A stretch of 64,000 bases of DNA from positions 183,071,588 through 183,135,587 of the forward strand of contig NC_068982.1 of NCBI RefSeq assembly GCF_001194135.2, in the 5' to 3' direction. The notes under the pieces are model-generated. The model saw nothing but the letters and a program-made list of their open reading frames with translations. It was not told the DNA's origin and made no database searches. Positions within the stretch are counted from its first letter, which is position 1, and every line of letters starts with the position of its first letter. The translations under genes were made by a program, and so were the position numbers. Shown here piece after piece: positions 1 through 64,000 of the stretch. The stretch comes from Octopus bimaculoides. Its lineage: Eukaryota.

Positions 1-135
1 GGAGCAGGAAGAGGAGGAAGAGGAGCAGGAGCAGGAGCAGGAAGAGGAGGGAGAGGAGCAGGAGGAGCAGGAGGAGCAGGGGAAGGAGGTGCAGGAGGAG
101 CAGGAGGAGCAAGAAGAGGAGGGGAAGGAGGAGGA
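1..135. repeat. (GGAGCA/GGA)n purine-rich simple repeat
   Basis: Directly visible. Confidence 0.9.
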
Positions 136-149
136 GATTTGCTAGCTTC

Positions 150-298
150 GAGCCAATCGACTGCAGTGCGCAACTGGAACTTATTTTATCGACTCCGAAA
201 GGATGAAAGGCAAAGCGGACCTCGGCGGAATTTGAACTCAGAACGTAAAGACGGACGAAATGCCGTGAAGCATTTCGTCCGGCATGCTAACGATTCTG
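150..298 (-). mobile_element. SINE family A copy
   Basis: Shares core gaaaggatgaaaggcaaag..gacctcggcggaatttgaactcagaacgt with many other copies. Confidence 0.8.
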
Positions 299-863
299 AT
301 CTTGACTGATTGGAAGTGTTAACATGTACATTCTCTGATGCAATACTAGGCAGTGGCTTTCACGGATTCTGATCTTAACTGATTGGAAGTGTTATCAAGC
401 ACATGTGTTTGCCACAGCAAATATTCTGCTCCGTACCGCAGATTTGCACGTCAGTTTCTTGACCTTAATCAGCTGAGCATGTCCCTCAGTGGCTGACGAT
501 ATGTGCATCTCTGATCACGAGCAGAGTAAGTAGTGGAGGAGCATGATAGCCATTTGTTGAGAGGGGTTCTTTGGGGTTTGAATAATTCACCGATGCAAAT
601 ATGGATGTTTCGTTCATCATCCTTAATCCTTATTCAGGGACTTTTTGAGTGAGATGGGCTGTTTGACCCGAAGAAAATTTTAACTGGGTTCCACATGCAA
701 GATCATGCACAGTTTATTTTAATGTGGGTCACCACGTCACGCACATATGATCGTGATGCTTGTGCCTGGTGTACTCTTATCAGATGGGTAGTCATGATGG
801 GTATATTCGGCTTCGTATATTTGTACCCCAGCATCACTGATAACATGCGCTACTCTCTCACTC

Positions 864-899
<36 letters not shown>

Positions 900-900
900 G
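298..900 (+). repeat. Interspersed repeat ending in a (TAA)n tail (probable retroposon 3' part)
   Basis: Internal direct repeat gattctgatctt(g/a)actgattggaagtgtta (x2); ends ctctctcactc(aat)n at 863-898. Confidence 0.45.
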
Positions 901-1028
901 GATTATCAGGAGGGTTTTAAGCACTTGAAAGATATCTGAAAACTTGTGAATACCTACGGTAGCAATCCGCTACCCACATAAATGCTACCTGAAATAAGAC
1001 CGAACCTGAGCCAAACCAAAATGATAGT

Positions 1029-1097
<69 letters not shown>

Positions 1098-1711
1098 CAA
1101 CGACAACACTAATAGTCTCCCGTGAAATTCGATGGAAAAGGTTAGGACGCTAGAATATAATATAACATATCTGGTTTCTTTAAAATTACAAAGGAAACGA
1201 ATGACGTAATTGTTTCTTGCCACCGACCAACGTCTCAGCCGTCGGATGATGAAGAACATCGACCAAGTTGACAAACCGCATAGGCAATGAAGAAGGGCGA
1301 GACTGCTCAATCCTCCAAACGAGCCAAGGTGGAAAAACTCCAATCTACAAGAACTCATCTCTATGTGGGCAGTTTACGAGGGGGGAAAAAATCTACTCTG
1401 AAATTTGATACTGTCATGTGATCAAATCACATGCCACACATAGCATGTCGGACAGAGCTAAACAGGAACAAATGTATAAAAGGAGGTTTTCATTAGTTCG
1501 TTCCTTGGTAGTATTTTAAGAGTAAAACATGTGGTTGGTGTGTGAGTTTCTGAAGGAGTAAAAAAAATTGAATACATTGGCCTGATTGAGAGGGAATAGA
1601 AAAACTCGTCCCAAGCCAGAAGTTGATACGCCACTAATTAAGACGCAATTAGATGTATACATAAAGATGCAGTCTCTTTTCTAATATGTGTGTGGAAATT
1701 CACTGCGAAGG

Positions 1712-1795
1712 TCAGATCCCGATATCTTACAGAGGATTTTAGGGTTTGTTCTAGGATCAGATCCCGATATCTTACAGAGGATTCTAGGGTTTGTT
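1712..1795. repeat. 45-bp-period tandem duplication
   Basis: tcagatcccgatatcttacagaggatt(t/c)tagggtttgtt x2. Confidence 0.85.
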
Positions 1796-2944
1796 AAACA
1801 CTACGCTTCTGTTGATTATCCATTTTCTTACTTCTGGCAATTATCATAGCGTATACGTGCCCGAGATAGGATATTTACCTTATTCTGGAAGTAGGGTCAG
1901 ATTCTGAATTCTTTTTATCGTATAGCCAGAAGGTAAAAGACAGTGCCTACGTCATTTGCGGGGCTTCCCAGATTGAAAAAGGTGACGAGGAGGAAACAAC
2001 CATACAATCATTGCTATCGTAGGACGGGATACTGAGTTAACTCCCGCCAGACAGGAAAGCTGGTACCAATATTTTGTAAAAGGATGAACTCTACTGAAGA
2101 TTTCCAAACATCAAGTGGTCATGTTAAATAGGGAAATATCTAAAGTATGTTATAAATTTAAAATTATTGTTGATGTTAGTAAATTTAAATCCGAGTTCCA
2201 AAAGAACGAATAACAAAAATATTTCAAATGTAGTGGACGGAGAAGACGAAAGACATTTCAGCTAAGAGTTAACAGCGTATGCGGCCAAATACTATTTCTT
2301 CGATATTTAACGCGTATATTGCATTTTGCGGGAGAAAGCATGTGATCAAACATATGTAATATTTATGAAAAGTAACCGATGACACATTCGATAGATTTCA
2401 ACAATAAAACCACGATACTATCTTTAATATGCCGGTAATCTTTCAATAGTGTTCTAGAGATCTTCTAACAACATTTTAATGAACTGTTTTCAAGGAACTT
2501 GTATCAACTAACGGACCATCTATGCTTGAACATGAACACAGGATACTAGAATCTTCATACGACAATGGTATCTTCATACGATAACGGAATCTTCATATAT
2601 AAATTTTTGTCGCGTTTAAACTGTCCGGTATCACCTTTTGACCAATATTCTCTAAAGAACTTCTAGAAGAGAGACTCTAAAAATTGTCCAGGTTTATTGC
2701 TTGATAGTACTACTGAGAGACAGAATGCTGTCGCTTCGAAAGAAATTCTACAGATACGACAATACATCCAGCCGGGTGTATTAAAAAGAAAAGCAATATA
2801 CCCAAATATGGTTCAAAATAATTACATTCTCGAGAAATTTCTACTTACACAATTCAAAGAATAAATTGCTTTAGTCTATTTTTTAAAATTCATTTCACCA
2901 CATCCTGTGTTGTTTTCTTTTCGATTGTTAGTCCTGCAAAAGGA

Positions 2945-3140
2945 GGTGAGAAGGGCGTCAGACAAAATGCTTGACAACGTTTCTTCCAACTCATTGTTTT
3001 GAGCTCAAATTCCGCCGAAGTTGACTTTGCCGTTCATCCTTTCGTGGTCGATAAAATAAAAACCATCAAGTATTGGGAACGAAGTATTCAACATTCCCAC
3101 TCCTCTCAAAATTGCTGGCCTTGTACCTGAATTAAAAGAA
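2945..3140 (+). mobile_element. SINE family A copy (diverged)
   Basis: ctcaaattccgccgaagttgactttgccgttcatcctttcg core. Confidence 0.7.
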
Positions 3141-3795
3141 CTTTTACTTTTGTAACGTTTCTTTCAAACTTGTGACCAATATATTGATTGGAATCTAAAA
3201 AAAACCCTTCTGTTTCAAACTGTAAAGGATCCCTTCAGTTGGTCGGTAATATCAACATTTGGATAATAAATTTAATCAAACCAGAAGGACCTGTAATTAG
3301 TTTAGCGTTGTCTATATTGTTAGATTCAATCACTTTTATCCTCTTGTTAAACTTAAATCAGTACAGGAAGTAGAAAGAAAATGTACAACGAAGTTTTATT
3401 AATATTATAAATATCCTGCAGAATATGAGCTGTTTAATATTTTCCTCTCGGGTTCAGAATTCCAAAGTGAGTTTTTAACTCCAACTATTAGTTTATGATT
3501 CTACCTAATACACGCTTCATTGAGAGCCACCTGGTCGCAAAATTGTCCAAGACTTTCAGAGGAATTTCATTTTCATTGAGCTACATACAACTGCTGGTTG
3601 ATGAAGCTAGATGAATAACGCTAAAAATAACTGAATTTCTTGGAAGATTATCCGTTGGAACATGAGATATTATCAACTGCAATGAATAGTAAACACAACT
3701 AATTAGAATTAACGGTGGAATTTCTATCTTCAACGTTTCGTACACACCCTTATTGGCTCTAATCATAACTCTGACATTATCTGTAGGAATAGAAT

Positions 3796-4016
3796 GGCAG
3801 CGAGCTGGCAGAAACGTTAGCGTGCCGGGCGAAATGCTTAGCGGTATTTCGCCCGTCGCTACATTCTGAGTTCAAATTCCGCCAGGGTCGATTTTGCTTT
3901 TCATCCTTTCGGAGATCGATAAATTAAGTACCAGTGAAACACTGGGGTCGATGTAATCGACTAGTCCCCCACCCGCCAAAATATTTCAGGCCTTGTGGCT
4001 ATAGTAGAAAGGATTA
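3796..4016 (+). mobile_element. SINE family A full copy
   Basis: ggcagcgagctggcagaaacgttagc...gagttcaaattccgcc (B-box-like)...ggccttgtggctatagtagaaaggatta. Confidence 0.85.
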
Positions 4017-6239
4017 TCCGCAGCAATAACAATTTTATCAGGTCTCAAGTTCATATATTCTTTATTCAAAATATTTACAATACGTTAGCAACCACTAGTT
4101 TCTAGAATAACTAAGCTAAAAAGAGAAGTACGAATAACTATTTTTTCTATGCTTCTTGCTGTAATAAATTATTGCAATTCCTAAAACTGGTTTCTCCTTT
4201 TCCTTTTTCGTGTTACTGAAATATCATCGGTTCCATCTAGCAACAAGTTGAATTTCCATTTTCTTTATCACTAATTAGATCTTCTTCAAAACATTCCCAG
4301 TCAACATTTTGAAGAGAAAATCTAATTGGCAATATTGGTGCAGTTTTATTTTTGACATCATTTGAGTATCTTTGTTAACATTTTTAAAAATATCTACTAA
4401 ATGATCACAGGTTTTGACTAATGAATAGCTATGAATATTTAATGCAACACTGCCTTCAGTCTTTGCACAATCATCATTTATTCATTCTGTGTCGTCGTTG
4501 TTGTAGTTCATTTTAGTGTTGTTGTTATTCATTGCTGACGTTATTCGTGGGTTTTGTTGATTTTGCACGTTATTATTCTCATTAGTGGGGTTTTTTGTTT
4601 GTTTGTTTTTTTGCAATTAAGAATTATTTTTGTGTTATTCGTTTTGTGCTGTTATTGTTGCTGTGACAAGGAATAATTTTTGTTAACAATCAAAAAAATT
4701 AGTTTTGTCTCGTTGCTTCAAATGAACAGCAACAACACAAACAGTTTTCAATCGCAAAAAACTATCCCTTTGACAAAAAAAAGAAAAACGTCGACGACGA
4801 CGGCGCAGTACCTGATCAACTGGAACAATGCTTTTTGATTACACTACAGAAACAACATTACTTGGGGGCCATCTACAGCTTTGTAAAGTTCATCTAGCAC
4901 GTTAAAGAAAAGGAGAAATTGACACATATTAATTTGTACATCCAACTTAAACTAGGTGTTTTGTTTTGAACGTTGTAAGTTGTGGTAATAGTCCTGAGAA
5001 ATTATCTCGTATAGACATCGAATGCTAAAAAAAGGCATAGATTATATCGGTGGATGAAATTTCGTCGACACCGGCAGATGGGACTGTTATATCGCGTGAT
5101 TTCAGTGTAAGTTGTACCTTGTCAGCAACAGACACCCTACAATCGAATACTGGATCGAAAATCCGTCGAACCGATGCAGTTTAATACTACCTAAACAATC
5201 TGTGCTTTAATGGCATCTAACGTATATACGAGATTACCGCAGTATACGGCGTTCAAAGCATTTCAGTTTCCGTCTACCAAATCCACTCACAAGGTTTTGG
5301 TCGGCCCGAGGCTATAGTAGAAGACACTTGCCCAAGGTGCCACGCAGTGGGACTGAACCCGGAACCATGTGGTTGGTAAGCAAGCTACTTACCACACAGC
5401 CACTCCTACGTTACGTGAACATTCTTTAATCAGAACAATTCAAGTCAACTTGCAAGTCGGCACCTGGAGAAATATGTCCATTCTGGACATTATTTATTGC
5501 TCGACCAGTGATTGGTGTTTGGCTCGGTCTAGACCTTCTAGAAGAAAGACCTTTGACAAACAAAGTTACAAGCAGTGTGGCTAATCTTGCCTAGAAATGA
5601 GGGGGAAAGTTGAAAAACAACAGAAGGACTCACTCCCTAGACTCAGTCTGGTTAACGTACATTTTACAGGTTGCACTTTATAAGATTAGACAGTCTGATT
5701 CTCTCTACAGAAACTGATCTCATTTGTCATAAGGTCTGACTGTTGCCAACACTCTTTACATATAATATATTCTTATTGTTCATATTATCGTCTCTGATAC
5801 TTCTTGTGAAACTACTACTGCAGCAAAGAGAATGGCGCCAATTCCATATAATTATTTTATCAGATGCTGTCATTCTACGAGCGAGCGTTTTAGAAACGTT
5901 AGAATTGTTTGTGTGTTAGAAATACTCTGACGTTGGAATACTATATTGGCAGCAAAGTCGACGCAATATTAAAGAGATGTTCGCTGTAAGAGCGTTTCCA
6001 TTTCTCTTCAAATGTGTTTTGTGTTTTTGGTTTTAAAAAAGCCATTATTTTTCCAATCCAAGCTTTGGTCAGACCAGGATGACATAACAAGGATAGTGAT
6101 AACATAACGGTGAATATATTTTCCTAAATATTATTTGTATCTGTAAAATGACTAACCATACATATGCAGAGAAAGAGAGGTAGTGGGAGGTAGAGGGAGA
6201 AATGGAAGTAGATAGAAGTTAGCATCTCGATTTACTTCT

Positions 6240-6645
6240 TTTACCTGTTTCAGTCATTAAGACTACGGCCATGCTGGGGCACCGTCTTGAATTCTTAGTT
6301 GAATGAATCGACTACAGTACTTATTTATTTATTTATTTATTTATTTATTCTTCTTAAGCCGGGTACCTATCCTATCGGTCTCTTTCACCGAACCGCTAGG
6401 CTACGGATACGTAAATACACCAACACCAGTTGTGAAGTGGTGGGGAGAGGGACAAACACAGACAAAAACACACACGCACATAGATATATACGACTGGCTT
6501 CCTTTAGTTTCCGTCCACCAAATCCACCCACGAAGCTTTAGTCATCCCGAGGTTATAGTAGAAGACACTTGCCGCACGCAGTGGAACTGAACCCGGAACC
6601 ATGTGGTTAGGAAGCAAACTTTTTACCTCACAGCCACGCCTGCGT
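6240..6645 (-). mobile_element. SINE family B (tRNA-derived head) full copy
   Basis: Head ggcgtggctgtgaggtaa...ggttccgggttcagttccactgcg; core ggcaagtgtcttctactata; tail gactgaaacag(g)taaaag. Partial copies at 5262-5408 and 18520-18668. Confidence 0.85.
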
Positions 6646-6687
6646 TTGCTAGTTAGTATATTGACAGCTAGATGAATTGATTCACTA

Positions 6688-6908
6688 ATAGATAAATAGA
6701 TAGACAGATAGATAGATAGATAGATAGATAGATACATACATACATACATACATACATACATACATACATACGCACGTACGTACGTACGTACGTACGTACG
6801 TACATACATACATACATACATACATACATACATACATACATACATACATACATACGTACGTACATACATACATACATACATACATACATACGTACGTACG
6901 TACGTACA

Positions 6909-6938
<30 letters not shown>
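6688..6938. repeat. Compound (GATA)n(CATA)n(CGTA)n microsatellite
   Basis: Directly visible; source of several spurious ORFs. A similar tract is at 17060-17200. Confidence 0.95.
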
Positions 6939-6939
<1 letters not shown>

Positions 6940-7754
6940 GTAACTATATGCATGAGAATACATACATAAAACAAAGCATATAAATCTGCACGTATACATA
7001 CTTACACACATACAAAAGTACCGTGTTGATGTTGTTGAAATTCAAATGAAGGAGCCTTGGATCTAGGTTAGGAACCGACTCTTTCTCTATTAGCAAGAAA
7101 TTTTGAAATAAAACTGTATTATGACATACTTATAAATATCTATTAAAACATACGCATCGATCATTATTCAAAATTAGAATTATCTTTGGACAGTGGTCTG
7201 TTGTGAAAGGATGGAGTAAATCGCTGGCCATCTCATGATCACTGCTGTCCATCGATGGGAGAACATCCCCACTTTCGAGCCACATTCTCTTGCAACACAA
7301 ACTGACCAAACACTTTGCAGAATTTTAGCTCTGCTTGCGGGGCTTAACTGTGGTACCTATTTGAAATTATGTAGAGTGATACGATAGTATTCTGGTATCT
7401 TGACCATGGCACATTAGATTGAAGTATATACCCCTGTAATACATACCTGTAGTTAGGTAGAGTGAACCTTTTTCTTGAAAATACATTAAACGGCATCAGG
7501 GAGTTCAGGAACTCTAAGGTACATGGAGTTACCACTCAGTCACCACTTCTCAAGGTCCACTCAGTCCCGGGAAGTAACTGTTAAGGACTCCAGATATTGG
7601 TCAAGTAGTAGACGATTCTGTGGATAAAGGTTACTGGAATCCAAGGAGAGCTTTTTCCTAGACATATGTCGCACAAGCCCATTGGTGCATGGACATGTTC
7701 TGCTGTTATGTGAACAAATCCTACGTAAGGGTTAAATAACCTCTTTGTCTCAAG

Positions 7755-7975
7755 AGTAAGATGGCGTTACCGAAGACGATGGTCAGAGATACTCTTTGCA
7801 GCCACTCCATCTCGCGGGAACTCATTTCTCCCTACTTTGCGGAGAAAATCGTTTCCACGGGGTCCTAGAACATCTGACGTCACGACGGTGATAGGCACGA
7901 ACAGATAGCAGCCGGTCAAGCCCCTGTATTCATTGATTTTTTCTCTCCTCCGCGTTACGGACGACCACACCCGGG
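7755..7975 (-). mobile_element. CRE-like non-LTR retrotransposon 3' remnant (REL endonuclease end)
   Basis: EYRGLTGCYLFVPITVVTSDVLGPRGNDFLRKVGR, then frameshifted REMEWLQRVSLTIVFGNAILL. Fits KY..L...Y.F.P..VET.G..GP...FL..LG and RE...QRLS..IQRGNA. Confidence 0.6.
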
Positions 7976-7994
7976 TTTGAAGCAATTTGTAGCA

Positions 7995-8235
7995 TGTAAT
8001 ATCTGTTGATACTGATTACAGCGCCATCAATTCATTGCATGAGAGTTCACCGCCATCAATTCACCGTGAAGAAAGTTCATTGTGACCTTTAGAGATCAAA
8101 AATAAGTTGTTGTTTTTTACTGTGAACTTATCTCTCCGTAAACTTTCCTTGCGGTGAGCTTTCTTCACAATGAATATTCTTTACAATAAACTTTCTCTGC
8201 AGTGAACTAATGACGGCAAGCTTACTGGACACAGT
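7995..8235. mobile_element. Degenerate MITE with inverted sub-repeat arrays (MULE-like)
   Basis: Left ttcaccg/gaaagttca units mirror right cggtgagctttcttcac and gtgaact units. Confidence 0.35.
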
Positions 8236-8289
8236 TGATATTTGATCTTCTTCGCCATAAACAGTATTGTTATTTTAAAAGAGTAACTT

Positions 8290-8323
<34 letters not shown>

Positions 8324-8675
8324 GTATGTCTGTATGCATACGTATATATTTCTCCCTTAAATATTTCCTCCTCCTTCCTTCCTGTCTTATGGTTTGATCT
8401 CACAATCCTACACACATCTTCCACTCACTTCGGGCTATCCTTTAAGTAAACAACGCACAGAGTAAACTGGATACGAAATTATATATATCCACCAATATAA
8501 CTATAATTATCACTGGAAAATACCCACACAGATTCTATACATGGATTTTTACTTTTGGAATGGAACTATACTCCAAGTACTTTCTCTTCTTTGTTTTTTC
8601 TTCTCCGCATCGCTCTCATTTCTTACTGCAAATCTCCTCATACAGATGTAATAATCCTTATCTTCTACTATTACC

Positions 8676-8723
8676 GTCTCCGATGAAGGGATACATCGAA
8701 TTTCCCTGAAACAGCTGTAAGAC
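8676..8723 (+). ncRNA. Minimal type I hammerhead ribozyme (Penelope-type)
   Basis: gtct-CCGATGA-aggga(tacatcgaatt)tccct-GAA-AC(agct)GT-A^agac. Stem I 4 bp, stem II 5 bp, palindromic stem III, GUA cleavage triplet; U4 is C. Confidence 0.7.
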
Positions 8724-9781
8724 ATTCTACATAAAATATAAATTTATTTATGCCATTGGTCTCTTTATCTCATTATTCTTCATATATATATANNNNNNNN
8801 NNNNNNNNNNNNNNNNNNNNNNNNNNNNNNNNNNNNNNNNNNNNNNNNNNNNNNNNNNNNNNNNNNNNNNNNNNNNNNNNNNNNNNNNNNNNNNNNNNNN
8901 NNNNNNNNNNNNNNNNNNNNNNNNNNNNNNNNNNNNNNNNNNNNNNNNNNNNNNNNNNNNNNNNNNNNNNNNNNNNNNNNNNNNNNNNNNNNNNNNNNNN
9001 NNNNNNNNNNNNNNNNNNNNNNNNNNNNNNNNNNNNNNNNNNNNNNNNNNNNNNNNNNNNNNNNNNNNNNNNNNNNNNNNNNNNNNNNNNNNNNNNNNNN
9101 NNNNNNNNNNNNNNNNNNNNNNNNNNNNNNNNNNNNNNNNNNNNNNNNNNNNNNNNNNNNNNNNNNNNNNNNNNNNNNNNNNNNNNNNNNNNNNNNNNNN
9201 NNNNNNNNNNNNNNNNNNNNNNNNNNNNNNNNNNNNNNNNNNNNNNNNNNNNNNNNNNNNNNNNNNNNNNNNNNNNNNNNNNNNNNNNNNNNNNNNNNNN
9301 NNNNNNNNNNNNNNNNNNNNNNNNNNNNNNNNNNNNNNNNNNNNNNNNNNNNNNNNNNNNNNNNNNNNNNNNNNNNNNNNNNNNNNNNNNNNNNNNNNNN
9401 NNNNNNNNNNNNNNNNNNNNNNNNNNNNNNNNNNNNNNNNNNNNNNNNNNNNNNNNNNNNNNNNNNNNNNNNNNNNNNNNNNNNNNNNNNNNNNNNNNNN
9501 NNNNNNNNNNNNNNNNNNNNNNNNNNNNNNNNNNNNNNNNNNNNNNNNNNNNNNNNNNNNNNNNNNNNNNNNNNNNNNNNNNNNNNNNNNNNNNNNNNNN
9601 NNNNNNNNNNNNNNNNNNNNNNNNNNNNNNNNNNNNNNNNNNNNNNNNNNNNNNNNNNNNNNNNNNNNNNNNNNNNNNNNNNNNNNNNNNNNNNNNNNNN
9701 NNNNNNNNNNNNNNNNNNNNNNNNNNNNNNNNNNNNNNNNNNNNNNNNNNNNNNNNATATATATATATATATATATAGTAA

Positions 9782-10000
9782 ATATTATTAAATACATATA
9801 CTAATACAGATGCTTTGTGTATTTTCCAGTGGTTGCAATGGCGTAACCGATTATATATCTCTCATTTCGCTGGTATTAAAGTACCTTAGAGTCTAAGGTG
9901 TTTTAACACTGGCGACATGATTGTTATATACTCCGCTACCCTATTGCAGCCACCGGAAAATACACAAAGCATATACATTAGTATATGTATTTAATAATAT
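9782..10000. repeat. 219-bp imperfect palindrome (foldback MITE-like)
   Basis: Arms 9782-9890 and 9892-10000 are reverse complements around a 1-nt centre (ccttaga-g-tctaagg). The outer 24 bp pair perfectly. Confidence 0.9.
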
Positions 10001-10076
10001 ATACACACACACACATATATATATACATATGCATAAATATATTTCTTTATTTGTATCTACATCCGTAAACAAATAG

Positions 10077-10239
10077 ATGAGTTCGGACTCAACGAAATGC
10101 GCACACACATCATACACGAGAAAGATCGATTATTCGATTAACAGTGACAGAAACAGAAAATCTGTTTATAATAATGTGTGTAACAAACGTGAAGACGGGT
10201 TGGAGAGTGATTATCAGATCTACAAGTTCCTTTTGGTAG
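10077..10239 (+). CDS. Rab27-like GTPase, first coding exon (N-terminal extension plus beta1)
   Basis: ATG at 10077 follows an in-frame TAG. Reads MSSDSTKCAHTSYTRKIDYSINSDRNRKSVYNNVCNKREDGLESDYQIYKFLLV-G. The end matches the Rab27 start DYDYLIKFLALG. Ends at G|GTAAGT (phase 1). Absent from the ORF track. Confidence 0.75.
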
Positions 10240-10308
10240 GTAAGTAGGCTCAGTCACTTATATTGCTTATAACTCCGATAATGTTTACTTATACATAACT
10301 TACTAACG

Positions 10309-10396
<88 letters not shown>

Positions 10397-10435
10397 AGAT
10401 ACACCTCTCATTAATTAATAATTATTGATCACAAT

Positions 10436-10660
10436 AAGGCGGCGATCTGGCAGAATCATTAGCATGCTGGGCAAAATGCTTAGCGGTATTTCGTCCGTCC
10501 TCACATTCTGAGTTCAAATTCCGGCGAAGCCGACTTCGCCTTTCATATTTTCGCCGTCGATAGAATAAGTACCAGTCGAGCATTGAGGTCGATATTATCA
10601 ACTTACCCCCTGCCCTGACCTTTCTGGCCTTGTGCCAAAATTTGAAAGCAATAATTATTA
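10436..10660 (+). mobile_element. SINE family A full copy
   Basis: Same head, core and tail as 3796-4016. Confidence 0.85.
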
Positions 10661-10837
10661 TCTAATAATGCTGTCGTCACACTGGTTAACCGTTACAGCT
10701 AAATTCTAATGTGTTTTATTTAAATAGTTATTTACTATATATGTCTATATAGTGAGCAGAAATATGAAACGAGTACTTGTCCTTCGGTGGTATACTTGTC
10801 CTTACGCTGCTAACAGATTAACCTGTATGAGCTGAGC

Positions 10838-11270
10838 ATGTCTTTCGCTGGCAGAAGAAGCCAGGCAATGCAAGTCCAAAAGAAACTCATGTTGATCCCT
10901 TTTTTTCAACAGCAAAGGCATCACTTACAGCCACTGGTCTCCTCCTTGCAAGACGGTTCACAAAGAGTGTTTTGTGGAGGTTTGGGGAGAGTTCAAGAAG
11001 AAATTTCGGGTCGGTGGCACCTTTCCTGGACAATGCACCAATTCCTTTCTTGCAATTCCTTTCTGGTAACAAACTACTTGACGGAGATGGGCATCAAAAC
11101 TGTCCCTCACCCTCTCTACAACCCAGACCTTGCTCCCTGTGACTTTTTATTGCTCCTCAAGCTGAAGGAGAACTTCAGGAGCAGTCGTTTTGAAGACATC
11201 AAGATGAAGGAGGATTTCCATAGCGCCATTACGAAGAGGCTTGAGCGCTACTTTGTACTTCTTTGACATG
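10838..11270 (+). mobile_element. Mariner transposase C-terminal remnant
   Basis: Frameshifted DNAP, then LVTNYLTEMGIKTVPHPLYNPDLAPCDF, matching the mariner HPPYSPDLAPxDF motif. Confidence 0.85.
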
Positions 11271-13500
11271 TTTCTCCTGAAAGGGTTTCTAAATTTCTGG
11301 AATGATCTTCGTCTTAAAAGGGTAAAGACACCCTTTGAACATGAATGACCATGGGATTGCACCTAGAAAGTTACCCTCCGAGGCATAAGTCCGAGCAAGG
11401 TTGTTGCCCATGCATATCAGCCTCCTTTCTCCACGCCCCCGATGTCATCCAAAGGAAAGGCAAAGGCCGATACAGCTTGGCACCAGTGACGTCATAACTC
11501 ATTTCTACAGCTGAGTGAACTGGAGCAACGTGAAATAAAGTGTTTTGTTCGAAAACATACGCACAATCCGGTCCGGGAATCGAACTCACTACCACTTGAT
11601 TGTGAGCTCGACGCTCTAAGCACTGAACCATATACTATCAAATTCTATGAAGATGGCCATAATTTAGTAGGAAAGTAATTGTCTCTACCTGATTTCCTGT
11701 TAATCTTTCTGTTGTGTCGACGCCTCCAGGCGAAGAAGTAGGATATCCCAAGACATATAAATAGAGGTAGTCTGACCGTGGTAGGAGTGTTGAGTAGCAG
11801 TCGAGTAGCAGTTGTGTAGCGGTTGAGTAGAGATCATCCGAAGGTGCTAGATAGCAGTAACTTGAGACATAATACTTTCTAACACTTTTCTCTTTATATT
11901 CAGTATCACTGAGTAGTTAACAGCCATGGTTTGCTCACGTTAGGAATTTAATGAAAATATTTGCTAGTTCAAATTTCAAAAGTGGCAAGGTCATCTTCAG
12001 TCTACTATCCGCCATTTTACTCTCGTTCCATAATAATCTTATTCTGTAACAAACCAATAATTTTCATTTTCATAGGGTTGTAGAAACAAAGAAGCTCTAA
12101 AATTTCTTATTTTCAACGATGTTAGCTTAATATATTGACTAAGTGCTTGTTAGCGAAGATGTTGAATGGAATGATCTTGAGACAGTTTGGTTACGAAGCG
12201 ACATTCTCAAGCAAACCCGCAAGCACACAGTTATGCCTATGCGAAACGATATCTATTACAAATAAACTACACCAAACCAGTGGTTTTCAACCTTTCGTCT
12301 CTCGACTGCATCTTTTATGGAATGGTGTTTCACAAACGCTCCTTCATAGGGTTTCGGGGTAGGATTTTAGATTAGGATTTTCGGGTTTACAGCTAGAGTC
12401 GGAAATTTAGAATGAGCATCAAACGATGAAAGCAAATAATAGAAAACGAATGAATTTGTCAATTTATTTTTTCTTTTAACATACAGATATAATATATAAT
12501 GTTTAAAACATAAAAATCCTGAAAAAAAAACATTTGCAAATGAATTAAAAAACAAAAAGGTACGAAAGAAAGGATGTTCATGGCACAACTCAGATATGTA
12601 TTGTGTATTATTGTAAATTTCATATATATATATATATATACTACAGTATTATAGTCATATAACATGAATGAAAAAAATATGCTTTTGCCACTGTGATTAA
12701 GATCAAGAAATGTCGCAGAGGTACAACAATTATAATTTTACTGTTTACACATTTCATGTTGCTTATACAATTTCATTAAGTTAATCAAATTTTGTAAATA
12801 ATTAGATTTATCAACTTAAAACAAGATTTTATAAAAGCTATTTCTCATCTATATATTTGCAATAAACATGTTGTCAGTAAAAATGATATCATTAAATTAG
12901 TATTCTAGTCATGATGTGTGAAGAAAACAATTTACAAAAGATTACAAAATTTTCCCAAGAGTTATATTTTCATTTTATGAGTTAATTAATTATTCAAACT
13001 ATTGCTTTTCTTATACAGTTTCCTTCATTTTGTTTTATGAAGCAATTGCTTGGAAAACTCTACGCTTACGCGCACTCGGGATAAGGTCCACGTGTTGAAA
13101 AGAGAAACCATCTGTTTAAGGGTGTCGCATGTCAGTTATTTAGAAGTTTGATTTTGTTCCCAAATACATATTACAGCCGCTTTGAAATGCATCGCCAATG
13201 ATGTTCTTGAGATTTTAGCTAGTTTCAGGTCGTTCAACATTGGACCCCGCAACTCTGACAGGTTGATCCCATCGGAGTTCAGCTAGTCCCAGCTTCCTTG
13301 CGGCAATAAGCCATGAGTCAATCCTCTTTATGCAAAGTCATCTAAGAAGCTTTCTCCGCAGCTTAAACCGTTTTACTGATTCTGTTTGTTATTCATTGCT
13401 AAAGGAAAAAGTATAAACCAGTTATCTGGCTTATCTGTGAAGTTTTTCTTGGGCAGTGTTTTTGATAAACTTTATAAATCCAATATACTAACAATATTTA

Positions 13501-13737
13501 GGTGACCGGTAATAAAGCCACAGGAAAAAAAGTCATAGTAATAAAGTTACAATTTTGACTAGGAAAAAAAGTCGCAATTTATGGTGGCCGGTAATAGAGT
13601 CACGGGGGAAAAGTCACAATTTATGGGATCTGGACAAAACTCCCCAAGGACAAAACCCCCACGGACAACCCCCCACTCCAACCCCGGACGAAACACTTGT
13701 GACTTTTTTCCTGTGACTTTTTTTTTTACCTGGATTC
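13501..13737. mobile_element. MITE with ggaaaaaaagtcac sub-repeats (MULE-like)
   Basis: Left gccacaggaaaaaaagtca is the reverse complement of right tgacttttttcctgtgac. Internal ggacaa-a/c-cccc units. Confidence 0.6.
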
Positions 13738-14676
13738 AATATTTATGCCGTCCACTCATTCAGTTGTATGATATTTGCAACTCTTAGTCTCCCTCACTCT
13801 TATCTCTTACCCCTTATCTTTCTTTCTGCTGCCTGTTCCTACTACTTTATCTTCTTCAGCAATCACAAATGATTGTTGTTTCACAGAGTAGAAGTTTAAT
13901 TTCTGATGACATAGTATTTTACTGGTACTGACAAAGAATANNNNNNNNNNNNNNNNNNNNNNNNNNNNNNNNNNNNNNNNNNNNNNNNNNNNNNNNNNNN
14001 NNNNNNNNNNNNNNNNNNNNNNNNNNNNNNNNNNNNNNNNNNNNNNNNNNNNNNNNNNNNNNNNNNNNNNNNNNNNNNNNNNNNNNNNNNNNNNNNNNNN
14101 NNNNNNNNNNNNNNNNNNNNNNNNNNNNNNNNNNNNNNNNNNNNNNNNNNNNNNNNNNNNNNNNNNNNNNNNNNNNNNNNNNNNNNNNNNNNNNNNNNNN
14201 NNNNNNNNNNNNNNNNNNNNNNNNNNNNNNNNNNNNNNNNNNNNNNNNNNNNNNNNNNNNNNNNNNNNNNNNNNNNNNNNNNNNNNNNNNNNNNNNNNNN
14301 NNNNNNNNNNNNNNNNNNNNNNNNNNNNNNNNNNNNNNNNNNNNNNNNNNNNNNNNNNNNNNNNNNNNNNNNNNNNNNNNNNNNNNNNNNNNNNNNNNNN
14401 NNNNNNNNNNNNNNNNNNNNNNNNNNNNNNNNNNNNNNNNNNNNNNNNNNNNNNNNNNNNNNNNNNNNNNNNNNNNNNNNNNNNNNNNNNNNNNNNNNNN
14501 NNNNNNNNNNNNNNNNNNNNNNNNNNNNNNNNNNNNAGAAGCAGTAGGGAAGGAGAGGAAACAGTTTTGTATTCCTTTAACATTTTTAAGGATTGTTTCA
14601 ATGAAAAGTAACTTTCCGAATACAAACACATTCTCTCTCTTTCTCTTTGTCTCTCTCTCACTCTTTCTTTCTTTCT

Positions 14677-14724
<48 letters not shown>

Positions 14725-14899
14725 CTCTGCGCAGACAAACCCATTTCCAAATGAATTAAAAAACAAAAAGGTACGATAGAAAGGATGTCCATGGCACAAC
14801 TCAGATATATATTGTATTATATATTATATATATTGTACATTATTATAAATTTCATATATACATTATATATAAATTTCATATATATTAAGTATAAATTGT

Positions 14900-15092
14900 T
14901 TTCAAATTTTGGGATAAGGCCAGCAACTTTAGGAGAGGGATTAAGCTGATTACGTCGACCCCAGTATTTAACTGGTACATATTTTATCGACAGCAAAAGA
15001 ATAAAAGGCAAAATCGATATCGGCAGAATCTCAACACAGAACGTAAAGACAGACAAAATGCCGCTAAGCATGTTATCCGGCGTGCTAGCGAT
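14900..15092 (-). mobile_element. SINE family A copy
   Basis: Reverse-complement match to 3796-4016. Confidence 0.8.
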
Positions 15093-15234
15093 TATATATA
15101 TATATATATAACAGAAACACATATGTACATACATACATACATAACTTAGATAACTTAGATATGTTTCGACCAAAGATTGGTCCAAGCCATGTCTAACTTA
15201 ATAGCACCACCTGATAGGATTAACTAAATCCTTT

Positions 15235-15420
15235 CTAAGTCAAGTTTTGTGGTATCACGGTCCATTCGAGTAGGGAGTTTTTGTTGGGTGAGTTGTATCC
15301 AGGCATAGATGGCTTATCTGGTATTCCTTCAAGAAATTTGTCCAGATCCCGTTTAAAGGTGATGGGATCCTTTAAAGGTGATGGGATCCTTTTCCTCTTT
15401 GATCCTTTTCCTCTTTGATC
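15235..15420 (-). mobile_element. LINE (CR1/L2-like) ORF2 3' remnant
   Basis: PITFKRDLDKFLEGIPDKPSMPGY...NSL, a typical LINE C-terminal motif. Two short internal tandem duplications. Confidence 0.55.
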
Positions 15421-15815
15421 TGCCGGAGCCTCGTGGAGCTTTAGGTGTTTTCGCTCAATAAACACTCACAACGCCCGGTCTGGGAATCGAAACCGCGATC
15501 CTATGACCGCGAGTCCGCTGCCATAACCACTGGGCCATTGCTCCTCCACTAATGCAAGTATCATAGAAAACTGAAAGGTATCCTCAAGCCAGAGCCAGGT
15601 CTCTGGTTTGAAAGTATCATCCTCCTTCCAAACGGCTCATCTCCGAGGCCCTATAACGAGTCATGAGCCCTGCCTTGCCTTCTGACTAAAAGATTTAGAA
15701 AAACATCATCATCATTACCATCATCGTCATCGTTTTCGTCGTCGTCGTCATCATTATCGACAGCAACAACGTGTATTCTGATGTCATCAAAAGAAATCTG
15801 TTCTCTGTTTTGCAG

Positions 15816-15910
15816 TCCTACAAATATTCTTACTCAAATGCCCAAGGTTCAGTGGCGGTTGCCTACCACAAAGTCTGTGTCCAGCTGTGGGATACAGCTG
15901 GTATGGAAAG
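15816..15910 (+). CDS. Rab27-like GTPase exon (beta2-beta3 insertion, G3 box)
   Basis: tttgcag| SYKYSYSNAQGSVAVAYHKVCVQLWDTAGME-R |gtaggt, phase 0 to 2. There are 24 residues before W, more than the ~16 after DF in ordinary Rabs, matching the Rab27-specific insertion. Confidence 0.9.
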
Positions 15911-15989
15911 GTAGGTAGGTAATGGCCGAAATACAGACTTTCTTCTCTGATCAGCAACATAACCAATGGCTCTCTCAGTTGAGTAACCT

Positions 15990-16335
15990 TCTCCACTTGG
16001 ATACTTGGTTATGGTGTTGTTGTTGTTGTTCTCGTTATTGTCTTTGGTGTTTTTATTGTCGTTGTTGTTATAAGAATCGTTGTTGTTATTTTCGTACTTT
16101 TGTTGTTACCGTTCTTACTGGTTTTGTTGTTTTTGTTGTCATTGCTTCTTTGTTGTTGTTGCCGTTGTTATTGTTGTTATTGCTGTTATGCTTGTTAATG
16201 TTCCTCCTGGTGTTGTTATCGTCGCCGTTATTGTTGATGTTAATGGTGTTTGTCAATATTATTGTTGTTGTTGTTGCTGCTGTTGTTGATGTTACAGTTG
16301 TCATTTTTACTGGTATAGCTGTTATTGTTGATGCT
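15990..16335. repeat. Degenerate (TTG)n low-complexity tract
   Basis: Directly visible, in the Rab intron. Confidence 0.85.
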
Positions 16336-17088
16336 AAGACCCATTTCAGCTTTGATCGAACAAACCTACGATCAACTGTATCTCAACCGTGGCCACCCGG
16401 TTCTTTTATTTTCAAACATAATATCTTTAAGAGTTCATTGTCAAATATGTCCTTCCTTTTTGAAATATGTGGCATATGATTTGATGTAGAACTAGGTGCA
16501 ATTTCTAGGAGGACTACCGGCCACATAGAGACTCTTTTTATGGCCGGGTGTTGTCCACGATCATTAATAGAGGCTACACATTGTTCGTATTTTACTAAAA
16601 AAAATATTAACAAATAATACTTACAGCCAGTTATAGATAGATATAACTATAATGATAATGAAATTTAATTATTTAATATTATAATCTGACAATATTAATG
16701 ATGTAAAGTGACAAGTATGCGCTTGAGGTAACGGCTACATTAACACATGCTCTGTAACTTTGCAGTGATCTCTGTAGAAAGCTACACATTAGCCTAGCGA
16801 ATTTAATCATTATTAGCGACGCAGAATTTTGCAGAAGGGCCCAAAAGCTATAATGAATACCTTCAAAATCCAGGATAACAAAATTCAGGAAAGTTCTAAC
16901 GAGAGAGAAATCAATGGTGGGGACATCAAAAGATGTGTGATGAGGAAGATCATCACATTCTCTTTCAATCGATATATGCACAAGTTGTGTTTATATTTAT
17001 ACACACTGCATGTCTTAGTCAATATATATATATATATAAAGAGAGAGAGCGGGGGAGAGATATAGATAGATCGATAGATCGATCGATC

Positions 17089-17146
<58 letters not shown>

Positions 17147-17600
17147 CGGACACATAATACATACATACATACATACATACATACGTACGTGTGTGTGTGT
17201 GTGTATACAGCATGTATAATACTGATTATATTACATCTATCAGTTAGTATATGCTCAGCTTTGAGTGCTTAACCGTCACTCGTTAGCGCATATGACTTGG
17301 TACATTGTACCATGCTTTCACTAATTGTTTCAGATGCGTATCGAGTAGTGAGCAGATATAGATATCCCGTCAGTCATCTCATCCTTTTCCCAGAACATCA
17401 AGGATGTGACAGCTGAGGGAAGAGAGGACAGCACCAACAGTTGACTGGTACTCATTTATAGCTGAATAAACTGGAGCAATATGAAAGGAAGTGCTTTGCT
17501 ATCCTAACCAACAATTGATTCTACGACCTTATAGCCGTGTGTCCACCACTTTAACCACTAAGCTACGTGCTTTCACATTTACACGCACACACACACACAC

Positions 17601-17662
<62 letters not shown>

Positions 17663-18856
17663 GTGTGTGTGTAATCATAATTTTCATCATCAACATAGCC
17701 GTCATCGTCGTCGTCATTCAACGTCCTTTTATCCACACTGGCATGGGTTGGACGATTTGACAAGAACAGAGGAGCCACAGAGCTCCGATAGATTTTATGA
17801 CTGTTTGGCATGGTTCTACTGCTAGATGCCCTTCCTAACGCCAACCACTTAACAGTGTTGCGGGTGCTTTTTAGTGGGTGTTTTTTACGTGGCACCATCG
17901 ACAGTTAGGTCGCCAAGTACCCGCAAGATAAGACAGTGCTCATATTTAATCAATATATTCACACCATATCTCTCAATCGACATGTATTGACTGTATTTAT
18001 GTACTGTAGGAATATCGATCTATTCTATATCAATCCAGTTCAGCTTTTACCGACTGTATGTACTAAGAAGTAGGTTGGTATGTAGGGATATATATAGATA
18101 TATACATACATATATATATATATATATANNNNNNNNNNNNNNNNNNNNNNNNNNNNNNNNNNNNNNNNNNNNNNNNNNNNNNNNNNNNNNNNNNNNNNNN
18201 NNNNNNNNNNNNNNNNNNNNNNNNNNNNNNNNNNNNNNNNNNNNNNNNNNNNNNNNNNNNNNNNNNNNNNNNNNNNNNNNNNNNNNNNNNNNNNNNNNNN
18301 NNNNNNNNNNNNNNNNNNNNNNNNNNNNNNNNNNNNNNNNNNNNNNNNNNNNNNNNNNNNNNNNNNNNNNNNNNNNNNNNNNNNNNNNNNNNNNNNNNNN
18401 NNNNNNNNNNNNNNNNNNNNNNNNNNNNNNNNNNNNNNNNNNNNNNNNNNNNNNNNNNNNNNNNNNNNNNNNNNNNNNNATATATATATATATATATATA
18501 CATATATATACGACGGGCTTCTTTCAGTTTCCGTCTACCAAATCCACTCACAAGGCTTTGGTCGGCCCGAGGCTATAGTAGAAGACACTTGCCCAAGATG
18601 CCACGCAGTGGGACTGAACCCGGGACCATGTGGTTGGTAAGCAAGCTACTTACCACACAGCCACTCCTATATATATATACAGCATGGATAATACTGATTA
18701 TATTACATCTATCAGTTAATATATGCTCAGCTTAGAGTGCTTAACCGTCACTCGTTAGCGCATATGACTTTGTACCTTGTAATTACATGAATATGTATGC
18801 ATATTAATTTATAAAGCTATTCCCCGCCTAATTGTATGACCTTCTCTTTCAATCAG

Positions 18857-19084
18857 GTTCCATTCCTTGACAACATCCTACTTCAGAGATGCAAAAGGAT
18901 TTTTCTTGATGATTGATCTGACCAATGAAAATACTTTCGTAAACGCTTTCGCTTGGTTACAAAAAATGGAAGAATACGGTCCCAGATCTGGCTACGATGT
19001 AATCATTGTTGGCAATAAAATAGATCTTGTAGACTGTCGCAAAATCAGTGCAGAGACTTTACATAAATTTGCTGAAAATCATAG
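18857..19084 (+). CDS. Rab27-like GTPase exon (switch II, G4)
   Basis: ctctttcaatcag| (R)FHSLTTSYFRDAKGFFLMIDLTNENTFVNAFAWLQKMEEYGPRSGYDVIIVGNKIDLVDCRKISAETLHKFAENH |gtttgt, phase 2 to 2. Aligns with Rab27 [23 protein letters not shown]...GNKSD. Confidence 0.93.
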
Positions 19085-20459
19085 GTTTGTTACAAACAAT
19101 CATCTCTTAACTGTCATAAATTTGCTTTCAACACATTCCACCGAAACAGCTATATAGTTCCTGGTATATTAATATACTAATGTAGTTAATGAGCGCGTTG
19201 GTAATATCCTGTACTTAATGAGTATTTTTTATTCATTTATAAACGAACGTGTGTAATTTTTTGTTATATATGGATGTGTGTATATGTGTGTGTCAGCATG
19301 TATATACCTTCATGTGCGTGCTTGCTTAGAACTTGCATATGTGTGCTTGCATGCTTGTGTGTGTGTGTCTGTGTAGGTACGTGTAAGCTATGAATAACAA
19401 CTTAGTCCCATATAATATAATGCATTACAATTTTGAAAGTGATGCGACGCATTGCACAATGAGAGCCCGAGTTATGTAATGCTTGCAGAGTGAGCGACTG
19501 GATAATGAAAACTGATTAGCACAAGATCGTTTCTGTCTCTGACCTACAGTCGTGCTGTATCCTCTCTTTTTGTCTTGACTAACACCACTACAGTGGTTTC
19601 TGTTCTTCGGAGTTGACTGATCTCATCCTTTGTCGCCCAATCACTCCCAGTTCATTCATCACTTGTCTCGTTCCTATTTGTATTGTATCTAAACTCCTAC
19701 ACAAACAATTATGTCAAGACCCTCTTTCGCAAAACGTCAGCCCTCTGGAAATCTCTCTTTGCCAGTGTTTCCCCTCCAGAAGAATATAACTGTATCTGGA
19801 GACCATAGGCAGCCACCTCTTTCAGATCAAACTATTTAACAAATTTCGAACTTGTGCTTTAATAGGACTTTAATTCGTGCCATTACATTCCTGCTATTCG
19901 CATGGTGTCTATTCTCACCTCATCATGTCCTTTCCTCACCAAATGGGGAAGATCTCTTCTCCAGTTTGAGACACTAGTGTCGCTGAAAATAGCTCTAAAA
20001 TGCAATGAATATCTGGTTATATTCAGTGACCTTAGAAACATTAGTTTGTAAATATCGTTTAATATTTCATGAATGCAGCTTTTGGACATATTGTTTGATA
20101 TTTCACGAATACAAGGCGGCGAGCAGGCAGAATTGTTAGGATGCGGAGCAAGATGCTTAGCAGCTTTTCGTTTATCTTTACGTCAAATGTATTTATTTAA
20201 TTCAAATTTTACTTAGTCACATGACTATCTTTACTTATCAAAAACACATTTTAGTGACTTGTATAACTTTTCTTCCAGCGCGTATGTAATTACTCCCCTG
20301 ATATTATTTTCAAAGGGATGCACCTCTACATAATTGATATACTTTTACGTCAAAGGTGTATATCTTTACTTCCTATTAACAATTAACAAATATATTTATA
20401 TTTATTTATGTATTTACCCCGCCCAGACATAGTTATCTTCTCAGATTTCCCCAAATAGG

Positions 20460-20950
20460 TGATAACGTGATCACGTGAGATCTGATTGGGCCTGGGAAGA
20501 ATACATGAAGGATGCTCACGAGACTATCACTGTCAAATACCTGNNNNNNNNNNNNNNNNNNNNNNNNNNNNNNNNNNNNNNNNNNNNNNNNNNNNNNNNN
20601 NNNNNNNNNNNNNNNNNNNNNNNNNNNNNNNNNNNNNNNNNNNNNNNNNNNNNNNNNNNNNNNNNNNNNNNNNAGGATATCCGGGTTTTGTAGGACGTTC
20701 AATCTGCAAAGCTCTAACTGTACTTGGAGTTACTGGTGTAGCAAAGGGGGAAAAAGTGGCGAGGCATGCATTATGGAAGCCGTAGAGAAGGCCATTAGAT
20801 GGCTTTGGAGAAAGAGGGCCGACCAATGGATTATCGCTGCTGGGATCAAATCTTCGCTCAGCTAACTGAGAGGGTCTCATATTGAATAACTCGAAAGCCC
20901 CTGGGACCCTACGAACAGCACTGAGGTTGCATCCGAGAACATTCGTGAGA
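20460..20950 (+). mobile_element. HERO-like REL-endonuclease non-LTR retrotransposon 3' remnant
   Basis: WEEYMKDAHE...KY [gap] GFVGRSICKALTVLGVTG...EAVEKAIRWLWRKRADQW. Fits WE..MEEAHERK..KY...GCRGF.G.SL...EAAEKASRWLW.KR. Confidence 0.75.
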
Positions 20951-21224
20951 TATATCTTGGAACAAACGAACTATCATTTCTCGTTAGACACAGCATTCGC
21001 TTAATTCCTTCCAACTTTTAAAGCTTCCTTTATTTTTGACTTAAGCCCAAGTTTCTGGTGGCTTATTGTCGTCTCATCTTCTCAATGTGTATCTACCACT
21101 TTCTAGGAGGTCTTTACCGAATTGTTGTTGTTAATGTACTTGTGTCCGTGTTGTATTCCAGTTTTCCACTCAATGTGTATCCAGCCCTTTTTTAAGAACT
21201 TTCCATGAACTTTTCTGTCCACAG

Positions 21225-21411
21225 ACTACCATATGTTGAAACCAGTGCCAAAACTGGGATCAACATCGAAGAATCTATCGATATGATGTTACACTTAGCA
21301 ATATTCCGTCATAGATTATCATTCCAAAAGAAAGTAATCAATGAAGAGCCGGTTCCTACAAAACTGTGTAATAGCACTACTACTCGACGAATTAAATGCA
21401 GCTGTATTTAG
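21225..21411 (+). CDS. Rab27-like GTPase terminal exon (G5, prenylation motif)
   Basis: ttttctgtccacag| (R)LPYVETSAKTGINIEESIDMMLHLAIFRHRLSFQKKVINEEPVPTKLCNSTTTRRIKCSCI*. The last three exons total 510 nt and stay in frame. Confidence 0.93.
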
Positions 21412-23912
21412 ATCAAGTGCTGTAGTTAAGTGAAGCTGGTAACAGAACTTGTCAGCATATGTCTTGAGTTTCTCGACATATTCCAGCAATGGTTACAGGT
21501 AATATAGTCACATTTTCGATGTTGTTGTTATTAAGAAAATTTTCAAGCTCCAAACTAAATAATTCTAAAGTAATTTACCAGTGGCAAAGGTTTTCAGCAT
21601 CCTATCTTAACTAACAGGCATATTAAGCTTTTGCCTGCCCATATTATTTTGGTAATTTTGTCTCAAACGTCCGTGCTTGTTTTCAGACGTTTTGTTAGCT
21701 CTTGTTTCATACGCTCTGAGCAATATAAAGCTTCTCATAAGTCTCAAGTTACTCTGTTAGTTGAAAAACATTTGGAATGCGTGTCATATATGATGCATGG
21801 GTGCCAGAGAAATATGTCTTGTGTATTACATGTAATACAGATGGCAGGCAAAGGGTTCAGCAAAAGAAATTTTGTATTCTTTCACACATTCATAGAAGGG
21901 TAGCTTCATTATCCAACCCCACCCGCTTCTATACTCCTTCATGCCTCTGGTATTTAATTCCATCCTCACACTTTCTAAATTCAAGTACCTCCAATGTAGT
22001 TTCTGTTTCCCATCCATTTATGATTAACGAAATAAATAACAGAAATATTCTGGAGGAGTGGAATGTCAATTCACCAAATTCTTCTCCTGTTTGTTTGTGA
22101 TCTTATGTCGTATCACCATTACTATTTTGATTTTTGTCAATTAACTAAAGCATTGTGTTAAACGATTTGGTTTTATCTCTCTAAATTTTCAGCCCAAATC
22201 CTACCCAATAATAACTATATTCAGAAGACTCTTCTTATTCACAATAATACTCCTAATTGAACGAATACTGACTCATAGGATTTTAGATCGAATCTAGTGT
22301 AAGTGCTTCTAACTAATACAAAGCAGTTTAATTAACTTTAGGATGAAGATATACGGATTTTATGGAGAAGTTAACTGAGATTATTATAATCCAGACGATA
22401 AGGAAAATTTTCTCTCAGACACTTAAACTAATTTGATGATCCCCACGGGAGAAGTATTTTGGGATGGTTTTCAGTTGTTGTTGTTGTTGTTGTTGTTTTA
22501 TATCTCCCTGTCAGCTCTGATCGAGGACATATTATGGAAGGATTTTCAACCATTAACTCCTAAAACATTATCTAGTTTGTCCTTCCATTTTTTTTAAAGA
22601 AGGATGATTGTAATCTGAGTAAGATTTCGCTATGGTTTCTACTACTTTACCCACCATATAAACACTTCCAGACTTCCTCGTTTCTTATTACTTTTTTGCA
22701 TGGCTGGGGGGCAGGGAGAATGTAAGGATCTGCAAAGAATCTGACCAAAATAGAGTGGATTGGTGCAATGGAAAGTATTTTGGAATTAGAATGTTACCTT
22801 GGTTATTTCTGAAAATCCTCATCATCACCCCTCACTGCTCTTAGAAGTTCAGCTAACATTATTCAGTGTCTTTTTGTGCTTCTTTCGAGGTGAAGGGTAA
22901 GGTGTTTAAATTATATTCAGTTAATTTATTCCAACTCAAACTTGTGTTTAATGAATTTTAATTTTATATAACAGTACTGATCTTCCACATATCGTAACAT
23001 ATCGAATCGCTGACCTTTTAACCTTATATGGCAACACTGACCTCCAACATTATAGTGCATTGTTGATCTTTTGAGATTATATCGCATCACCCACCTTTCT
23101 CATAATATTTTATCGCTGGCCTTTTATATTATATTTCTAGTGTTCTCGGTTCTCCCAGGCTACGACAACAGTACCGCTTCACAATCACCAACTATTTCAT
23201 CATTCTGGTCATCATCGTTGCTATACCTTATCCTGAGGAGAACTGTGATTAGATACAGCTCCTCAGAATTCAACCTACCTCCGAAGGAACTGGACATCAA
23301 GGGTACAGAACGGGTAACACACATCAATAAAATATACGCAATTATTAGTTCTCCCTCTTGTTTTTCTTCATAAAAACTGTCATTGGCGCTATTTTTTTTT
23401 ATCGTTATGGGTGTCATTTCTATTTACTAAACATTTTTACGATTCACTATTATTATGTTAGCATATATATTTAAATATAATATACATCCATATCTTTGGT
23501 ATTTTAGCCTACTTTCGATGGGGTGAGGTTTTCAGATTATATTCAGATAATTTATTCCAACTCGTGTTTAATGAAGTTTGATTTTTTAATAATATACTGC
23601 AATACATTTTGTATGCTTGTCCACACTAAAATATAATGTTCAGTCACACAATATGTACGTTACGTTATACCTAAATATAACATATGGCTGCACATTAAGT
23701 ACGTTAGCTCACACTTAAATTATAATATGCGGTCATACATCAGTCTATGCGGTAAATACATTTAGAACCAAAATTAGTTGATCTTTAAGAGGCAAATCAC
23801 TCTGATTCGTTACATTAATCTTGTTTGCGCTACAGGTAGATCAAAATGGTACAACCTAACACCGCTGCCGCTGCATAAATTTGTATACTCGTATGTTTGC
23901 CATGTGTATGTG

Positions 23913-23950
<38 letters not shown>

Positions 23951-23960
23951 NNNNNNNNNN

Positions 23961-24005
<45 letters not shown>

Positions 24006-24299
24006 ACTATGCTAATATGCTTGTATATCTGTAACAATGTATGTATGTATGTATCTATGTATGTATGTATACGTGTTTGTGTGTATGTGTGTACTTATGG
24101 ATAGATGGGGAGGGGCACAAGAGGCAGGGTCGACGCCTAGCTGAATTGTTACGAAATTCGCTTCACAGTCATGGGGTGTTGGGTTCATCCGACTCTGTGG
24201 AAACTTGATCACATATCATTTAATGCAGTTTCGTGTCAACCTATGTCTTCAATGTGAAACTGAGGGTCGTAGGTTGGAAGATCGTCTGATGGTTTGATT

Positions 24300-24780
24300 G
24301 TATTTGTAATTCAAACGTCCGTTCTTGTCGTGCAATGTACTACACTAAGTGTCTTTACTGTCCAGCCTGGCACCCAGATGCTTGTGAACACAAGATACGT
24401 AAAGGGTAAGGATTTATAGAAGATTTCTTGCTTCGACCACTCATGGATAACACAATGGAAGAAGACAATTATGAAGGTGTATCTAGTCTGTTTGCCAAAA
24501 AAAAAAGGTCTTTCTTGGAAAATGGTAATGGGCTTCACAAATGATGGAACTCCATGCAATGTTGGGTTGTAAACCCAGTTTTTTAGAAAGCTGGTTAAAT
24601 GTCAACACTGATATAAAAAAAAATGCACTGTGTGCTTCATGAGAATGTATCATGCACAAAGACGCTGTTTTGTGCTCTCTGATTCGTTGTCGGTATGGTG
24701 AGCTTAAATCTCTGAACAAAAGGGCCCAACGTTACTGTGTTAAGAATTAAAGGTTGAGAAAGAGGCACTTTCGTTTCACA
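24300..24780 (+). mobile_element. hAT (Buster/Charlie-type) transposase remnant
   Basis: Frameshifted QMLVNTRYV, EDFLLRPL, GLSWKMVMGFTNDGTP, MHCVLHE. Fits QLLV.VRY, EDFLFC, LSW..CVG.CTDGAP, HC.IHRE. Confidence 0.7.
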
Positions 24781-25143
24781 CAAGAGTGTGATGAATTTCA
24801 AGAGGTAATATCATAGACCGAGTCGGAGTGAGGAAAAATTAAATGAAAGAATTATTTTTCGAGAAATCGTCAGGATAATTAATGCAATTGTCACGGGTAG
24901 TTTTATGATGTTTCGCCGACGATAGCTGGTTATGTTAATGAATGAAAATACGTTTCTTGGCTGCGTGAGGAAGTAACTGAATAACACACGCGAACATTCA
25001 CGAGAAGAGTTTATTGTCGCATATAAAGGCGAACTGTGCTGGTCATTTACAATTAACAACTGCAATAGTTACAGACCGGGAGAGAGATACTGCTCTGGGA
25101 TTACAGAAAGCTAGTAGTATAACATGCGATTTATCCAACATAC

Positions 25144-25240
25144 CTTGAATCAATTGCACTATCATCGTGGCGACGGAGGTTCTTGAACATCTGTCTGAGC
25201 CGTGTGTCTTGGCCGTCTTCCAGAGGGGTTGTCTGGCTGT
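25144..25240 (-). other. Putative first exon of a heat-inducible transcript (lncRNA or small ORF)
   Basis: Runs from the inferred TSS to CAAG|GTATGT. Contains ATGs at 25190 (MFKNLRRHDDSAIDS..) and 25165 (GCCACGATG context). No protein recognised. Confidence 0.45.
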
Positions 25241-25270
25241 GAAAATGCGCGCCGAGCGGGTTTTATAGGG
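25236..25270 (-). promoter_or_regulatory. TATA box plus Inr-like core promoter
   Basis: Minus strand reads CCCTATAAAACCCGCTCGGCGCGCATTTTCACAGCC. TATAAAA is at 25267-25261, and the CA dinucleotides are 27-29 nt downstream. The spacer is CpG-rich. Confidence 0.65.
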
Positions 25271-25283
25271 AATCAGAAGTCAA

Positions 25284-25303
25284 ATTCCAGAATGTTCGAG
25301 AAA
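25284..25303. promoter_or_regulatory. Heat shock element (HSF1 site), 4 perfect inverted nGAAn units
   Basis: aTTCcaGAAtgTTCgaGAAa at 25284-25303, lying -45 to -63 from the inferred minus-strand TSS. Confidence 0.8.
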
Positions 25304-25514
25304 ACCTAGCCCAGACCATCTATTCACTCTAGTTGGTCGGTTAATAGACAGATCACGTGAAACTATGATGGTTTGGTCGTGATGTCTGCCCGCTTTCGAA
25401 TCATCCCTATTCAATCAAATTTACAGATAAACTTTATCACAACCAGTGAAATAGAACTAACCTACCTGAATATAACATTATGATAAATGACTAACATTTT
25501 GTAATTGTGCATTT

Positions 25515-25516
<2 letters not shown>

Positions 25517-25549
<33 letters not shown>

Positions 25550-26030
25550 ACCCATACATTTTACAATCTATATTTCACAGTCTGTCAACAAACACGGTAA
25601 AAAAATTTTTTTGAAAGACCTCTTAAAAGAAATGTAAAGATTTGTTGGGTTATATTGGCTGGAGTACACTGTGCCTAAAACTGGAAACGGAGTGGTCATG
25701 GCAGAAATATCTCTGAACATAGGTCTACTCAATCTAGTGCCTAACAAGTATAACAAAACATTCTATATTATGATGCAGTTACGATCAGCATTGACAAGGG
25801 TGGTAACTCCATTACATCCGATTATCTCCCTTGGCGTATTGTTTCTAGAGTTATTTCCCTTATTCTTTCTGTTTTGCGGGGAATATACTTTATCGTTGTT
25901 ATTTCGTTGATTAGAATAGTGTTTTACATCTTTCAGAGTGTATATGATATTATTGGTTCTATGTTTCATTCCATAACGTTGCATTTCGATTGAATATCTT
26001 CGCGATATTGTTGGCAATATAACAAGATGA
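25517..26030 (-). mobile_element. Probable LINE (L1/Tx1-like) 3' remnant with poly(A) tail
   Basis: A ~31-nt T run at 25517-25547 (poly A on -) follows broken minus-strand reading frames. Family assignment is weak. Confidence 0.35.
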
Positions 26031-26229
26031 GTGAATTTATCGACAATTTGAAGCTTTTCTGGGAGGGATATTTGATTCAGGAAAGTTCGAAAGGCATATC
26101 ATCGAAGTCTGCAAAGTCTTACACGACAATGTGGATTGAACAATGTTAGCAGGTTAACTGCGCCAATTTTACTTTATTTACTTTACAAATTTGTAAGCAC
26201 TCTCAATTGAAAATTACTGTTTCCTCTCT

Positions 26230-26266
<37 letters not shown>

Positions 26267-26740
26267 GTTAGTTTCTTTTTGAATATATCTTTTCGGTTCT
26301 TCAAACATAACTGGTACAGCTATGATCAGAGATGACCAAAGGTCAACAATAATATATACATAGATATATATAACAATAACATAAAGACCAAACACTTTTT
26401 AATTTTCCTCAATTTAATTTATTATCACATCTTTGTATACTTTCTTTTCATGCAAAAAAAAAACAAAAAATTCAAGAGATACAGAAAAGCTGCTCTGATT
26501 GGTCATTTGCAGGGTGACGTTGCAATGGGTACATAACTCTTTAGAGCTGGCAGTAGAGGGCAGCACTCTACTGCTAGCTTTTTTTTTTAACCTTTACAGC
26601 ATCACACCTTTTCACTGATTATAATCTTTTTTTTTTTACTTTTTTCTTTATATTTTCTTTTTAATTTTGTGAAATATTTCAGAATAACAAACAACTTGAG
26701 AGGCTTTGTGTGTGCATGTGTATTTGTGTGTGCATGTATA

Positions 26741-26777
<37 letters not shown>

Positions 26778-27994
26778 ACACGCATACATAATTCTAAATA
26801 CCCCTTTCTATCTATCTGGTCAAGACTACAAATCTAAAATATATATACACAGTTTTTACGTGTGTATATACATTGATTTATGAGTGTGTATGTCTGAGTA
26901 CAAACATACATGTGTGTGTGTCTGTGTGTGTTTGTAAAGGTGAAAGTCTGTGTTTAGGATAAAGTACTCAATACACAAAGAAGAGTAGATATTTTATTAG
27001 AAGTTGAAATTTCTGGATGTGTAGCACTGAGTGTGATGTTACTTATTATTCAAATGATTGAAGTAGGAAAACAGTATGATGATGATATATAAGCAAAAAT
27101 ATTTGCAAACATTGAGATTCTATAGCTGAGGCCAACCTTAAGAAAATGAATCACCCATTCAGTTATAATGCAAATAACACACGGCATTGCCATCTGTTAC
27201 TGTGCAAAAACACATTTTGTTTCCCCATGTTCAGTACCATATGTATAAATCACATACGAACAAGAAAGTTGGTCATTGATAACAATGTTTTAGTATTAAT
27301 GAACATCTTTTCTTATTTATATATCTATATTTCAGGGCATTACAAATTCTTTCTTTAGGAAATAAACAATTTTGCTAGTTGGTATTTGTAAATTACTTGA
27401 TAACATAAATGGTTCCAAGCTTAATCTCTGTTGAAGAATTCTTTAACCATGCTGCTCATTAGTACAACAATGCAATATTACTTCAAATATACAATATATT
27501 ATACACAGTACAATGCTAATATCAAAAAATGCAAAAATTGGAAACTAAATATTTTATGGTTTAATCCTCTTTGTAGTTTAAATCTTCATTCTCTTGTTGC
27601 ACAAACTGTCCTAAACCTTATAAGAAAACTATGTCCTTATAGAACATTTGGTTGAGTTCCAGTTGCACTGCTGCTTCTGTAGTCAGTATAAACAGAAGAA
27701 ACATTTCCAGCATGAACACACAAAATTTTTCTCAATGAAATTTCAGTATCTGCTACTTCAGTGCTATATGTCTTTCTATAGCATTAGTTTATCAAGCTAA
27801 GGATTTACTTGCAGATAAGTGATACAAAAAAGCAATATAGAGCTTACTGAAAATCTCTTTTAAAAAAGATTCTGAATGGATACATTCAGGTACTCAAATA
27901 GATGTCTCGTTCAAATATATCTGGAATTTAAATGAATTTACTCAGTTTTATAATTGTAAAACCGAGTGGTTCATTATAGAACACGCATCCTACG

Positions 27995-28190
27995 ATAATA
28001 ATCCTTTCTACTATAGGCAAAAGGCTTGAAATTTTAGGGAAGGGGGATAATTGATTAACTGGTACTTATTTCATTGACCCCGAAAGGATGGAAGGCAAAG
28101 TTGACTCTGGCAAATTATGAACTCAGATCATAAAGACAGGCAAAAAGCCACTAAACATTTTGCCCAGCATGCTAACAGTTCTGCCAACCC
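27995..28190 (-). mobile_element. SINE family A copy
   Basis: Reverse-complement match to 3796-4016. Confidence 0.8.
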
Positions 28191-28774
28191 TAGGTCCTAT
28201 TATAATAATGATACCAGAAAGTGTGATCTCTGTCTTTTACAGAAAGACAACAATCTATTATAGATTTTGAAATTTGTAACAAAAGATTAAAATCCGTGAA
28301 TTCTTGCAAAGATGCTTCCTTTGATATTCATTGGGGAATTGACAACAACAAACTAGCTAAAATAATTTACTCCCTACATAATGGATTTTCCATATCCTGA
28401 AAGATAGATCATAAAAATATTCATGAACAATATAAATTTATTAACAACAGCCATCACGCTAGCTCATGCGAATTTTATGCATATGACACTGAAGGTATGG
28501 GATATCATATGACGCGACGAAACTATGTGTTCTTGAAATGAAAATTGAATAGATGAATGTGTGACACATTTTGAAATGTTCTTCCTCAGCAACTAATCAA
28601 ATATGTATGTACTGTTGCCAATTCATATTTCAATGCTTCTAATAAAAATACAATGGAAGTGATTCCTTCTCCTTTTCTTCTGGTTTGCTCCTACTCCTAC
28701 AGTTTTTATTTGAAATTACTGAGCACTGTTACTTATACTAATAAGAGATCAAATTTATTTATATATATAGACGC

Positions 28775-29170
28775 AGATGTGACCGTGAGGCAACTAGCTT
28801 GCTTACCAACCACATGGTTCCAGTTTCAGTCCCACTGCGTGGTACCTTGAGCAAGTGTCTTCTACCATAGCCTTGGGCCAACCAAAGCAATGTAAGCGGA
28901 TTTGGTAGACAGAAACTGAAAGAAGCCTGTTGTATATATATATACATATATATATATATATGCGTATATGTTTGTGTGTCTGTGTGTTTGTGTCCCCCAC
29001 CACCATCACTTGACAACCGATGTTGGTGTGTTTACGTCCCTGTAACTTAGCGGTTCAGCAAAAGAGACCGATAGGCTTACAAAGAATAAGTCCTGGGGGT
29101 TGATTTATTCGACTAAAGGCGGTGCTCCAGCATGGCCGCAGTCAAATGACTGAAACAAATAAAAGAATAA
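28775..29170 (+). mobile_element. SINE family B full copy
   Basis: Same head, core, internal (TA)/(TG) tract and tail. Confidence 0.85.
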
Positions 29171-29174
29171 AAGA

Positions 29175-29212
<38 letters not shown>

Positions 29213-30018
29213 CACACACACACACACATGTACATACACATATATTTGTATATACACTTATATACATAAACATATATACATATACTCACACGCACGTATA
29301 TGTATATACATACATATATACCTACACATGCATATATGCGTATATGTATGCCTGTATATGTATATGTGAGTGCTATTTAATGTTGTTACCCTTTAGTTTT
29401 GTTAATAGTTATTTCTTTGATTCTCACCCACTGAAAGCTATTTCGTTCCATTCATTGTTTGCCTTATCAACTTCTTTATTGATTTATTTAATTAATTAGC
29501 ATAATTCATTGATTAATTGTTTATATCAGCATGATTTTAAGATCGTGATTACACTGTGGCCTCTGTACATTTTTCACATAATGAATATTTAAACCGAGTC
29601 AATTGATTAAAATCGTCACAGTGGCTTGTGCTCTTCAGAATATCAAGTACTCCACAAACACCCACCCACACACACACACACATATATATAGACGTGTGTG
29701 TTTGTGTGTGTATGCATATGTATATGTGTGTGTACATGTGTGTGCATGTGTGTGTGTGTGTGTGTACTTTGGGTAAACGATTAGGAGAAAAAGTACTTGA
29801 CAGATGTTAGAATTTTTTTGTTTTGTTTCCCAAAGCTGATGTTTAACTCAGTTGCTGCTCTGAGTTTCTTGCCACATGCAATACTTCAGGTGATAAAGCA
29901 ATCAATGTTTTTTAGTTCTTTTTTTTATCTTTTTTTTTTTTTCAATTTGGGCACCTGAAAGAAGGCATATTAGTGAAACTTCTAAGTAGCAACAGAGTAA
30001 ACCATTTGCTTTGAACAA

Positions 30019-30049
<31 letters not shown>

Positions 30050-30420
30050 TATATGTATATATATGTATATATATACATACATAGATGTGTGTTTAAATAC
30101 ACATGTTCAGATGCACATGGAGAATGACAGAGTGAAATAAATGTATTTTGTGTGTGTACACATACACACAAAAACACACACACATTTATATATGCAGACA
30201 CACTTATACAAACACACACACTAGTGTATATAGGTGGTAGTGTAGAACTATGAAGTTTGTTTTGTTTCTGTTTATCTTTGTTTTTTATTATTTCTGTCTG
30301 AGTGTAGAATGGTACCAGAAACATACGAAAGACAGTTGTGGCAGCCCCTATTGTCAGTCAACTGTTGCCCATATACTGTTTGTCTCTTGACTGAAATGAA
30401 TCTAATCAGAAAACCATCCC

Positions 30421-30454
<34 letters not shown>

Positions 30455-31652
30455 TATTTGTATCTTACAGATTTAATATTTTAGCAGAATAAAAAAAAAA
30501 ATCTCTACTTTGACTAATTTGCAACTTCATCTGAAACTTGGTATTTCAGATGAACCTTCGAATTAGTAAAAATGGAGTTTCTTTACTAAAATATTATTAA
30601 ATCTGTAAGATATCATCATTTGCTCTACAGTAGTTTATCTCATAGAAAATTTTCTGGCTCTTTGGATTTTTTGTCTGTTTTGACCATTGATTCAAGAAGT
30701 TATATATATATATATATATATAAATGTGTGTGTATTGTTTAATACCTATTTATTCTTCCATGTATCTATATCTATCTATCTATCTGTAACATCATACCAC
30801 ACAGCTGAACTATATTCACACAATTTCTCTCAGGTTTAAGATACTCAAATCTGTAAACCTAACTAACTTGCCTCAACTATAACATTAATTTATAAAATAG
30901 TTGTATTAAAGATGTGTGATGAGTAGTGGATTAATACCTCTTTGTTGCACTGTCCAGTCAGTGGAGAGACACATAACCAGAAGGAAGATTGTGTAGTGAA
31001 TGGTCAGTTTGAAAAGTTACATGTTGGGGAGAGGGTTGTATGGACAATAGTTGTTGTTGTTGTTGTTGTTGTTTAGCACCAGCTCTGCCCAAATCCATCA
31101 ATGATCGGATACATTCCAAAAGTGACCATTCAGTCATTTTATATATCAGGTATTAGATTACCTAAATGTCCATTATTTAAGAGGGTAGGGTCTGGTTGAA
31201 GGAGATTTAGCTGCTTTTCTAGCAGGTCGAGTAATTTCATTGTGGCTCCTTCATAGGGTCCAGACAGTCGGGATTTAGAGGAAAAGGCTCTTGTCTTTTG
31301 CAGGGAGTGGCTGTAAAGTAAATGTTTGGGCATGCTCTTGGAAGTATCGCAGAAATGGTCCAGCAGTAACACTGTTAAATGGCACAATGAACAACAACGG
31401 AGGACGAAACCTAATTAGTGACCCCGTTTATTTTATTATTTAGGGTTCTAATTACCGAGAATTGAACAGTTTGTCAGTATATACTATAGCTGCATGCCTA
31501 CAGCTAACTGACATGGTAGTCACTTGTCTATAATTGCAGATCATTATCTCACCACAGAATAGATACTTTGGTGAAGAATGGAGTTTCAATTAGAGACAAG
31601 ATCTTTATCTCTCTACACACTGGAATACTGGAGTTATCATCATTGTTACAAT

Positions 31653-31700
<48 letters not shown>

Positions 31701-32289
31701 CACTCATGCACACACATAAATATATATATATTAATGGAGCTTGATCAGAATTTCTGACAATGAGTAACGGGTTTTCAGTTGTTCACTCAACTGAATTTCC
31801 ACGTTCCCTGAATTAGCATGTAAGTGGCTGAATATCCCATGGTCACATTTATCTCAAAAGTGATTCTCCAGCATAATCAGCATGATATGGTGTGTGTGTG
31901 TGACAAGGTTGGATCTTTGAATTACTGATACAGACCATCCCAATTTCACTCACAAGGCACAGATCAATCCGAGATGCTTGCCCAAGATACCACGCAGTAG
32001 GATCAAACCCTGGACCTTGTAATTGGGAAGCAATATACATATACTCCCACACACATATGTATGTATCTTTCACTCTCTCTCTTTCTATATGTGTGTGTGT
32101 GTGTGTGTGTGTGTAAGTATGTATATATATATGTATTTTTCATTTTAGTCACTTAGTCCTCTCCAGACCCTCTTGATCCCTTGATCTCTGTTGTCAACAG
32201 AACTACAACTACCCTCTTCAGTCAAATTCTCTGTTTGCTGATTTTGAGAGAGGTAGCCCTGCATCTTCACAGACCTGCAAGATCCACCT

Positions 32290-32325
<36 letters not shown>

Positions 32326-32535
32326 CACATGTACACACTCATGTACACATACATATAATACACATATATATATTTGTGTGTGTGTGTGTGTGTGTGTAGG
32401 ATGTTGGCACCATGTTGCTTTTAACAGAATAGGTGACAGAGGAATAGATTGCATGTTATACATGAGTGTCACATTGTGAAAGATAAAAACCTGTGCCTAG
32501 AAGAGAGAGTATATGATTGTGTGAGCACATGTGTA

Positions 32536-32617
<82 letters not shown>

Positions 32618-32714
32618 TGTGTGCATGCACATGCATGTACATATGCATGTATAAGTGTATGTATCTTTTTGTGTATGCTTTAAGATACATCTTAAATCTA
32701 TTTATCCTGTGGTT

Positions 32715-33005
32715 CTATACTTGGTCTTTCACGGAAGCAATCTTAGTTTTTCTCGTTGGGGATGCCAAGCGTGATCGAACCCACTCCAATGCATGCATCA
32801 GTCGTTTGATATGCCGAGTGTCATGTACTACCCGCTGGACATCATTATCTGTCATGGACAACAAGCGTTCCATTGAAGAGAATCCCATCTTGATGAGATG
32901 TTCACCATACATTGGCAGACCAATGGAGATCAAAAAATCTCTCAATGAGGATATTTTCAGGTCACATGATGATAGGCAGGCTTTGGCCAATGATTCACTG
33001 GTCAT
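32715..33005 (-). CDS. SASH1: SASH1-like terminal exon, SAM2
   Basis: tttttttattacag| MTSESLAKAC...ISSLRDFLISIGLPMYGEHLIKMGFSSMERLLSM...RHIKRLMHALEW...KDQV*. Compare SASH1 SSVSDWLISIGLPMY. The ten exons total 2964 nt, or 988 codons. Confidence 0.93.
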   Translation of the reverse strand: MTSESLAKACLSSCDLKISSLRDFLISIGLPMYGEHLIKMGFSSMERLLSMTDNDVQRVVHDTRHIKRLMHALEWVRSRLASPTRKTKIASVKDQV

Positions 33006-33129
33006 CTGTAATAAAAAAAATATAAATATATAAGTGGTATTGATAATGGTGATGATAGTGATGACAATGGTGGTGGTGGTGGTGGTGGTGGAAAGAAGGA
33101 TCATGTTAATCAATACAACCTCAGAACGA

Positions 33130-33760
33130 ACTTTAATCCTTTAACATTTAAATTAGCCATTTTAGCCAAAACATCCTACCTGTTTTATTTTCAAACTGTC
33201 CAAATCCAGCCTCTCACATCTACCATACAATGTCATTCTAATAGTGAACAGGAGTGGCTGTGTGGTAAGTAGCTTGCTTACCAACCACATGGTTCCGGGT
33301 TCATTCCCACTGCGTGGCACCTTGGGCAAGTGTCTTCTACTATAGCTTCGGGCCGACCAAAGCCTTGTGAGTGGATTTGGTAGACGGAAATTGAAAGAAG
33401 CCCGTCATATATATGTATATATATATATATGTATGTGCGTGTTTATGTTTGTGTGTCTGTGTTTGTCGCCTCACTATCGCTTGACAACCGATGCTGGTGT
33501 GTTTACGTCCCCGCAACTTAGCGGTTCAGCAAAAGAAACCGATAGAATAAGTACTAGGCTTACAAAGAATAAGTCCTGGGGTTGATTTACTCGACTAAAG
33601 GCGGTGCCCCAGTATGGCTGCAGTCAAATGACTGTAACAAGTAAAAGAGTAAAAGAGTAACTGAAACCTCAAAGCTATGAGATAATATCTGATTAATTCA
33701 AATCAATATGAATAAATAAGCATTACATTTGACAGAGTAATCTGTATGCTAAAGAGTTGG
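33130..33760 (+). mobile_element. piggyBac-like MITE interrupted by a SINE
   Basis: MITE 5' half at 33130-33248 and 3' half at 33661-33760, with a full tRNA-head SINE between. Confidence 0.65.
33250..33660 (+). mobile_element. SINE family B full copy
   Basis: ggagtggctgtgtggtaagtagcttgcttaccaaccacatggttccgggttca...gtaaaagagtaaaagagtaa. Confidence 0.9.
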
Positions 33761-34154
33761 TATAACCATTATAATTTTAATGTCACTTCTGTAATAGTAA
33801 TACTCTCTCATGCATTGTGACATCTATGAAATTACTGCTTCATGCAATCTGTTGTCAGTCTGTCCTCGTGGTTATCCTAACACATCTTCCTATCTGTCAC
33901 AACACAATCTGTAATCAGCCCATCTTCACAGCTCAACCCTAACATATCAATGACATCTCACCCATCTCTTGTATCACCACAGACTCTGTGGTCATTCTCT
34001 CTTCACAATGAACCTTGACATATCTCCTTTATTTCTTGTGTCCTTAAACCACCCATAGTAAGTCTGTTCTAACACCTAACCTGAATATATCTTTCTATCT
34101 CTAATGTCATCACATTATCTGAAGTCTGTGTCCCCAACTAACTGAAGCCATCTT

Positions 34155-34390
34155 ATTTCTTTATAGCCCACAAGGGGCTAAACATAGAGGGGACAAACAA
34201 GGACAGGCAAAGGGATTAAGTCGATTTCATCGACCCCAGTGCGTAACTGGTACTTAATTTATCGACCCCAAAAGGATGAAAGGCAAAGTTGACCTTGGCG
34301 GAATTTGAACTCAGAACTTAACAGCAGACGAAATACCACTAAGCATTCCACCCAGCGCGCTAACACTTCTGCCAGCTCGCCGCCCTTAAA
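34155..34390 (-). mobile_element. SINE family A copy
   Basis: Reverse-complement match, ends gccagctcgccgcc. Confidence 0.85.
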
Positions 34391-35502
34391 CTAACTGAAG
34401 ACATCTACCCTATTGATGTCTTAACACTGTAATACTGCATCCACCCTGATAAAATTTCTACCAGTAGCTAGAGTCACTAACATCCACATACATTATTTCA
34501 GTTGAGGTTTGACTGATAATAAATATAGTCTGTGGAATGTCTTGACAATAACCCCACAAAATATACATTCTTGATTTTCATACAATGCCATATTCTAACT
34601 CAGTTCAGTTTACCAGTATGTGTTCTATAGCTTAAAAACAATTTTCTTCCTTTGATCAACTCTATAAACAATAGGCTAAGAATTAGCCACAACCATATAT
34701 GTAAGAGGAAATATATATATATATATATATATAAACAATATATACTAACTCTTATTGACAATATAGACTTTTATAAACAATATAGACTAACCAGGGTTAT
34801 CATTTATGCAGATTTTGTTGCACTGCTTAACAACTCTGCATCCGAACATATTTCAAAGCAGTTGAACCTCAAATATTTTCCAAAGTAAAATCATAGCAAA
34901 AGCTTTTGTAAGAAAATCAAGACTGGCATAAAGTTATGACCACTAGTTGTATACATTAATACTTTATACATCACGATTGATGGATGATCAATGATTGAGA
35001 GATAAAATGTCTTGCAGTATTTAGTTATGGATCAATAGTCTATTTTAATTCAATTCTGACATTGGTCAGATTTACCTTTAATTCTGCCAGGGTTGATAAA
35101 ATAGAGTACCAATCAAATATTTGGCTCTATGTGATTGAATATACCCTACCCTATATTTGAGGTTATGTGCCTATGAAAGAAATCAATATTTAGCACGTCA
35201 TAAGCCATAATTTTAATCCTTAAGACATCTTAGATCATAAGTCTTATTTGTTTCTTGTGTCAGTCATTGGACTGTGGCCATGCTGGGCAAGACATCATAA
35301 GTCTTCAATTAATCACGAAACAACAATCATCCAGCCACCTGATACAACACCAAAATGTTCTTAAAACTTGACTTCACATAACCAGTTTCTCCTCCCAAGA
35401 ATAACATTTCTTACATAGGTCACAGGTTCAAACATTAATATTTGACAAAAAACCTCACTAATTTATGAGAAGGTTCAGTTAATATGTTCGTCTACTGTAA
35501 TT

Positions 35503-35730
35503 AAGCCTTTAGCATTGAGATTACTTTGTCAAATGTAATGCTTATTTATTCACATTGTTTTGAATTAATCATGCATTACCTTACAACTTTGAGATTTCAA
35601 TGCAGTGTTTCTATATTTTTAGAATGACATTGTAGGGTTGGTGTGAGAGGCCACATCTGGCCTGTTTGAATATAAAACAGGAAGAATATTTGGGCCAGAT
35701 ATAGCCAGTTTGAATGCTAAAGGATTAACA
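35503..35730 (-). mobile_element. TTAA-flanked piggyBac-like MITE
   Basis: ttaagcctttagcatt ... aatgctaaaggattaa; reverse-complement copy of 62602-62826. Confidence 0.65.
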
Positions 35731-35846
35731 GTCTTTTAGCTAACCATTTTATATTCAAATTTCAACCAAGGTTAATTTATGCTCCCCACTGCCACTACCA
35801 CCTAAACCCAAATCATCAAAACAGAGAGAAATAGGTGAATACTCAC

Positions 35847-35978
35847 TCCTTCCCTTCCATATGACTGGAGTTGAGAAATTCTCACTTGCTCCATGACAGC
35901 AGCAATTCCCCAAACATCATGTCTCAGTTCCTCAGCATAGCGTTGCACCAACAGTGGCGGGATGCCACAGTAACCATT
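35847..35978 (-). CDS. SASH1: SASH1-like exon, conserved pre-SAM2 region
   Basis: ctctgtttcag| [44 protein letters not shown] |gtgagt. Compare SASH1 [18 protein letters not shown]...MDQIRVKQL. Confidence 0.93.
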
Positions 35979-36157
35979 CTGAAACAGAGACAATAGCGAC
36001 AATGTTGATATCTACCTGTAGAATTCTTATGCATATCCAGAGCCAAGTCTATATATTACATGTTTGCATACTTATATTCTTGAAAACACAACACAACACA
36101 CACACAAACACAATGGTCTACTTACTAAATTGATAAAAACAGAAAGTGTTGTATTAC

Positions 36158-37338
36158 CTTGTCACTGTAAGGCTCTAAGGAAAGATCAATCTTCTCATCA
36201 GATAACTTGGCCTTCACTAGTGGAATTAAAGATCGACTGGGGGGTTTCGGTGGCCGTGGAATAGTACGGTTGGGGGAATCTTTGCTGCCATAATAACTTC
36301 CTTCAATAGTTCTTCCCAAAGTTCCAGGGAAATATATTTGATTGGGGATGTTATCTCCTTCGAGAAACATTGGTGGTTTACTTCCATAAATCAGCTTTTG
36401 TGTCCTCAGATGGTTCTCATTAACACTGTTGCCTTTTTTACGGAAAGGGTCCATTTGTGTGCTCACATCCCTTTTAACCATTGGGGATGAAGACAAAGAA
36501 TCTGAAAGTATGATGTGATAGGATGGAGATACCACTCTATCCATCATCACCAAACTTCCATTTGTCTTAGCAGAACATAGTTTGCTGGCTGATTTTCTCA
36601 GTGAAACAGGTTTTGAGTTCCTGTGGGGCGAAATGTCAGAGAGGTCACTCTGCGTTCCATCTGATCCCTCCGATCCACAACTGCGTATCGGCGTCTTGCA
36701 GTCAACAATAGCCACATTGATCGGGCCATGCTGCTCATGCTTCTTACTAAGATGATGTAACATTGGGCTGACATGGCTGCATTCTGCTGTCATGTTACAG
36801 AAAGAACTGGAATGTGAGATATATCCATTGGCAATACTTTCCTGTGCAGACTGCTGGGCACTTGAACAGCGCTGGACTCTAGTGAGAGGTGTAGCTTTCT
36901 TTGGAGAAGCCCGGATCTCTTTCTGAGCAAATCCATCTGTAATTTCACATACCTCTCGGTCCTCGGCAGATAATTCGAGATCACTGATTTCATAGTTGGT
37001 ACTGGGTTCTGTCTGTCCAGCCGTTTGACAAGCAATGCTTTTCTGCGGCTGGCTTTCATCTTTGTTTGTTACATCTGCCTCCGATATACTGTTGTCAGTA
37101 GCAGACTGACCCAACATTTTCTTCTTATGAATATCTTCATCAGAAGGACGAGCAGATTGCTGACCTTTGTGGAGTGAATTGTCACTACTAGCATAGAAGC
37201 CTGAGTCCCTACTCATGGGCTGAATGGGCATTGGAGGGGGTGGTTCAGTGTTAAATAAGGTTGGGGGTGACAGACTAGAGGGGGTGTCAGCTGGAGTGTT
37301 GCTGTCACATTTAGCTGGGACATCAAGAATATCAGGGG
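36158..37338 (-). CDS. SASH1: SASH1-like large Ser/Pro-rich exon
   Basis: ttttctctcatttcag| (S)PDILDVPAK...PPPPMPIQPMSRDSGFYASSDN...[11 protein letters not shown] |gtaata. 1181 nt open, phase 1 to 0. Confidence 0.93.
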
Positions 37339-39177
37339 CTGAAATGAGAGAAAAATAAAAAACAATGTCAGAATACCAAGAATAATAAATGTGTTAGGAA
37401 CAATTTCAGAAGATAAAAATAGTGGTGGTGGTGGTGGTGGTGGTTGTGTCATGGTGGCAGCTGCAGTAGAAGCCATATGGTGGTGGTTGTAGTAGGGTTC
37501 AGTGGACATAGGGGCAGTTGTGGTAGATACTGTAGTGGCTGCAGTGATGTAAAAAGTAGTGATGATGTCTGAGTGGTAACAGAGACTATATCAAGACAGG
37601 GTAGTGATAATAATGTTGGGTGGTGGTGGTGGTGGTAGTGATGTTATGTTGATGCTGTAGTAGGAGTAAATTTGTGGAAGGGGTCAATATAAGATTTTCT
37701 AGTTAATATCTATCTGCAATAAATTGCTTATACTTAAAGAATACACAAAATATTTTAACAATGTTTTTTATAATAATAATTTTTTATAACATTTAGTTAT
37801 GAAAATATAATGCGATGTTTTTAAAAACATTGAATGGCTATGGGACCTCATTTCAGTAAAACAAGGATCAAAGGGACCCACAGGCAAAAAATGGATGAGA
37901 AACACTGTATTAGAGGAAACATCTATAACTCAATCATCATATAATCAACATTGGGGACATGATAAAATGGGAAATCATCCTACATACGAAATGAAACCAG
38001 GACTATTATCTCTGAACTAGAAAGTGTACCTAGTGTAGACAGAGTGCTTAGGTGACCAAGTGTTCCCAGAGTAACTACTGTACTTAATTCACTGTTATAT
38101 CGTGTCTCTTTAATAAGGTTCTATTCAATATAAAGACAATAATTTATCGCTAATGCTTAAATAATCAGTCAAGATTTTTACCCAGTCTAAGGAAGTAGCA
38201 ATGTGGATAACTTAACCCAAAAGAATATGACAACCTCTATGTAGTCACTGAACATAATAGAAATAATAGTCAAATTGCCTTCAAATTATACCCTGCTATC
38301 TTTAAAAAGAGAAAAATAAAACCATATGTTAATTTATTCCTAGCTCATCATGCTGAGTAAAGTATGGGATGGTCATACATGGAATACCTTTGCTTATATG
38401 TCTGTTCAATCAGAGCTGACCCAGGTTTGAGCAACACCACTTCAAATTTTCCATCAAAATTAATATTTCAGGAAAAGAAAAGAAAATCAGGAGTGCATTC
38501 ACAGAGTTACTTCCCTTGTATATTTTTTTTAAATCCAAAACTTCTCCCTCCCTCCCCCTCTCTCTCTCCTCCTCTCTCTTTCTCTGTTTTAAACAGAGCT
38601 CCAAATCAGCCCCAATCAAGCAAAACTTTTTCTTTTTTCCAGACATGTCTATCTAGAATTACATTAGCCAGTGAGTCATTCCCCTTTAAGATAGTGTAGT
38701 GTAATCTGAAGGAGATTTGGTTGTTGTTTCTAACTGATCAAGTGACCACATAGAAGTCCAACGTTAGCAAGAATTTTCAAGCAATGTCAGTTTCTAAGTA
38801 GATAGTCTACCAACCTGTTTTTATGACAACACTTATTATCAACAGCTCAGTTCACCTGGCTGTAAATAGTCCATTCTCCTGTATCTATAGCAACAACAAC
38901 ACTTAATTCTCAACACCCCAATGGGTTCTAGATCTTTGACAGATGCGGAATAAGACAATGAAAAGCCACACTAATGTATTTCTCTTTAAGATACATATGT
39001 ACAAATATCACTGAGTGTATAACTTATTGAATGGTAAGGATTACTAGACAGTATCAAAAATATTTGGAGATTAGTCAAATTGTTTATTGACTGATACCTA
39101 AACATAAACTACCACATTTGTAAGCAAAGTCCTAAAAACTCATGAGTTAAAAATTAAGTAAAGAAAGGAGTACTCAC

Positions 39178-39328
39178 AATTACAATCGACAAGGAGCTCC
39201 GCTGCAGTCAAAAGTTTGGCACGTTGTTCTGTATCACGAATATTCAACTCGCTGAGGTCATCTTCATCGATATCAACAAACGTTTCCAGTTTGTCGTATC
39301 CATTCAACAAGAAAATACTCGTTAAATG
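39178..39328 (-). CDS. SASH1: SASH1-like exon, SAM1
   Basis: [50 protein letters not shown] |gtgagt. Compare SASH1 [45 protein letters not shown]. Confidence 0.95.
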
Positions 39329-41004
39329 CTGTATGCCAGCATGGTGATTTGTTATGGTGTGATGGAACAGAGGAAAGAAATAGAAAGGAATGCATGAGAA
39401 GTGAAGGCAGACATGTACAAATAGATTTATGAAGAATATAACATGATTAATACTTTGGGAATGGTTTACTAACATATTGTGAAACATCTGGGACAGTTAA
39501 ATTAATAGAACACCTTACATCTAGACAAGAGTTTGTCATTTCATATAGAGCTTTTGCTATTGCAATGTATGTGTGTCAAAGAAATCTAATCATTAATAGT
39601 ACATCATAGTAATTAGGTATTGCTGTTTAGTATACTGAACATATGTGGCCTCATGGTTCAAGTGTTGGACTCACACTCATGAGGTTATAAGTTCAATTTC
39701 TGGACCAAGCAATGCATTGTTTCCATTGAGCAAAGCACTTCCATTTCAAATTGCTCCAGTCTACTCAGCTGAAATGAGTACCAACCCAAAACTGGTGCAG
39801 CCCTCTCTCCCTCCAGTTGTCACATACTAGATGTTCTGTTCAGCTAAGTACGGGTGGCTTGAGAGGATGTCTATATCTGTACACAACTACACAGCCACCC
39901 AAGACAATTAGAGAAAAAATGGTGCATGTTACCAAGGCATACTCCCTTGCAAGTGACAGGTGTGCTGCCTTTTACATTTTTACTCTCTTTCTAATCTAGG
40001 TACTTATCTGTCATCAGTCCCAGTCTACTTAGCTGTATATCGGTACAAGAGTGTTACACATTTCACCAGTGCAAAGAGTATCTGCTCTGTAGAGTTAACA
40101 ACTGATACATTGTTTGCAGCTAAAAGTTTAACTGCTGGTAAAAGTAATCAGCAATAGATCTGCCCAGGATGAAAGTTTATGTTCAATGTACTTAATACAG
40201 TACAGAAATAGGTATCTGTGGACCCTAAACACATGAAAGGGACAATGACTAATATACATTGATAAAACTACAAATGTCTCAAACAATTAAATAACCGATA
40301 CAAGCTGGCTCAAATATTTTATCTGTTTTGTGTTCAAACCATCCAGATCTGATCTCTCACACCTACCCTACAGTGACATCCTAAAAATTCAACAATCATA
40401 TTATTGAACTCTCAAAGCTACAAGATTATGCATGATCAATTTAAGACAATGGGAATAAATATGCATTACATTGGACAAAGTAATCTGAATGCCAAAGAGT
40501 TAAACATTAGAAACCAAAGTACTACATAACTTTTAAATCAATAAATACAAGTGTTTAGCTCTAAATAATTATGTAACAAAAGTAGGCAACACTGAGTACC
40601 TGTAAATACTGCATATAAAAAAATGGTATCAAATTTTGGCACAAGGCTTGCAATTTTAGGGGCAGGGCTAAGTTGATTACATCAACCACAGTGCTCAACT
40701 GTACTTATTTTGTTGACCTTGAGAGGACGAAAGGCAAAGTCAACTTTGGCAGAATATAAGGCTGGAAGGAATGCTGCAAAGCATTTTGTCTGACTAATTA
40801 GATTGGAGCCTGGTGTTGCCATCCGGTTTCACCAGTCCTCAGTCGAATCGTCCAACCCATGCTAGCATGGAAAGCGGACGTTAAACGATGATGATGATGA
40901 TGATGAATGATTCTTCCAGCTTGCTGCTTGTACTACAGATATAAAATAAAGAGATGCTACGTACTTCTATATGTTACGTATTTAATGTAGGGAGTATTAC
41001 TTAC

Positions 41005-41220
41005 CTCTAAACCAATGCGCTGCATCAGTTCCTCAACATTACGTGGTTTCGACCGCTGTGAGTTCCTTCTTCGATGAATTCTCTCCTTGCGTTGGCCACG
41101 CGGAGTGTCATCACTAATCATTTCAACATGTGAAAACCGGAAGTTACCAACTTTTTGTCTCAACATACCTTTCCAGATTCCTGGCTGAATCATACTCATC
41201 ACTTGGATAATGTCACCTTT
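41005..41220 (-). CDS. SASH1: SASH1-like exon, SH3 C-half, basic NLS-like stretch, SAM1 start
   Basis: cattcacag| KGDIIQVMSMIQPGIWKGMLRQKVGNFRFSHVEMISDDTPRGQRKERIHRRRNSQRSKPRNVEELMQRIGLE |gtaagt. 216 nt, phase 0-0. Confidence 0.95.
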
Positions 41221-41373
41221 CTGTGAATGGCGGTGGCAGGAGAGAAAGGGAAAAGAGTCAATGGCAATTCTGTTGACAAGATGAAGATACTGTTATGATG
41301 TGTTTGTGTGTGTGTGTGTGTGTGTGTTGGTGGGTAGGAGGCAGACAGACAGGTTGAGAAACAGACAGACATG

Positions 41374-41545
<172 letters not shown>

Positions 41546-42386
41546 TATTCAACATTAAAAATCCAACTTTGTTTAAGTTTTATCTTTCGCATTACAAATT
41601 TTTCACATTTTCATGTTCTTGCAGTTGGTTAATCTAGAACAATAAAGTTTTTATATTTGTATTCAACATTTCCAGACCTTTACATGTTCATCTTCAGAAA
41701 ACGTACTTGATCTGACATCTGTGTTGCTTCTTATAAAAGTGGTCAAATTGTTGTAGACTTCATCACCAAAGTCTTCACTTTCTTTCTCACTTTGAGCAGT
41801 CACATGTTAATTCTTTAGTGTGTTTGATGTTTGCCTGTTTATTTTGTCATTGCATTGTGATGTGAGTACGGCTTCCATGTTGTATGTATGTTTGTATATG
41901 TGTATTTGCATGTATATATATATATATATATGAGACCTTTGGAAATGTGCTGTGCGTGAGAAGACCCGGCAAGCCAAGTAAGATCGTTGCCAGTGCCCCT
42001 GGACTGGTTCTTGTGCAGGTGGCACATGAGATGCACCATTTTGAGCATGGCCGTTGCCAGTACCGCCTGACTGGCTCCTGTAGGATTTTCGAGCGAGACC
42101 GTTGCCAGTGCCCCTGGACTGGCTTGTGCGGGTGGCACATAAAAGACACCATTTCGAGCGTGGCCGTTTTCGTGCGGGTGACACGTAAAAGCACCCACNN
42201 NNNNNNNNNNNNNNNNNNNNNNNNNNNNNNNNNNNNNNNNNNNNNNNNNNNNNNNNNNNNNNNNNNNNNNNNNNNNNNNNNNNNNNNNNNNNNNNNNNNN
42301 NNNNNNNNNNNNNNNNNNNNNNNNNNNNNNNNNNNNNNNNNNNNNNNNNNNNNNNNNNNNNNNNNNNNNNNNNNNNNNNNNNNNNN

Positions 42387-42431
<45 letters not shown>

Positions 42432-42735
42432 TATCATCATCATCACTTAACATCTGTCCAACCCATGCTGGCATGGGTTGGACAGTTTGAGAGGTAGAAG
42501 AGTACACCAGGTTGTTGTGTCTGCTTTGGTATCATTTCTTTATGACTATACATGTGTGGGTATGTGTGTAAAATTATGCATAAAAGTGTGCATGTGTATT
42601 TGGAGAGAGTGAGAGCATTTTTACACACACACAGATGTATTGCAATGACAGATTTTCTGATATTCCTACAATGCATCTATTGGAAAAGCACAAGCCTGTA
42701 GCCACAGATAGAAATAAAAATATTATGTTACTCAC

Positions 42736-42881
42736 CCTTAATACTAAAGCATCTTTCTCCTGTGGCTCAGGGTCATAGTCAGTATGTACCCTAGCCTGCC
42801 CTAAAAATGGGCCAGAGTAGAGAGGCATGCCATCTACAGTAGAGGCTATGGAATTCTGGGAAATTGTCACTTGGTATTTGC
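42736..42881 (-). CDS. SASH1: SASH1-like exon, SH3 N-half
   Basis: KYQVTISQNSIASTVDGMPLYSGPFLGQARVHTDYDPEPQEKDALVLR |gtgagt. Compare SASH1 [28 protein letters not shown]. Confidence 0.93.
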
Positions 42882-43011
42882 CTGGACGATAGAAATAATG
42901 GAATATCAGATTGTGGAGCAGATGACGTATAGATTGATGTGCACACATACACAGACACCCCTCCACACACACACAAACACATATGTATGTTATTTCTACA
43001 ATAGACACAAA

Positions 43012-43200
43012 GCCTGAAATTTGGGGGAAGTGGACAAGTCAATTACATCAACCCCAGTATTCAACCGGTACTTATTTTATCCACCCTGAAAAGATAAAAG
43101 GCAAAGTCAACCTCGGCAGAATTTGAACTCAGAACATAAAGATGGCAGAAATGCAACCAAGCATTTTGTCAGGCATGATAATGGCTATGCCAGTTTACCA
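43012..43200 (-). mobile_element. SINE family A copy (others at about 40633-40795 and 44165-44350)
   Basis: Reverse-complement match to the family core. Confidence 0.8.
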
Positions 43201-43911
43201 CCTTCAAATGCATGCATGCATGCATACAAGCATGCATCCATCCTTCCTTCCTTCCATACACACACACATGTACCATCAGTAATTACTCAGGGTAAGCAGT
43301 TGGTGGCCTTTATGTAGTAAAACACAAAAAAAATAAGTGAAACACAGGTGTGCGACTGAGTTGTAGGCAGATTTATTTCTGCCTTTATAGCATATAAAGA
43401 AAACGTTGTAGGAGTGTACGCAGCACATGTACTACAGCAGTACTATGTGTAGCTTAAATACTGAGATTGAAAAGCAGGGGCAAATTATGCTTACCTAATC
43501 TTCAAAAAAATAAAATATTTTGTATTTTATGCAGAATCATCAGAGTAACCTTCATAATTTTATTGAATTAGGTGCATATTTTGCCATAAAAGGAAAATGT
43601 TGCTATCGATCTATTTTATTCAAGGTAGACACTGCCTACCTTACCTACCTATTTGGCACATCTGTGATACATACATACATACATACATATACACACACAT
43701 ATACATGCAAAGACACATGAACCCACATCTATAAACACACACATAAATACACATACTCGCAAACACACAGGTCCACATACACATACTCACAGGATCACAC
43801 AGTGATGAGACACTCTGAAAGGGACAAAACCCTTCCAATCCGTACCGGCATAGGCAAGCAGACATAAAAATGATGATAAATGGCTCTCTAGGAGAGACAA
43901 AACCAACTTAC

Positions 43912-43972
43912 ACCTATTAAATATTTCTGGGCTTCCTGTTACAGCATGGACATCGGATACATCTTGGTTCAT
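43912..43972 (-). CDS. SASH1: SASH1-like small exon
   Basis: ctactttctatttcag| MNQDVSDVHAVTGSPEIFNR-T |gtaagt. Only one frame is open, and the phase 1 end completes TGC with the next exon. Confidence 0.75.
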
Positions 43973-45899
43973 CTGAAATAGAAAGTAGAATGCTTATACT
44001 GCTGTAATTGTGTTGCTGTTGTGTGATGGTGGTGTAGTATGAAAGAAAAATCATTTATATAGTGTGTGTTTGTATGGGTAGATATAGAAACAATTACATT
44101 TTTAGAAGAGTCATTTTAGCTGTTTAAGAATTTGCTATTATATTTAATTAATATGTTGTTCTCGAATTTTGGCACAAGGCCAGCAATTTCAGGGGTGGGG
44201 CAGTAAGTCAATTACATTGACCCCAGTACCTAACTGGTACTTATTTTATTGACCCTGAAAGGATGAAAAGCAAAGTCGATCTAGGGAGAATTTGAACTCA
44301 CGACATGAAGACAGGCAAAATGTCGCCCAGTGTGCTAATGATTCTGCCAGTTCACTACCTTATATTCAATCAATATATGACTTAATAGTTCAATCTGTTA
44401 TGGAATATATATTAAAAATAAAAACTTTTCAGACATTCTGTGACCTGGTCAGTGACAATTTTACTGAATTACATCCATAAGCAAGTCACAAAAGTGTGAC
44501 AAAACTTGTATGCTTTTTGTACCATTCACCATATAAATCAATGTACATGTGTGTATGTATATGAGAAAGAGAGAGAGAGAGAGAGAGAGTGTGTGTGTGT
44601 GTTCGTGTGTATGTGGTTGTGTGTGCTTTTAGCAGGGTTCACTGACCTGCCGTGACCTGTAATTTGGCTCCTTAGAACGTAGCAGTTTCTTTTTCAGGTC
44701 ATTCCTCAAATCTTTGTTTCTGTCATTAACACTCAATGACCGTTGTGTGATCATTCCTCGTGGACAACTCTGACTTAGTCTCTGCAATGACATAACAACA
44801 ACACAAATATACAGTTTTGTAGCAATACATAAATTAACTCACCCGACACCATACCTGCATACACATTAAAGCACCCACTACACTCTCGGAGTGGTTGGCG
44901 TTAGGAAAGGCATCCAGCTGTAGAAACTCTGCCAAATCAGACTGGAGCCTGGTGAAGCCATCTGGTTTACCAGTCCTCAGTCAAATCGTCCAACCCATGC
45001 TAGCATGGAAAGCGGACGTTAAACGATGATGATGATGATGTATAAAATGATGTAACAGCAACATAACCAGAGAATATTAAAACAATGTGTGGATTAACAC
45101 TCCATACATAGACATATATAGCTACCTACACATACATATACAATTACTGAAGGCAAGTGGCCTAGTGGTTAGACTGTTGCATTCATGATCTAAAGATCAT
45201 GGGTTCAATTCCCTGACTGGGCAGTGCATTGTGTTCTTGAGCAAAACTCTTCATTTCACGGTGCTCCAGACCCCTTCCAATCAGAGGAGGATGTTGGCCT
45301 GCTCATTTGCCTAGCTAGTGGGGTGTCATCATTTGTAGGCTAAAACAATGCAAAAGCGCATTATGATCAGTGATGTGTAACAATATCTGATAGCCTGCTT
45401 GACCATGTGGTCACATGATGTATACAATTATGTATACATTACATGTACAACTATGTAACAAACACAACACAACTTTGGAATATTAAAACTGCCCTTCAGA
45501 TTCTAGCTCCCTTCCTATCTCTCTGCTATAGTGTCTACTACTCCATTGAACTATTATTGGTCAATGTAACATTACTCATTTCTCCAACATTTTGTTGAGT
45601 CCTCCTTCTACCTCTACTACAACGTCCACTGATAACTGAAATACCAGTCTATATATATCACTACACCCAATGCTACACTAACTTGTGGTGCCCTCCTTTT
45701 ATATCTACTACAAAGTTTATTGCATCGTTGAACTATCAAGTTATGTACCACCCCTTATATATATATATCTACCTAATGCCTCTTTTCTCTCTCTTAATTG
45801 TTACATTATCTCCCTCATCAAAGTCTATATTAGACATTATCCTAATCCTTTTAACCCAAACTGCCTCACCCTCTGTTCATATTTTAGCTTCACACATCA

Positions 45900-46285
45900 C
45901 TGTTGTTGGCACTCCGTCGCTTACGACGTCGAGGGTTCCAGTTGATCCAATCAACTGAACAGCCTGCTCGTGAAATGAACGTGCAAGTGGCTGAGCACTC
46001 CACAGACACATGTACCCTTAACGTAGTTCTCGGGGATATTCAGCATGACACAGTGTGACAAGGCTGGCCCTTTGAATTACAGGCACAACAGAAACAGGAA
46101 GTAAGAGTGAGAGAAAGTTGTGGCGGAAGAGTACAGCAGGGTTCACCACCATCCCCTGCCGGAGCCTCGTGAAACTTGAAGTGTTTTCGCTCAATAAACA
46201 CTCACAACACCCGGTCTGGGAATCGAAACCGCGATCCTATGACCGCGAGTCCGCTGCCCTAACCACTGGGCCATTGCATCTCCAC
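45900..46285 (-). mobile_element. SINE family D (tRNA-derived head) copy
   Basis: Head gcaatggcccagtggttagggcagcggactcgcggtcataggatcgcggtttcgattccc on -. Related heads or bodies at about 11370-11635, 15420-15550, 39640-39960, 45140-45420, 56815-57045 and 60235-60480. Confidence 0.75.
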
Positions 46286-46358
46286 TGCTTGACACATCAA
46301 CCAGCAAGTAATTAGCATATTAAGTAATTAAAAAGAAAAAAAAACAACAACCACATAC

Positions 46359-46430
46359 CATATTTGTTTCATCATGATCGTCGTAGTCAGATGACATACC
46401 ATCATCACCTGTACTGTAACTATTGCTTCT
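46359..46430 (-). CDS. SASH1: SASH1-like small exon
   Basis: gttctatttttcag| RSNSYSTGDDGMSSDYDDHDETNM |gtatgt. 72 nt, phase 0-0. Confidence 0.7.
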
Positions 46431-46927
46431 CTGAAAAATAGAACAGACAGAAGGAATTGATAACTCAGAATCAGGGAGAACCGTTTCTGTGGTATTATGA
46501 TGGAATGGTAAAGTCAGAGACAGAGAGAATAGCTGTAGAATAGTAGTGGTGATGTAGAATGGTTGCATCAAAGAGAAGGTGAAGATGATATGGTAAAGTA
46601 GTTAAATGAATAAGACTGTTAAGATTGTGTATAGTCATTAGTTGGAGTGTTACTCTCTGCTTGCAGAGTTTTCATAATGAATTGTGTTCATTAAAATGGT
46701 TGATTAATACAGTTAGATTATTAACAAGGCCAACAATTCAGGATTGTGATATAAATGACTGAAGAGACTGTAGTATATTACTGGTATATATTAGAAGCCT
46801 TATATTACTGCAGTATATTACATGCTTTATCAAATCTGTAAAGACGTGAGAAACAGTAAACCTTCGCAGGATATAAACACATATGGGGATGAGAGTGATA
46901 GATCAATCATGGTTATCAATCACAGAC

Positions 46928-47007
<80 letters not shown>

Positions 47008-48673
47008 CAACAACACAGGAATTACAGGATTATTTCACATGGCTGGGAGATGAGACAAGAATACAGCATGGCTTGATAGAAGACATATACATTTATTATT
47101 CAAAATTTTAAATTGGTTTGATCCACAGGTAGAGGTTTGTGGCAATGGCTTTCACAGGCTTTCACAGGCTTCCTGAGAGTGGTGACATCAGTGCAATTAA
47201 CATGATGATGATGATCATCATTATTTAATGTCACCTTTCCATGCTGGCATGGGTTGGACGGTTTGACAGGAGCTGGCAAGTCAGAAGACTGTACCATGCT
47301 CTGCTGTCTGCTTCGGTGTGGTTTCTATCGCTGGATGTCCTTCCTAATGTCAACCACTTTACAGAGTGTACAAGGTGCTTTTTTGTATGTCACCAGCACT
47401 AGCAAGTTCACCAAGTAACTAGCATGACAAGACCTCTCATCTGAGAGGAGGGAAAATATTGAAGGAGAGGGCCTTGCGCCAAGTGATGAAAAATTAAGGT
47501 ATGAATAGAGAAACAAAGGTGTTTTGCAGTAGAGGGGATACAAGGATACCTCAAGCAGCGTTCTTTGAAGAGGAATGGACATAGTAGTTACCATGGGATG
47601 GACACTATATGGGTGACGACAGGAGAAGGGAGTAAAGATGAGTGGTTCAGAGTACCTGGGTATAGGTGACACAAGACCAGCAATCTCCAATGAGTAGGAG
47701 CTATTGTAATGGAAAAGTATAAAAATCAAATCAGAGAGAAAAGAGATAATGTCTGTGGGTCAAAGACTGGAGTGTGCTTGTGAGTGACTTCCTGCCAACC
47801 AGCTGAGCAATCTCTCTATAGAGGAAGCCTAAGATGGTTGTATGTGATGCAATAGTTCCTCAGATGTGAAAGCTATACTCCACTTGAGTTTTGTACAATG
47901 TTAGCAGTTGCTGGAGACTGAAGTATTGGCTCTGAAGAGAAAGATCAGTTTTAGTGATACAATCTCTAATATATTGAATATATTGAATATATGCATTTGC
48001 AGGAGAGATCCTCAGAAATGGTGAAGCTTAGCTTTTGTAGTAACCTTAAGGGTTTTAGCTGCATGCTGTTTGTGTTTTGTAGAATGAGGTATAATAATAT
48101 TATGCATTTTTGCTGGTGAAGTAGACAAGATTGGCTTATCTCCATGAGAGGATATTTTTGAGATCTACATTGATGGAGTTCATGTAGATTTAAAACGAGA
48201 TGTCTGAGTAGCATGTGGATGATGCTTGGATGCAGAATGTCAGAGAGAAATGAAGTGTGGTATCATCAGAGTTGAAGTGAGTGCTGATGAAGATGACAGT
48301 AAGATGAATATGACCTGCATGGGATACAAAACCAAACTTTGGGCACACCAGAGTGTGAGTCACACAGAAATCCAGCAGTATACTCCACATACACAACAAG
48401 CTACTAGTCAGAACCAAGCAACCAGTTAATACTCACATCTTCACCAATCAACATCCTATGTGTTAAACTATCAACCACTTAATACCACATGTTAACCGAG
48501 CAACCTTTGCTACATGTTAATCAGCTAACCCGTATTAAACCTACCCTAAATACTTGCTTTTCAACCCAAACCTATATTAAAACTCTTAAAATAGTTAGTA
48601 TTTTTTGTTTCTATCTGTTAGTGTTTTGCATCCATTTTCTCTGTTTTCCAGGTAGATTTGGTTTCCATTTGAA

Positions 48674-48733
48674 CATATATTTCCACAGCTAGAAAATATA
48701 TTTCCACAGCTAGAAAATATATTTCCACAGCTG
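48674..48733. repeat. 21-bp minisatellite, about 3 copies
   Basis: atatatttccacagctagaaa repeated. Confidence 0.85.
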
Positions 48734-49484
48734 GAAAGCTGCTCCTTCCCACCAATAGCTACACAACAATTAAGTGAAGAATGGGATCTTCTTTTTTTTT
48801 GTCACACAAACTAGTGAACAAAACAATGATAGTGGTAAGCTTTCAACTTATGATCAAGAGGTCAGTAAAACAGGATCTTAAACCTCACAGCTATTTTACC
48901 TACAGAAGAATGAATACTTGACTAACCACATTAGTCATTTCCTAAATGATTCAGAACTTTGGTGGGATTAGATCTCTGTCACACTGCACTGAATGTTAAA
49001 GTATTTTTATGGCTTAGTCAGAAGGGGCAGAACTCACAGCACACCTTTTTAGGCCTTCTAATATTGCAGATTTGGCAAGAATGCTTGAAACAGAGTACAC
49101 CCACAAAGACACCCAAGAGCTCAGTGGTGGAGCTAAACAGAGACATATTAAGCCTTCCCCTCAAGAACAGGAAAGGTCCTGGTAACAGACTTCTGCTCGA
49201 TTCCACCCAACTAATTTCACTCACAAGGCCAAGTCAAAGACATTATCCCAGAGTGCCATACTGTGGGCTCAGCCTGGAAGAGCAAGCATTTGTTTATCTG
49301 GTGAGTTCTATCTTGAACACAGCCATGCAAGTGTTCAATATAGAACTGACAAGCTTAGTTTTCAGTCAACCCCACAATAGACAGACCAGTATGTAAGGTG
49401 TTACAAAGTCAACAATTGGTGTTGCAGTTTACAGTAGACTGATAATAAAAAGATATCATACTATCTCTCTCTCTTTCTCTCTTT

Positions 49485-49852
49485 TACTTGTTTCAGTCAT
49501 TCGACTGCGGCCATGCTGGAGCACCGCCTTTAGTCAAACAAATCAACCCCAGGACTTATTCTTTGTAAGCCTAGTACTTATTCTATCGGTCTCTTTTGCC
49601 AAACTGCTAAGTTACGGGGATGTAAACACACCAGCATCGGTTGTCAAGCGATGTTGGGGGAGACAAACACAGACACACAAACACACATGCCAAACTTCTT
49701 TCAGTTTCCGTCTACCAAATCCACTCACAAGGCTTTGGTCGGCCCGAGGCTATAGTAGAAGACATTTGCCCAAGGTGCAACACAGTGGAACTGAACCCAG
49801 AACCATGTGGTTGGTAAGCAAGCTATTTACCACACAGCCACTCCTGCACCTG
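49485..49852 (-). mobile_element. SINE family B full copy
   Basis: Reverse-complement match to 33250-33660. Confidence 0.85.
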
Positions 49853-50268
49853 CATATTATTTTAAAATATCACGTGGGCAGATGTGTGAGTGTAAAGGAG
49901 GGGTGGTGCAGACTGTTTCTTTAACCCACCACCACTCCACTTGTTGACAGGTTCTGGGATTCCACAGAGAACATATAAATAACCAGCTCAGATCAGATAG
50001 AACTACTGCGGATGTGTTTCTAATCGGAATGACTGTACTTGTGAAAATCATTCAATAGGAATAGTCGGTCTGTTGGCTGGTCAGTCGGTTGGTCAATGAG
50101 GGTAGTTGATCTGTTGGCTGGATGGTCAGTAGGGGTAGCTAGTTTGTTGACCTGTAGGTCTATTGGTGAACAGTTTTGTGTTTTGATTGAAATGGTAAAC
50201 ACTGGAACAATAAGTGTATGCATTCACTCTTTCCAATGATGAACAATGAGAGAAATAGAGCTGGAGTG

Positions 50269-50304
<36 letters not shown>

Positions 50305-50426
50305 TGCATCTGCATATATATATCTGTGACTATATTTATGTTCATAAATGCTTGCATATGTGCGTTGTTTGTATGTATGTGTATCGTGAATCTGTGTGTT
50401 TGCATATGTTTGTGTGTATGTGTATG

Positions 50427-50460
<34 letters not shown>

Positions 50461-50623
50461 TATGTCTTTTTCTTCAATGTGTATGAATCTACTTGTGTGT
50501 GTGTGTGTGTGTGTGTGCGTCTGTGTGTGTGTGTTTGTACATGTGTATTTGTGTGTGTGTGTGTGTGTGTGTTTGTACATGTGTATCTGTGTGTGTGTGC
50601 GTGTGTGTGTTTGTACATGTATA

Positions 50624-50660
<37 letters not shown>

Positions 50661-51440
50661 TTTGTACATCTGATAGAAAGAGGGGTAGGAGGACATTGCG
50701 TTCAATAGATGAAAAGGAAGTTGCTAGAGAACCAATACTTGCACAGTTACCCATCCACCCTGGCTTATGGTGAAGTAGGAGGAGGTTTTTGTATGTGTGT
50801 GTTTGTTGAGGGATTGGTGGTGGTGGCGGTGGGGGGATTAGGTGGAGTGGGAGAGAGGAGAGTTGATGAGGAGAATAAACCAAGTGACCAGCAAGCAGTT
50901 AATTAATTATGAGTTAATGACAAAGCAAGAGAAACAGTGGCTGCGTTGTTTACAGGGGAGAAGGGTGCAACGGGGGGAGGAAGCATTGATCACTGAAATG
51001 CACACACACATACACACACATACGCGTGTGCGTATATACATATAGTGATATACGTAAGGTGGTGGGTGTTTAAAGATGGGAGAAAGTAATAGGAAAGGAT
51101 GCATCAATCACTTGTGTATACATAAATGGGAGCACGTATATACACAAATGAACAAATGTGTAAAACATAACTAGGTAAATTAATGAATACATACATGTAC
51201 TGAGAACAACATACATACATGCGCATATACACACACACGCATATACACACGCGTACACATATATAAACACACACACACACACACACATATATGAGCAGCA
51301 GTAAGAAACTCCAAGAAGTGAGTCACATGGACTCAGCTTTGAATACATGTTATTCCACTACCTATTATTATGAACTTATAATCATCACGTGTCTGTATGT
51401 GTGTGTGTGTGTGTGTATGTGTGTGCATGTGTGTGTGTGT

Positions 51441-51478
<38 letters not shown>

Positions 51479-51568
51479 NNNNNNNNNNNNNNNNNNNNNN
51501 NNNNNNNNNNNNNNNNNNNNNNNNNNNNNNNNNNNNNNNNNNNNNNNNNNNNNNNNNNNNNNNNNNNG

Positions 51569-51633
<65 letters not shown>

Positions 51634-52449
51634 ATCATTATCATCATTTTAACATTCACTTTCCCATATTTGCCAGAACATATTTTCAGAAAAAAATATC
51701 GGAAACAAACGATACCTCATGTATGGTGGTGATACTCATTAACAACTATCACATGGTATCAAGACAAGAAGACACAAACACAAATGCACACACGCGTGTG
51801 TATACAGATATGACAGGCTTCATTCAGTTTCTGTCTACCGAATCTACTTAGAAAGCTTTGGTCAATACAAGAATGCAGTAGAAGACCCTTGCCCAAAGTG
51901 ACATGCTGTGAGAGTGAACCAGAAATCTCATGGCTGGAAAGCAAACTTAACTACAAAGTCATGGCTGCTATGTATTTATATATATATGGTGTTAGGAAGG
52001 GCATCCAGCTGTAGAAACTCTGCCAAATCAGACTGGAGCCTGGTGTTGCCATCCGGTTTCACCAGTCCTCAGTCAAATCGTCCAACCCATGCTAGCATGG
52101 AAAGCGGACGTTAAACGATGATGATGATGATGATGATGATGTCTGTTTATACATACATATATATATATAGGAGTGGCTGTGGTAAGTAGCTTGCTTACCA
52201 ACCACATGGTTCCAGGTTCAGTCCCACTGCGTGGCACTTTGGGCAAGTGTCTTCTACTGTAGCCTCGAGCTGTATAAATTTCTAACTTTGACACAATATT
52301 ATAAAGCTGTCACACATGAAATTCACATATCAAGAGATCAACAGGAGAAGCATGCTGTTCCATCAACCTTACTGACCACTGGTGTCCTGGTAATCAAAGT
52401 GGAGGGGGATACTTATTGAGAACTAATTCACTATAAAATATTTAAAAAA

Positions 52450-52760
52450 TTGTTTTTTCATTTGCTGGGACTGAAAGAAAGCTGATGACCCTTGCAAGAT
52501 CTCCAAAACTGGTATGGTTGATGTTTAGGAAGCCTGACTTTATCAAGGCATATAAGACCAACTCCTCGCATACAATACTTGATAAGATGAGCTTCCATAC
52601 TGAGACAGTCACCTTTCCAATACTTCGGCATCAGGTGTGAAAGATTGCCAGTTAATATTCAATATGCACCATAAACACTTCTGTGGAATCCTGTGAAAAA
52701 TTTCATATGTCATCAATATATATGCATAAACTGGACGTCAATACGATGTTCAGTTTGTAA
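52450..52760 (-). mobile_element. RTE LINE remnant
   Basis: QKCLWCILNINWQSFTPDAEVLER and SMEAHLIK...VRLPK. Fits QRCLR.IL.I.W...V.N.EVLE and IEA.L.K.QLRW.GH...RLPK. Confidence 0.65.
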
Positions 52761-52799
52761 TGGAAGTCATTTCTACAATGATTATGGCTATTGATTAGG

Positions 52800-53025
52800 G
52801 CATCGAGCTGGCACAATCATTAACACGCTGGAAGAAATGCATAGCAATATTTCGTCGTTGGTATGTTCTGAGTTCAAATTCTACTGAGGTCGACTTTGCC
52901 TTTCATCCTTTAGCGGTCAATAAATTAAGTACCAGTTATGTACTGGAGTCAATGTAATCGACTACCCCACCCCACCATCACCACCCCAAATTTCAGGCCT
53001 TGTGTCTATAATAGAAAGGATTATG
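52800..53025 (+). mobile_element. SINE family A copy
   Basis: gagctggcacaatcatt...gagttcaaattctactgaggtcgactttgcctttcatcc. Confidence 0.8.
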
Positions 53026-53263
53026 GCTATTGATATTCAATGAGCTACAAAGTAAAATAAGTTGTTTTTTTTTGTTTGTTGTCTTATTTCAGATGATGAG
53101 TTTATAATGTGCAGGTTTCTATCACAACTGTTACATATCTCTTAGTTAAATGCAATGAAGAATCATGACATTTGCTATTATAGAGAGACATATGTCTCTT
53201 TCGGTCCTCAAAAGGTATTTGTGACATTGGCAGATTTATCTTACTTCAGATGACATGAACATG

Positions 53264-53630
53264 TATTACCTCTGCCTTACTGAAGGCAGAGGTACTGTTT
53301 TCAGTCATATTTGTTTGCCCATGGACAAGATATCTCAAGAACCACAGAATGGACTCAGATGACACTTTCAGGGATATTTGGCCTCATGACTGGCACAAAC
53401 TGATTACATTTTGGGATCAATCCGGTACCGGACAAGGATTCTGGATTATTTTTCCTGTTTTTTTTTTTACTTAATTTTTGTGAGCGATTGGGTTCATTTT
53501 TAGTATTCTCATTTGAGAGAGCAGTTGAGTTTATTTCAGATACTCTCATTTTAAAAATCATCTCTGGCTAATCGTTGAGAGGATGGTGGTGTTGCCTTGG
53601 CGGAGGCTTGTGCTTTCTGAGTGCTCTTAT
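53264..53630 (+). mobile_element. Non-autonomous Helentron-associated (HINE/DINE-1-like) element
   Basis: 5' tattacctctgcc with adjacent inverted copy ggcagaggta. 3' ttggcggaggc followed by a short stem-loop region and tt. Confidence 0.55.
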
Positions 53631-54148
53631 TATTACCTTGCTTTCATTCATGTAGCATTCAGTAGCTATCATGACCAACTTTAGATAGACAAACTTCGTT
53701 GTGAATGGGACATTTGAAGGGATTATCAATATCTATAGGTTTTCATTTCCTTGCATCTTATTTCAGTTCTATGTGTTTAATGTGATTCTCTTCAAAATAC
53801 TAGGATGCATTAAATTTTTTTTTCTCCATTTTGTTCCATTTTCCAGTTTTCTACATGAATGTTACAATTTTTATGATCAAATGTAATGCAATTATTGTAT
53901 CTTAACTTCAGTTTGTGAGGGCCTCTTTTCACAGAATGTAATTCTGCATGGAGAATTATGGGATTTTTCCATCTTCCATATAAACTATACAGCCTGCTTA
54001 CCTCAATCTGCTACAAGAGAGCTTTCATACTTACAACATTCACTACTTCAAAACTTCAACAACACTCATGTTGATATATGCAAAATTAGTTGAACACTCT
54101 TCTGCTGAAGATGCTACAATTAATTTAACATATTTTGAACATAATATT

Positions 54149-54189
<41 letters not shown>

Positions 54190-54729
54190 ATGTGCATGCA
54201 CACAGGTATGGTTGTGTAATTGGGAAATTCAGTTCCCAACCACCTGGCTTGGGATTCAATTCCACTGAGTAGCACCTTGGGCAAGTGGTTTTTCTTCTAC
54301 TATAGTACCAGGCTGACCAATGCTTTGTGAGTGGATTTGGTTAATGAAAACTGAAAAAGAAGCCCATGGTGGGTGTGGGTGGGTGTGGGTGTATGTGTGT
54401 GTGGGTGTATGTGTGTGTTTTTATATCTGCTGCTTGCTTGCTTCCTAGAAAGTCAAATTTGTATGTGATTTTTTTTGCATTGACATTTCCCCTGTCATTA
54501 AATCATCAACTTGCCTTGTACCTTCAAAGTCATGTGAAATAAGAAATCACTGACTTAAAAATCAGATAAGGGTTAACATGAGGAAGGCAAACAAATGCCC
54601 CGACATATTTGTCTAACTCATACTAACATGGTAAAAAAAAAAATTAAAACAAAAGAATATGTATTTATAAATTCGTTCATTCTTTTATTCGTTTCAGTCA
54701 TTAGGCTCTGGCTGTGTCTTGGTAAAAGC

Positions 54730-55660
54730 CACTTGCCCAGGGGGTCTACTAAATAATAAAATGTTTCCATGCCTTCCATTTCCGTGCCATTACCTCCACC
54801 TGTAGCTCCATCTATACACACCTTACATTTAAATGTAGCTATCATATCAGTTAATAACCATTTCACACCACTACATTTTTTTTTATGTGCTCTCCCTGTG
54901 TATAGTGTACACTTTATGAAGATTATTCCAATATTCTTCCTGCACACTACACAAAGCTATTTCCATATTATTTCCACCCCACCACACATTCTACCATTTA
55001 CCATCACTTTCATCTTTCCAACATTTACCTGCATTCTTTTTACTTCCATATATGCCTTTCTCCTATTCATTTCCTTCATCTGTCCAAACTTGCTGCTATT
55101 GACATCAGATCATCTGTGTACAGTAACTCCTATAACAAACCCTTTTCAAGCCCATACTTCCATAAAAGCTATGAATAGTAGTGGGCTTAATAGGGAGTTT
55201 TATGCCCTCCAACCTTCACTTCAAACTCATCAATGTTTGCATTCTTTGTCGTTACAGCTCAATCTGCTCTCTCTCCTACATGAACATCTATTCCTATATT
55301 CATAACTTTCTCAATTGCCCATGCCACCCTATTAAAGGCTTTCTCCAGATCAACAAACCCAAGAAACAGCTACTTCACCATTTCTCTACACTTCTTCTGC
55401 AGCTGCCTTACAATATAAAGTGCATCAGTTATTCCTCTTCCTGGCATAAATCTAAACTGCATATAATCTTCACTTTCTTTCCAAGTCACTTTTGTAACAC
55501 TCTTTCCAATACCTCAATCTTATATTCCACTAACTTAATTGCTCTATATGAGCCACTGTCCAAGAGATCATCTCTCTCTTCATACAGAGGAATGAGTGTA
55601 CTCAGTTCCCAGTCCACTGGAATGCAGCCTTTTTCCGCCACAGTCCAATAGATCTCTGTC
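54730..55660 (-). mobile_element. RTE-clade LINE reverse transcriptase remnant
   Basis: Degenerate EFEVKVG.H...LLSPLLFI, ELLYTDDL (YADD), HKKKCSG...FKCKVC, ETFYYL. Confidence 0.7.
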
Positions 55661-55992
55661 ACTCTTTACAGACATACACTCACAAATATTCATACATACA
55701 CACAGACTAATATGGGTGTATATAGAATAGGATACAATATAGCAAATGCTGGACTTTTTTAAAAATAAAGGCTAAATTATTTTATGGAGTTTTGGTGACA
55801 TGATATTCCAGTATAGATGCTAAGAGAGTTCAGTGGAGAGATATTAAAATTTATAAATACTGCTGAGGGACAAGGACTATGATAAGTTTCAATATTTCCA
55901 TATCATTTGTAATTCCAGTGTTAGAAAGATGCAAACTGGCAATGAATACAAAATGTACAAAAAGTCAAAGGAAGAATATGTTGAATACTTAC

Positions 55993-56582
55993 AGCAAAGT
56001 TCCTCATTCTTGCCGGTAAAGATTCTGGTTTACGTCCACCGGCTGGAGAGGTTTCGGAACTTGCAGACATTGTTGAATTGCTGCAATTTGCAATGTCCCC
56101 ATTTCGAGTTGCTGCGATTTCATTGGGTAACGGTCCATGTGACGTACACCCGGCTGACAGATCAGAGTCTAAAGAAGTACCCGATGCACTTTTACTAACC
56201 CCACTACTGTTTTTCTTTAATGCATCATCATCTTTCCCCTCGGCTGCTGGAGAGAGCGAGATTAGAAGCTGTTCATCAGAGGCTTTGTTGCCTCCTGTTA
56301 AATAAAGTACCGGAGAGTATAGACGGCTATGTGACGGTGACCCTCCCACAGAAGTTGATTTTGTGCTGTCTGTATGGCTACTGCCACCACGTGTTGGAGA
56401 GCATGATATAGACCTCATGAATTCTGGAGATTGTGACTGGTGGAATTCCATATGGCCTATACTATGGACTCTCCGGTGTTCAGTACATTGGTAATCGGAT
56501 GATCCCCGATTGTCTGGCCAACGCATGCGATCATCTACATCTTGAGACTGAGAACGGCATATCTCACAACGAGGTGATGAAC
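55993..56582 (-). CDS. SASH1: SASH1-like Ser-rich exon
   Basis: ttgttttctatccttag| SSPRCEICRSQSQDVDDRMRWPDN...KPESLPARMRNFA |gtaagt. 590 nt open, phase 1 to 0. Confidence 0.8.
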
Positions 56583-57484
56583 CTAAGGATAGAAAACAAG
56601 AACAATGTCACAGTTTTTTTGTTACAAACATTGTGCCAAAAACCTATCACATAGTGAACCTACATCAGTAAAATTTAAAGATGCATTTCAAGTATTTGTG
56701 AAAATAATAAGATGTTTCACTAAATTTCCATCACACACTTGAACACACACTCCACTCCACATTCTCTACTTTATAGAAACACATTCTCCTCATACATTAC
56801 ACACCTAAACATACTCTGTGTGGAGGCTCGTGGCTTAGTGGTTAGGGTGTAGGACTCATGATCATAAAATTATGGTTTCAGTTCCTGGACCGGGAGACGT
56901 GTTGTGTTCTTAAGCAAAACACTTCATTTCACATTGCTCCAGTCCAATCAGCTGGCAAAAATGAGTAATCCTGCAATGGACTGGCATCCCATCCAGGTAG
57001 GAAATTTATATGTCATGGGAACCAGGAAACAGGCCCTTGTGAATCAGCATTACTCAAAAAGGAAACTTTACTTTACTTAAAAACATACTCTTCATCCCAA
57101 TTTTCAACATACATTTCAACCTTCTACCAAAATATAAAATAAACTGTAAAACAAAAGACAAAACAACTATTGATAATGCTTGTTGTGGATTACAGTTAAA
57201 TCCACATTGTGCATGGATTGTAGAGATCAGCAGGGTTACCGGATCAATTTCATAAGTAGCATAAAGTTTTGGAAAAGTAACAAGTTGTGTTAAAAATGGC
57301 CCATTCATACACATATATACAATGGAATTCTTTTAGTTCCCCATCAACCAGATTGACTCACAAAGTTTTGACTGGTCCAAGATCATAGTAAAAGACATTC
57401 GGAACAGCACAGTGGGGACCAAATTTGAAACCATTTGGTTGAGAAGTAAATCTGCCCCAATAGGATTTTGAGCTTGAAAACTCA

Positions 57485-57890
57485 TTACTTTTAACTCTTT
57501 TACTTGTTTCGGTCATTTGACTGCGGCCATGCTGGAGCTCCGCCTTTAGTCGAGCAAATCGACCCCAGGACTTATTCTTTATAAGCCTAGTACTTATTCT
57601 ATCGGTCTCTTTTTGCCAAACCGCTAAGTTACGGGGACGTAAACATACCACCATCTGCTGTCAAGCAATGTTGGGAGGACAAACACAGACACACAAATAC
57701 ACATATATATATACATATACATATATACGACAGGCTTCTTTCAGTTTCCATCTACCAAATCCACTCACAAGGCTTTGGTCGGCCTGAGGCTATAGTAGAA
57801 GACACTTGCCCAAGGTGCCACACAGTGGGACTGAACCCGGAACCATGTGGTTGGTAAGCAAGCTACTTACCCCACAGTCACTCCTGCTTT
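57485..57890 (-). mobile_element. SINE family B full copy
   Basis: Reverse-complement match to 33250-33660. Confidence 0.85.
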
Positions 57891-58348
57891 GAAAATTTAA
57901 ATTTTAAAGTGGTCCAAAGTAAAATAAAAAGAAAACAGTAGCCTACAGTCCTGTGCTTGTAGGCCAAACTGGTAATCATCAAAATTGAACAGAGGACAAG
58001 TGAAAGGAGAGGAAGAACCATAAGCAAATATGCAGTTCAGATCCTTAGGAGAAAACTATAAAACCCCAGTCAAGTTTCTCATCTGTTGTCCTTCATCACT
58101 TAGCTGCTTTTGGTTTAATCATACTCCATAGAAATGGTGATCAATACAGGATCTGTATATAGGCCTCAGGATCACTCGGTTTCTCAAGTTTGGAACAAGG
58201 GAAATAAGACCCCTTATTTTCAAACGGTTGCAATTGAAATGCGTTTTACAAAAGTCACACCAGGAATCTTCAATCCTGCTGTCATGTCATTAGCCCTGGT
58301 TTCATGATGTGTCTGCCACCAACACACCAATATAGAACCATAGTTTAC

Positions 58349-58472
58349 CTGAGTATAGATCTGATGAAGACTTGGTGGGTTTTGTGATTTCAGGTCTGTG
58401 TTGTCTTCGACCTCTTGTCTGGACACTAGCTTGGGTTAACAATGGGGACTCTCGACTTCCATAAATCTGGTC
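58349..58472 (-). CDS. SASH1: SASH1-like, most upstream exon identified (gene 5' end not found)
   Basis: ctcttttatttcag| DQIYGSRESPLLTQASVQTRGRRQHRPEITKPTKSSSDLYS-G |gtaaac. Only one frame is open, and its phase 1 end fits the next exon. No homology support. Confidence 0.6.
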
Positions 58473-58493
58473 CTGAAATAAAAGAGCATACAT

Positions 58494-58494
<1 letters not shown>

Positions 58495-58565
<71 letters not shown>

Positions 58566-58712
58566 CGGCAGCAGTAGTAGCGGCAGCAGCAGTAGCAGCA
58601 GCAGCAATAGTAATGTTAGTTATAGCAGCAGTAGTAAGGTTAGTAGTATTTGCAGCAATAGCAGCAGTGGTGGTAGTGGTGGTGGTGGTAGTGGTTGTGG
58701 TGGTGGTGGTGA
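58495..58712. repeat. (TAG)n/(CAG)n/(TGG)n compound triplet repeat
   Basis: Directly visible, just upstream (on -) of the 58472 acceptor. Other (TAG)n tracts at 1027-1092 and 46930-47007. Confidence 0.95.
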
Positions 58713-59004
58713 CAACATTAATTGTAATTAAGAGCATTCAAAGTAATTATGACAACATCAACAACAATGATAACATCAACACTGGTTACAGCAATAATGA
58801 CAAAGATAACAAAGAAAATGTGAAGTCAGGACATTCATGCTTTTCCCAAGAACAACGCTAAAATGGAACCAAATTGTTCCTTGTTATATTACTGGTACTA
58901 GTTGTTGTTTAGTTCTAAGTCAGTTTTGGCCCAGAAGATCTACGGTCAAAGACATTCCAGTTACAGTCATACCATCTTTTATTCAGCCAGAGTATGTATT
59001 CTTT

Positions 59005-59200
59005 TCTACTCTAGGTGCAAGGCCCGGAATTTTTGGAGAGGGCCCAGTTGATTAGATCGACCCCAGTATGCAACTGGTACTTAATTTATCGACTCCAAAA
59101 GGATGAAAAGCAAAGTCAACTTCAGCGAAATTTGAACTCAGAATGTAAAGACAGACAAAATACCGCTAAGCACTTCGCTCGGCATGCTAACATTTCTGCC
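59005..59200 (-). mobile_element. SINE family A copy
   Basis: Reverse-complement match to the family core. Confidence 0.8.
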
Positions 59201-59599
59201 ACAGTATATATTGTCATGCATACAGTTATACAAAACCACAAGAGTTCCATCTGCATGTGTAGGGTGTCAGTTACATCTATGTTGGGGTTCTGTATATTGA
59301 CACAATGGTGGTGGTGGTGGTGGTGGTGGTAATTATGATGTTGATAATAAAAACAAATTATGCTAATGAGAGTGGGGAGCATACAGGGAAGAAGAAGACA
59401 CTAAATAAGCAATGATGAGATCAAATCTGAGGAGAATAGATGTCTCAGAAAAAGATGTCAAAAGACTGACAACTAGGTGCCTGGCTGACCTGCTCAACCC
59501 ACATCAGCATGGAAAAATAGCAGGAAATTATTAGTTATTGGTCATTTTATAAATAAATATAGATGACTTTTGTTTTAATTACTGGGTCTGGAAGAAGTG

Positions 59600-60135
59600 G
59601 AAGAGCCGATGGCCTTTACAGACCCTCCTAGACCAGTGAGGCGGATGCTATTAATGTTCTCCTTCATCTGTGGGGAAGACATGAGAGAAAGAGAATTCCA
59701 GAGAGCTGACATTTTGGCAAAGAAATAATAGATGCAGAGATTAGTACAGGGTTGGACACAACAAAGGGTAGTTATGAGAAGAGGAGAGATAGTGGGTCAG
59801 GAACACCGACATAAAAGTGGTATGAACTCAGGCAGCTGTGAGGAGCAGAGGCCATTATAGTATAGTAGAAAAAAAAGAGCGTAAAGACAGTATGCATGTG
59901 GGTCAGAGTCTGGAGCATGTCTGTAAATTACTTTATACCAATTGATTGGATAACCTTTTCCAGATGCAGTGTATGATGTCTGTATGTGTGCTGCAACAGC
60001 ACCATCCCAGATGTGAGAGCAATGCTCCATTGGTCATCTCACCTGAGCTTTGTAGAGTGTCAATAATTGTTGGGGGCTGAAATATCTTTTGGACTTGAAA
60101 AGAAGGTCCAGTCGGTGGGATGTGGTCCTAGCTAT
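59600..60135 (-). mobile_element. CR1/L2-like LINE RT C-terminal remnant
   Basis: LFKSKRYFSPQQLLTLYKAQVR-MEHCSHIWDGA and YYNGLCSSQL. Confidence 0.7.
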
Positions 60136-60939
60136 AAGGTTGTGTGTGTGTGAGAGAGAAAGAGAGAGAGAGAGTGCGTGAGTGTGAGAGAAAGAGTGTG
60201 TGTGTGTGTGTGTGTATAAACAAGAACGTAAGCACATGGCTTAATGGTTAGGGGATTCGGTTGTTGCTCCAGTCTGCTCAGCTGGCAAAAATGGGCTGTA
60301 CCTGCAGTTCAAGGGGCCAGCTTTGTCATATTTTGTGTCACACATAATCTCCCTAAGAACTACTTTAAGGGTACACATGTCTGTGGAGTATTCAGCCATA
60401 TGCACGTTAATTTCATGAGCAGGCTATTTCATTGATCAGATCAGCTGGAACCCTCATCGTCACAACTGATAGAATGCCAGTCTCATTGGTTTAAAGTTCA
60501 TAAAGCCAATACCTCACATAAATATACACTCCTCCTTTTCATTAGCCATGACAATATATAGTCATAGAAACTTTTCATAAAAGCCTATATAAAAGCTCTA
60601 ATGTCAATCTAATCAACCCATATAAGAGAGAATTGGTGTAGTGAGTGCATCCACCAAGTTTGTATTTTGAATGCATAAAAACAATGGACATTGAATAAAT
60701 AAAAAATTTAAGAGATGTGAAATCTAATGTTTATTATTTTATTAGCAATTACTTTGAAGTTCCACCAGTCATAGCTTGTTCAAACTGTGTGTATGAGTAA
60801 GTATATCCATCAAGTTTGTGTGATACAGTAACACCAACAATTTTCAACTGTAATGCCAGTAAGACAAGTTTGCACCAGTGAAACTAGTCTAACTTATATG
60901 TTGCTAATTTCTTTTACTAAGACAGGTTATATATGATTA

Positions 60940-61372
60940 CTCTTTTACTCTTTTACTTGTTTCAGTCATTTAACTGCGGCCATGTTGGAGCACCGCCTTT
61001 AGTCGAGCAAATCGACCCCAGGACTTATTCTTTGGAAGCCTAGTACTTATTCTATTGGTCTCTTTTNNNNNNNNNNNNNNNNNNNNNNNNNNNNNNNNNN
61101 NNNNNNNNNNNNNNNNNNNNNNNNNNNNNNNNNNNNNNNNNNNNNNNNNNNNNNNNNNNNNNNNNNNNNNNNNNNNNNNNNNNNNNNNTATACACATATA
61201 CATATATACGACGGGCTTCTTTCAGTTTCCGTATACCAAATCCACTCACAAGGCTTTGGTTGGCCCAAGGCTATAGTAGAAGACACTTGCCCAAGGTGCC
61301 ACACAGTGGGATTGAACCCAAAACCATGTGGTTAGTAAGCAAGCTACTTACCACACAGCCACTCCCGCGCCT
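60940..61372 (-). mobile_element. SINE family B copy spanning an N gap (another partial at 63915-64000)
   Basis: Reverse-complement match on both sides of gap 61067-61188. Confidence 0.8.
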
Positions 61373-62601
61373 ACACATATATAAAAAAAAACAACAAAAA
61401 AACTATATGTAGCCTAGTTTTTAGAATAGGGACTCAGAGCCTCTGCATATCCAAAATAGGCGACTGAAATGGTTAATGTCAGGAAGGACATCAGAACATA
61501 AAACATTGCCCCAAGAAACTTGGTTAGCTCGTTAACAGTATGGAAGAGCAAATCTGAGTACAATATATATACACATGCCTACATAGAGACATATACATAA
61601 ATACACCATCATCTCTAACAGTAGTATAGTTATAATTTTCAGGTGCATGTGCAAATGGTCCTACATGTGAGCAGGTGGATGTATAGTGTACATTTGGATA
61701 TACATGTGTTCAGTTGAGATCCATGTGTGCAGTTAACTGAACATGCACACAGTTGACTGTACATGTGAGCAGTTGGCTGTGCATCAGTGTAGTTACAGTG
61801 AGTCTGTACAGTTGGCAGTACAGGTCTGATGTTGCAGGTGCTTGTATGAAGTTGGTTGTACGTCAGTGCATTTGTAGGTGAATGTATATGCAGGTGGAAT
61901 TGCATAGTTATGACAGACAGAAAGTTTAGAAAAATTCATTCGAAACTAACGTGGAAACTAAGATATAACAAAGTTAACAACAACAACAACAATAATTATA
62001 ATAAAAATAATTATTTGTAATGGCAAATAATAAGTAAATAATAACAACAACAATGATAATTATAATAATTTCATCATTATTTCCACAAGAGTGATGAATG
62101 AAGGGACATTACAGAAATAGGATACCAAAAAACGTGGGTATTTATACTGAAATCAAATGAATAAGGTTTGTTCAATGCAGACTGATGTGAAGATAAACAA
62201 CATTATAATTAATTAATATATAAACTATAATCAGTTCCTACAGACAAAATCAATCCATTCATTCTAACTGAATATTCATATATCTCTGAAGGAGTGTTTT
62301 AACATGACTGCTCTATCAAATTTGAAAACTCATCTCTGTATTTCAATCTCTGCCATATTATTATATCAATGATGTAGCATGGTGCTGATAACCCTTTTTC
62401 CATGACACAAAGCTTGACATGAAAGTCCAGGAGCTAATTACCTGTACACCAAATCCTACCTGAGTATCTGTGCTTTCCTTTGAATATTTGCTCTCTTTCT
62501 CTCTGTCTGTCTGTGTCTCTCTCTCTCTCTCTCTCTCTCAACAATACCCATAGTGAGTCCCTACATCACTTTTATAATTGAAAGGCAAGCACAGACACTC
62601 T

Positions 62602-62826
62602 TAACCTTTTAGCATTTAAAGCAACCCTAACAGACCCAACTATTGTACCTGTTTTATGTTAAAATTGGCCAGATCTAGCCTTTTACACCTACCCTACAAT
62701 GTCATTATAAAAATAATCAATCATATCATCAAAATCTTGAAGTTACAATATTATACACAACTAATTCAAAACAATGAATAAATAAGCATTACATTTGACA
62801 GAATAATCCGAATGCTACAGGATTAA
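62602..62826 (+). mobile_element. TTAA-flanked piggyBac-like MITE
   Basis: ttaaccttttagcatt ... aatgctacaggattaa TIRs. Same family at 33130-33760, 35503-35730 and about 40330-40505. Confidence 0.65.
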
Positions 62827-63164
62827 ATCTTGTGCCTCTGATATCACAGAATAATATTAAAAATGTTGAGCATCCTTATGGATTTCAACAGCAGGTGTCA
62901 GTACCTGTGATAAGTATAGCTGCTACAGTTTGTCTGTGGGTGATATACAAGTAATTTCTATGCTAAAGATGGTCCCATTCATCTAGTCAAAAGCTCTACA
63001 GACAGTTTATAACTATGACAAGATTAGATGACTATCTAGGTAACACAGGTACAAACACATGGCAACTATCCACAAATCCAATCTCTTCATAATGCCTATA
63101 GTACAACTAAGACTATTTGAACACATGACATAATGGATCAAATATTTTATATGACACGTTATTG

Positions 63165-63478
63165 GAAGCATTCGAGCGAGATTGTTGCCAGTGGCGATGG
63201 ACTGGCTCCTGTGCAGGTGACACGTAAAAGACACCATTTCGAGCGTGGCCGTCGCCAGTACCCGCCTGACTGGCCCTCGTGCCGGTGGCACGTAAAAGCA
63301 CCCACTACACTCTCGGAATGGTTGGCGTTAGGAAGGGCATCCAGCTGTAGAAATTCTGCCAAATCAGATTGGAGCCTGGTGTGACCACCTGGTTCACCAG
63401 TCCACAGTCAAACCGTCCAACCCATGCCAGCATGGAAAGCGGACGTTAAACGATGATGATGATGATGATGATGATGAT
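63165..63478 (+). mobile_element. SINE/retroposon family C with (GAT)n tail
   Basis: ...ggttggcgttaggaagggcatccagctgtaga...gtccaacccatgc(c/t)agcatggaaagcggacgttaaac(gat)n. Also at about 40800-40905, 41930-42198, 44865-45040 and 51985-52140 (+), and 17700-17920 and 47205-47420 (-). Confidence 0.8.
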
Positions 63479-64000
63479 ATTGTTGTTTAGCCCAAAGTCA
63501 ACCTTGATTAAGCAGACCCAAGCATTCCAGACGTGAGATATGACCATCCAATATTCTTCCCAAACACAGTGCACCCACAAGCTCCAATGTGTCATGCTTA
63601 TGTCACCAATTAGTTAGACAATTAATTAACCAAGAGAATCTAAAATTATCAAGAGAATAAAAACAAAAAAGAACAAAGAAATTACTCCCTAAGATTTTTC
63701 AACAAAACAAACTATTTACGAAAGACAATCTTTACATCCATCTTAACATGGATGTATTGTTAGAGTGCTGGATACTACATTATTTACCTTGAGGACTTCT
63801 CATATGAATGCATGGTGCATAAAAGCACACATACTTATATCACTAGTAGACAAGAACTGCCAAGTCATATAATTTGCCTTTTGTTATTACTACTGCTTCT
63901 GTCACTTTTATTCTTTTACTTTTCAGTCATTTGACCGGGGCCATGCTGGAGCACCGTCTTTAGTCGAGCAAATCTACCCCAGGACTTATTCTTTGTAAGC

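What the first reader, a model, noticed from the sequence alone, without database searches (positions are those of the whole stretch)
15885..15910. Rab27-like GTPase has Met in place of the catalytic switch-II Gln (WDTAGMER)
Seen: TGG GAT ACA GCT GGT ATG GAA AG|G. Established: this position is Ras Q61 / Rab27A Q78, Q78L is the standard GTPase-deficient mutant, and Rab25 has a natural Leu here. Inference: a naturally slow-hydrolysing, GTP-biased Rab27 paralogue. TBC GAPs supply a Gln in trans, so GAP-stimulated turnover may persist. The protein is also diverged (FHSLTTSYFRDAK, AWLQKM) and has a ~40-aa N-terminal extension, suggesting a lineage-specific duplicate.
Basis: partly seen in the sequence, partly recalled or inferred. 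Interest (0 to 1): 0.7.

Follow-up and report, generated by a model that had tools for sequence, protein, structure and literature searches.

The report
Octopus Rab27-like GTPase lacking catalytic glutamine
Octopuses carry, beside their normal Rab27 gene, a tandem pair of conserved Rab27-derived genes in which the glutamine that normally helps split GTP is replaced by methionine and the usual partner-binding pocket is rebuilt; they probably act as long-lived 'on' switches with new partners, but this has not been tested in the laboratory.

Summary
Window 15888-15911 (+) reads TGG GAT ACA GCT GGT ATG GAA AG|G = WDTAGMER. It closes exon 3 of a five-exon Rab gene of Octopus bimaculoides. Exon 2 (P-loop and switch I) is hidden in the assembly gap 13941-14536.

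The Met is not an error. The same ATG is in O. sinensis DNA, and the same motif is in the Argonauta hians orthologue. A second paralogue, 15.9 kb upstream on the same strand, also has it.

The GTPase core is under strong purifying selection (dN/dS 0.03). Sequence, predicted fold, two Rab27-type loop insertions and all four intron positions point to Rab27 descent. A canonical Rab27 (WDTAGQER, CGC tail) exists on another chromosome of the same species.

The Met genes are not functional Rab27 copies. Of 87 positions nearly invariant in 25 canonical Rab27 proteins, 43 have changed. These include the effector 'WF/SF4' pocket (Y122P, C123R/Q/V, M93K/N/R, M185H/R).

Most likely they are nucleotide-binding, slow-hydrolysing, GTP-biased Rabs with new effectors. 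This is inferred from Ras Q61M and Rab Q-to-L precedents, not measured. No Met-clade member was found outside octopods. The age of the duplication is unresolved. Moderately interesting: a new member of the known class of Gln-less small GTPases.

The parts
10077..10239 (+). Exon 1 of the Met-type Rab27-like gene (M1). It holds the start ATG, a poorly conserved N-terminal extension of about 45 aa, and the start of strand beta1 (YKFLLVG). It ends in phase 1 at the donor G|gtaagt.
   Evidence: tblastn with the O. sinensis orthologue P0001, 85% identity over residues 1-55. Junction read. The extension is predicted disordered (pLDDT below 50) and evolves quickly (dN/dS 0.58).
13941..14536 (.). Run of N (assembly gap) that hides exon 2. 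Exon 2 is 107 nt in O. sinensis and encodes the P-loop GDASVGKSS and switch I PTIGIDF.
   Evidence: Synteny with O. sinensis locus L001. L001 15254-15688 aligns to window 13473-13940, and L001 17513-17706 aligns to window 14537-14728. Exon 2 lies at L001 17390-17496, inside the unaligned stretch. No P-loop motif occurs anywhere on the + strand of the window upstream of exon 3.
15816..15910 (+). Exon 3: the Rab27-type beta2-beta3 loop insertion, strand beta3, and the G3/switch II start WDTAGME(R).
   Evidence: 100% amino-acid identity to O. sinensis.
15903..15905 (+). ATG codon: Met in place of the catalytic switch II Gln (Ras Q61 / Rab27A Q78).
   Evidence: DNA. (aligned to residue 78 of Rab27A Q78L crystal constructs). 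(Gln in 25 of 25 canonical Rab27, Met in 5 of 5 Met-clade sequences). (same codon in O. sinensis DNA).
18857..19084 (+). Exon 4: the rest of switch II (FHSLTTSYFRDAKGF), DLTNENTFVNAFAWLQKM, the rebuilt alpha3-beta5 loop (YGPRSGYD in place of HAYCENPD), and the G4 motif GNKIDL.
21225..21411 (+). Exon 5: the G5 motif ETSAK, helix alpha5, the hypervariable tail and the C-terminus KCSCI. Stop codon TAG at 21409-21411.

Best explanation
The window carries one member (M1) of a tandem pair of octopod genes that descend from Rab27 by DNA-level duplication and have since become a separate, conserved Rab lineage.

The protein keeps everything needed to bind guanine nucleotide and Mg2+: the P-loop GDASVGK[ST], the switch I Thr, DTAG, NKxD and ETSA. 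It also keeps two C-terminal cysteines for geranylgeranylation. It has Met where all canonical Rab27 proteins have the switch II Gln that positions the attacking water.

The most likely consequence is an intrinsic GTPase that is crippled. Once loaded with GTP, the protein would stay membrane-bound and 'on' much longer than a normal Rab. It would be switched off only by a TBC-type GAP that supplies Arg and Gln in trans, or by turnover of the protein.

The Rab27-specific effector pocket is also rebuilt, and a disordered N-terminal extension has been added. The protein therefore probably signals to partners other than the classical Slp/Slac2/Munc13-4 set.

Shown here: gene structure, conservation, purifying selection, Rab27 descent, loss of the Gln and loss of the pocket residues. 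Inferred: slow hydrolysis, GTP bias, GAP behaviour, prenylation, new effectors and the cellular role.
For: Reality and conservation.
- WDTAGMER is present in the window, in O. sinensis DNA, in Argonauta hians P0003 and in the paralogue M2 of O. bimaculoides and O. sinensis.
- dN/dS between O. bimaculoides and O. sinensis is 0.03 in the GTPase core, with 8 synonymous changes and 1 non-synonymous change.

Rab27 descent.
- PDB phmmer gives Rab27A/B 166-174 bits, and the next best hits about 120 bits.
- A profile of the Met clade hits only octopod proteins above 460 bits, and then only Rab27A/B of all animals at about 200 bits.
- The exhaustive HMMER search gives the same picture.
- The AlphaFold model (pLDDT 83.5) has Rab27A/B as its top 21 Foldseek hits.
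- The long beta2-beta3 insertion and the one-residue-longer alpha3-beta5 loop are retained.
- All four core intron positions coincide in M1, M2 and the canonical O. vulgaris Rab27 gene.

Nucleotide-binding motifs are intact in the full-length orthologues.

Precedent for the effect of the substitution.
- HRAS Q61M is transforming in the Der et al. 1986 series, as summarised in PMC6813200.
- Rab27A Q78L is the construct used to hold Rab27A in the GTP form (PMC8864489).
- TBC GAPs supply Arg and Gln in trans, and the Rab's own Gln does not take part in catalysis (PMC5902221).

Effector pocket. Y122, C123, M93 and M185 are invariant or nearly so in 25 canonical Rab27 proteins, and all are replaced in all five Met-clade sequences. 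PMC8864489 states that Y122 mutation strongly inhibits effector binding and that C123 and C188 are unique to Rab27.
Against: - No biochemical measurement exists. Rab27A already hydrolyses GTP slowly on its own, and if a TBC GAP works normally on the Met protein the physiological cycle could be nearly unchanged.
- In the Gyp1-Rab33 complex the Rab's own Gln contacts the GAP backbone (PMC5902221), so Met could instead weaken GAP action. The direction of the net effect is therefore uncertain.
- No expression data were examined, so tissue and abundance are unknown.
- In this window the P-loop exon itself cannot be read because it lies in a gap. Its sequence is taken from the orthologues.
- The tail KCSCI is not one of the usual Rab prenylation endings.
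Confidence: 0.6

Rival explanations
1. The substitution is functionally almost silent. Rab inactivation in vivo depends on TBC GAPs that bring their own Gln, so the Met protein cycles much like any Rab. The Met is a tolerated, drifted residue in a paralogue whose real novelty is its changed effector surface.
For: The TBC dual-finger mechanism, with the Rab's own Gln displaced from catalysis (PMC5902221). Many other Rab27-invariant residues have also changed: 43 of 87.
Against: Gln78 is invariant in 25 of 25 canonical Rab27 proteins from cnidarians to vertebrates, which argues that it matters even in GAP-dependent Rabs. The Met itself is then frozen in both paralogues and in three genera, under a core dN/dS of 0.03. 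This points to selection on the new residue rather than drift.
Confidence: 0.25
2. The gene belongs to an old, separate Rab subfamily that is sister to all Rab27 and was lost everywhere except in octopods. It is not an octopod- or cephalopod-specific duplicate of Rab27.
For: In the NJ tree, canonical Rab27 proteins form a group that excludes the Met clade in 100% of bootstraps. The Met clade shares none of the substitutions specific to cephalopod or octopod canonical Rab27; for example it keeps Arg184 where cephalopods have Ser.
Against: No member was found in any other animal, either in an exhaustive HMMER search of 1.84 billion representatives or in a profile search. The cuttlefish Acanthosepion pharaonis has a canonical RAB27A in the protein collection, yet no Met-clade protein from it or from any other decapodiform came up. 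The branches are very long and the outgroup attaches next to the other long Rab27 branches (insects), which is the signature of long-branch attraction. This reading also requires many independent losses.
Confidence: 0.15
3. The Met is an artefact (sequencing or assembly error), or the locus is a decaying pseudogene.
For: The window assembly is poor around the gene, with four N gaps inside it. One exon is missing, and the UniProt model for this locus is truncated.
Against: The codon is identical in an independent assembly of another species. The motif is the same in a third genus and in a second paralogue. The reading frame is intact and all splice sites are canonical. The core dN/dS is 0.03.
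Confidence: 0.01

Closest known systems
Rab27A / Rab27B (canonical Rab27 subfamily; in octopus XP_014781289 = P0406)
   Same: - Best sequence and fold match.
- The long beta2-beta3 loop insertion and the extra residue in the alpha3-beta5 loop are retained.
- The FRDAxGF...DLTNE block is retained.
- The hydrophobic triad is kept (F46, W73, and F88 replaced by Tyr).
- Intron positions are identical.
   Different: - Q78 is replaced by Met.
- The WF/SF4 effector pocket is dismantled: Y122P, C123R/Q/V, M93K/N/R, M185H/R, C188S/V.
- The N-terminal DYDYL motif is lost.
- A disordered N-terminal extension of about 45 aa is added.
- The tail is KCSCI, CTPCS or CNCCTN instead of CXC.
- 43 of 87 Rab27-invariant positions have changed.
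Rab25 (natural Leu at the switch II Gln position) and other naturally Gln-less small GTPases such as Rnd/RhoE, RhoH and Rap (from my own knowledge of these families, not tested here)
   Same: These are paralogues of a canonical GTPase in which the catalytic Gln is naturally replaced while the nucleotide-binding motifs stay intact. They are expected to be GTP-biased and regulated in some way other than intrinsic hydrolysis.
   Different: - The parent subfamily is different: Rab27, not Rab11 or Rho.
- The residue is Met rather than Leu, Ser or Thr.
- The distribution is restricted to octopods.
- No biochemistry is available.
Laboratory mutants HRAS Q61M and Rab27A Q78L
   Same: They carry the same position and the same or a similar hydrophobic residue. 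HRAS Q61M transforms cells (Der 1986, via PMC6813200). Rab27A Q78L is used to hold Rab27A in the GTP form (PMC8864489).
   Different: Those are single engineered changes in an otherwise wild-type protein. Here the change is natural, ancient, and accompanied by many other substitutions.
Tritrichomonas small GTPases P0008 and P0010-P0012, and the unnamed protist-like P0147, which also read WDTAGMER
   Same: They have the identical G3 motif with Met.
   Different: They are only 30-39% identical. They lack the Rab27 loop insertion and have different tails. This is independent (convergent) use of Met at this position, not shared ancestry.

Membership tests
Rab family of Ras-superfamily small GTPases | The five nucleotide-binding motifs G1-G5: GxxxxGK[ST], switch I Thr, DxxG, NKxD and ETSA. 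| tested here: met
   Read in the window: G3 DTAG (15891-15902), G4 GNKIDL (exon 4) and G5 ETSAK (exon 5). G1 GDASVGKSS and the switch I motif PTIGIDF are read in the orthologues P0001 and P0003, because in the window they lie in the gap 13941-14536. Pfam Ras PF00071 scores 146 bits, E = 1e-42.
Rab family of Ras-superfamily small GTPases | C-terminal cysteine motif for double geranylgeranylation. | tested here: inconclusive
   Two cysteines lie within the last five or six residues in every member: KCSCI, KCTPCS, CNCCTN. None is a standard CC, CXC or CCXX ending. Prenylation cannot be tested with these tools.
Rab27 subfamily | Closest sequence and structural similarity is to Rab27A/B rather than to any other Rab. 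| tested here: met
   PDB phmmer gives Rab27A/B 166-174 bits and Rab26, Rab8A and Rab3 about 120 bits. After the octopod Met proteins, every named single-domain protein listed in the profile search is a Rab27A/B. Foldseek hits 1-21 are Rab27A/B.
Rab27 subfamily | Rab27-type insertions: the long beta2-beta3 loop, and one extra residue in the alpha3-beta5 loop. | tested here: met
   29 residues lie between DF and WDTAG, against 26 in Rab27A and 16 in Rab3/Rab8-type sequences. Column 123 is occupied in Rab27 and the Met clade and gapped in the Rab1/8/10 representatives.
Rab27 subfamily | Shared gene structure with the canonical Rab27 gene of the same lineage. | tested here: met
   The introns lie at LxG|D, (K/R)x|x, ER|F/Y and the codon before L-x-Y-x-ETSA in M1 (window, L001), M2 (L002) and canonical O. 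vulgaris Rab27 (L003). It was not tested whether other Rab subfamilies share these positions.
Rab27 subfamily | The WF/SF4 effector-binding pocket: Y122, the Rab27-unique C123 and C188, M93 and M185 (PMC8864489). | tested here: not met
   Y122 becomes Pro, C123 becomes R/Q/V, M93 becomes K/N/R, M185 becomes H/R and C188 becomes S/V in all five Met-clade sequences. In 25 canonical Rab27 proteins these are Y122 25/25, C123 24/25, M93 25/25 and M185 25/25.
Rab27 subfamily | Catalytic switch II Gln (Q78) and a C-terminal CXC. | tested here: not met
   Met in 5 of 5 Met-clade sequences against Gln in 25 of 25 canonical ones. The tail is KCSCI rather than CGC or CAC.
Rab27 subfamily | Monophyly with canonical Rab27 in a phylogeny. 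| tested here: inconclusive
   In the NJ tree the Met clade (100% bootstrap) sits on the branch between canonical Rab27 and the Rab1/8/10 outgroups. The rooting shows signs of long-branch attraction. The synapomorphy count is uninformative.
Naturally hydrolysis-deficient ('atypical', GTP-locked) small GTPases | A non-Gln residue at the Ras-Q61 position with nucleotide-binding motifs intact. | tested here: met
Naturally hydrolysis-deficient ('atypical', GTP-locked) small GTPases | Measured low intrinsic GTPase activity and a predominantly GTP-bound state in cells. | not testable with these tools
   This needs recombinant protein and nucleotide-state assays.

The most novel reading that the evidence does not exclude
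Octopods evolved a private, tandemly duplicated pair of constitutively GTP-bound Rab27 descendants. These no longer use the Slp/Slac2/Munc13-4 effector pocket. Instead they serve as permanent membrane identity tags for an octopod-specific secretory or lysosome-related organelle, for example in chromatophore, ink, salivary/venom or sucker gland cells. They would act through new effectors and be regulated by expression and protein turnover rather than by a GTPase cycle.
Probability: 0.15. Interest if true: 0.65.

Novelty: new member of a known kind. Interest (0 to 1): 0.45.

Why it matters
Rab27 controls regulated secretion and lysosome-related organelles such as melanosomes, lytic granules and dense granules. 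Its switch II Gln is invariant from cnidarians to mammals in the 25 sequences compared here.

A conserved natural Q-to-M version, present twice in octopods beside the normal gene, is a ready-made evolutionary experiment on two questions:
- How much a Rab needs its own catalytic Gln when TBC GAPs bring one in trans.
- How a Rab can be re-wired to new effectors while keeping its fold.

It may also mark a cephalopod-specific trafficking step.

On the practical side, public annotation calls these proteins 'Rab-27A-like' or 'Rab-27B', and in one case 'SOCS box domain-containing protein'. These names would mislead orthology-based analyses. The O. bimaculoides model for this locus is truncated, and the O. 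vulgaris model fuses the two paralogues.

Tried and rejected
This was explained later by the N gap.
- A Biopython NJ run with 200 bootstraps was killed by the sandbox. I replaced it with my own numpy NJ.
- I tried to date the duplication by counting cephalopod-, octopod- and mollusc-specific Rab27 states shared by the Met clade. The result was uninformative: 3 against 6, 4 against 4, and no mollusc-specific sites.
- Literature: 'WDTAGME' gave 0 papers. 'Rab27 + cephalopod' gave nothing relevant. A search for structural papers on Rab27 effector specificity gave no direct residue list. The SF4-pocket paper was used instead.
- A search for Rab25 and catalytic glutamine found only a general review.
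- The UniProt name 'SOCS box domain-containing protein' for the truncated model is not supported. There is no SOCS-box Pfam hit in P0001, P0002 or P0003.
- I first considered Ser at the Ras-G13 position of the P-loop (GDASVGK) as a second 'activating' change. I set it aside because Rab3 proteins naturally read GNSSVGK (my own knowledge, not tested here).
- Rfam and tRNA scans of the window found nothing.
- The paralogue M2 is not inside the window.

Full report
**1. The observation**

Window 15816-15911 (+) translates to SYKYSYSNAQGSVAVAYHKVCVQLWDTAGMER. The quoted string TGG GAT ACA GCT GGT ATG GAA AG|G sits at 15888-15911, and the Met codon is 15903-15905. The exon has a canonical acceptor (ttttgcag|) and donor (AG|gtaggt) and ends at 15910. 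The Arg codon is completed by the first base of the next exon. The finding's start coordinate, 15885, is the preceding Leu codon, which is a trivial offset.

**2. The gene**

Using the O. sinensis orthologue found (P0001, 258 aa), tblastn and inspection of the junctions give a five-exon gene on the + strand:
- exon 1: 10077-10239
- exon 2: missing from the window
- exon 3: 15816-15910
- exon 4: 18857-19084
- exon 5: 21225-21411, ending KCSCI-stop

No P-loop motif occurs upstream in the window. Synteny with the O. sinensis locus L001 shows that the sequences flanking the N run 13941-14536 align to L001 up to 15688 and from 17513 onward. The 107-nt exon 2 (GDASVGKSS...PTIGIDFRNKKL) lies at L001 17390-17496, inside the gap.

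The window is Octopus bimaculoides chromosome CM046602.1 (GCA_001194135.2). It starts at about position 183,071,588, because L002 26186-30382 equals window 1-4197 at 100% identity.

The UniProt model for this locus (A0A0L8FSE8 = P0002) starts at an ATG inside intron 3 (15922). It therefore omits the P-loop, switch I and the WDTAGMER motif.

**3. Is the Met real and maintained?**

- The O. sinensis genome, an independent assembly, has the same ATG.
- Argonauta hians, in another octopod family, has WDTAGMER in its orthologue P0003, which is 75% identical.
- A second paralogue, M2, also reads WDTAGMER. It is P0019 in O. bimaculoides and P0162 in O. sinensis, and is 45% identical to M1.
- M2 lies on the same strand. 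Its stop codon is 5.8 kb upstream of window position 1, which puts it about 15.9 kb upstream of the M1 start.
- The O. vulgaris annotation fuses the two genes into one 360-aa model (P0013).
- Between O. bimaculoides and O. sinensis the GTPase core has 8 synonymous changes and 1 non-synonymous change, giving dN/dS 0.03.
- The N-terminal extension (0.58) and the C-terminal tail (0.53) are much less constrained.

This is a functional, selected gene. It is neither an error nor a pseudogene.

**4. What family is it?**

- Pfam sees an ordinary Ras-family domain.
- Against PDB sequences, Rab27A/B score 166-174 bits, and Rab26, Rab8A, Rab3 and Rab1 score about 110-122 bits. The alignment places the Met on residue 78 of the Q78L crystal constructs.
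- An exhaustive HMMER search of 1.84 billion representatives found only octopod proteins as close relatives, followed by canonical Rab27 proteins. A profile search with the four Met-clade proteins gave the same result, with scores dropping from 464 to about 200 bits.
- An AlphaFold model (pLDDT 83.5) has residues 1-45 disordered. Rab27A/B take the first 21 Foldseek ranks.
- Two Rab27-type length features are retained: the long beta2-beta3 loop and the extra residue in the alpha3-beta5 loop.
- All four core introns sit at the same codon positions in M1, M2 and the canonical O. vulgaris Rab27 gene. I did not test whether other Rab subfamilies share these positions.
- A canonical Rab27 (WDTAGQER, CGC tail) exists in O. 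bimaculoides itself on another chromosome (P0406, XP_014781289). It also exists in O. sinensis, O. vulgaris, Argonauta, a squid and a cuttlefish.

**5. How far has it diverged from Rab27?**

I compared 25 canonical Rab27 proteins, from Nematostella to vertebrates. Of the 87 positions that are invariant or nearly so, 43 have changed in at least one Met-clade member. Q78 is Gln in 25 of 25 canonical sequences and Met in 5 of 5 Met-clade sequences.

The residues that PMC8864489 describes as forming or flanking the Rab27 'WF/SF4' effector pocket are all replaced:

| Rab27A residue | Role stated in PMC8864489 | Met clade |
|---|---|---|
| Y122 | Mutation strongly inhibits effector binding | Pro |
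| C123 | Unique to Rab27 among Rabs | R / Q / V |
| C188 | Unique to Rab27 among Rabs | S / V |
| M93 | Lines the pocket | K / N / R |
| M185 | Lines the pocket | H / R |

The N-terminal DYDYL motif is also lost. The general Rab hydrophobic triad is kept (F46, W73, and Tyr at position 88). The protein is therefore Rab27-derived, but it fails two defining functional features of Rab27.

**6. Phylogeny**

NJ with 300 bootstraps gives three firm results:
- M1 plus M2 are monophyletic (100%).
- Octopus and Argonauta M1 group together (100%).
- Canonical Rab27 proteins group to the exclusion of the Met clade (100%).

The Met clade sits on the branch toward the Rab1/8/10 outgroups. The root joins Rab27 next to the long insect branches. 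This is what long-branch attraction would produce, so the age of the duplication is not resolved.

A count of lineage-specific Rab27 states was uninformative.

The M1/M2 split predates the Octopus-Argonauta divergence, because M1 orthologues are 75% identical and M1 and M2 are 45% identical. No M2 was found for Argonauta.

No Met-clade protein was found outside octopods, although decapodiform cephalopods are represented in the protein collection by their canonical Rab27: the squid Doryteuthis pealeii and the cuttlefish Acanthosepion pharaonis.

**7. Mechanism**

Shown:
- The nucleotide- and Mg-binding motifs are intact.
- The catalytic Gln is absent.

From established knowledge:
- The switch II Gln orients the attacking water.
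- In the Der et al. 1986 series of 17 codon-61 substitutions in HRAS, Q61M has intermediate transforming strength, and only Q61P failed to transform, like wild-type HRAS (summarised in PMC6813200).
- Rab27A Q78L is used to hold Rab27A in the GTP conformation (PMC8864489).
- TBC-domain GAPs provide both Arg and Gln in trans. The Rab's own Gln is pushed aside and contacts the GAP backbone (PMC5902221). TBC1D10A/B are the listed Rab27A GAPs.

Inference:
- Intrinsic hydrolysis is crippled, so the protein is GTP-biased.
- A TBC GAP may still act, but with unknown efficiency.
- Because GDI extracts only the GDP form, the protein would dwell on membranes.
- With the WF pocket gone and a new disordered N-terminal extension, its effectors are probably different from those of Rab27.
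- Gln (CAA/CAG) to Met (ATG) needs two base changes. One of the two shortest paths runs through Leu (CTG), the Rab25/Q78L state.

**8. Rivals**

- The Met is nearly neutral because GAPs do the work (confidence 0.25).
- The clade is an ancient Rab27 sister lineage lost elsewhere (0.15).
- Artefact or pseudogene (0.01, effectively refuted).

**9. Novelty and verdict**

Gene models exist in NCBI under the names 'Rab-27A-like' and 'Rab-27B'. The full-text library holds no paper containing the motif and none relevant on Rab27 in cephalopods.

Naturally Gln-less small GTPases are a known kind (Rab25, Rnd, RhoH, from my own knowledge), and Met at this position recurs independently in Tritrichomonas GTPases. 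This is therefore a new member of a known kind.

It carries some extra interest. It is a conserved tandem pair, octopod-restricted as far as can be seen, derived from a secretory Rab whose Gln is otherwise invariant, and it has a rebuilt effector pocket.

Interest 0.45. The biochemical reading is plausible but untested.

Noticed in passing
window 15922-15978 (+), inside intron 3: The UniProt/2015 gene model for this locus (A0A0L8FSE8 = P0002, 156 aa) starts at an ATG in intron 3 (MAEIQTFFSDQQHNQWLSQ) and then joins exon 4. It therefore lacks G1-G3 and the Met motif. Its name, 'SOCS box domain-containing protein', has no support from Pfam.
   Followed up: yes
5.8 kb upstream of window position 1 (L002 10001-20382): A second Met-type Rab27-like gene (M2; P0019 = XP_014787369, labelled 'Rab-27B') lies head-to-tail with the window gene. 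It has the same five-exon structure and the same WDTAGMER motif. No M2 was found for Argonauta.
   Followed up: yes
window 1827-1889 (+) and 23157-23249 (+): The O. vulgaris model CAI9718309 (P0013) fuses M2 and M1. It contains two extra 'exons' that match these window stretches at 76-81% amino-acid identity. The second lies downstream of exon 5 and would replace the G5/ETSAK exon with RLRQQYRFT...PYPEENCD. This is either a spurious prediction or an alternative 3' exon that would give a truncated GTPase.
   Followed up: partly
window 13941-14536, 18129-18479 and 20544-20673 (N runs inside the gene); 8793-9756 upstream of exon 1; also 23951-23960, 42199-42386, 51479-51567, 61067-61188: There are eight assembly gaps in 64 kb. 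Three fall inside the Rab gene and one lies just upstream of it. The gap at 13941-14536 removes the P-loop/switch I exon.
   Followed up: yes
window 32715-33113 (-), 36125-37231 (-), 39140-39487 (-), possibly 55921-56526 (-): A neighbouring gene lies on the minus strand. It has two SAM domains whose best PDB matches are SASH3, SASH1 and SAMSN1 (E = 1e-12 and 3e-7). A 368-aa Ser-rich open exon between them has no Pfam hit. It looks like a SASH1/SLY-family adaptor.
   Followed up: partly
window about 33250-33660, 57485-57890, 49470-49870, 28770-29180; partial copies at 18480-18668, 5261-5411, 61189-61365: An interspersed repeat of about 400 bp (SINE-like) is present in many copies in both orientations, 80-97% identical to copies in the M2 locus and the canonical Rab27 locus. 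One partial copy sits about 190 bp upstream of exon 4, next to a gap.
   Followed up: no
window 15705-15765 and 16010-16290: Trinucleotide microsatellites flank exon 3: (ATC/GTC)n upstream and (GTT)n downstream. The downstream one creates a spurious 185-aa Cys/Val/Leu-rich ORF (15922-16479).
   Followed up: no
window 10838-11266 (+), intron 1: This 142-aa ORF has an ending (...HPLYNPDLAPCDFLLLLKLKENF...) that looks by eye like a mariner/Tc1 transposase remnant. Pfam gave no hit at E <= 0.01.
   Followed up: partly
proteins P0008, P0010-P0012 (Tritrichomonas) and P0147 (unnamed, Logan): Unrelated small GTPases of protists also read WDTAGMER. Met at the catalytic Gln position has therefore arisen more than once.
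   Followed up: partly
orthologues P0001, P0003, P0019 and P0162 (exon 2, hidden in the window gap): Both Met paralogues share the P-loop GDASVGK[ST], with Ser at the Ras-G13-equivalent position where canonical Rab27 has GDSGVGKT (G19 in 24 of 25). Rab3 proteins naturally have Ser there (my own knowledge), so I did not treat this as a second activating change.
   Followed up: partly

Follow-up and report, generated by a model that had tools for sequence, protein, structure and literature searches.

An orphan heat-shock-type promoter candidate between convergent Rab27-like and SASH-like genes of Octopus bimaculoides

On the minus strand of a 64-kb stretch of Octopus bimaculoides DNA (contig NC_068982.1; hereafter the window), we found a segment with the layout of a heat-shock promoter and no recognisable coding gene downstream of it. 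The reading that we prefer, tentatively and at a little short of even confidence, is a functional, Octopus-restricted Pol II promoter of the HSF type that would make a short RNA, either non-coding or with a micro-ORF. The site belongs to a known kind of element, and the promoter may have originated as a solo LTR.

The core of the promoter is a perfect 4-unit HSE (TTCtcGAAcaTTCtgGAA, 25285-25302, minus strand), which occupies about -47 to -64 relative to the predicted transcription start. It reads tTTCtcGAAcaTTCtgGAAt on the minus strand (TTCCAGAATGTTCGAGAA on the plus strand) and consists of four perfect, contiguous and alternately oriented nGAAn units, where classical heat-shock gene promoters have three or more; it was the sole match in the 64 kb, even with one mismatch permitted. 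A TATA box (TATAAAA, 25267-25261, minus strand) is positioned 17 nt downstream of the HSE, and the CA dinucleotides at 25241/25240 and 25239/25238 lie 27 and 29 nt beyond the first T of the TATA box. The A residues of these dinucleotides, within TTTTCACAGCC, provide the predicted start (25238-25240, minus strand). A palindromic E-box (TCACGTGA, 25353-25360) is present ~115 nt upstream of the predicted start. The original prediction had described this set of motifs and likened it to the hsp70 promoter; the HSE, the TATA box and the E-box were all found where it had placed them, the 17-nt spacing proved exact, the start candidates are present as sequence motifs, and the proximal HSE, TATA box and predicted start do share one strand. 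In the Drosophila hsp70-type promoter, too, there are at least three perfect contiguous units, with the HSE within ~20 nt of the TATA box and the start ~30 nt after it, and the HSE core GAATGTTCG resembles the fly HSE1. Unlike the fly promoter, the octopus site is accompanied by no chaperone or other recognisable coding sequence.

The promoter is located in an 11-kb intergenic gap. Because the coding ends of a Rab27-like gene (plus strand) and a SASH-like gene (minus strand) flank the site, at distances of 3.8 kb and 7.4 kb, we placed it between the 3' ends of two convergent genes. Exons of the Rab27-like gene were identified at 10077-10241, 15816-15911, 18855-19088 and 21220-21408 (plus strand, coding end at 21408), and the assembled protein showed 98% identity to an O. 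bimaculoides UniRef entry, 95% to 'Rab-27A-like' of O. sinensis and 74% to 'Rab-27B' of Argonauta hians. For residues 56-90 of the O. sinensis protein, no exon was recovered from the gene (10077-21408); it is probably hidden in the N gap at ~13.9-14.5 kb of the window. The O. bimaculoides UniRef Rab model (P0002), named 'SOCS box domain-containing protein', begins in a spurious ORF at 15919. The SASH-like gene is a multi-exon gene on the minus strand (32718-56607, with exons from ~56.6 kb to 32.7 kb and the coding end at ~32718) for a protein with an SH3 domain and a pair of SAM domains. Among named proteins, the best relatives were SASH3-like, one from a snail and one from a fish, and no octopus orthologue was returned from the protein collection.

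Two other features of the intergenic gap were observed. An ~85-bp direct repeat occurs at 22895-22979 and 23521-23599, with ~620 bp between the copies, in a highly conserved stretch after the Rab27 stop codon that is likely 3' UTR; each copy bears ATTAAA and AATAAA motifs on the minus strand. On the other side of the promoter, the stretch 26200-32600 is nearly CpG-free (observed/expected 0-0.3). It starts directly downstream of the SASH-like coding end, stops ~1 kb short of the HSE promoter and may represent a long methylated 3' UTR or gene body.

Further HSE-like sequences were found in the neighbourhood. Two 3-unit elements with one mismatch are situated at 25175-25187, inside the presumptive transcribed segment, and at 24992-25004, just past its AATAAA signal; a distal perfect 3-unit HSE lies at 26076-26088, ~840 nt upstream of the predicted start. 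Another perfect 3-unit HSE (GAACTTTCCTGAA, 16884-16896) is located within a Rab27 intron. The 13-mers at 16884 and 26076 are identical, and we rejected the idea that they are parts of a shared repeat because they have no flanking homology. It is conceivable, but in our judgement very improbable, that the 4-unit HSE acts as an HSF-bound distal enhancer of the Rab27-like or the SASH-like gene, in which case the TATA box and start would be incidental or would give rise to enhancer RNA only. The orientation independence of HSEs, the few kilobases to either coding end and the additional perfect elements at 26076 and 16884 (the latter kept in O. sinensis) are consistent with an enhancer, whereas the exact spacing of HSE, TATA box and start favours a promoter, as do the donor and poly(A) signal that share their strand; Rab27 and SASH genes are, moreover, not known to be heat-inducible.

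Downstream of the predicted start is a putative first exon or 5' segment of 97 nt (25144-25240, minus strand) that contains 5 CpG and ends in AAG before a 5' splice-site-like GTATGT (25138-25143, minus strand, donor G at 25143), just as had been described for a ~97-nt CpG-containing segment ending in AAG/GTATGT. The donor scored 8.95 bits and, at +96, is the only site of at least 7 bits within 740 nt after the predicted start; donors scoring at least as well occur at 0.375 per kb, and both the scores and this density come from a weight matrix. Acceptor scoring downstream of the donor gave two sites (22703 and 20491), which is chance density, and a weak acceptor is present near 25058. The first ATG (25190) opens a micro-ORF (25131-25190, minus strand) that, if unspliced, encodes MFKNLRRHDDSAIDSRYVG followed by a stop (19 codons); the part before the donor encodes MFKNLRRHDDSAIDS and comprises 15 codons plus 2 nt, in phase 2. 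The start context is weak, with C at -3 and T at +4.

The first poly(A) signal on the minus strand, AATAAA at 25010-25015, is 223 nt past the predicted start and 128 nt past the donor. It is followed after ~20 nt by a GT-rich element (CGCGTGTGTTATT, 24980-24992, minus strand), in the canonical layout of a poly(A) site. The micro-ORF from ATG 25190, the AATAAA with its GT-rich element and the LTR-like ends dealt with below are additions to the original prediction. Because the AATAAA and GT-rich element lie so soon after the donor, an RNA of ~160-250 nt is no less likely than a long antisense transcript. Such an RNA would most likely be non-coding, since the only ORF from the first ATG has 15-19 codons and a poor start context. 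The putative RNA folded no better than shuffled sequences (z = +1.9).

We then estimated how often such an arrangement is expected by chance. Under a first-order Markov model, the expectation for a perfect 4-unit HSE is 0.011 per window, or ~480 per 2.7 Gb. TATAAAA occurs at a frequency of ~2e-4 per strand position; therefore, the probability of a correctly oriented TATA box 10-40 nt from an HSE is ~0.012, and roughly six HSE+TATA pairs would arise by chance in a 2.7-Gb genome. The E-box motif was found in 2 copies in the window versus 0.59 expected and is not significant on its own. The density of 3-unit HSEs with one mismatch is 0.49 per kb, and two of them sit within 310 bp at the promoter.

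The promoter also coincides with the densest CpG cluster of the window. Among 544 intervals of 800 bp, the interval 24601-25400 had the highest CpG count (37), and an island-like block at 24663-25397 (37 CpG in 735 bp, about -160 to +575 of the predicted start) showed a CpG observed/expected ratio of 1.0-1.3, compared to 0.50 for the whole window. CpG density is not specific to promoters, as SINE-rich stretches also give CpG-rich intervals. A SINE-like repeat family with at least 10 copies, some of them in CpG-rich intervals, was recognised by a recurring translation (...LPNPLTRLWSARGYSRRHLPKVP.SGTEPGTMWLVSKLLTTQP...); examples are at 5211-5426, 18538-18645, 28762-29031, 33165-33404, 49397-49921, 57521-57854 and 61003-61409.

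These figures bear on the reading, which we regard as unlikely, that the site is a non-functional coincidence in a CpG-rich patch or the decayed relic of a promoter whose gene was lost. Consistent with it are the numbers of perfect HSEs and HSE+TATA pairs expected by chance, the lack of excess conservation relative to O. sinensis and the lack of a gene downstream; moreover, the donor, the CpG block and the extra HSEs were noticed post hoc. On the other hand, multiplying the probabilities of the HSE, the correctly spaced and oriented TATA box, the top-ranked CpG block, the donor at +96 and the clustered near-HSEs gives a joint expectation far smaller than one per genome, a product that overstates the significance because the features were chosen after the fact. 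The CpG block, donor, extra near-HSEs and AATAAA layout had not been used in locating the site. A recently orphaned promoter would also be expected to leave a recognisable pseudogene of one of the classical HSP families, and none was seen. Because a rare HSE coincides with the densest CpG cluster, the sole good donor and two near-HSEs, the full set of motifs is unlikely to have come together by accident, even allowing for post-hoc selection.

No gene that the promoter could serve was recognised. Stop-free stretches of the minus strand between 25144 and 1, 28 aa or longer (7.6 kaa, joined by XX for the search), contained no Pfam family at E<=0.1, and none was detected on either strand in 25145-32717, up to the SASH-like gene. 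Searches by tblastn with HSP70, the HSP90 N-domain, HSPB1, DNAJB1, ubiquitin and HSPE1 (Hsp10) returned only noise from the window (E>=0.4) and nothing at E<=1 from the gap-free O. sinensis locus (L001), where Rab27 was the only called protein-coding gene in ~30 kb downstream of the HSE. The Pfam and tblastn results bear out, for the window, the earlier claim that no HSP gene follows the promoter. When the 15-codon ORF was joined in phase to each AG further downstream, the extensions were all featureless or repeat-derived. Protein collections of 1.8-5.8 billion sequences were searched with ORFs of the promoter region: ten ORFs taken from the two strands of 24.8-25.4 kb and concatenated, so as to catch ORFs annotated on transcript contigs or in other copies, had no matches, and a 43-aa frame had no match among representative proteins, a result that is uninformative because a perfect 16-residue match would reach only E ~18. 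As far as sequence can show, the promoter is truly orphan.

The same searches weigh on the notion that the 97-nt segment is an unannotated first exon (coding or 5' UTR) of a protein-coding gene whose first intron would enclose the Rab27-like gene and whose remaining exons would be either very short or >25 kb downstream, beyond the window edge. There is a good phase-2 donor after the 15-codon ORF, the window contains 2450 N, and cephalopod introns can be very long. We nevertheless give such a gene only a slight chance: over 25 kb, no AG is followed by an in-frame continuation with a recognisable domain, the gap-free O. sinensis locus shows no other called gene or HSP similarity over the corresponding ~30 kb, the start context is weak, and conservation with Argonauta in this interval is confined to Rab27 exons. 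The absence of a match in the protein collections points in the same direction, although 16 residues are too few for a match to be significant there.

Known RNA genes were not recognised either. Rfam gave no hit at the gathering threshold in the window, HSR-omega models included, and only TG-repeat noise at E<=1 in 18000-26000. Scans for tRNAs, bacterial promoters or terminators and hairpins yielded nothing relevant, with no miRNA-like hairpin downstream, and TRF detected only microsatellites in 15000-26500, with no long tandem-repeat array downstream. Drosophila hsr-omega (93D) is an HSE-driven, heat-inducible lncRNA gene with an intron; its exon 1 contains a very small ORF, and no conserved protein is encoded. 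The octopus site shares with it the HSE, a tiny ORF in the putative exon 1, a donor and the lack of a conserved protein, and the 15-codon ORF followed by a donor is an hsr-omega-like, if not specific, feature. It differs from hsr-omega in having neither a tandem-repeat array nor an Rfam match and in its early poly(A) signal, from which a short RNA is predicted. The hsr-omega-like lncRNA that had been proposed is not indicated by the sequence, there being no array, Rfam match or notable RNA structure.

To place the promoter in evolutionary context, we compared it with the loci of O. sinensis and Argonauta. The HSE (L001 30404-30421), TATAAAA and the 26-nt spacer between TATA box and start are identical in O. 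sinensis, and the 65-bp core from HSE to start shows 2 differences. GTATGT and AATAAA are kept, as is the CACGTG core of the E-box, the 5' flanking T of which is changed to C. The 97-nt segment has two small indels and several substitutions in its 5' part. In the micro-ORF, the ATG is kept and there are two replacements (D10N and R16K) and one synonymous change, so its retention says nothing either way. Of the additional HSEs, the one at 25175-25187 has the same letters in O. sinensis and that in the Rab27 intron is conserved (L001 22886-22898), whereas the one at 24992-25004 is degraded and the distal one at 26076-26088 is not perfect. The retention of every element in O. sinensis was counted in favour of the promoter.

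Identity to O. sinensis was 89% across 25144-25360, compared to 92% for the local background and the whole interval, and thus gives no sign of purifying selection; the 65-bp core ranked only in the top 9-12% of windows for identity. CpG retention was alike inside and outside the CpG island. With a background identity of 92%, the two species are too close for footprinting to be informative. In Argonauta, only the Rab27 exons and SINE-like repeats could be aligned to the window, and the 25-kb Rab27B locus contained no 3- or 4-unit HSE and no match to exon 1 within 10 kb of Rab27B. In the cephalopod alignment that the original prediction had called for, the HSE, TATA box and GTATGT are kept only in the congener, at a neutral level, and nothing matches near Argonauta Rab27B. 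Because the Argonauta locus is without a counterpart, the element is either young (Octopus lineage) or relocated, and an ancient conserved gene appears unlikely.

Two length differences from O. sinensis were found nearby. The window contains a 357-bp segment (24198-24554) that O. sinensis lacks; there is no second copy of it in the sampled sequence, and an imperfect 16-nt direct repeat (CATGgggTGTTGGGTT / CATGcaaTGTTGGGTT) marks its two ends. Conversely, O. sinensis carries a specific insertion of ~635 bp with a poly(A/T) run (L001 30590-31224, corresponding to window ~25469), ~9 nt inside the 5' end of the LTR candidate described next; this insertion is probably a retroposon.

The promoter may be part of a transposable element. 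Candidate boundaries of a 569-bp solo LTR were identified at 24909-25477 (minus strand), with TGTT...AACA termini that have the 6-bp duplicate TTATGA on either side (24903-24908 and 25478-25483). Within them, the HSE and TATA box (25302-25261), start (~25238), AATAAA (25015) and GT-rich element (24992-24980) follow the order U3-R-U5. The site could accordingly be read as the solo LTR of a low-copy LTR retrotransposon, left by recombination between two LTRs, with U3 containing the E-box, HSE and TATA box, R extending from the start to the AATAAA site and U5 being GT-rich; the HSE would then be the element's own stress-responsive enhancer, and the transcript would be a short R-U5 RNA or read-through. 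The mechanism would be shared with the preferred reading, and we assessed the solo LTR separately because it predicts many genomic copies.

We consider the solo LTR unlikely, on a par with the coincidence or relic. In its favour, the termini and duplication exactly bracket the promoter and poly(A) elements in the right order, 5/6 duplication bases are kept on each side in O. sinensis, canonical HSEs have been proven in LTR promoters of Macrostomum (PMC12801592) and ONSEN (PMC13602373), and absence near Argonauta Rab27B is expected for a lineage-specific insertion. However, in a random-core control 7.3% of random positions gave equally good termini and duplication, which makes the boundary evidence weak. 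A 926-bp block (24555-25480) had no second copy in 126 kb (the window, L001 and L002), in which the SINE families of the window recur often; there is no PBS or PPT adjoining the ends and no gag/pol remnant on either side; and the CpG-rich block overruns the proposed 3' end (24909) by ~250 bp. A terminal-inverted-repeat transposon was also considered and rejected, because the flanking inverted repeats are only of low complexity. At 25516-25552, ~280 nt upstream of the predicted start, there is a 36-nt homopolymer run (T on the plus and A on the minus strand) that could derive from the tail of an older retroposed element.

For the preferred reading, a functional HSF-type promoter, we propose the following course of events. 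The motifs, their geometry and rarity, the CpG context and the lack of a coding gene are observed; from them we infer HSF binding, the start, the transcript ends and heat inducibility. Upon proteotoxic stress, HSF trimers would occupy the perfect 4-unit HSE (about -47 to -64), and the bound HSF would recruit or release Pol II, with transcription starting near 25238-25240 as directed by the TATA box. The resulting RNA would be short and encode no conserved protein. Unspliced, it would be ~245 nt long and cleaved after the AATAAA at 25015; if the donor at 25143 were joined to the weak acceptor near 25058, a ~160-nt RNA would result.

A longer transcript would have other consequences. As previously suggested, a minus-strand transcript would be directed at the 3' end of the Rab27-like gene (coding end at 21408). 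It is therefore imaginable, at a probability as slight as that of the protein-coding first exon, that the site is the start of a cephalopod-specific heat-inducible lncRNA or micropeptide gene that bypasses the early poly(A) signal via the 25143 donor, runs antisense across the Rab27-like 3' UTR and down-regulates or re-routes Rab27 during thermal stress. Because AATAAA sits 128 nt past the donor, antisense regulation is possible only with this bypass. If true, it would constitute a stress-triggered natural antisense switch on a secretory-vesicle GTPase.

HSE-bearing promoters without classical HSP genes have been described in other organisms. In C. elegans, HSF-1-bound HSE promoters drive ncRNA, pseudogene and repeat transcripts, and the HSF-1-dependent non-coding genes include unclassified ncRNAs, the pseudogene dct-10 and miR-239 (PMC6765114). 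Like these, the octopus site has an HSE-bearing promoter without a protein-coding product and is a candidate direct target of HSF; the C. elegans genes were defined by RNA-seq and HSF-1 ChIP, whereas the octopus site is described from sequence and has no miRNA-like hairpin downstream. In Ty3/Mdg4 families of the flatworm Macrostomum lignano, a spiralian, canonical HSEs in LTR promoters have been proven (PMC12801592), and Arabidopsis ONSEN has an HSE-bearing LTR promoter (PMC13602373). The octopus site resembles these LTRs in the HSE, TATA box and poly(A) signal within a few hundred bp, the candidate TG...CA bounds and the short duplication; it differs from them in lacking internal retrotransposon sequence, PBS and PPT, and its boundaries have a false-positive rate of 7%. 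HSEs are also carried by Helitrons in Caenorhabditis (PMC6927752). These are, like the octopus HSE, lineage-specific, lie outside classical HSP genes and could confer local heat responsiveness; unlike them, the octopus HSE is single-copy in 126 kb and has its own TATA box, predicted start and poly(A) signal.

If inert, or if a solo LTR, the site would be an ordinary by-product of genome turnover. If active, it would be the first HSF-driven non-coding transcription unit described for any cephalopod, and its ~120 bp would provide a compact natural heat-inducible promoter, a potential inducible driver for octopus transgenesis. To our knowledge, the acquisition of new targets by the heat-shock regulon has been documented in nematodes, flatworms and plants and not in molluscs. 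The octopus promoter bears on how such targets may be gained, either de novo or via LTRs.
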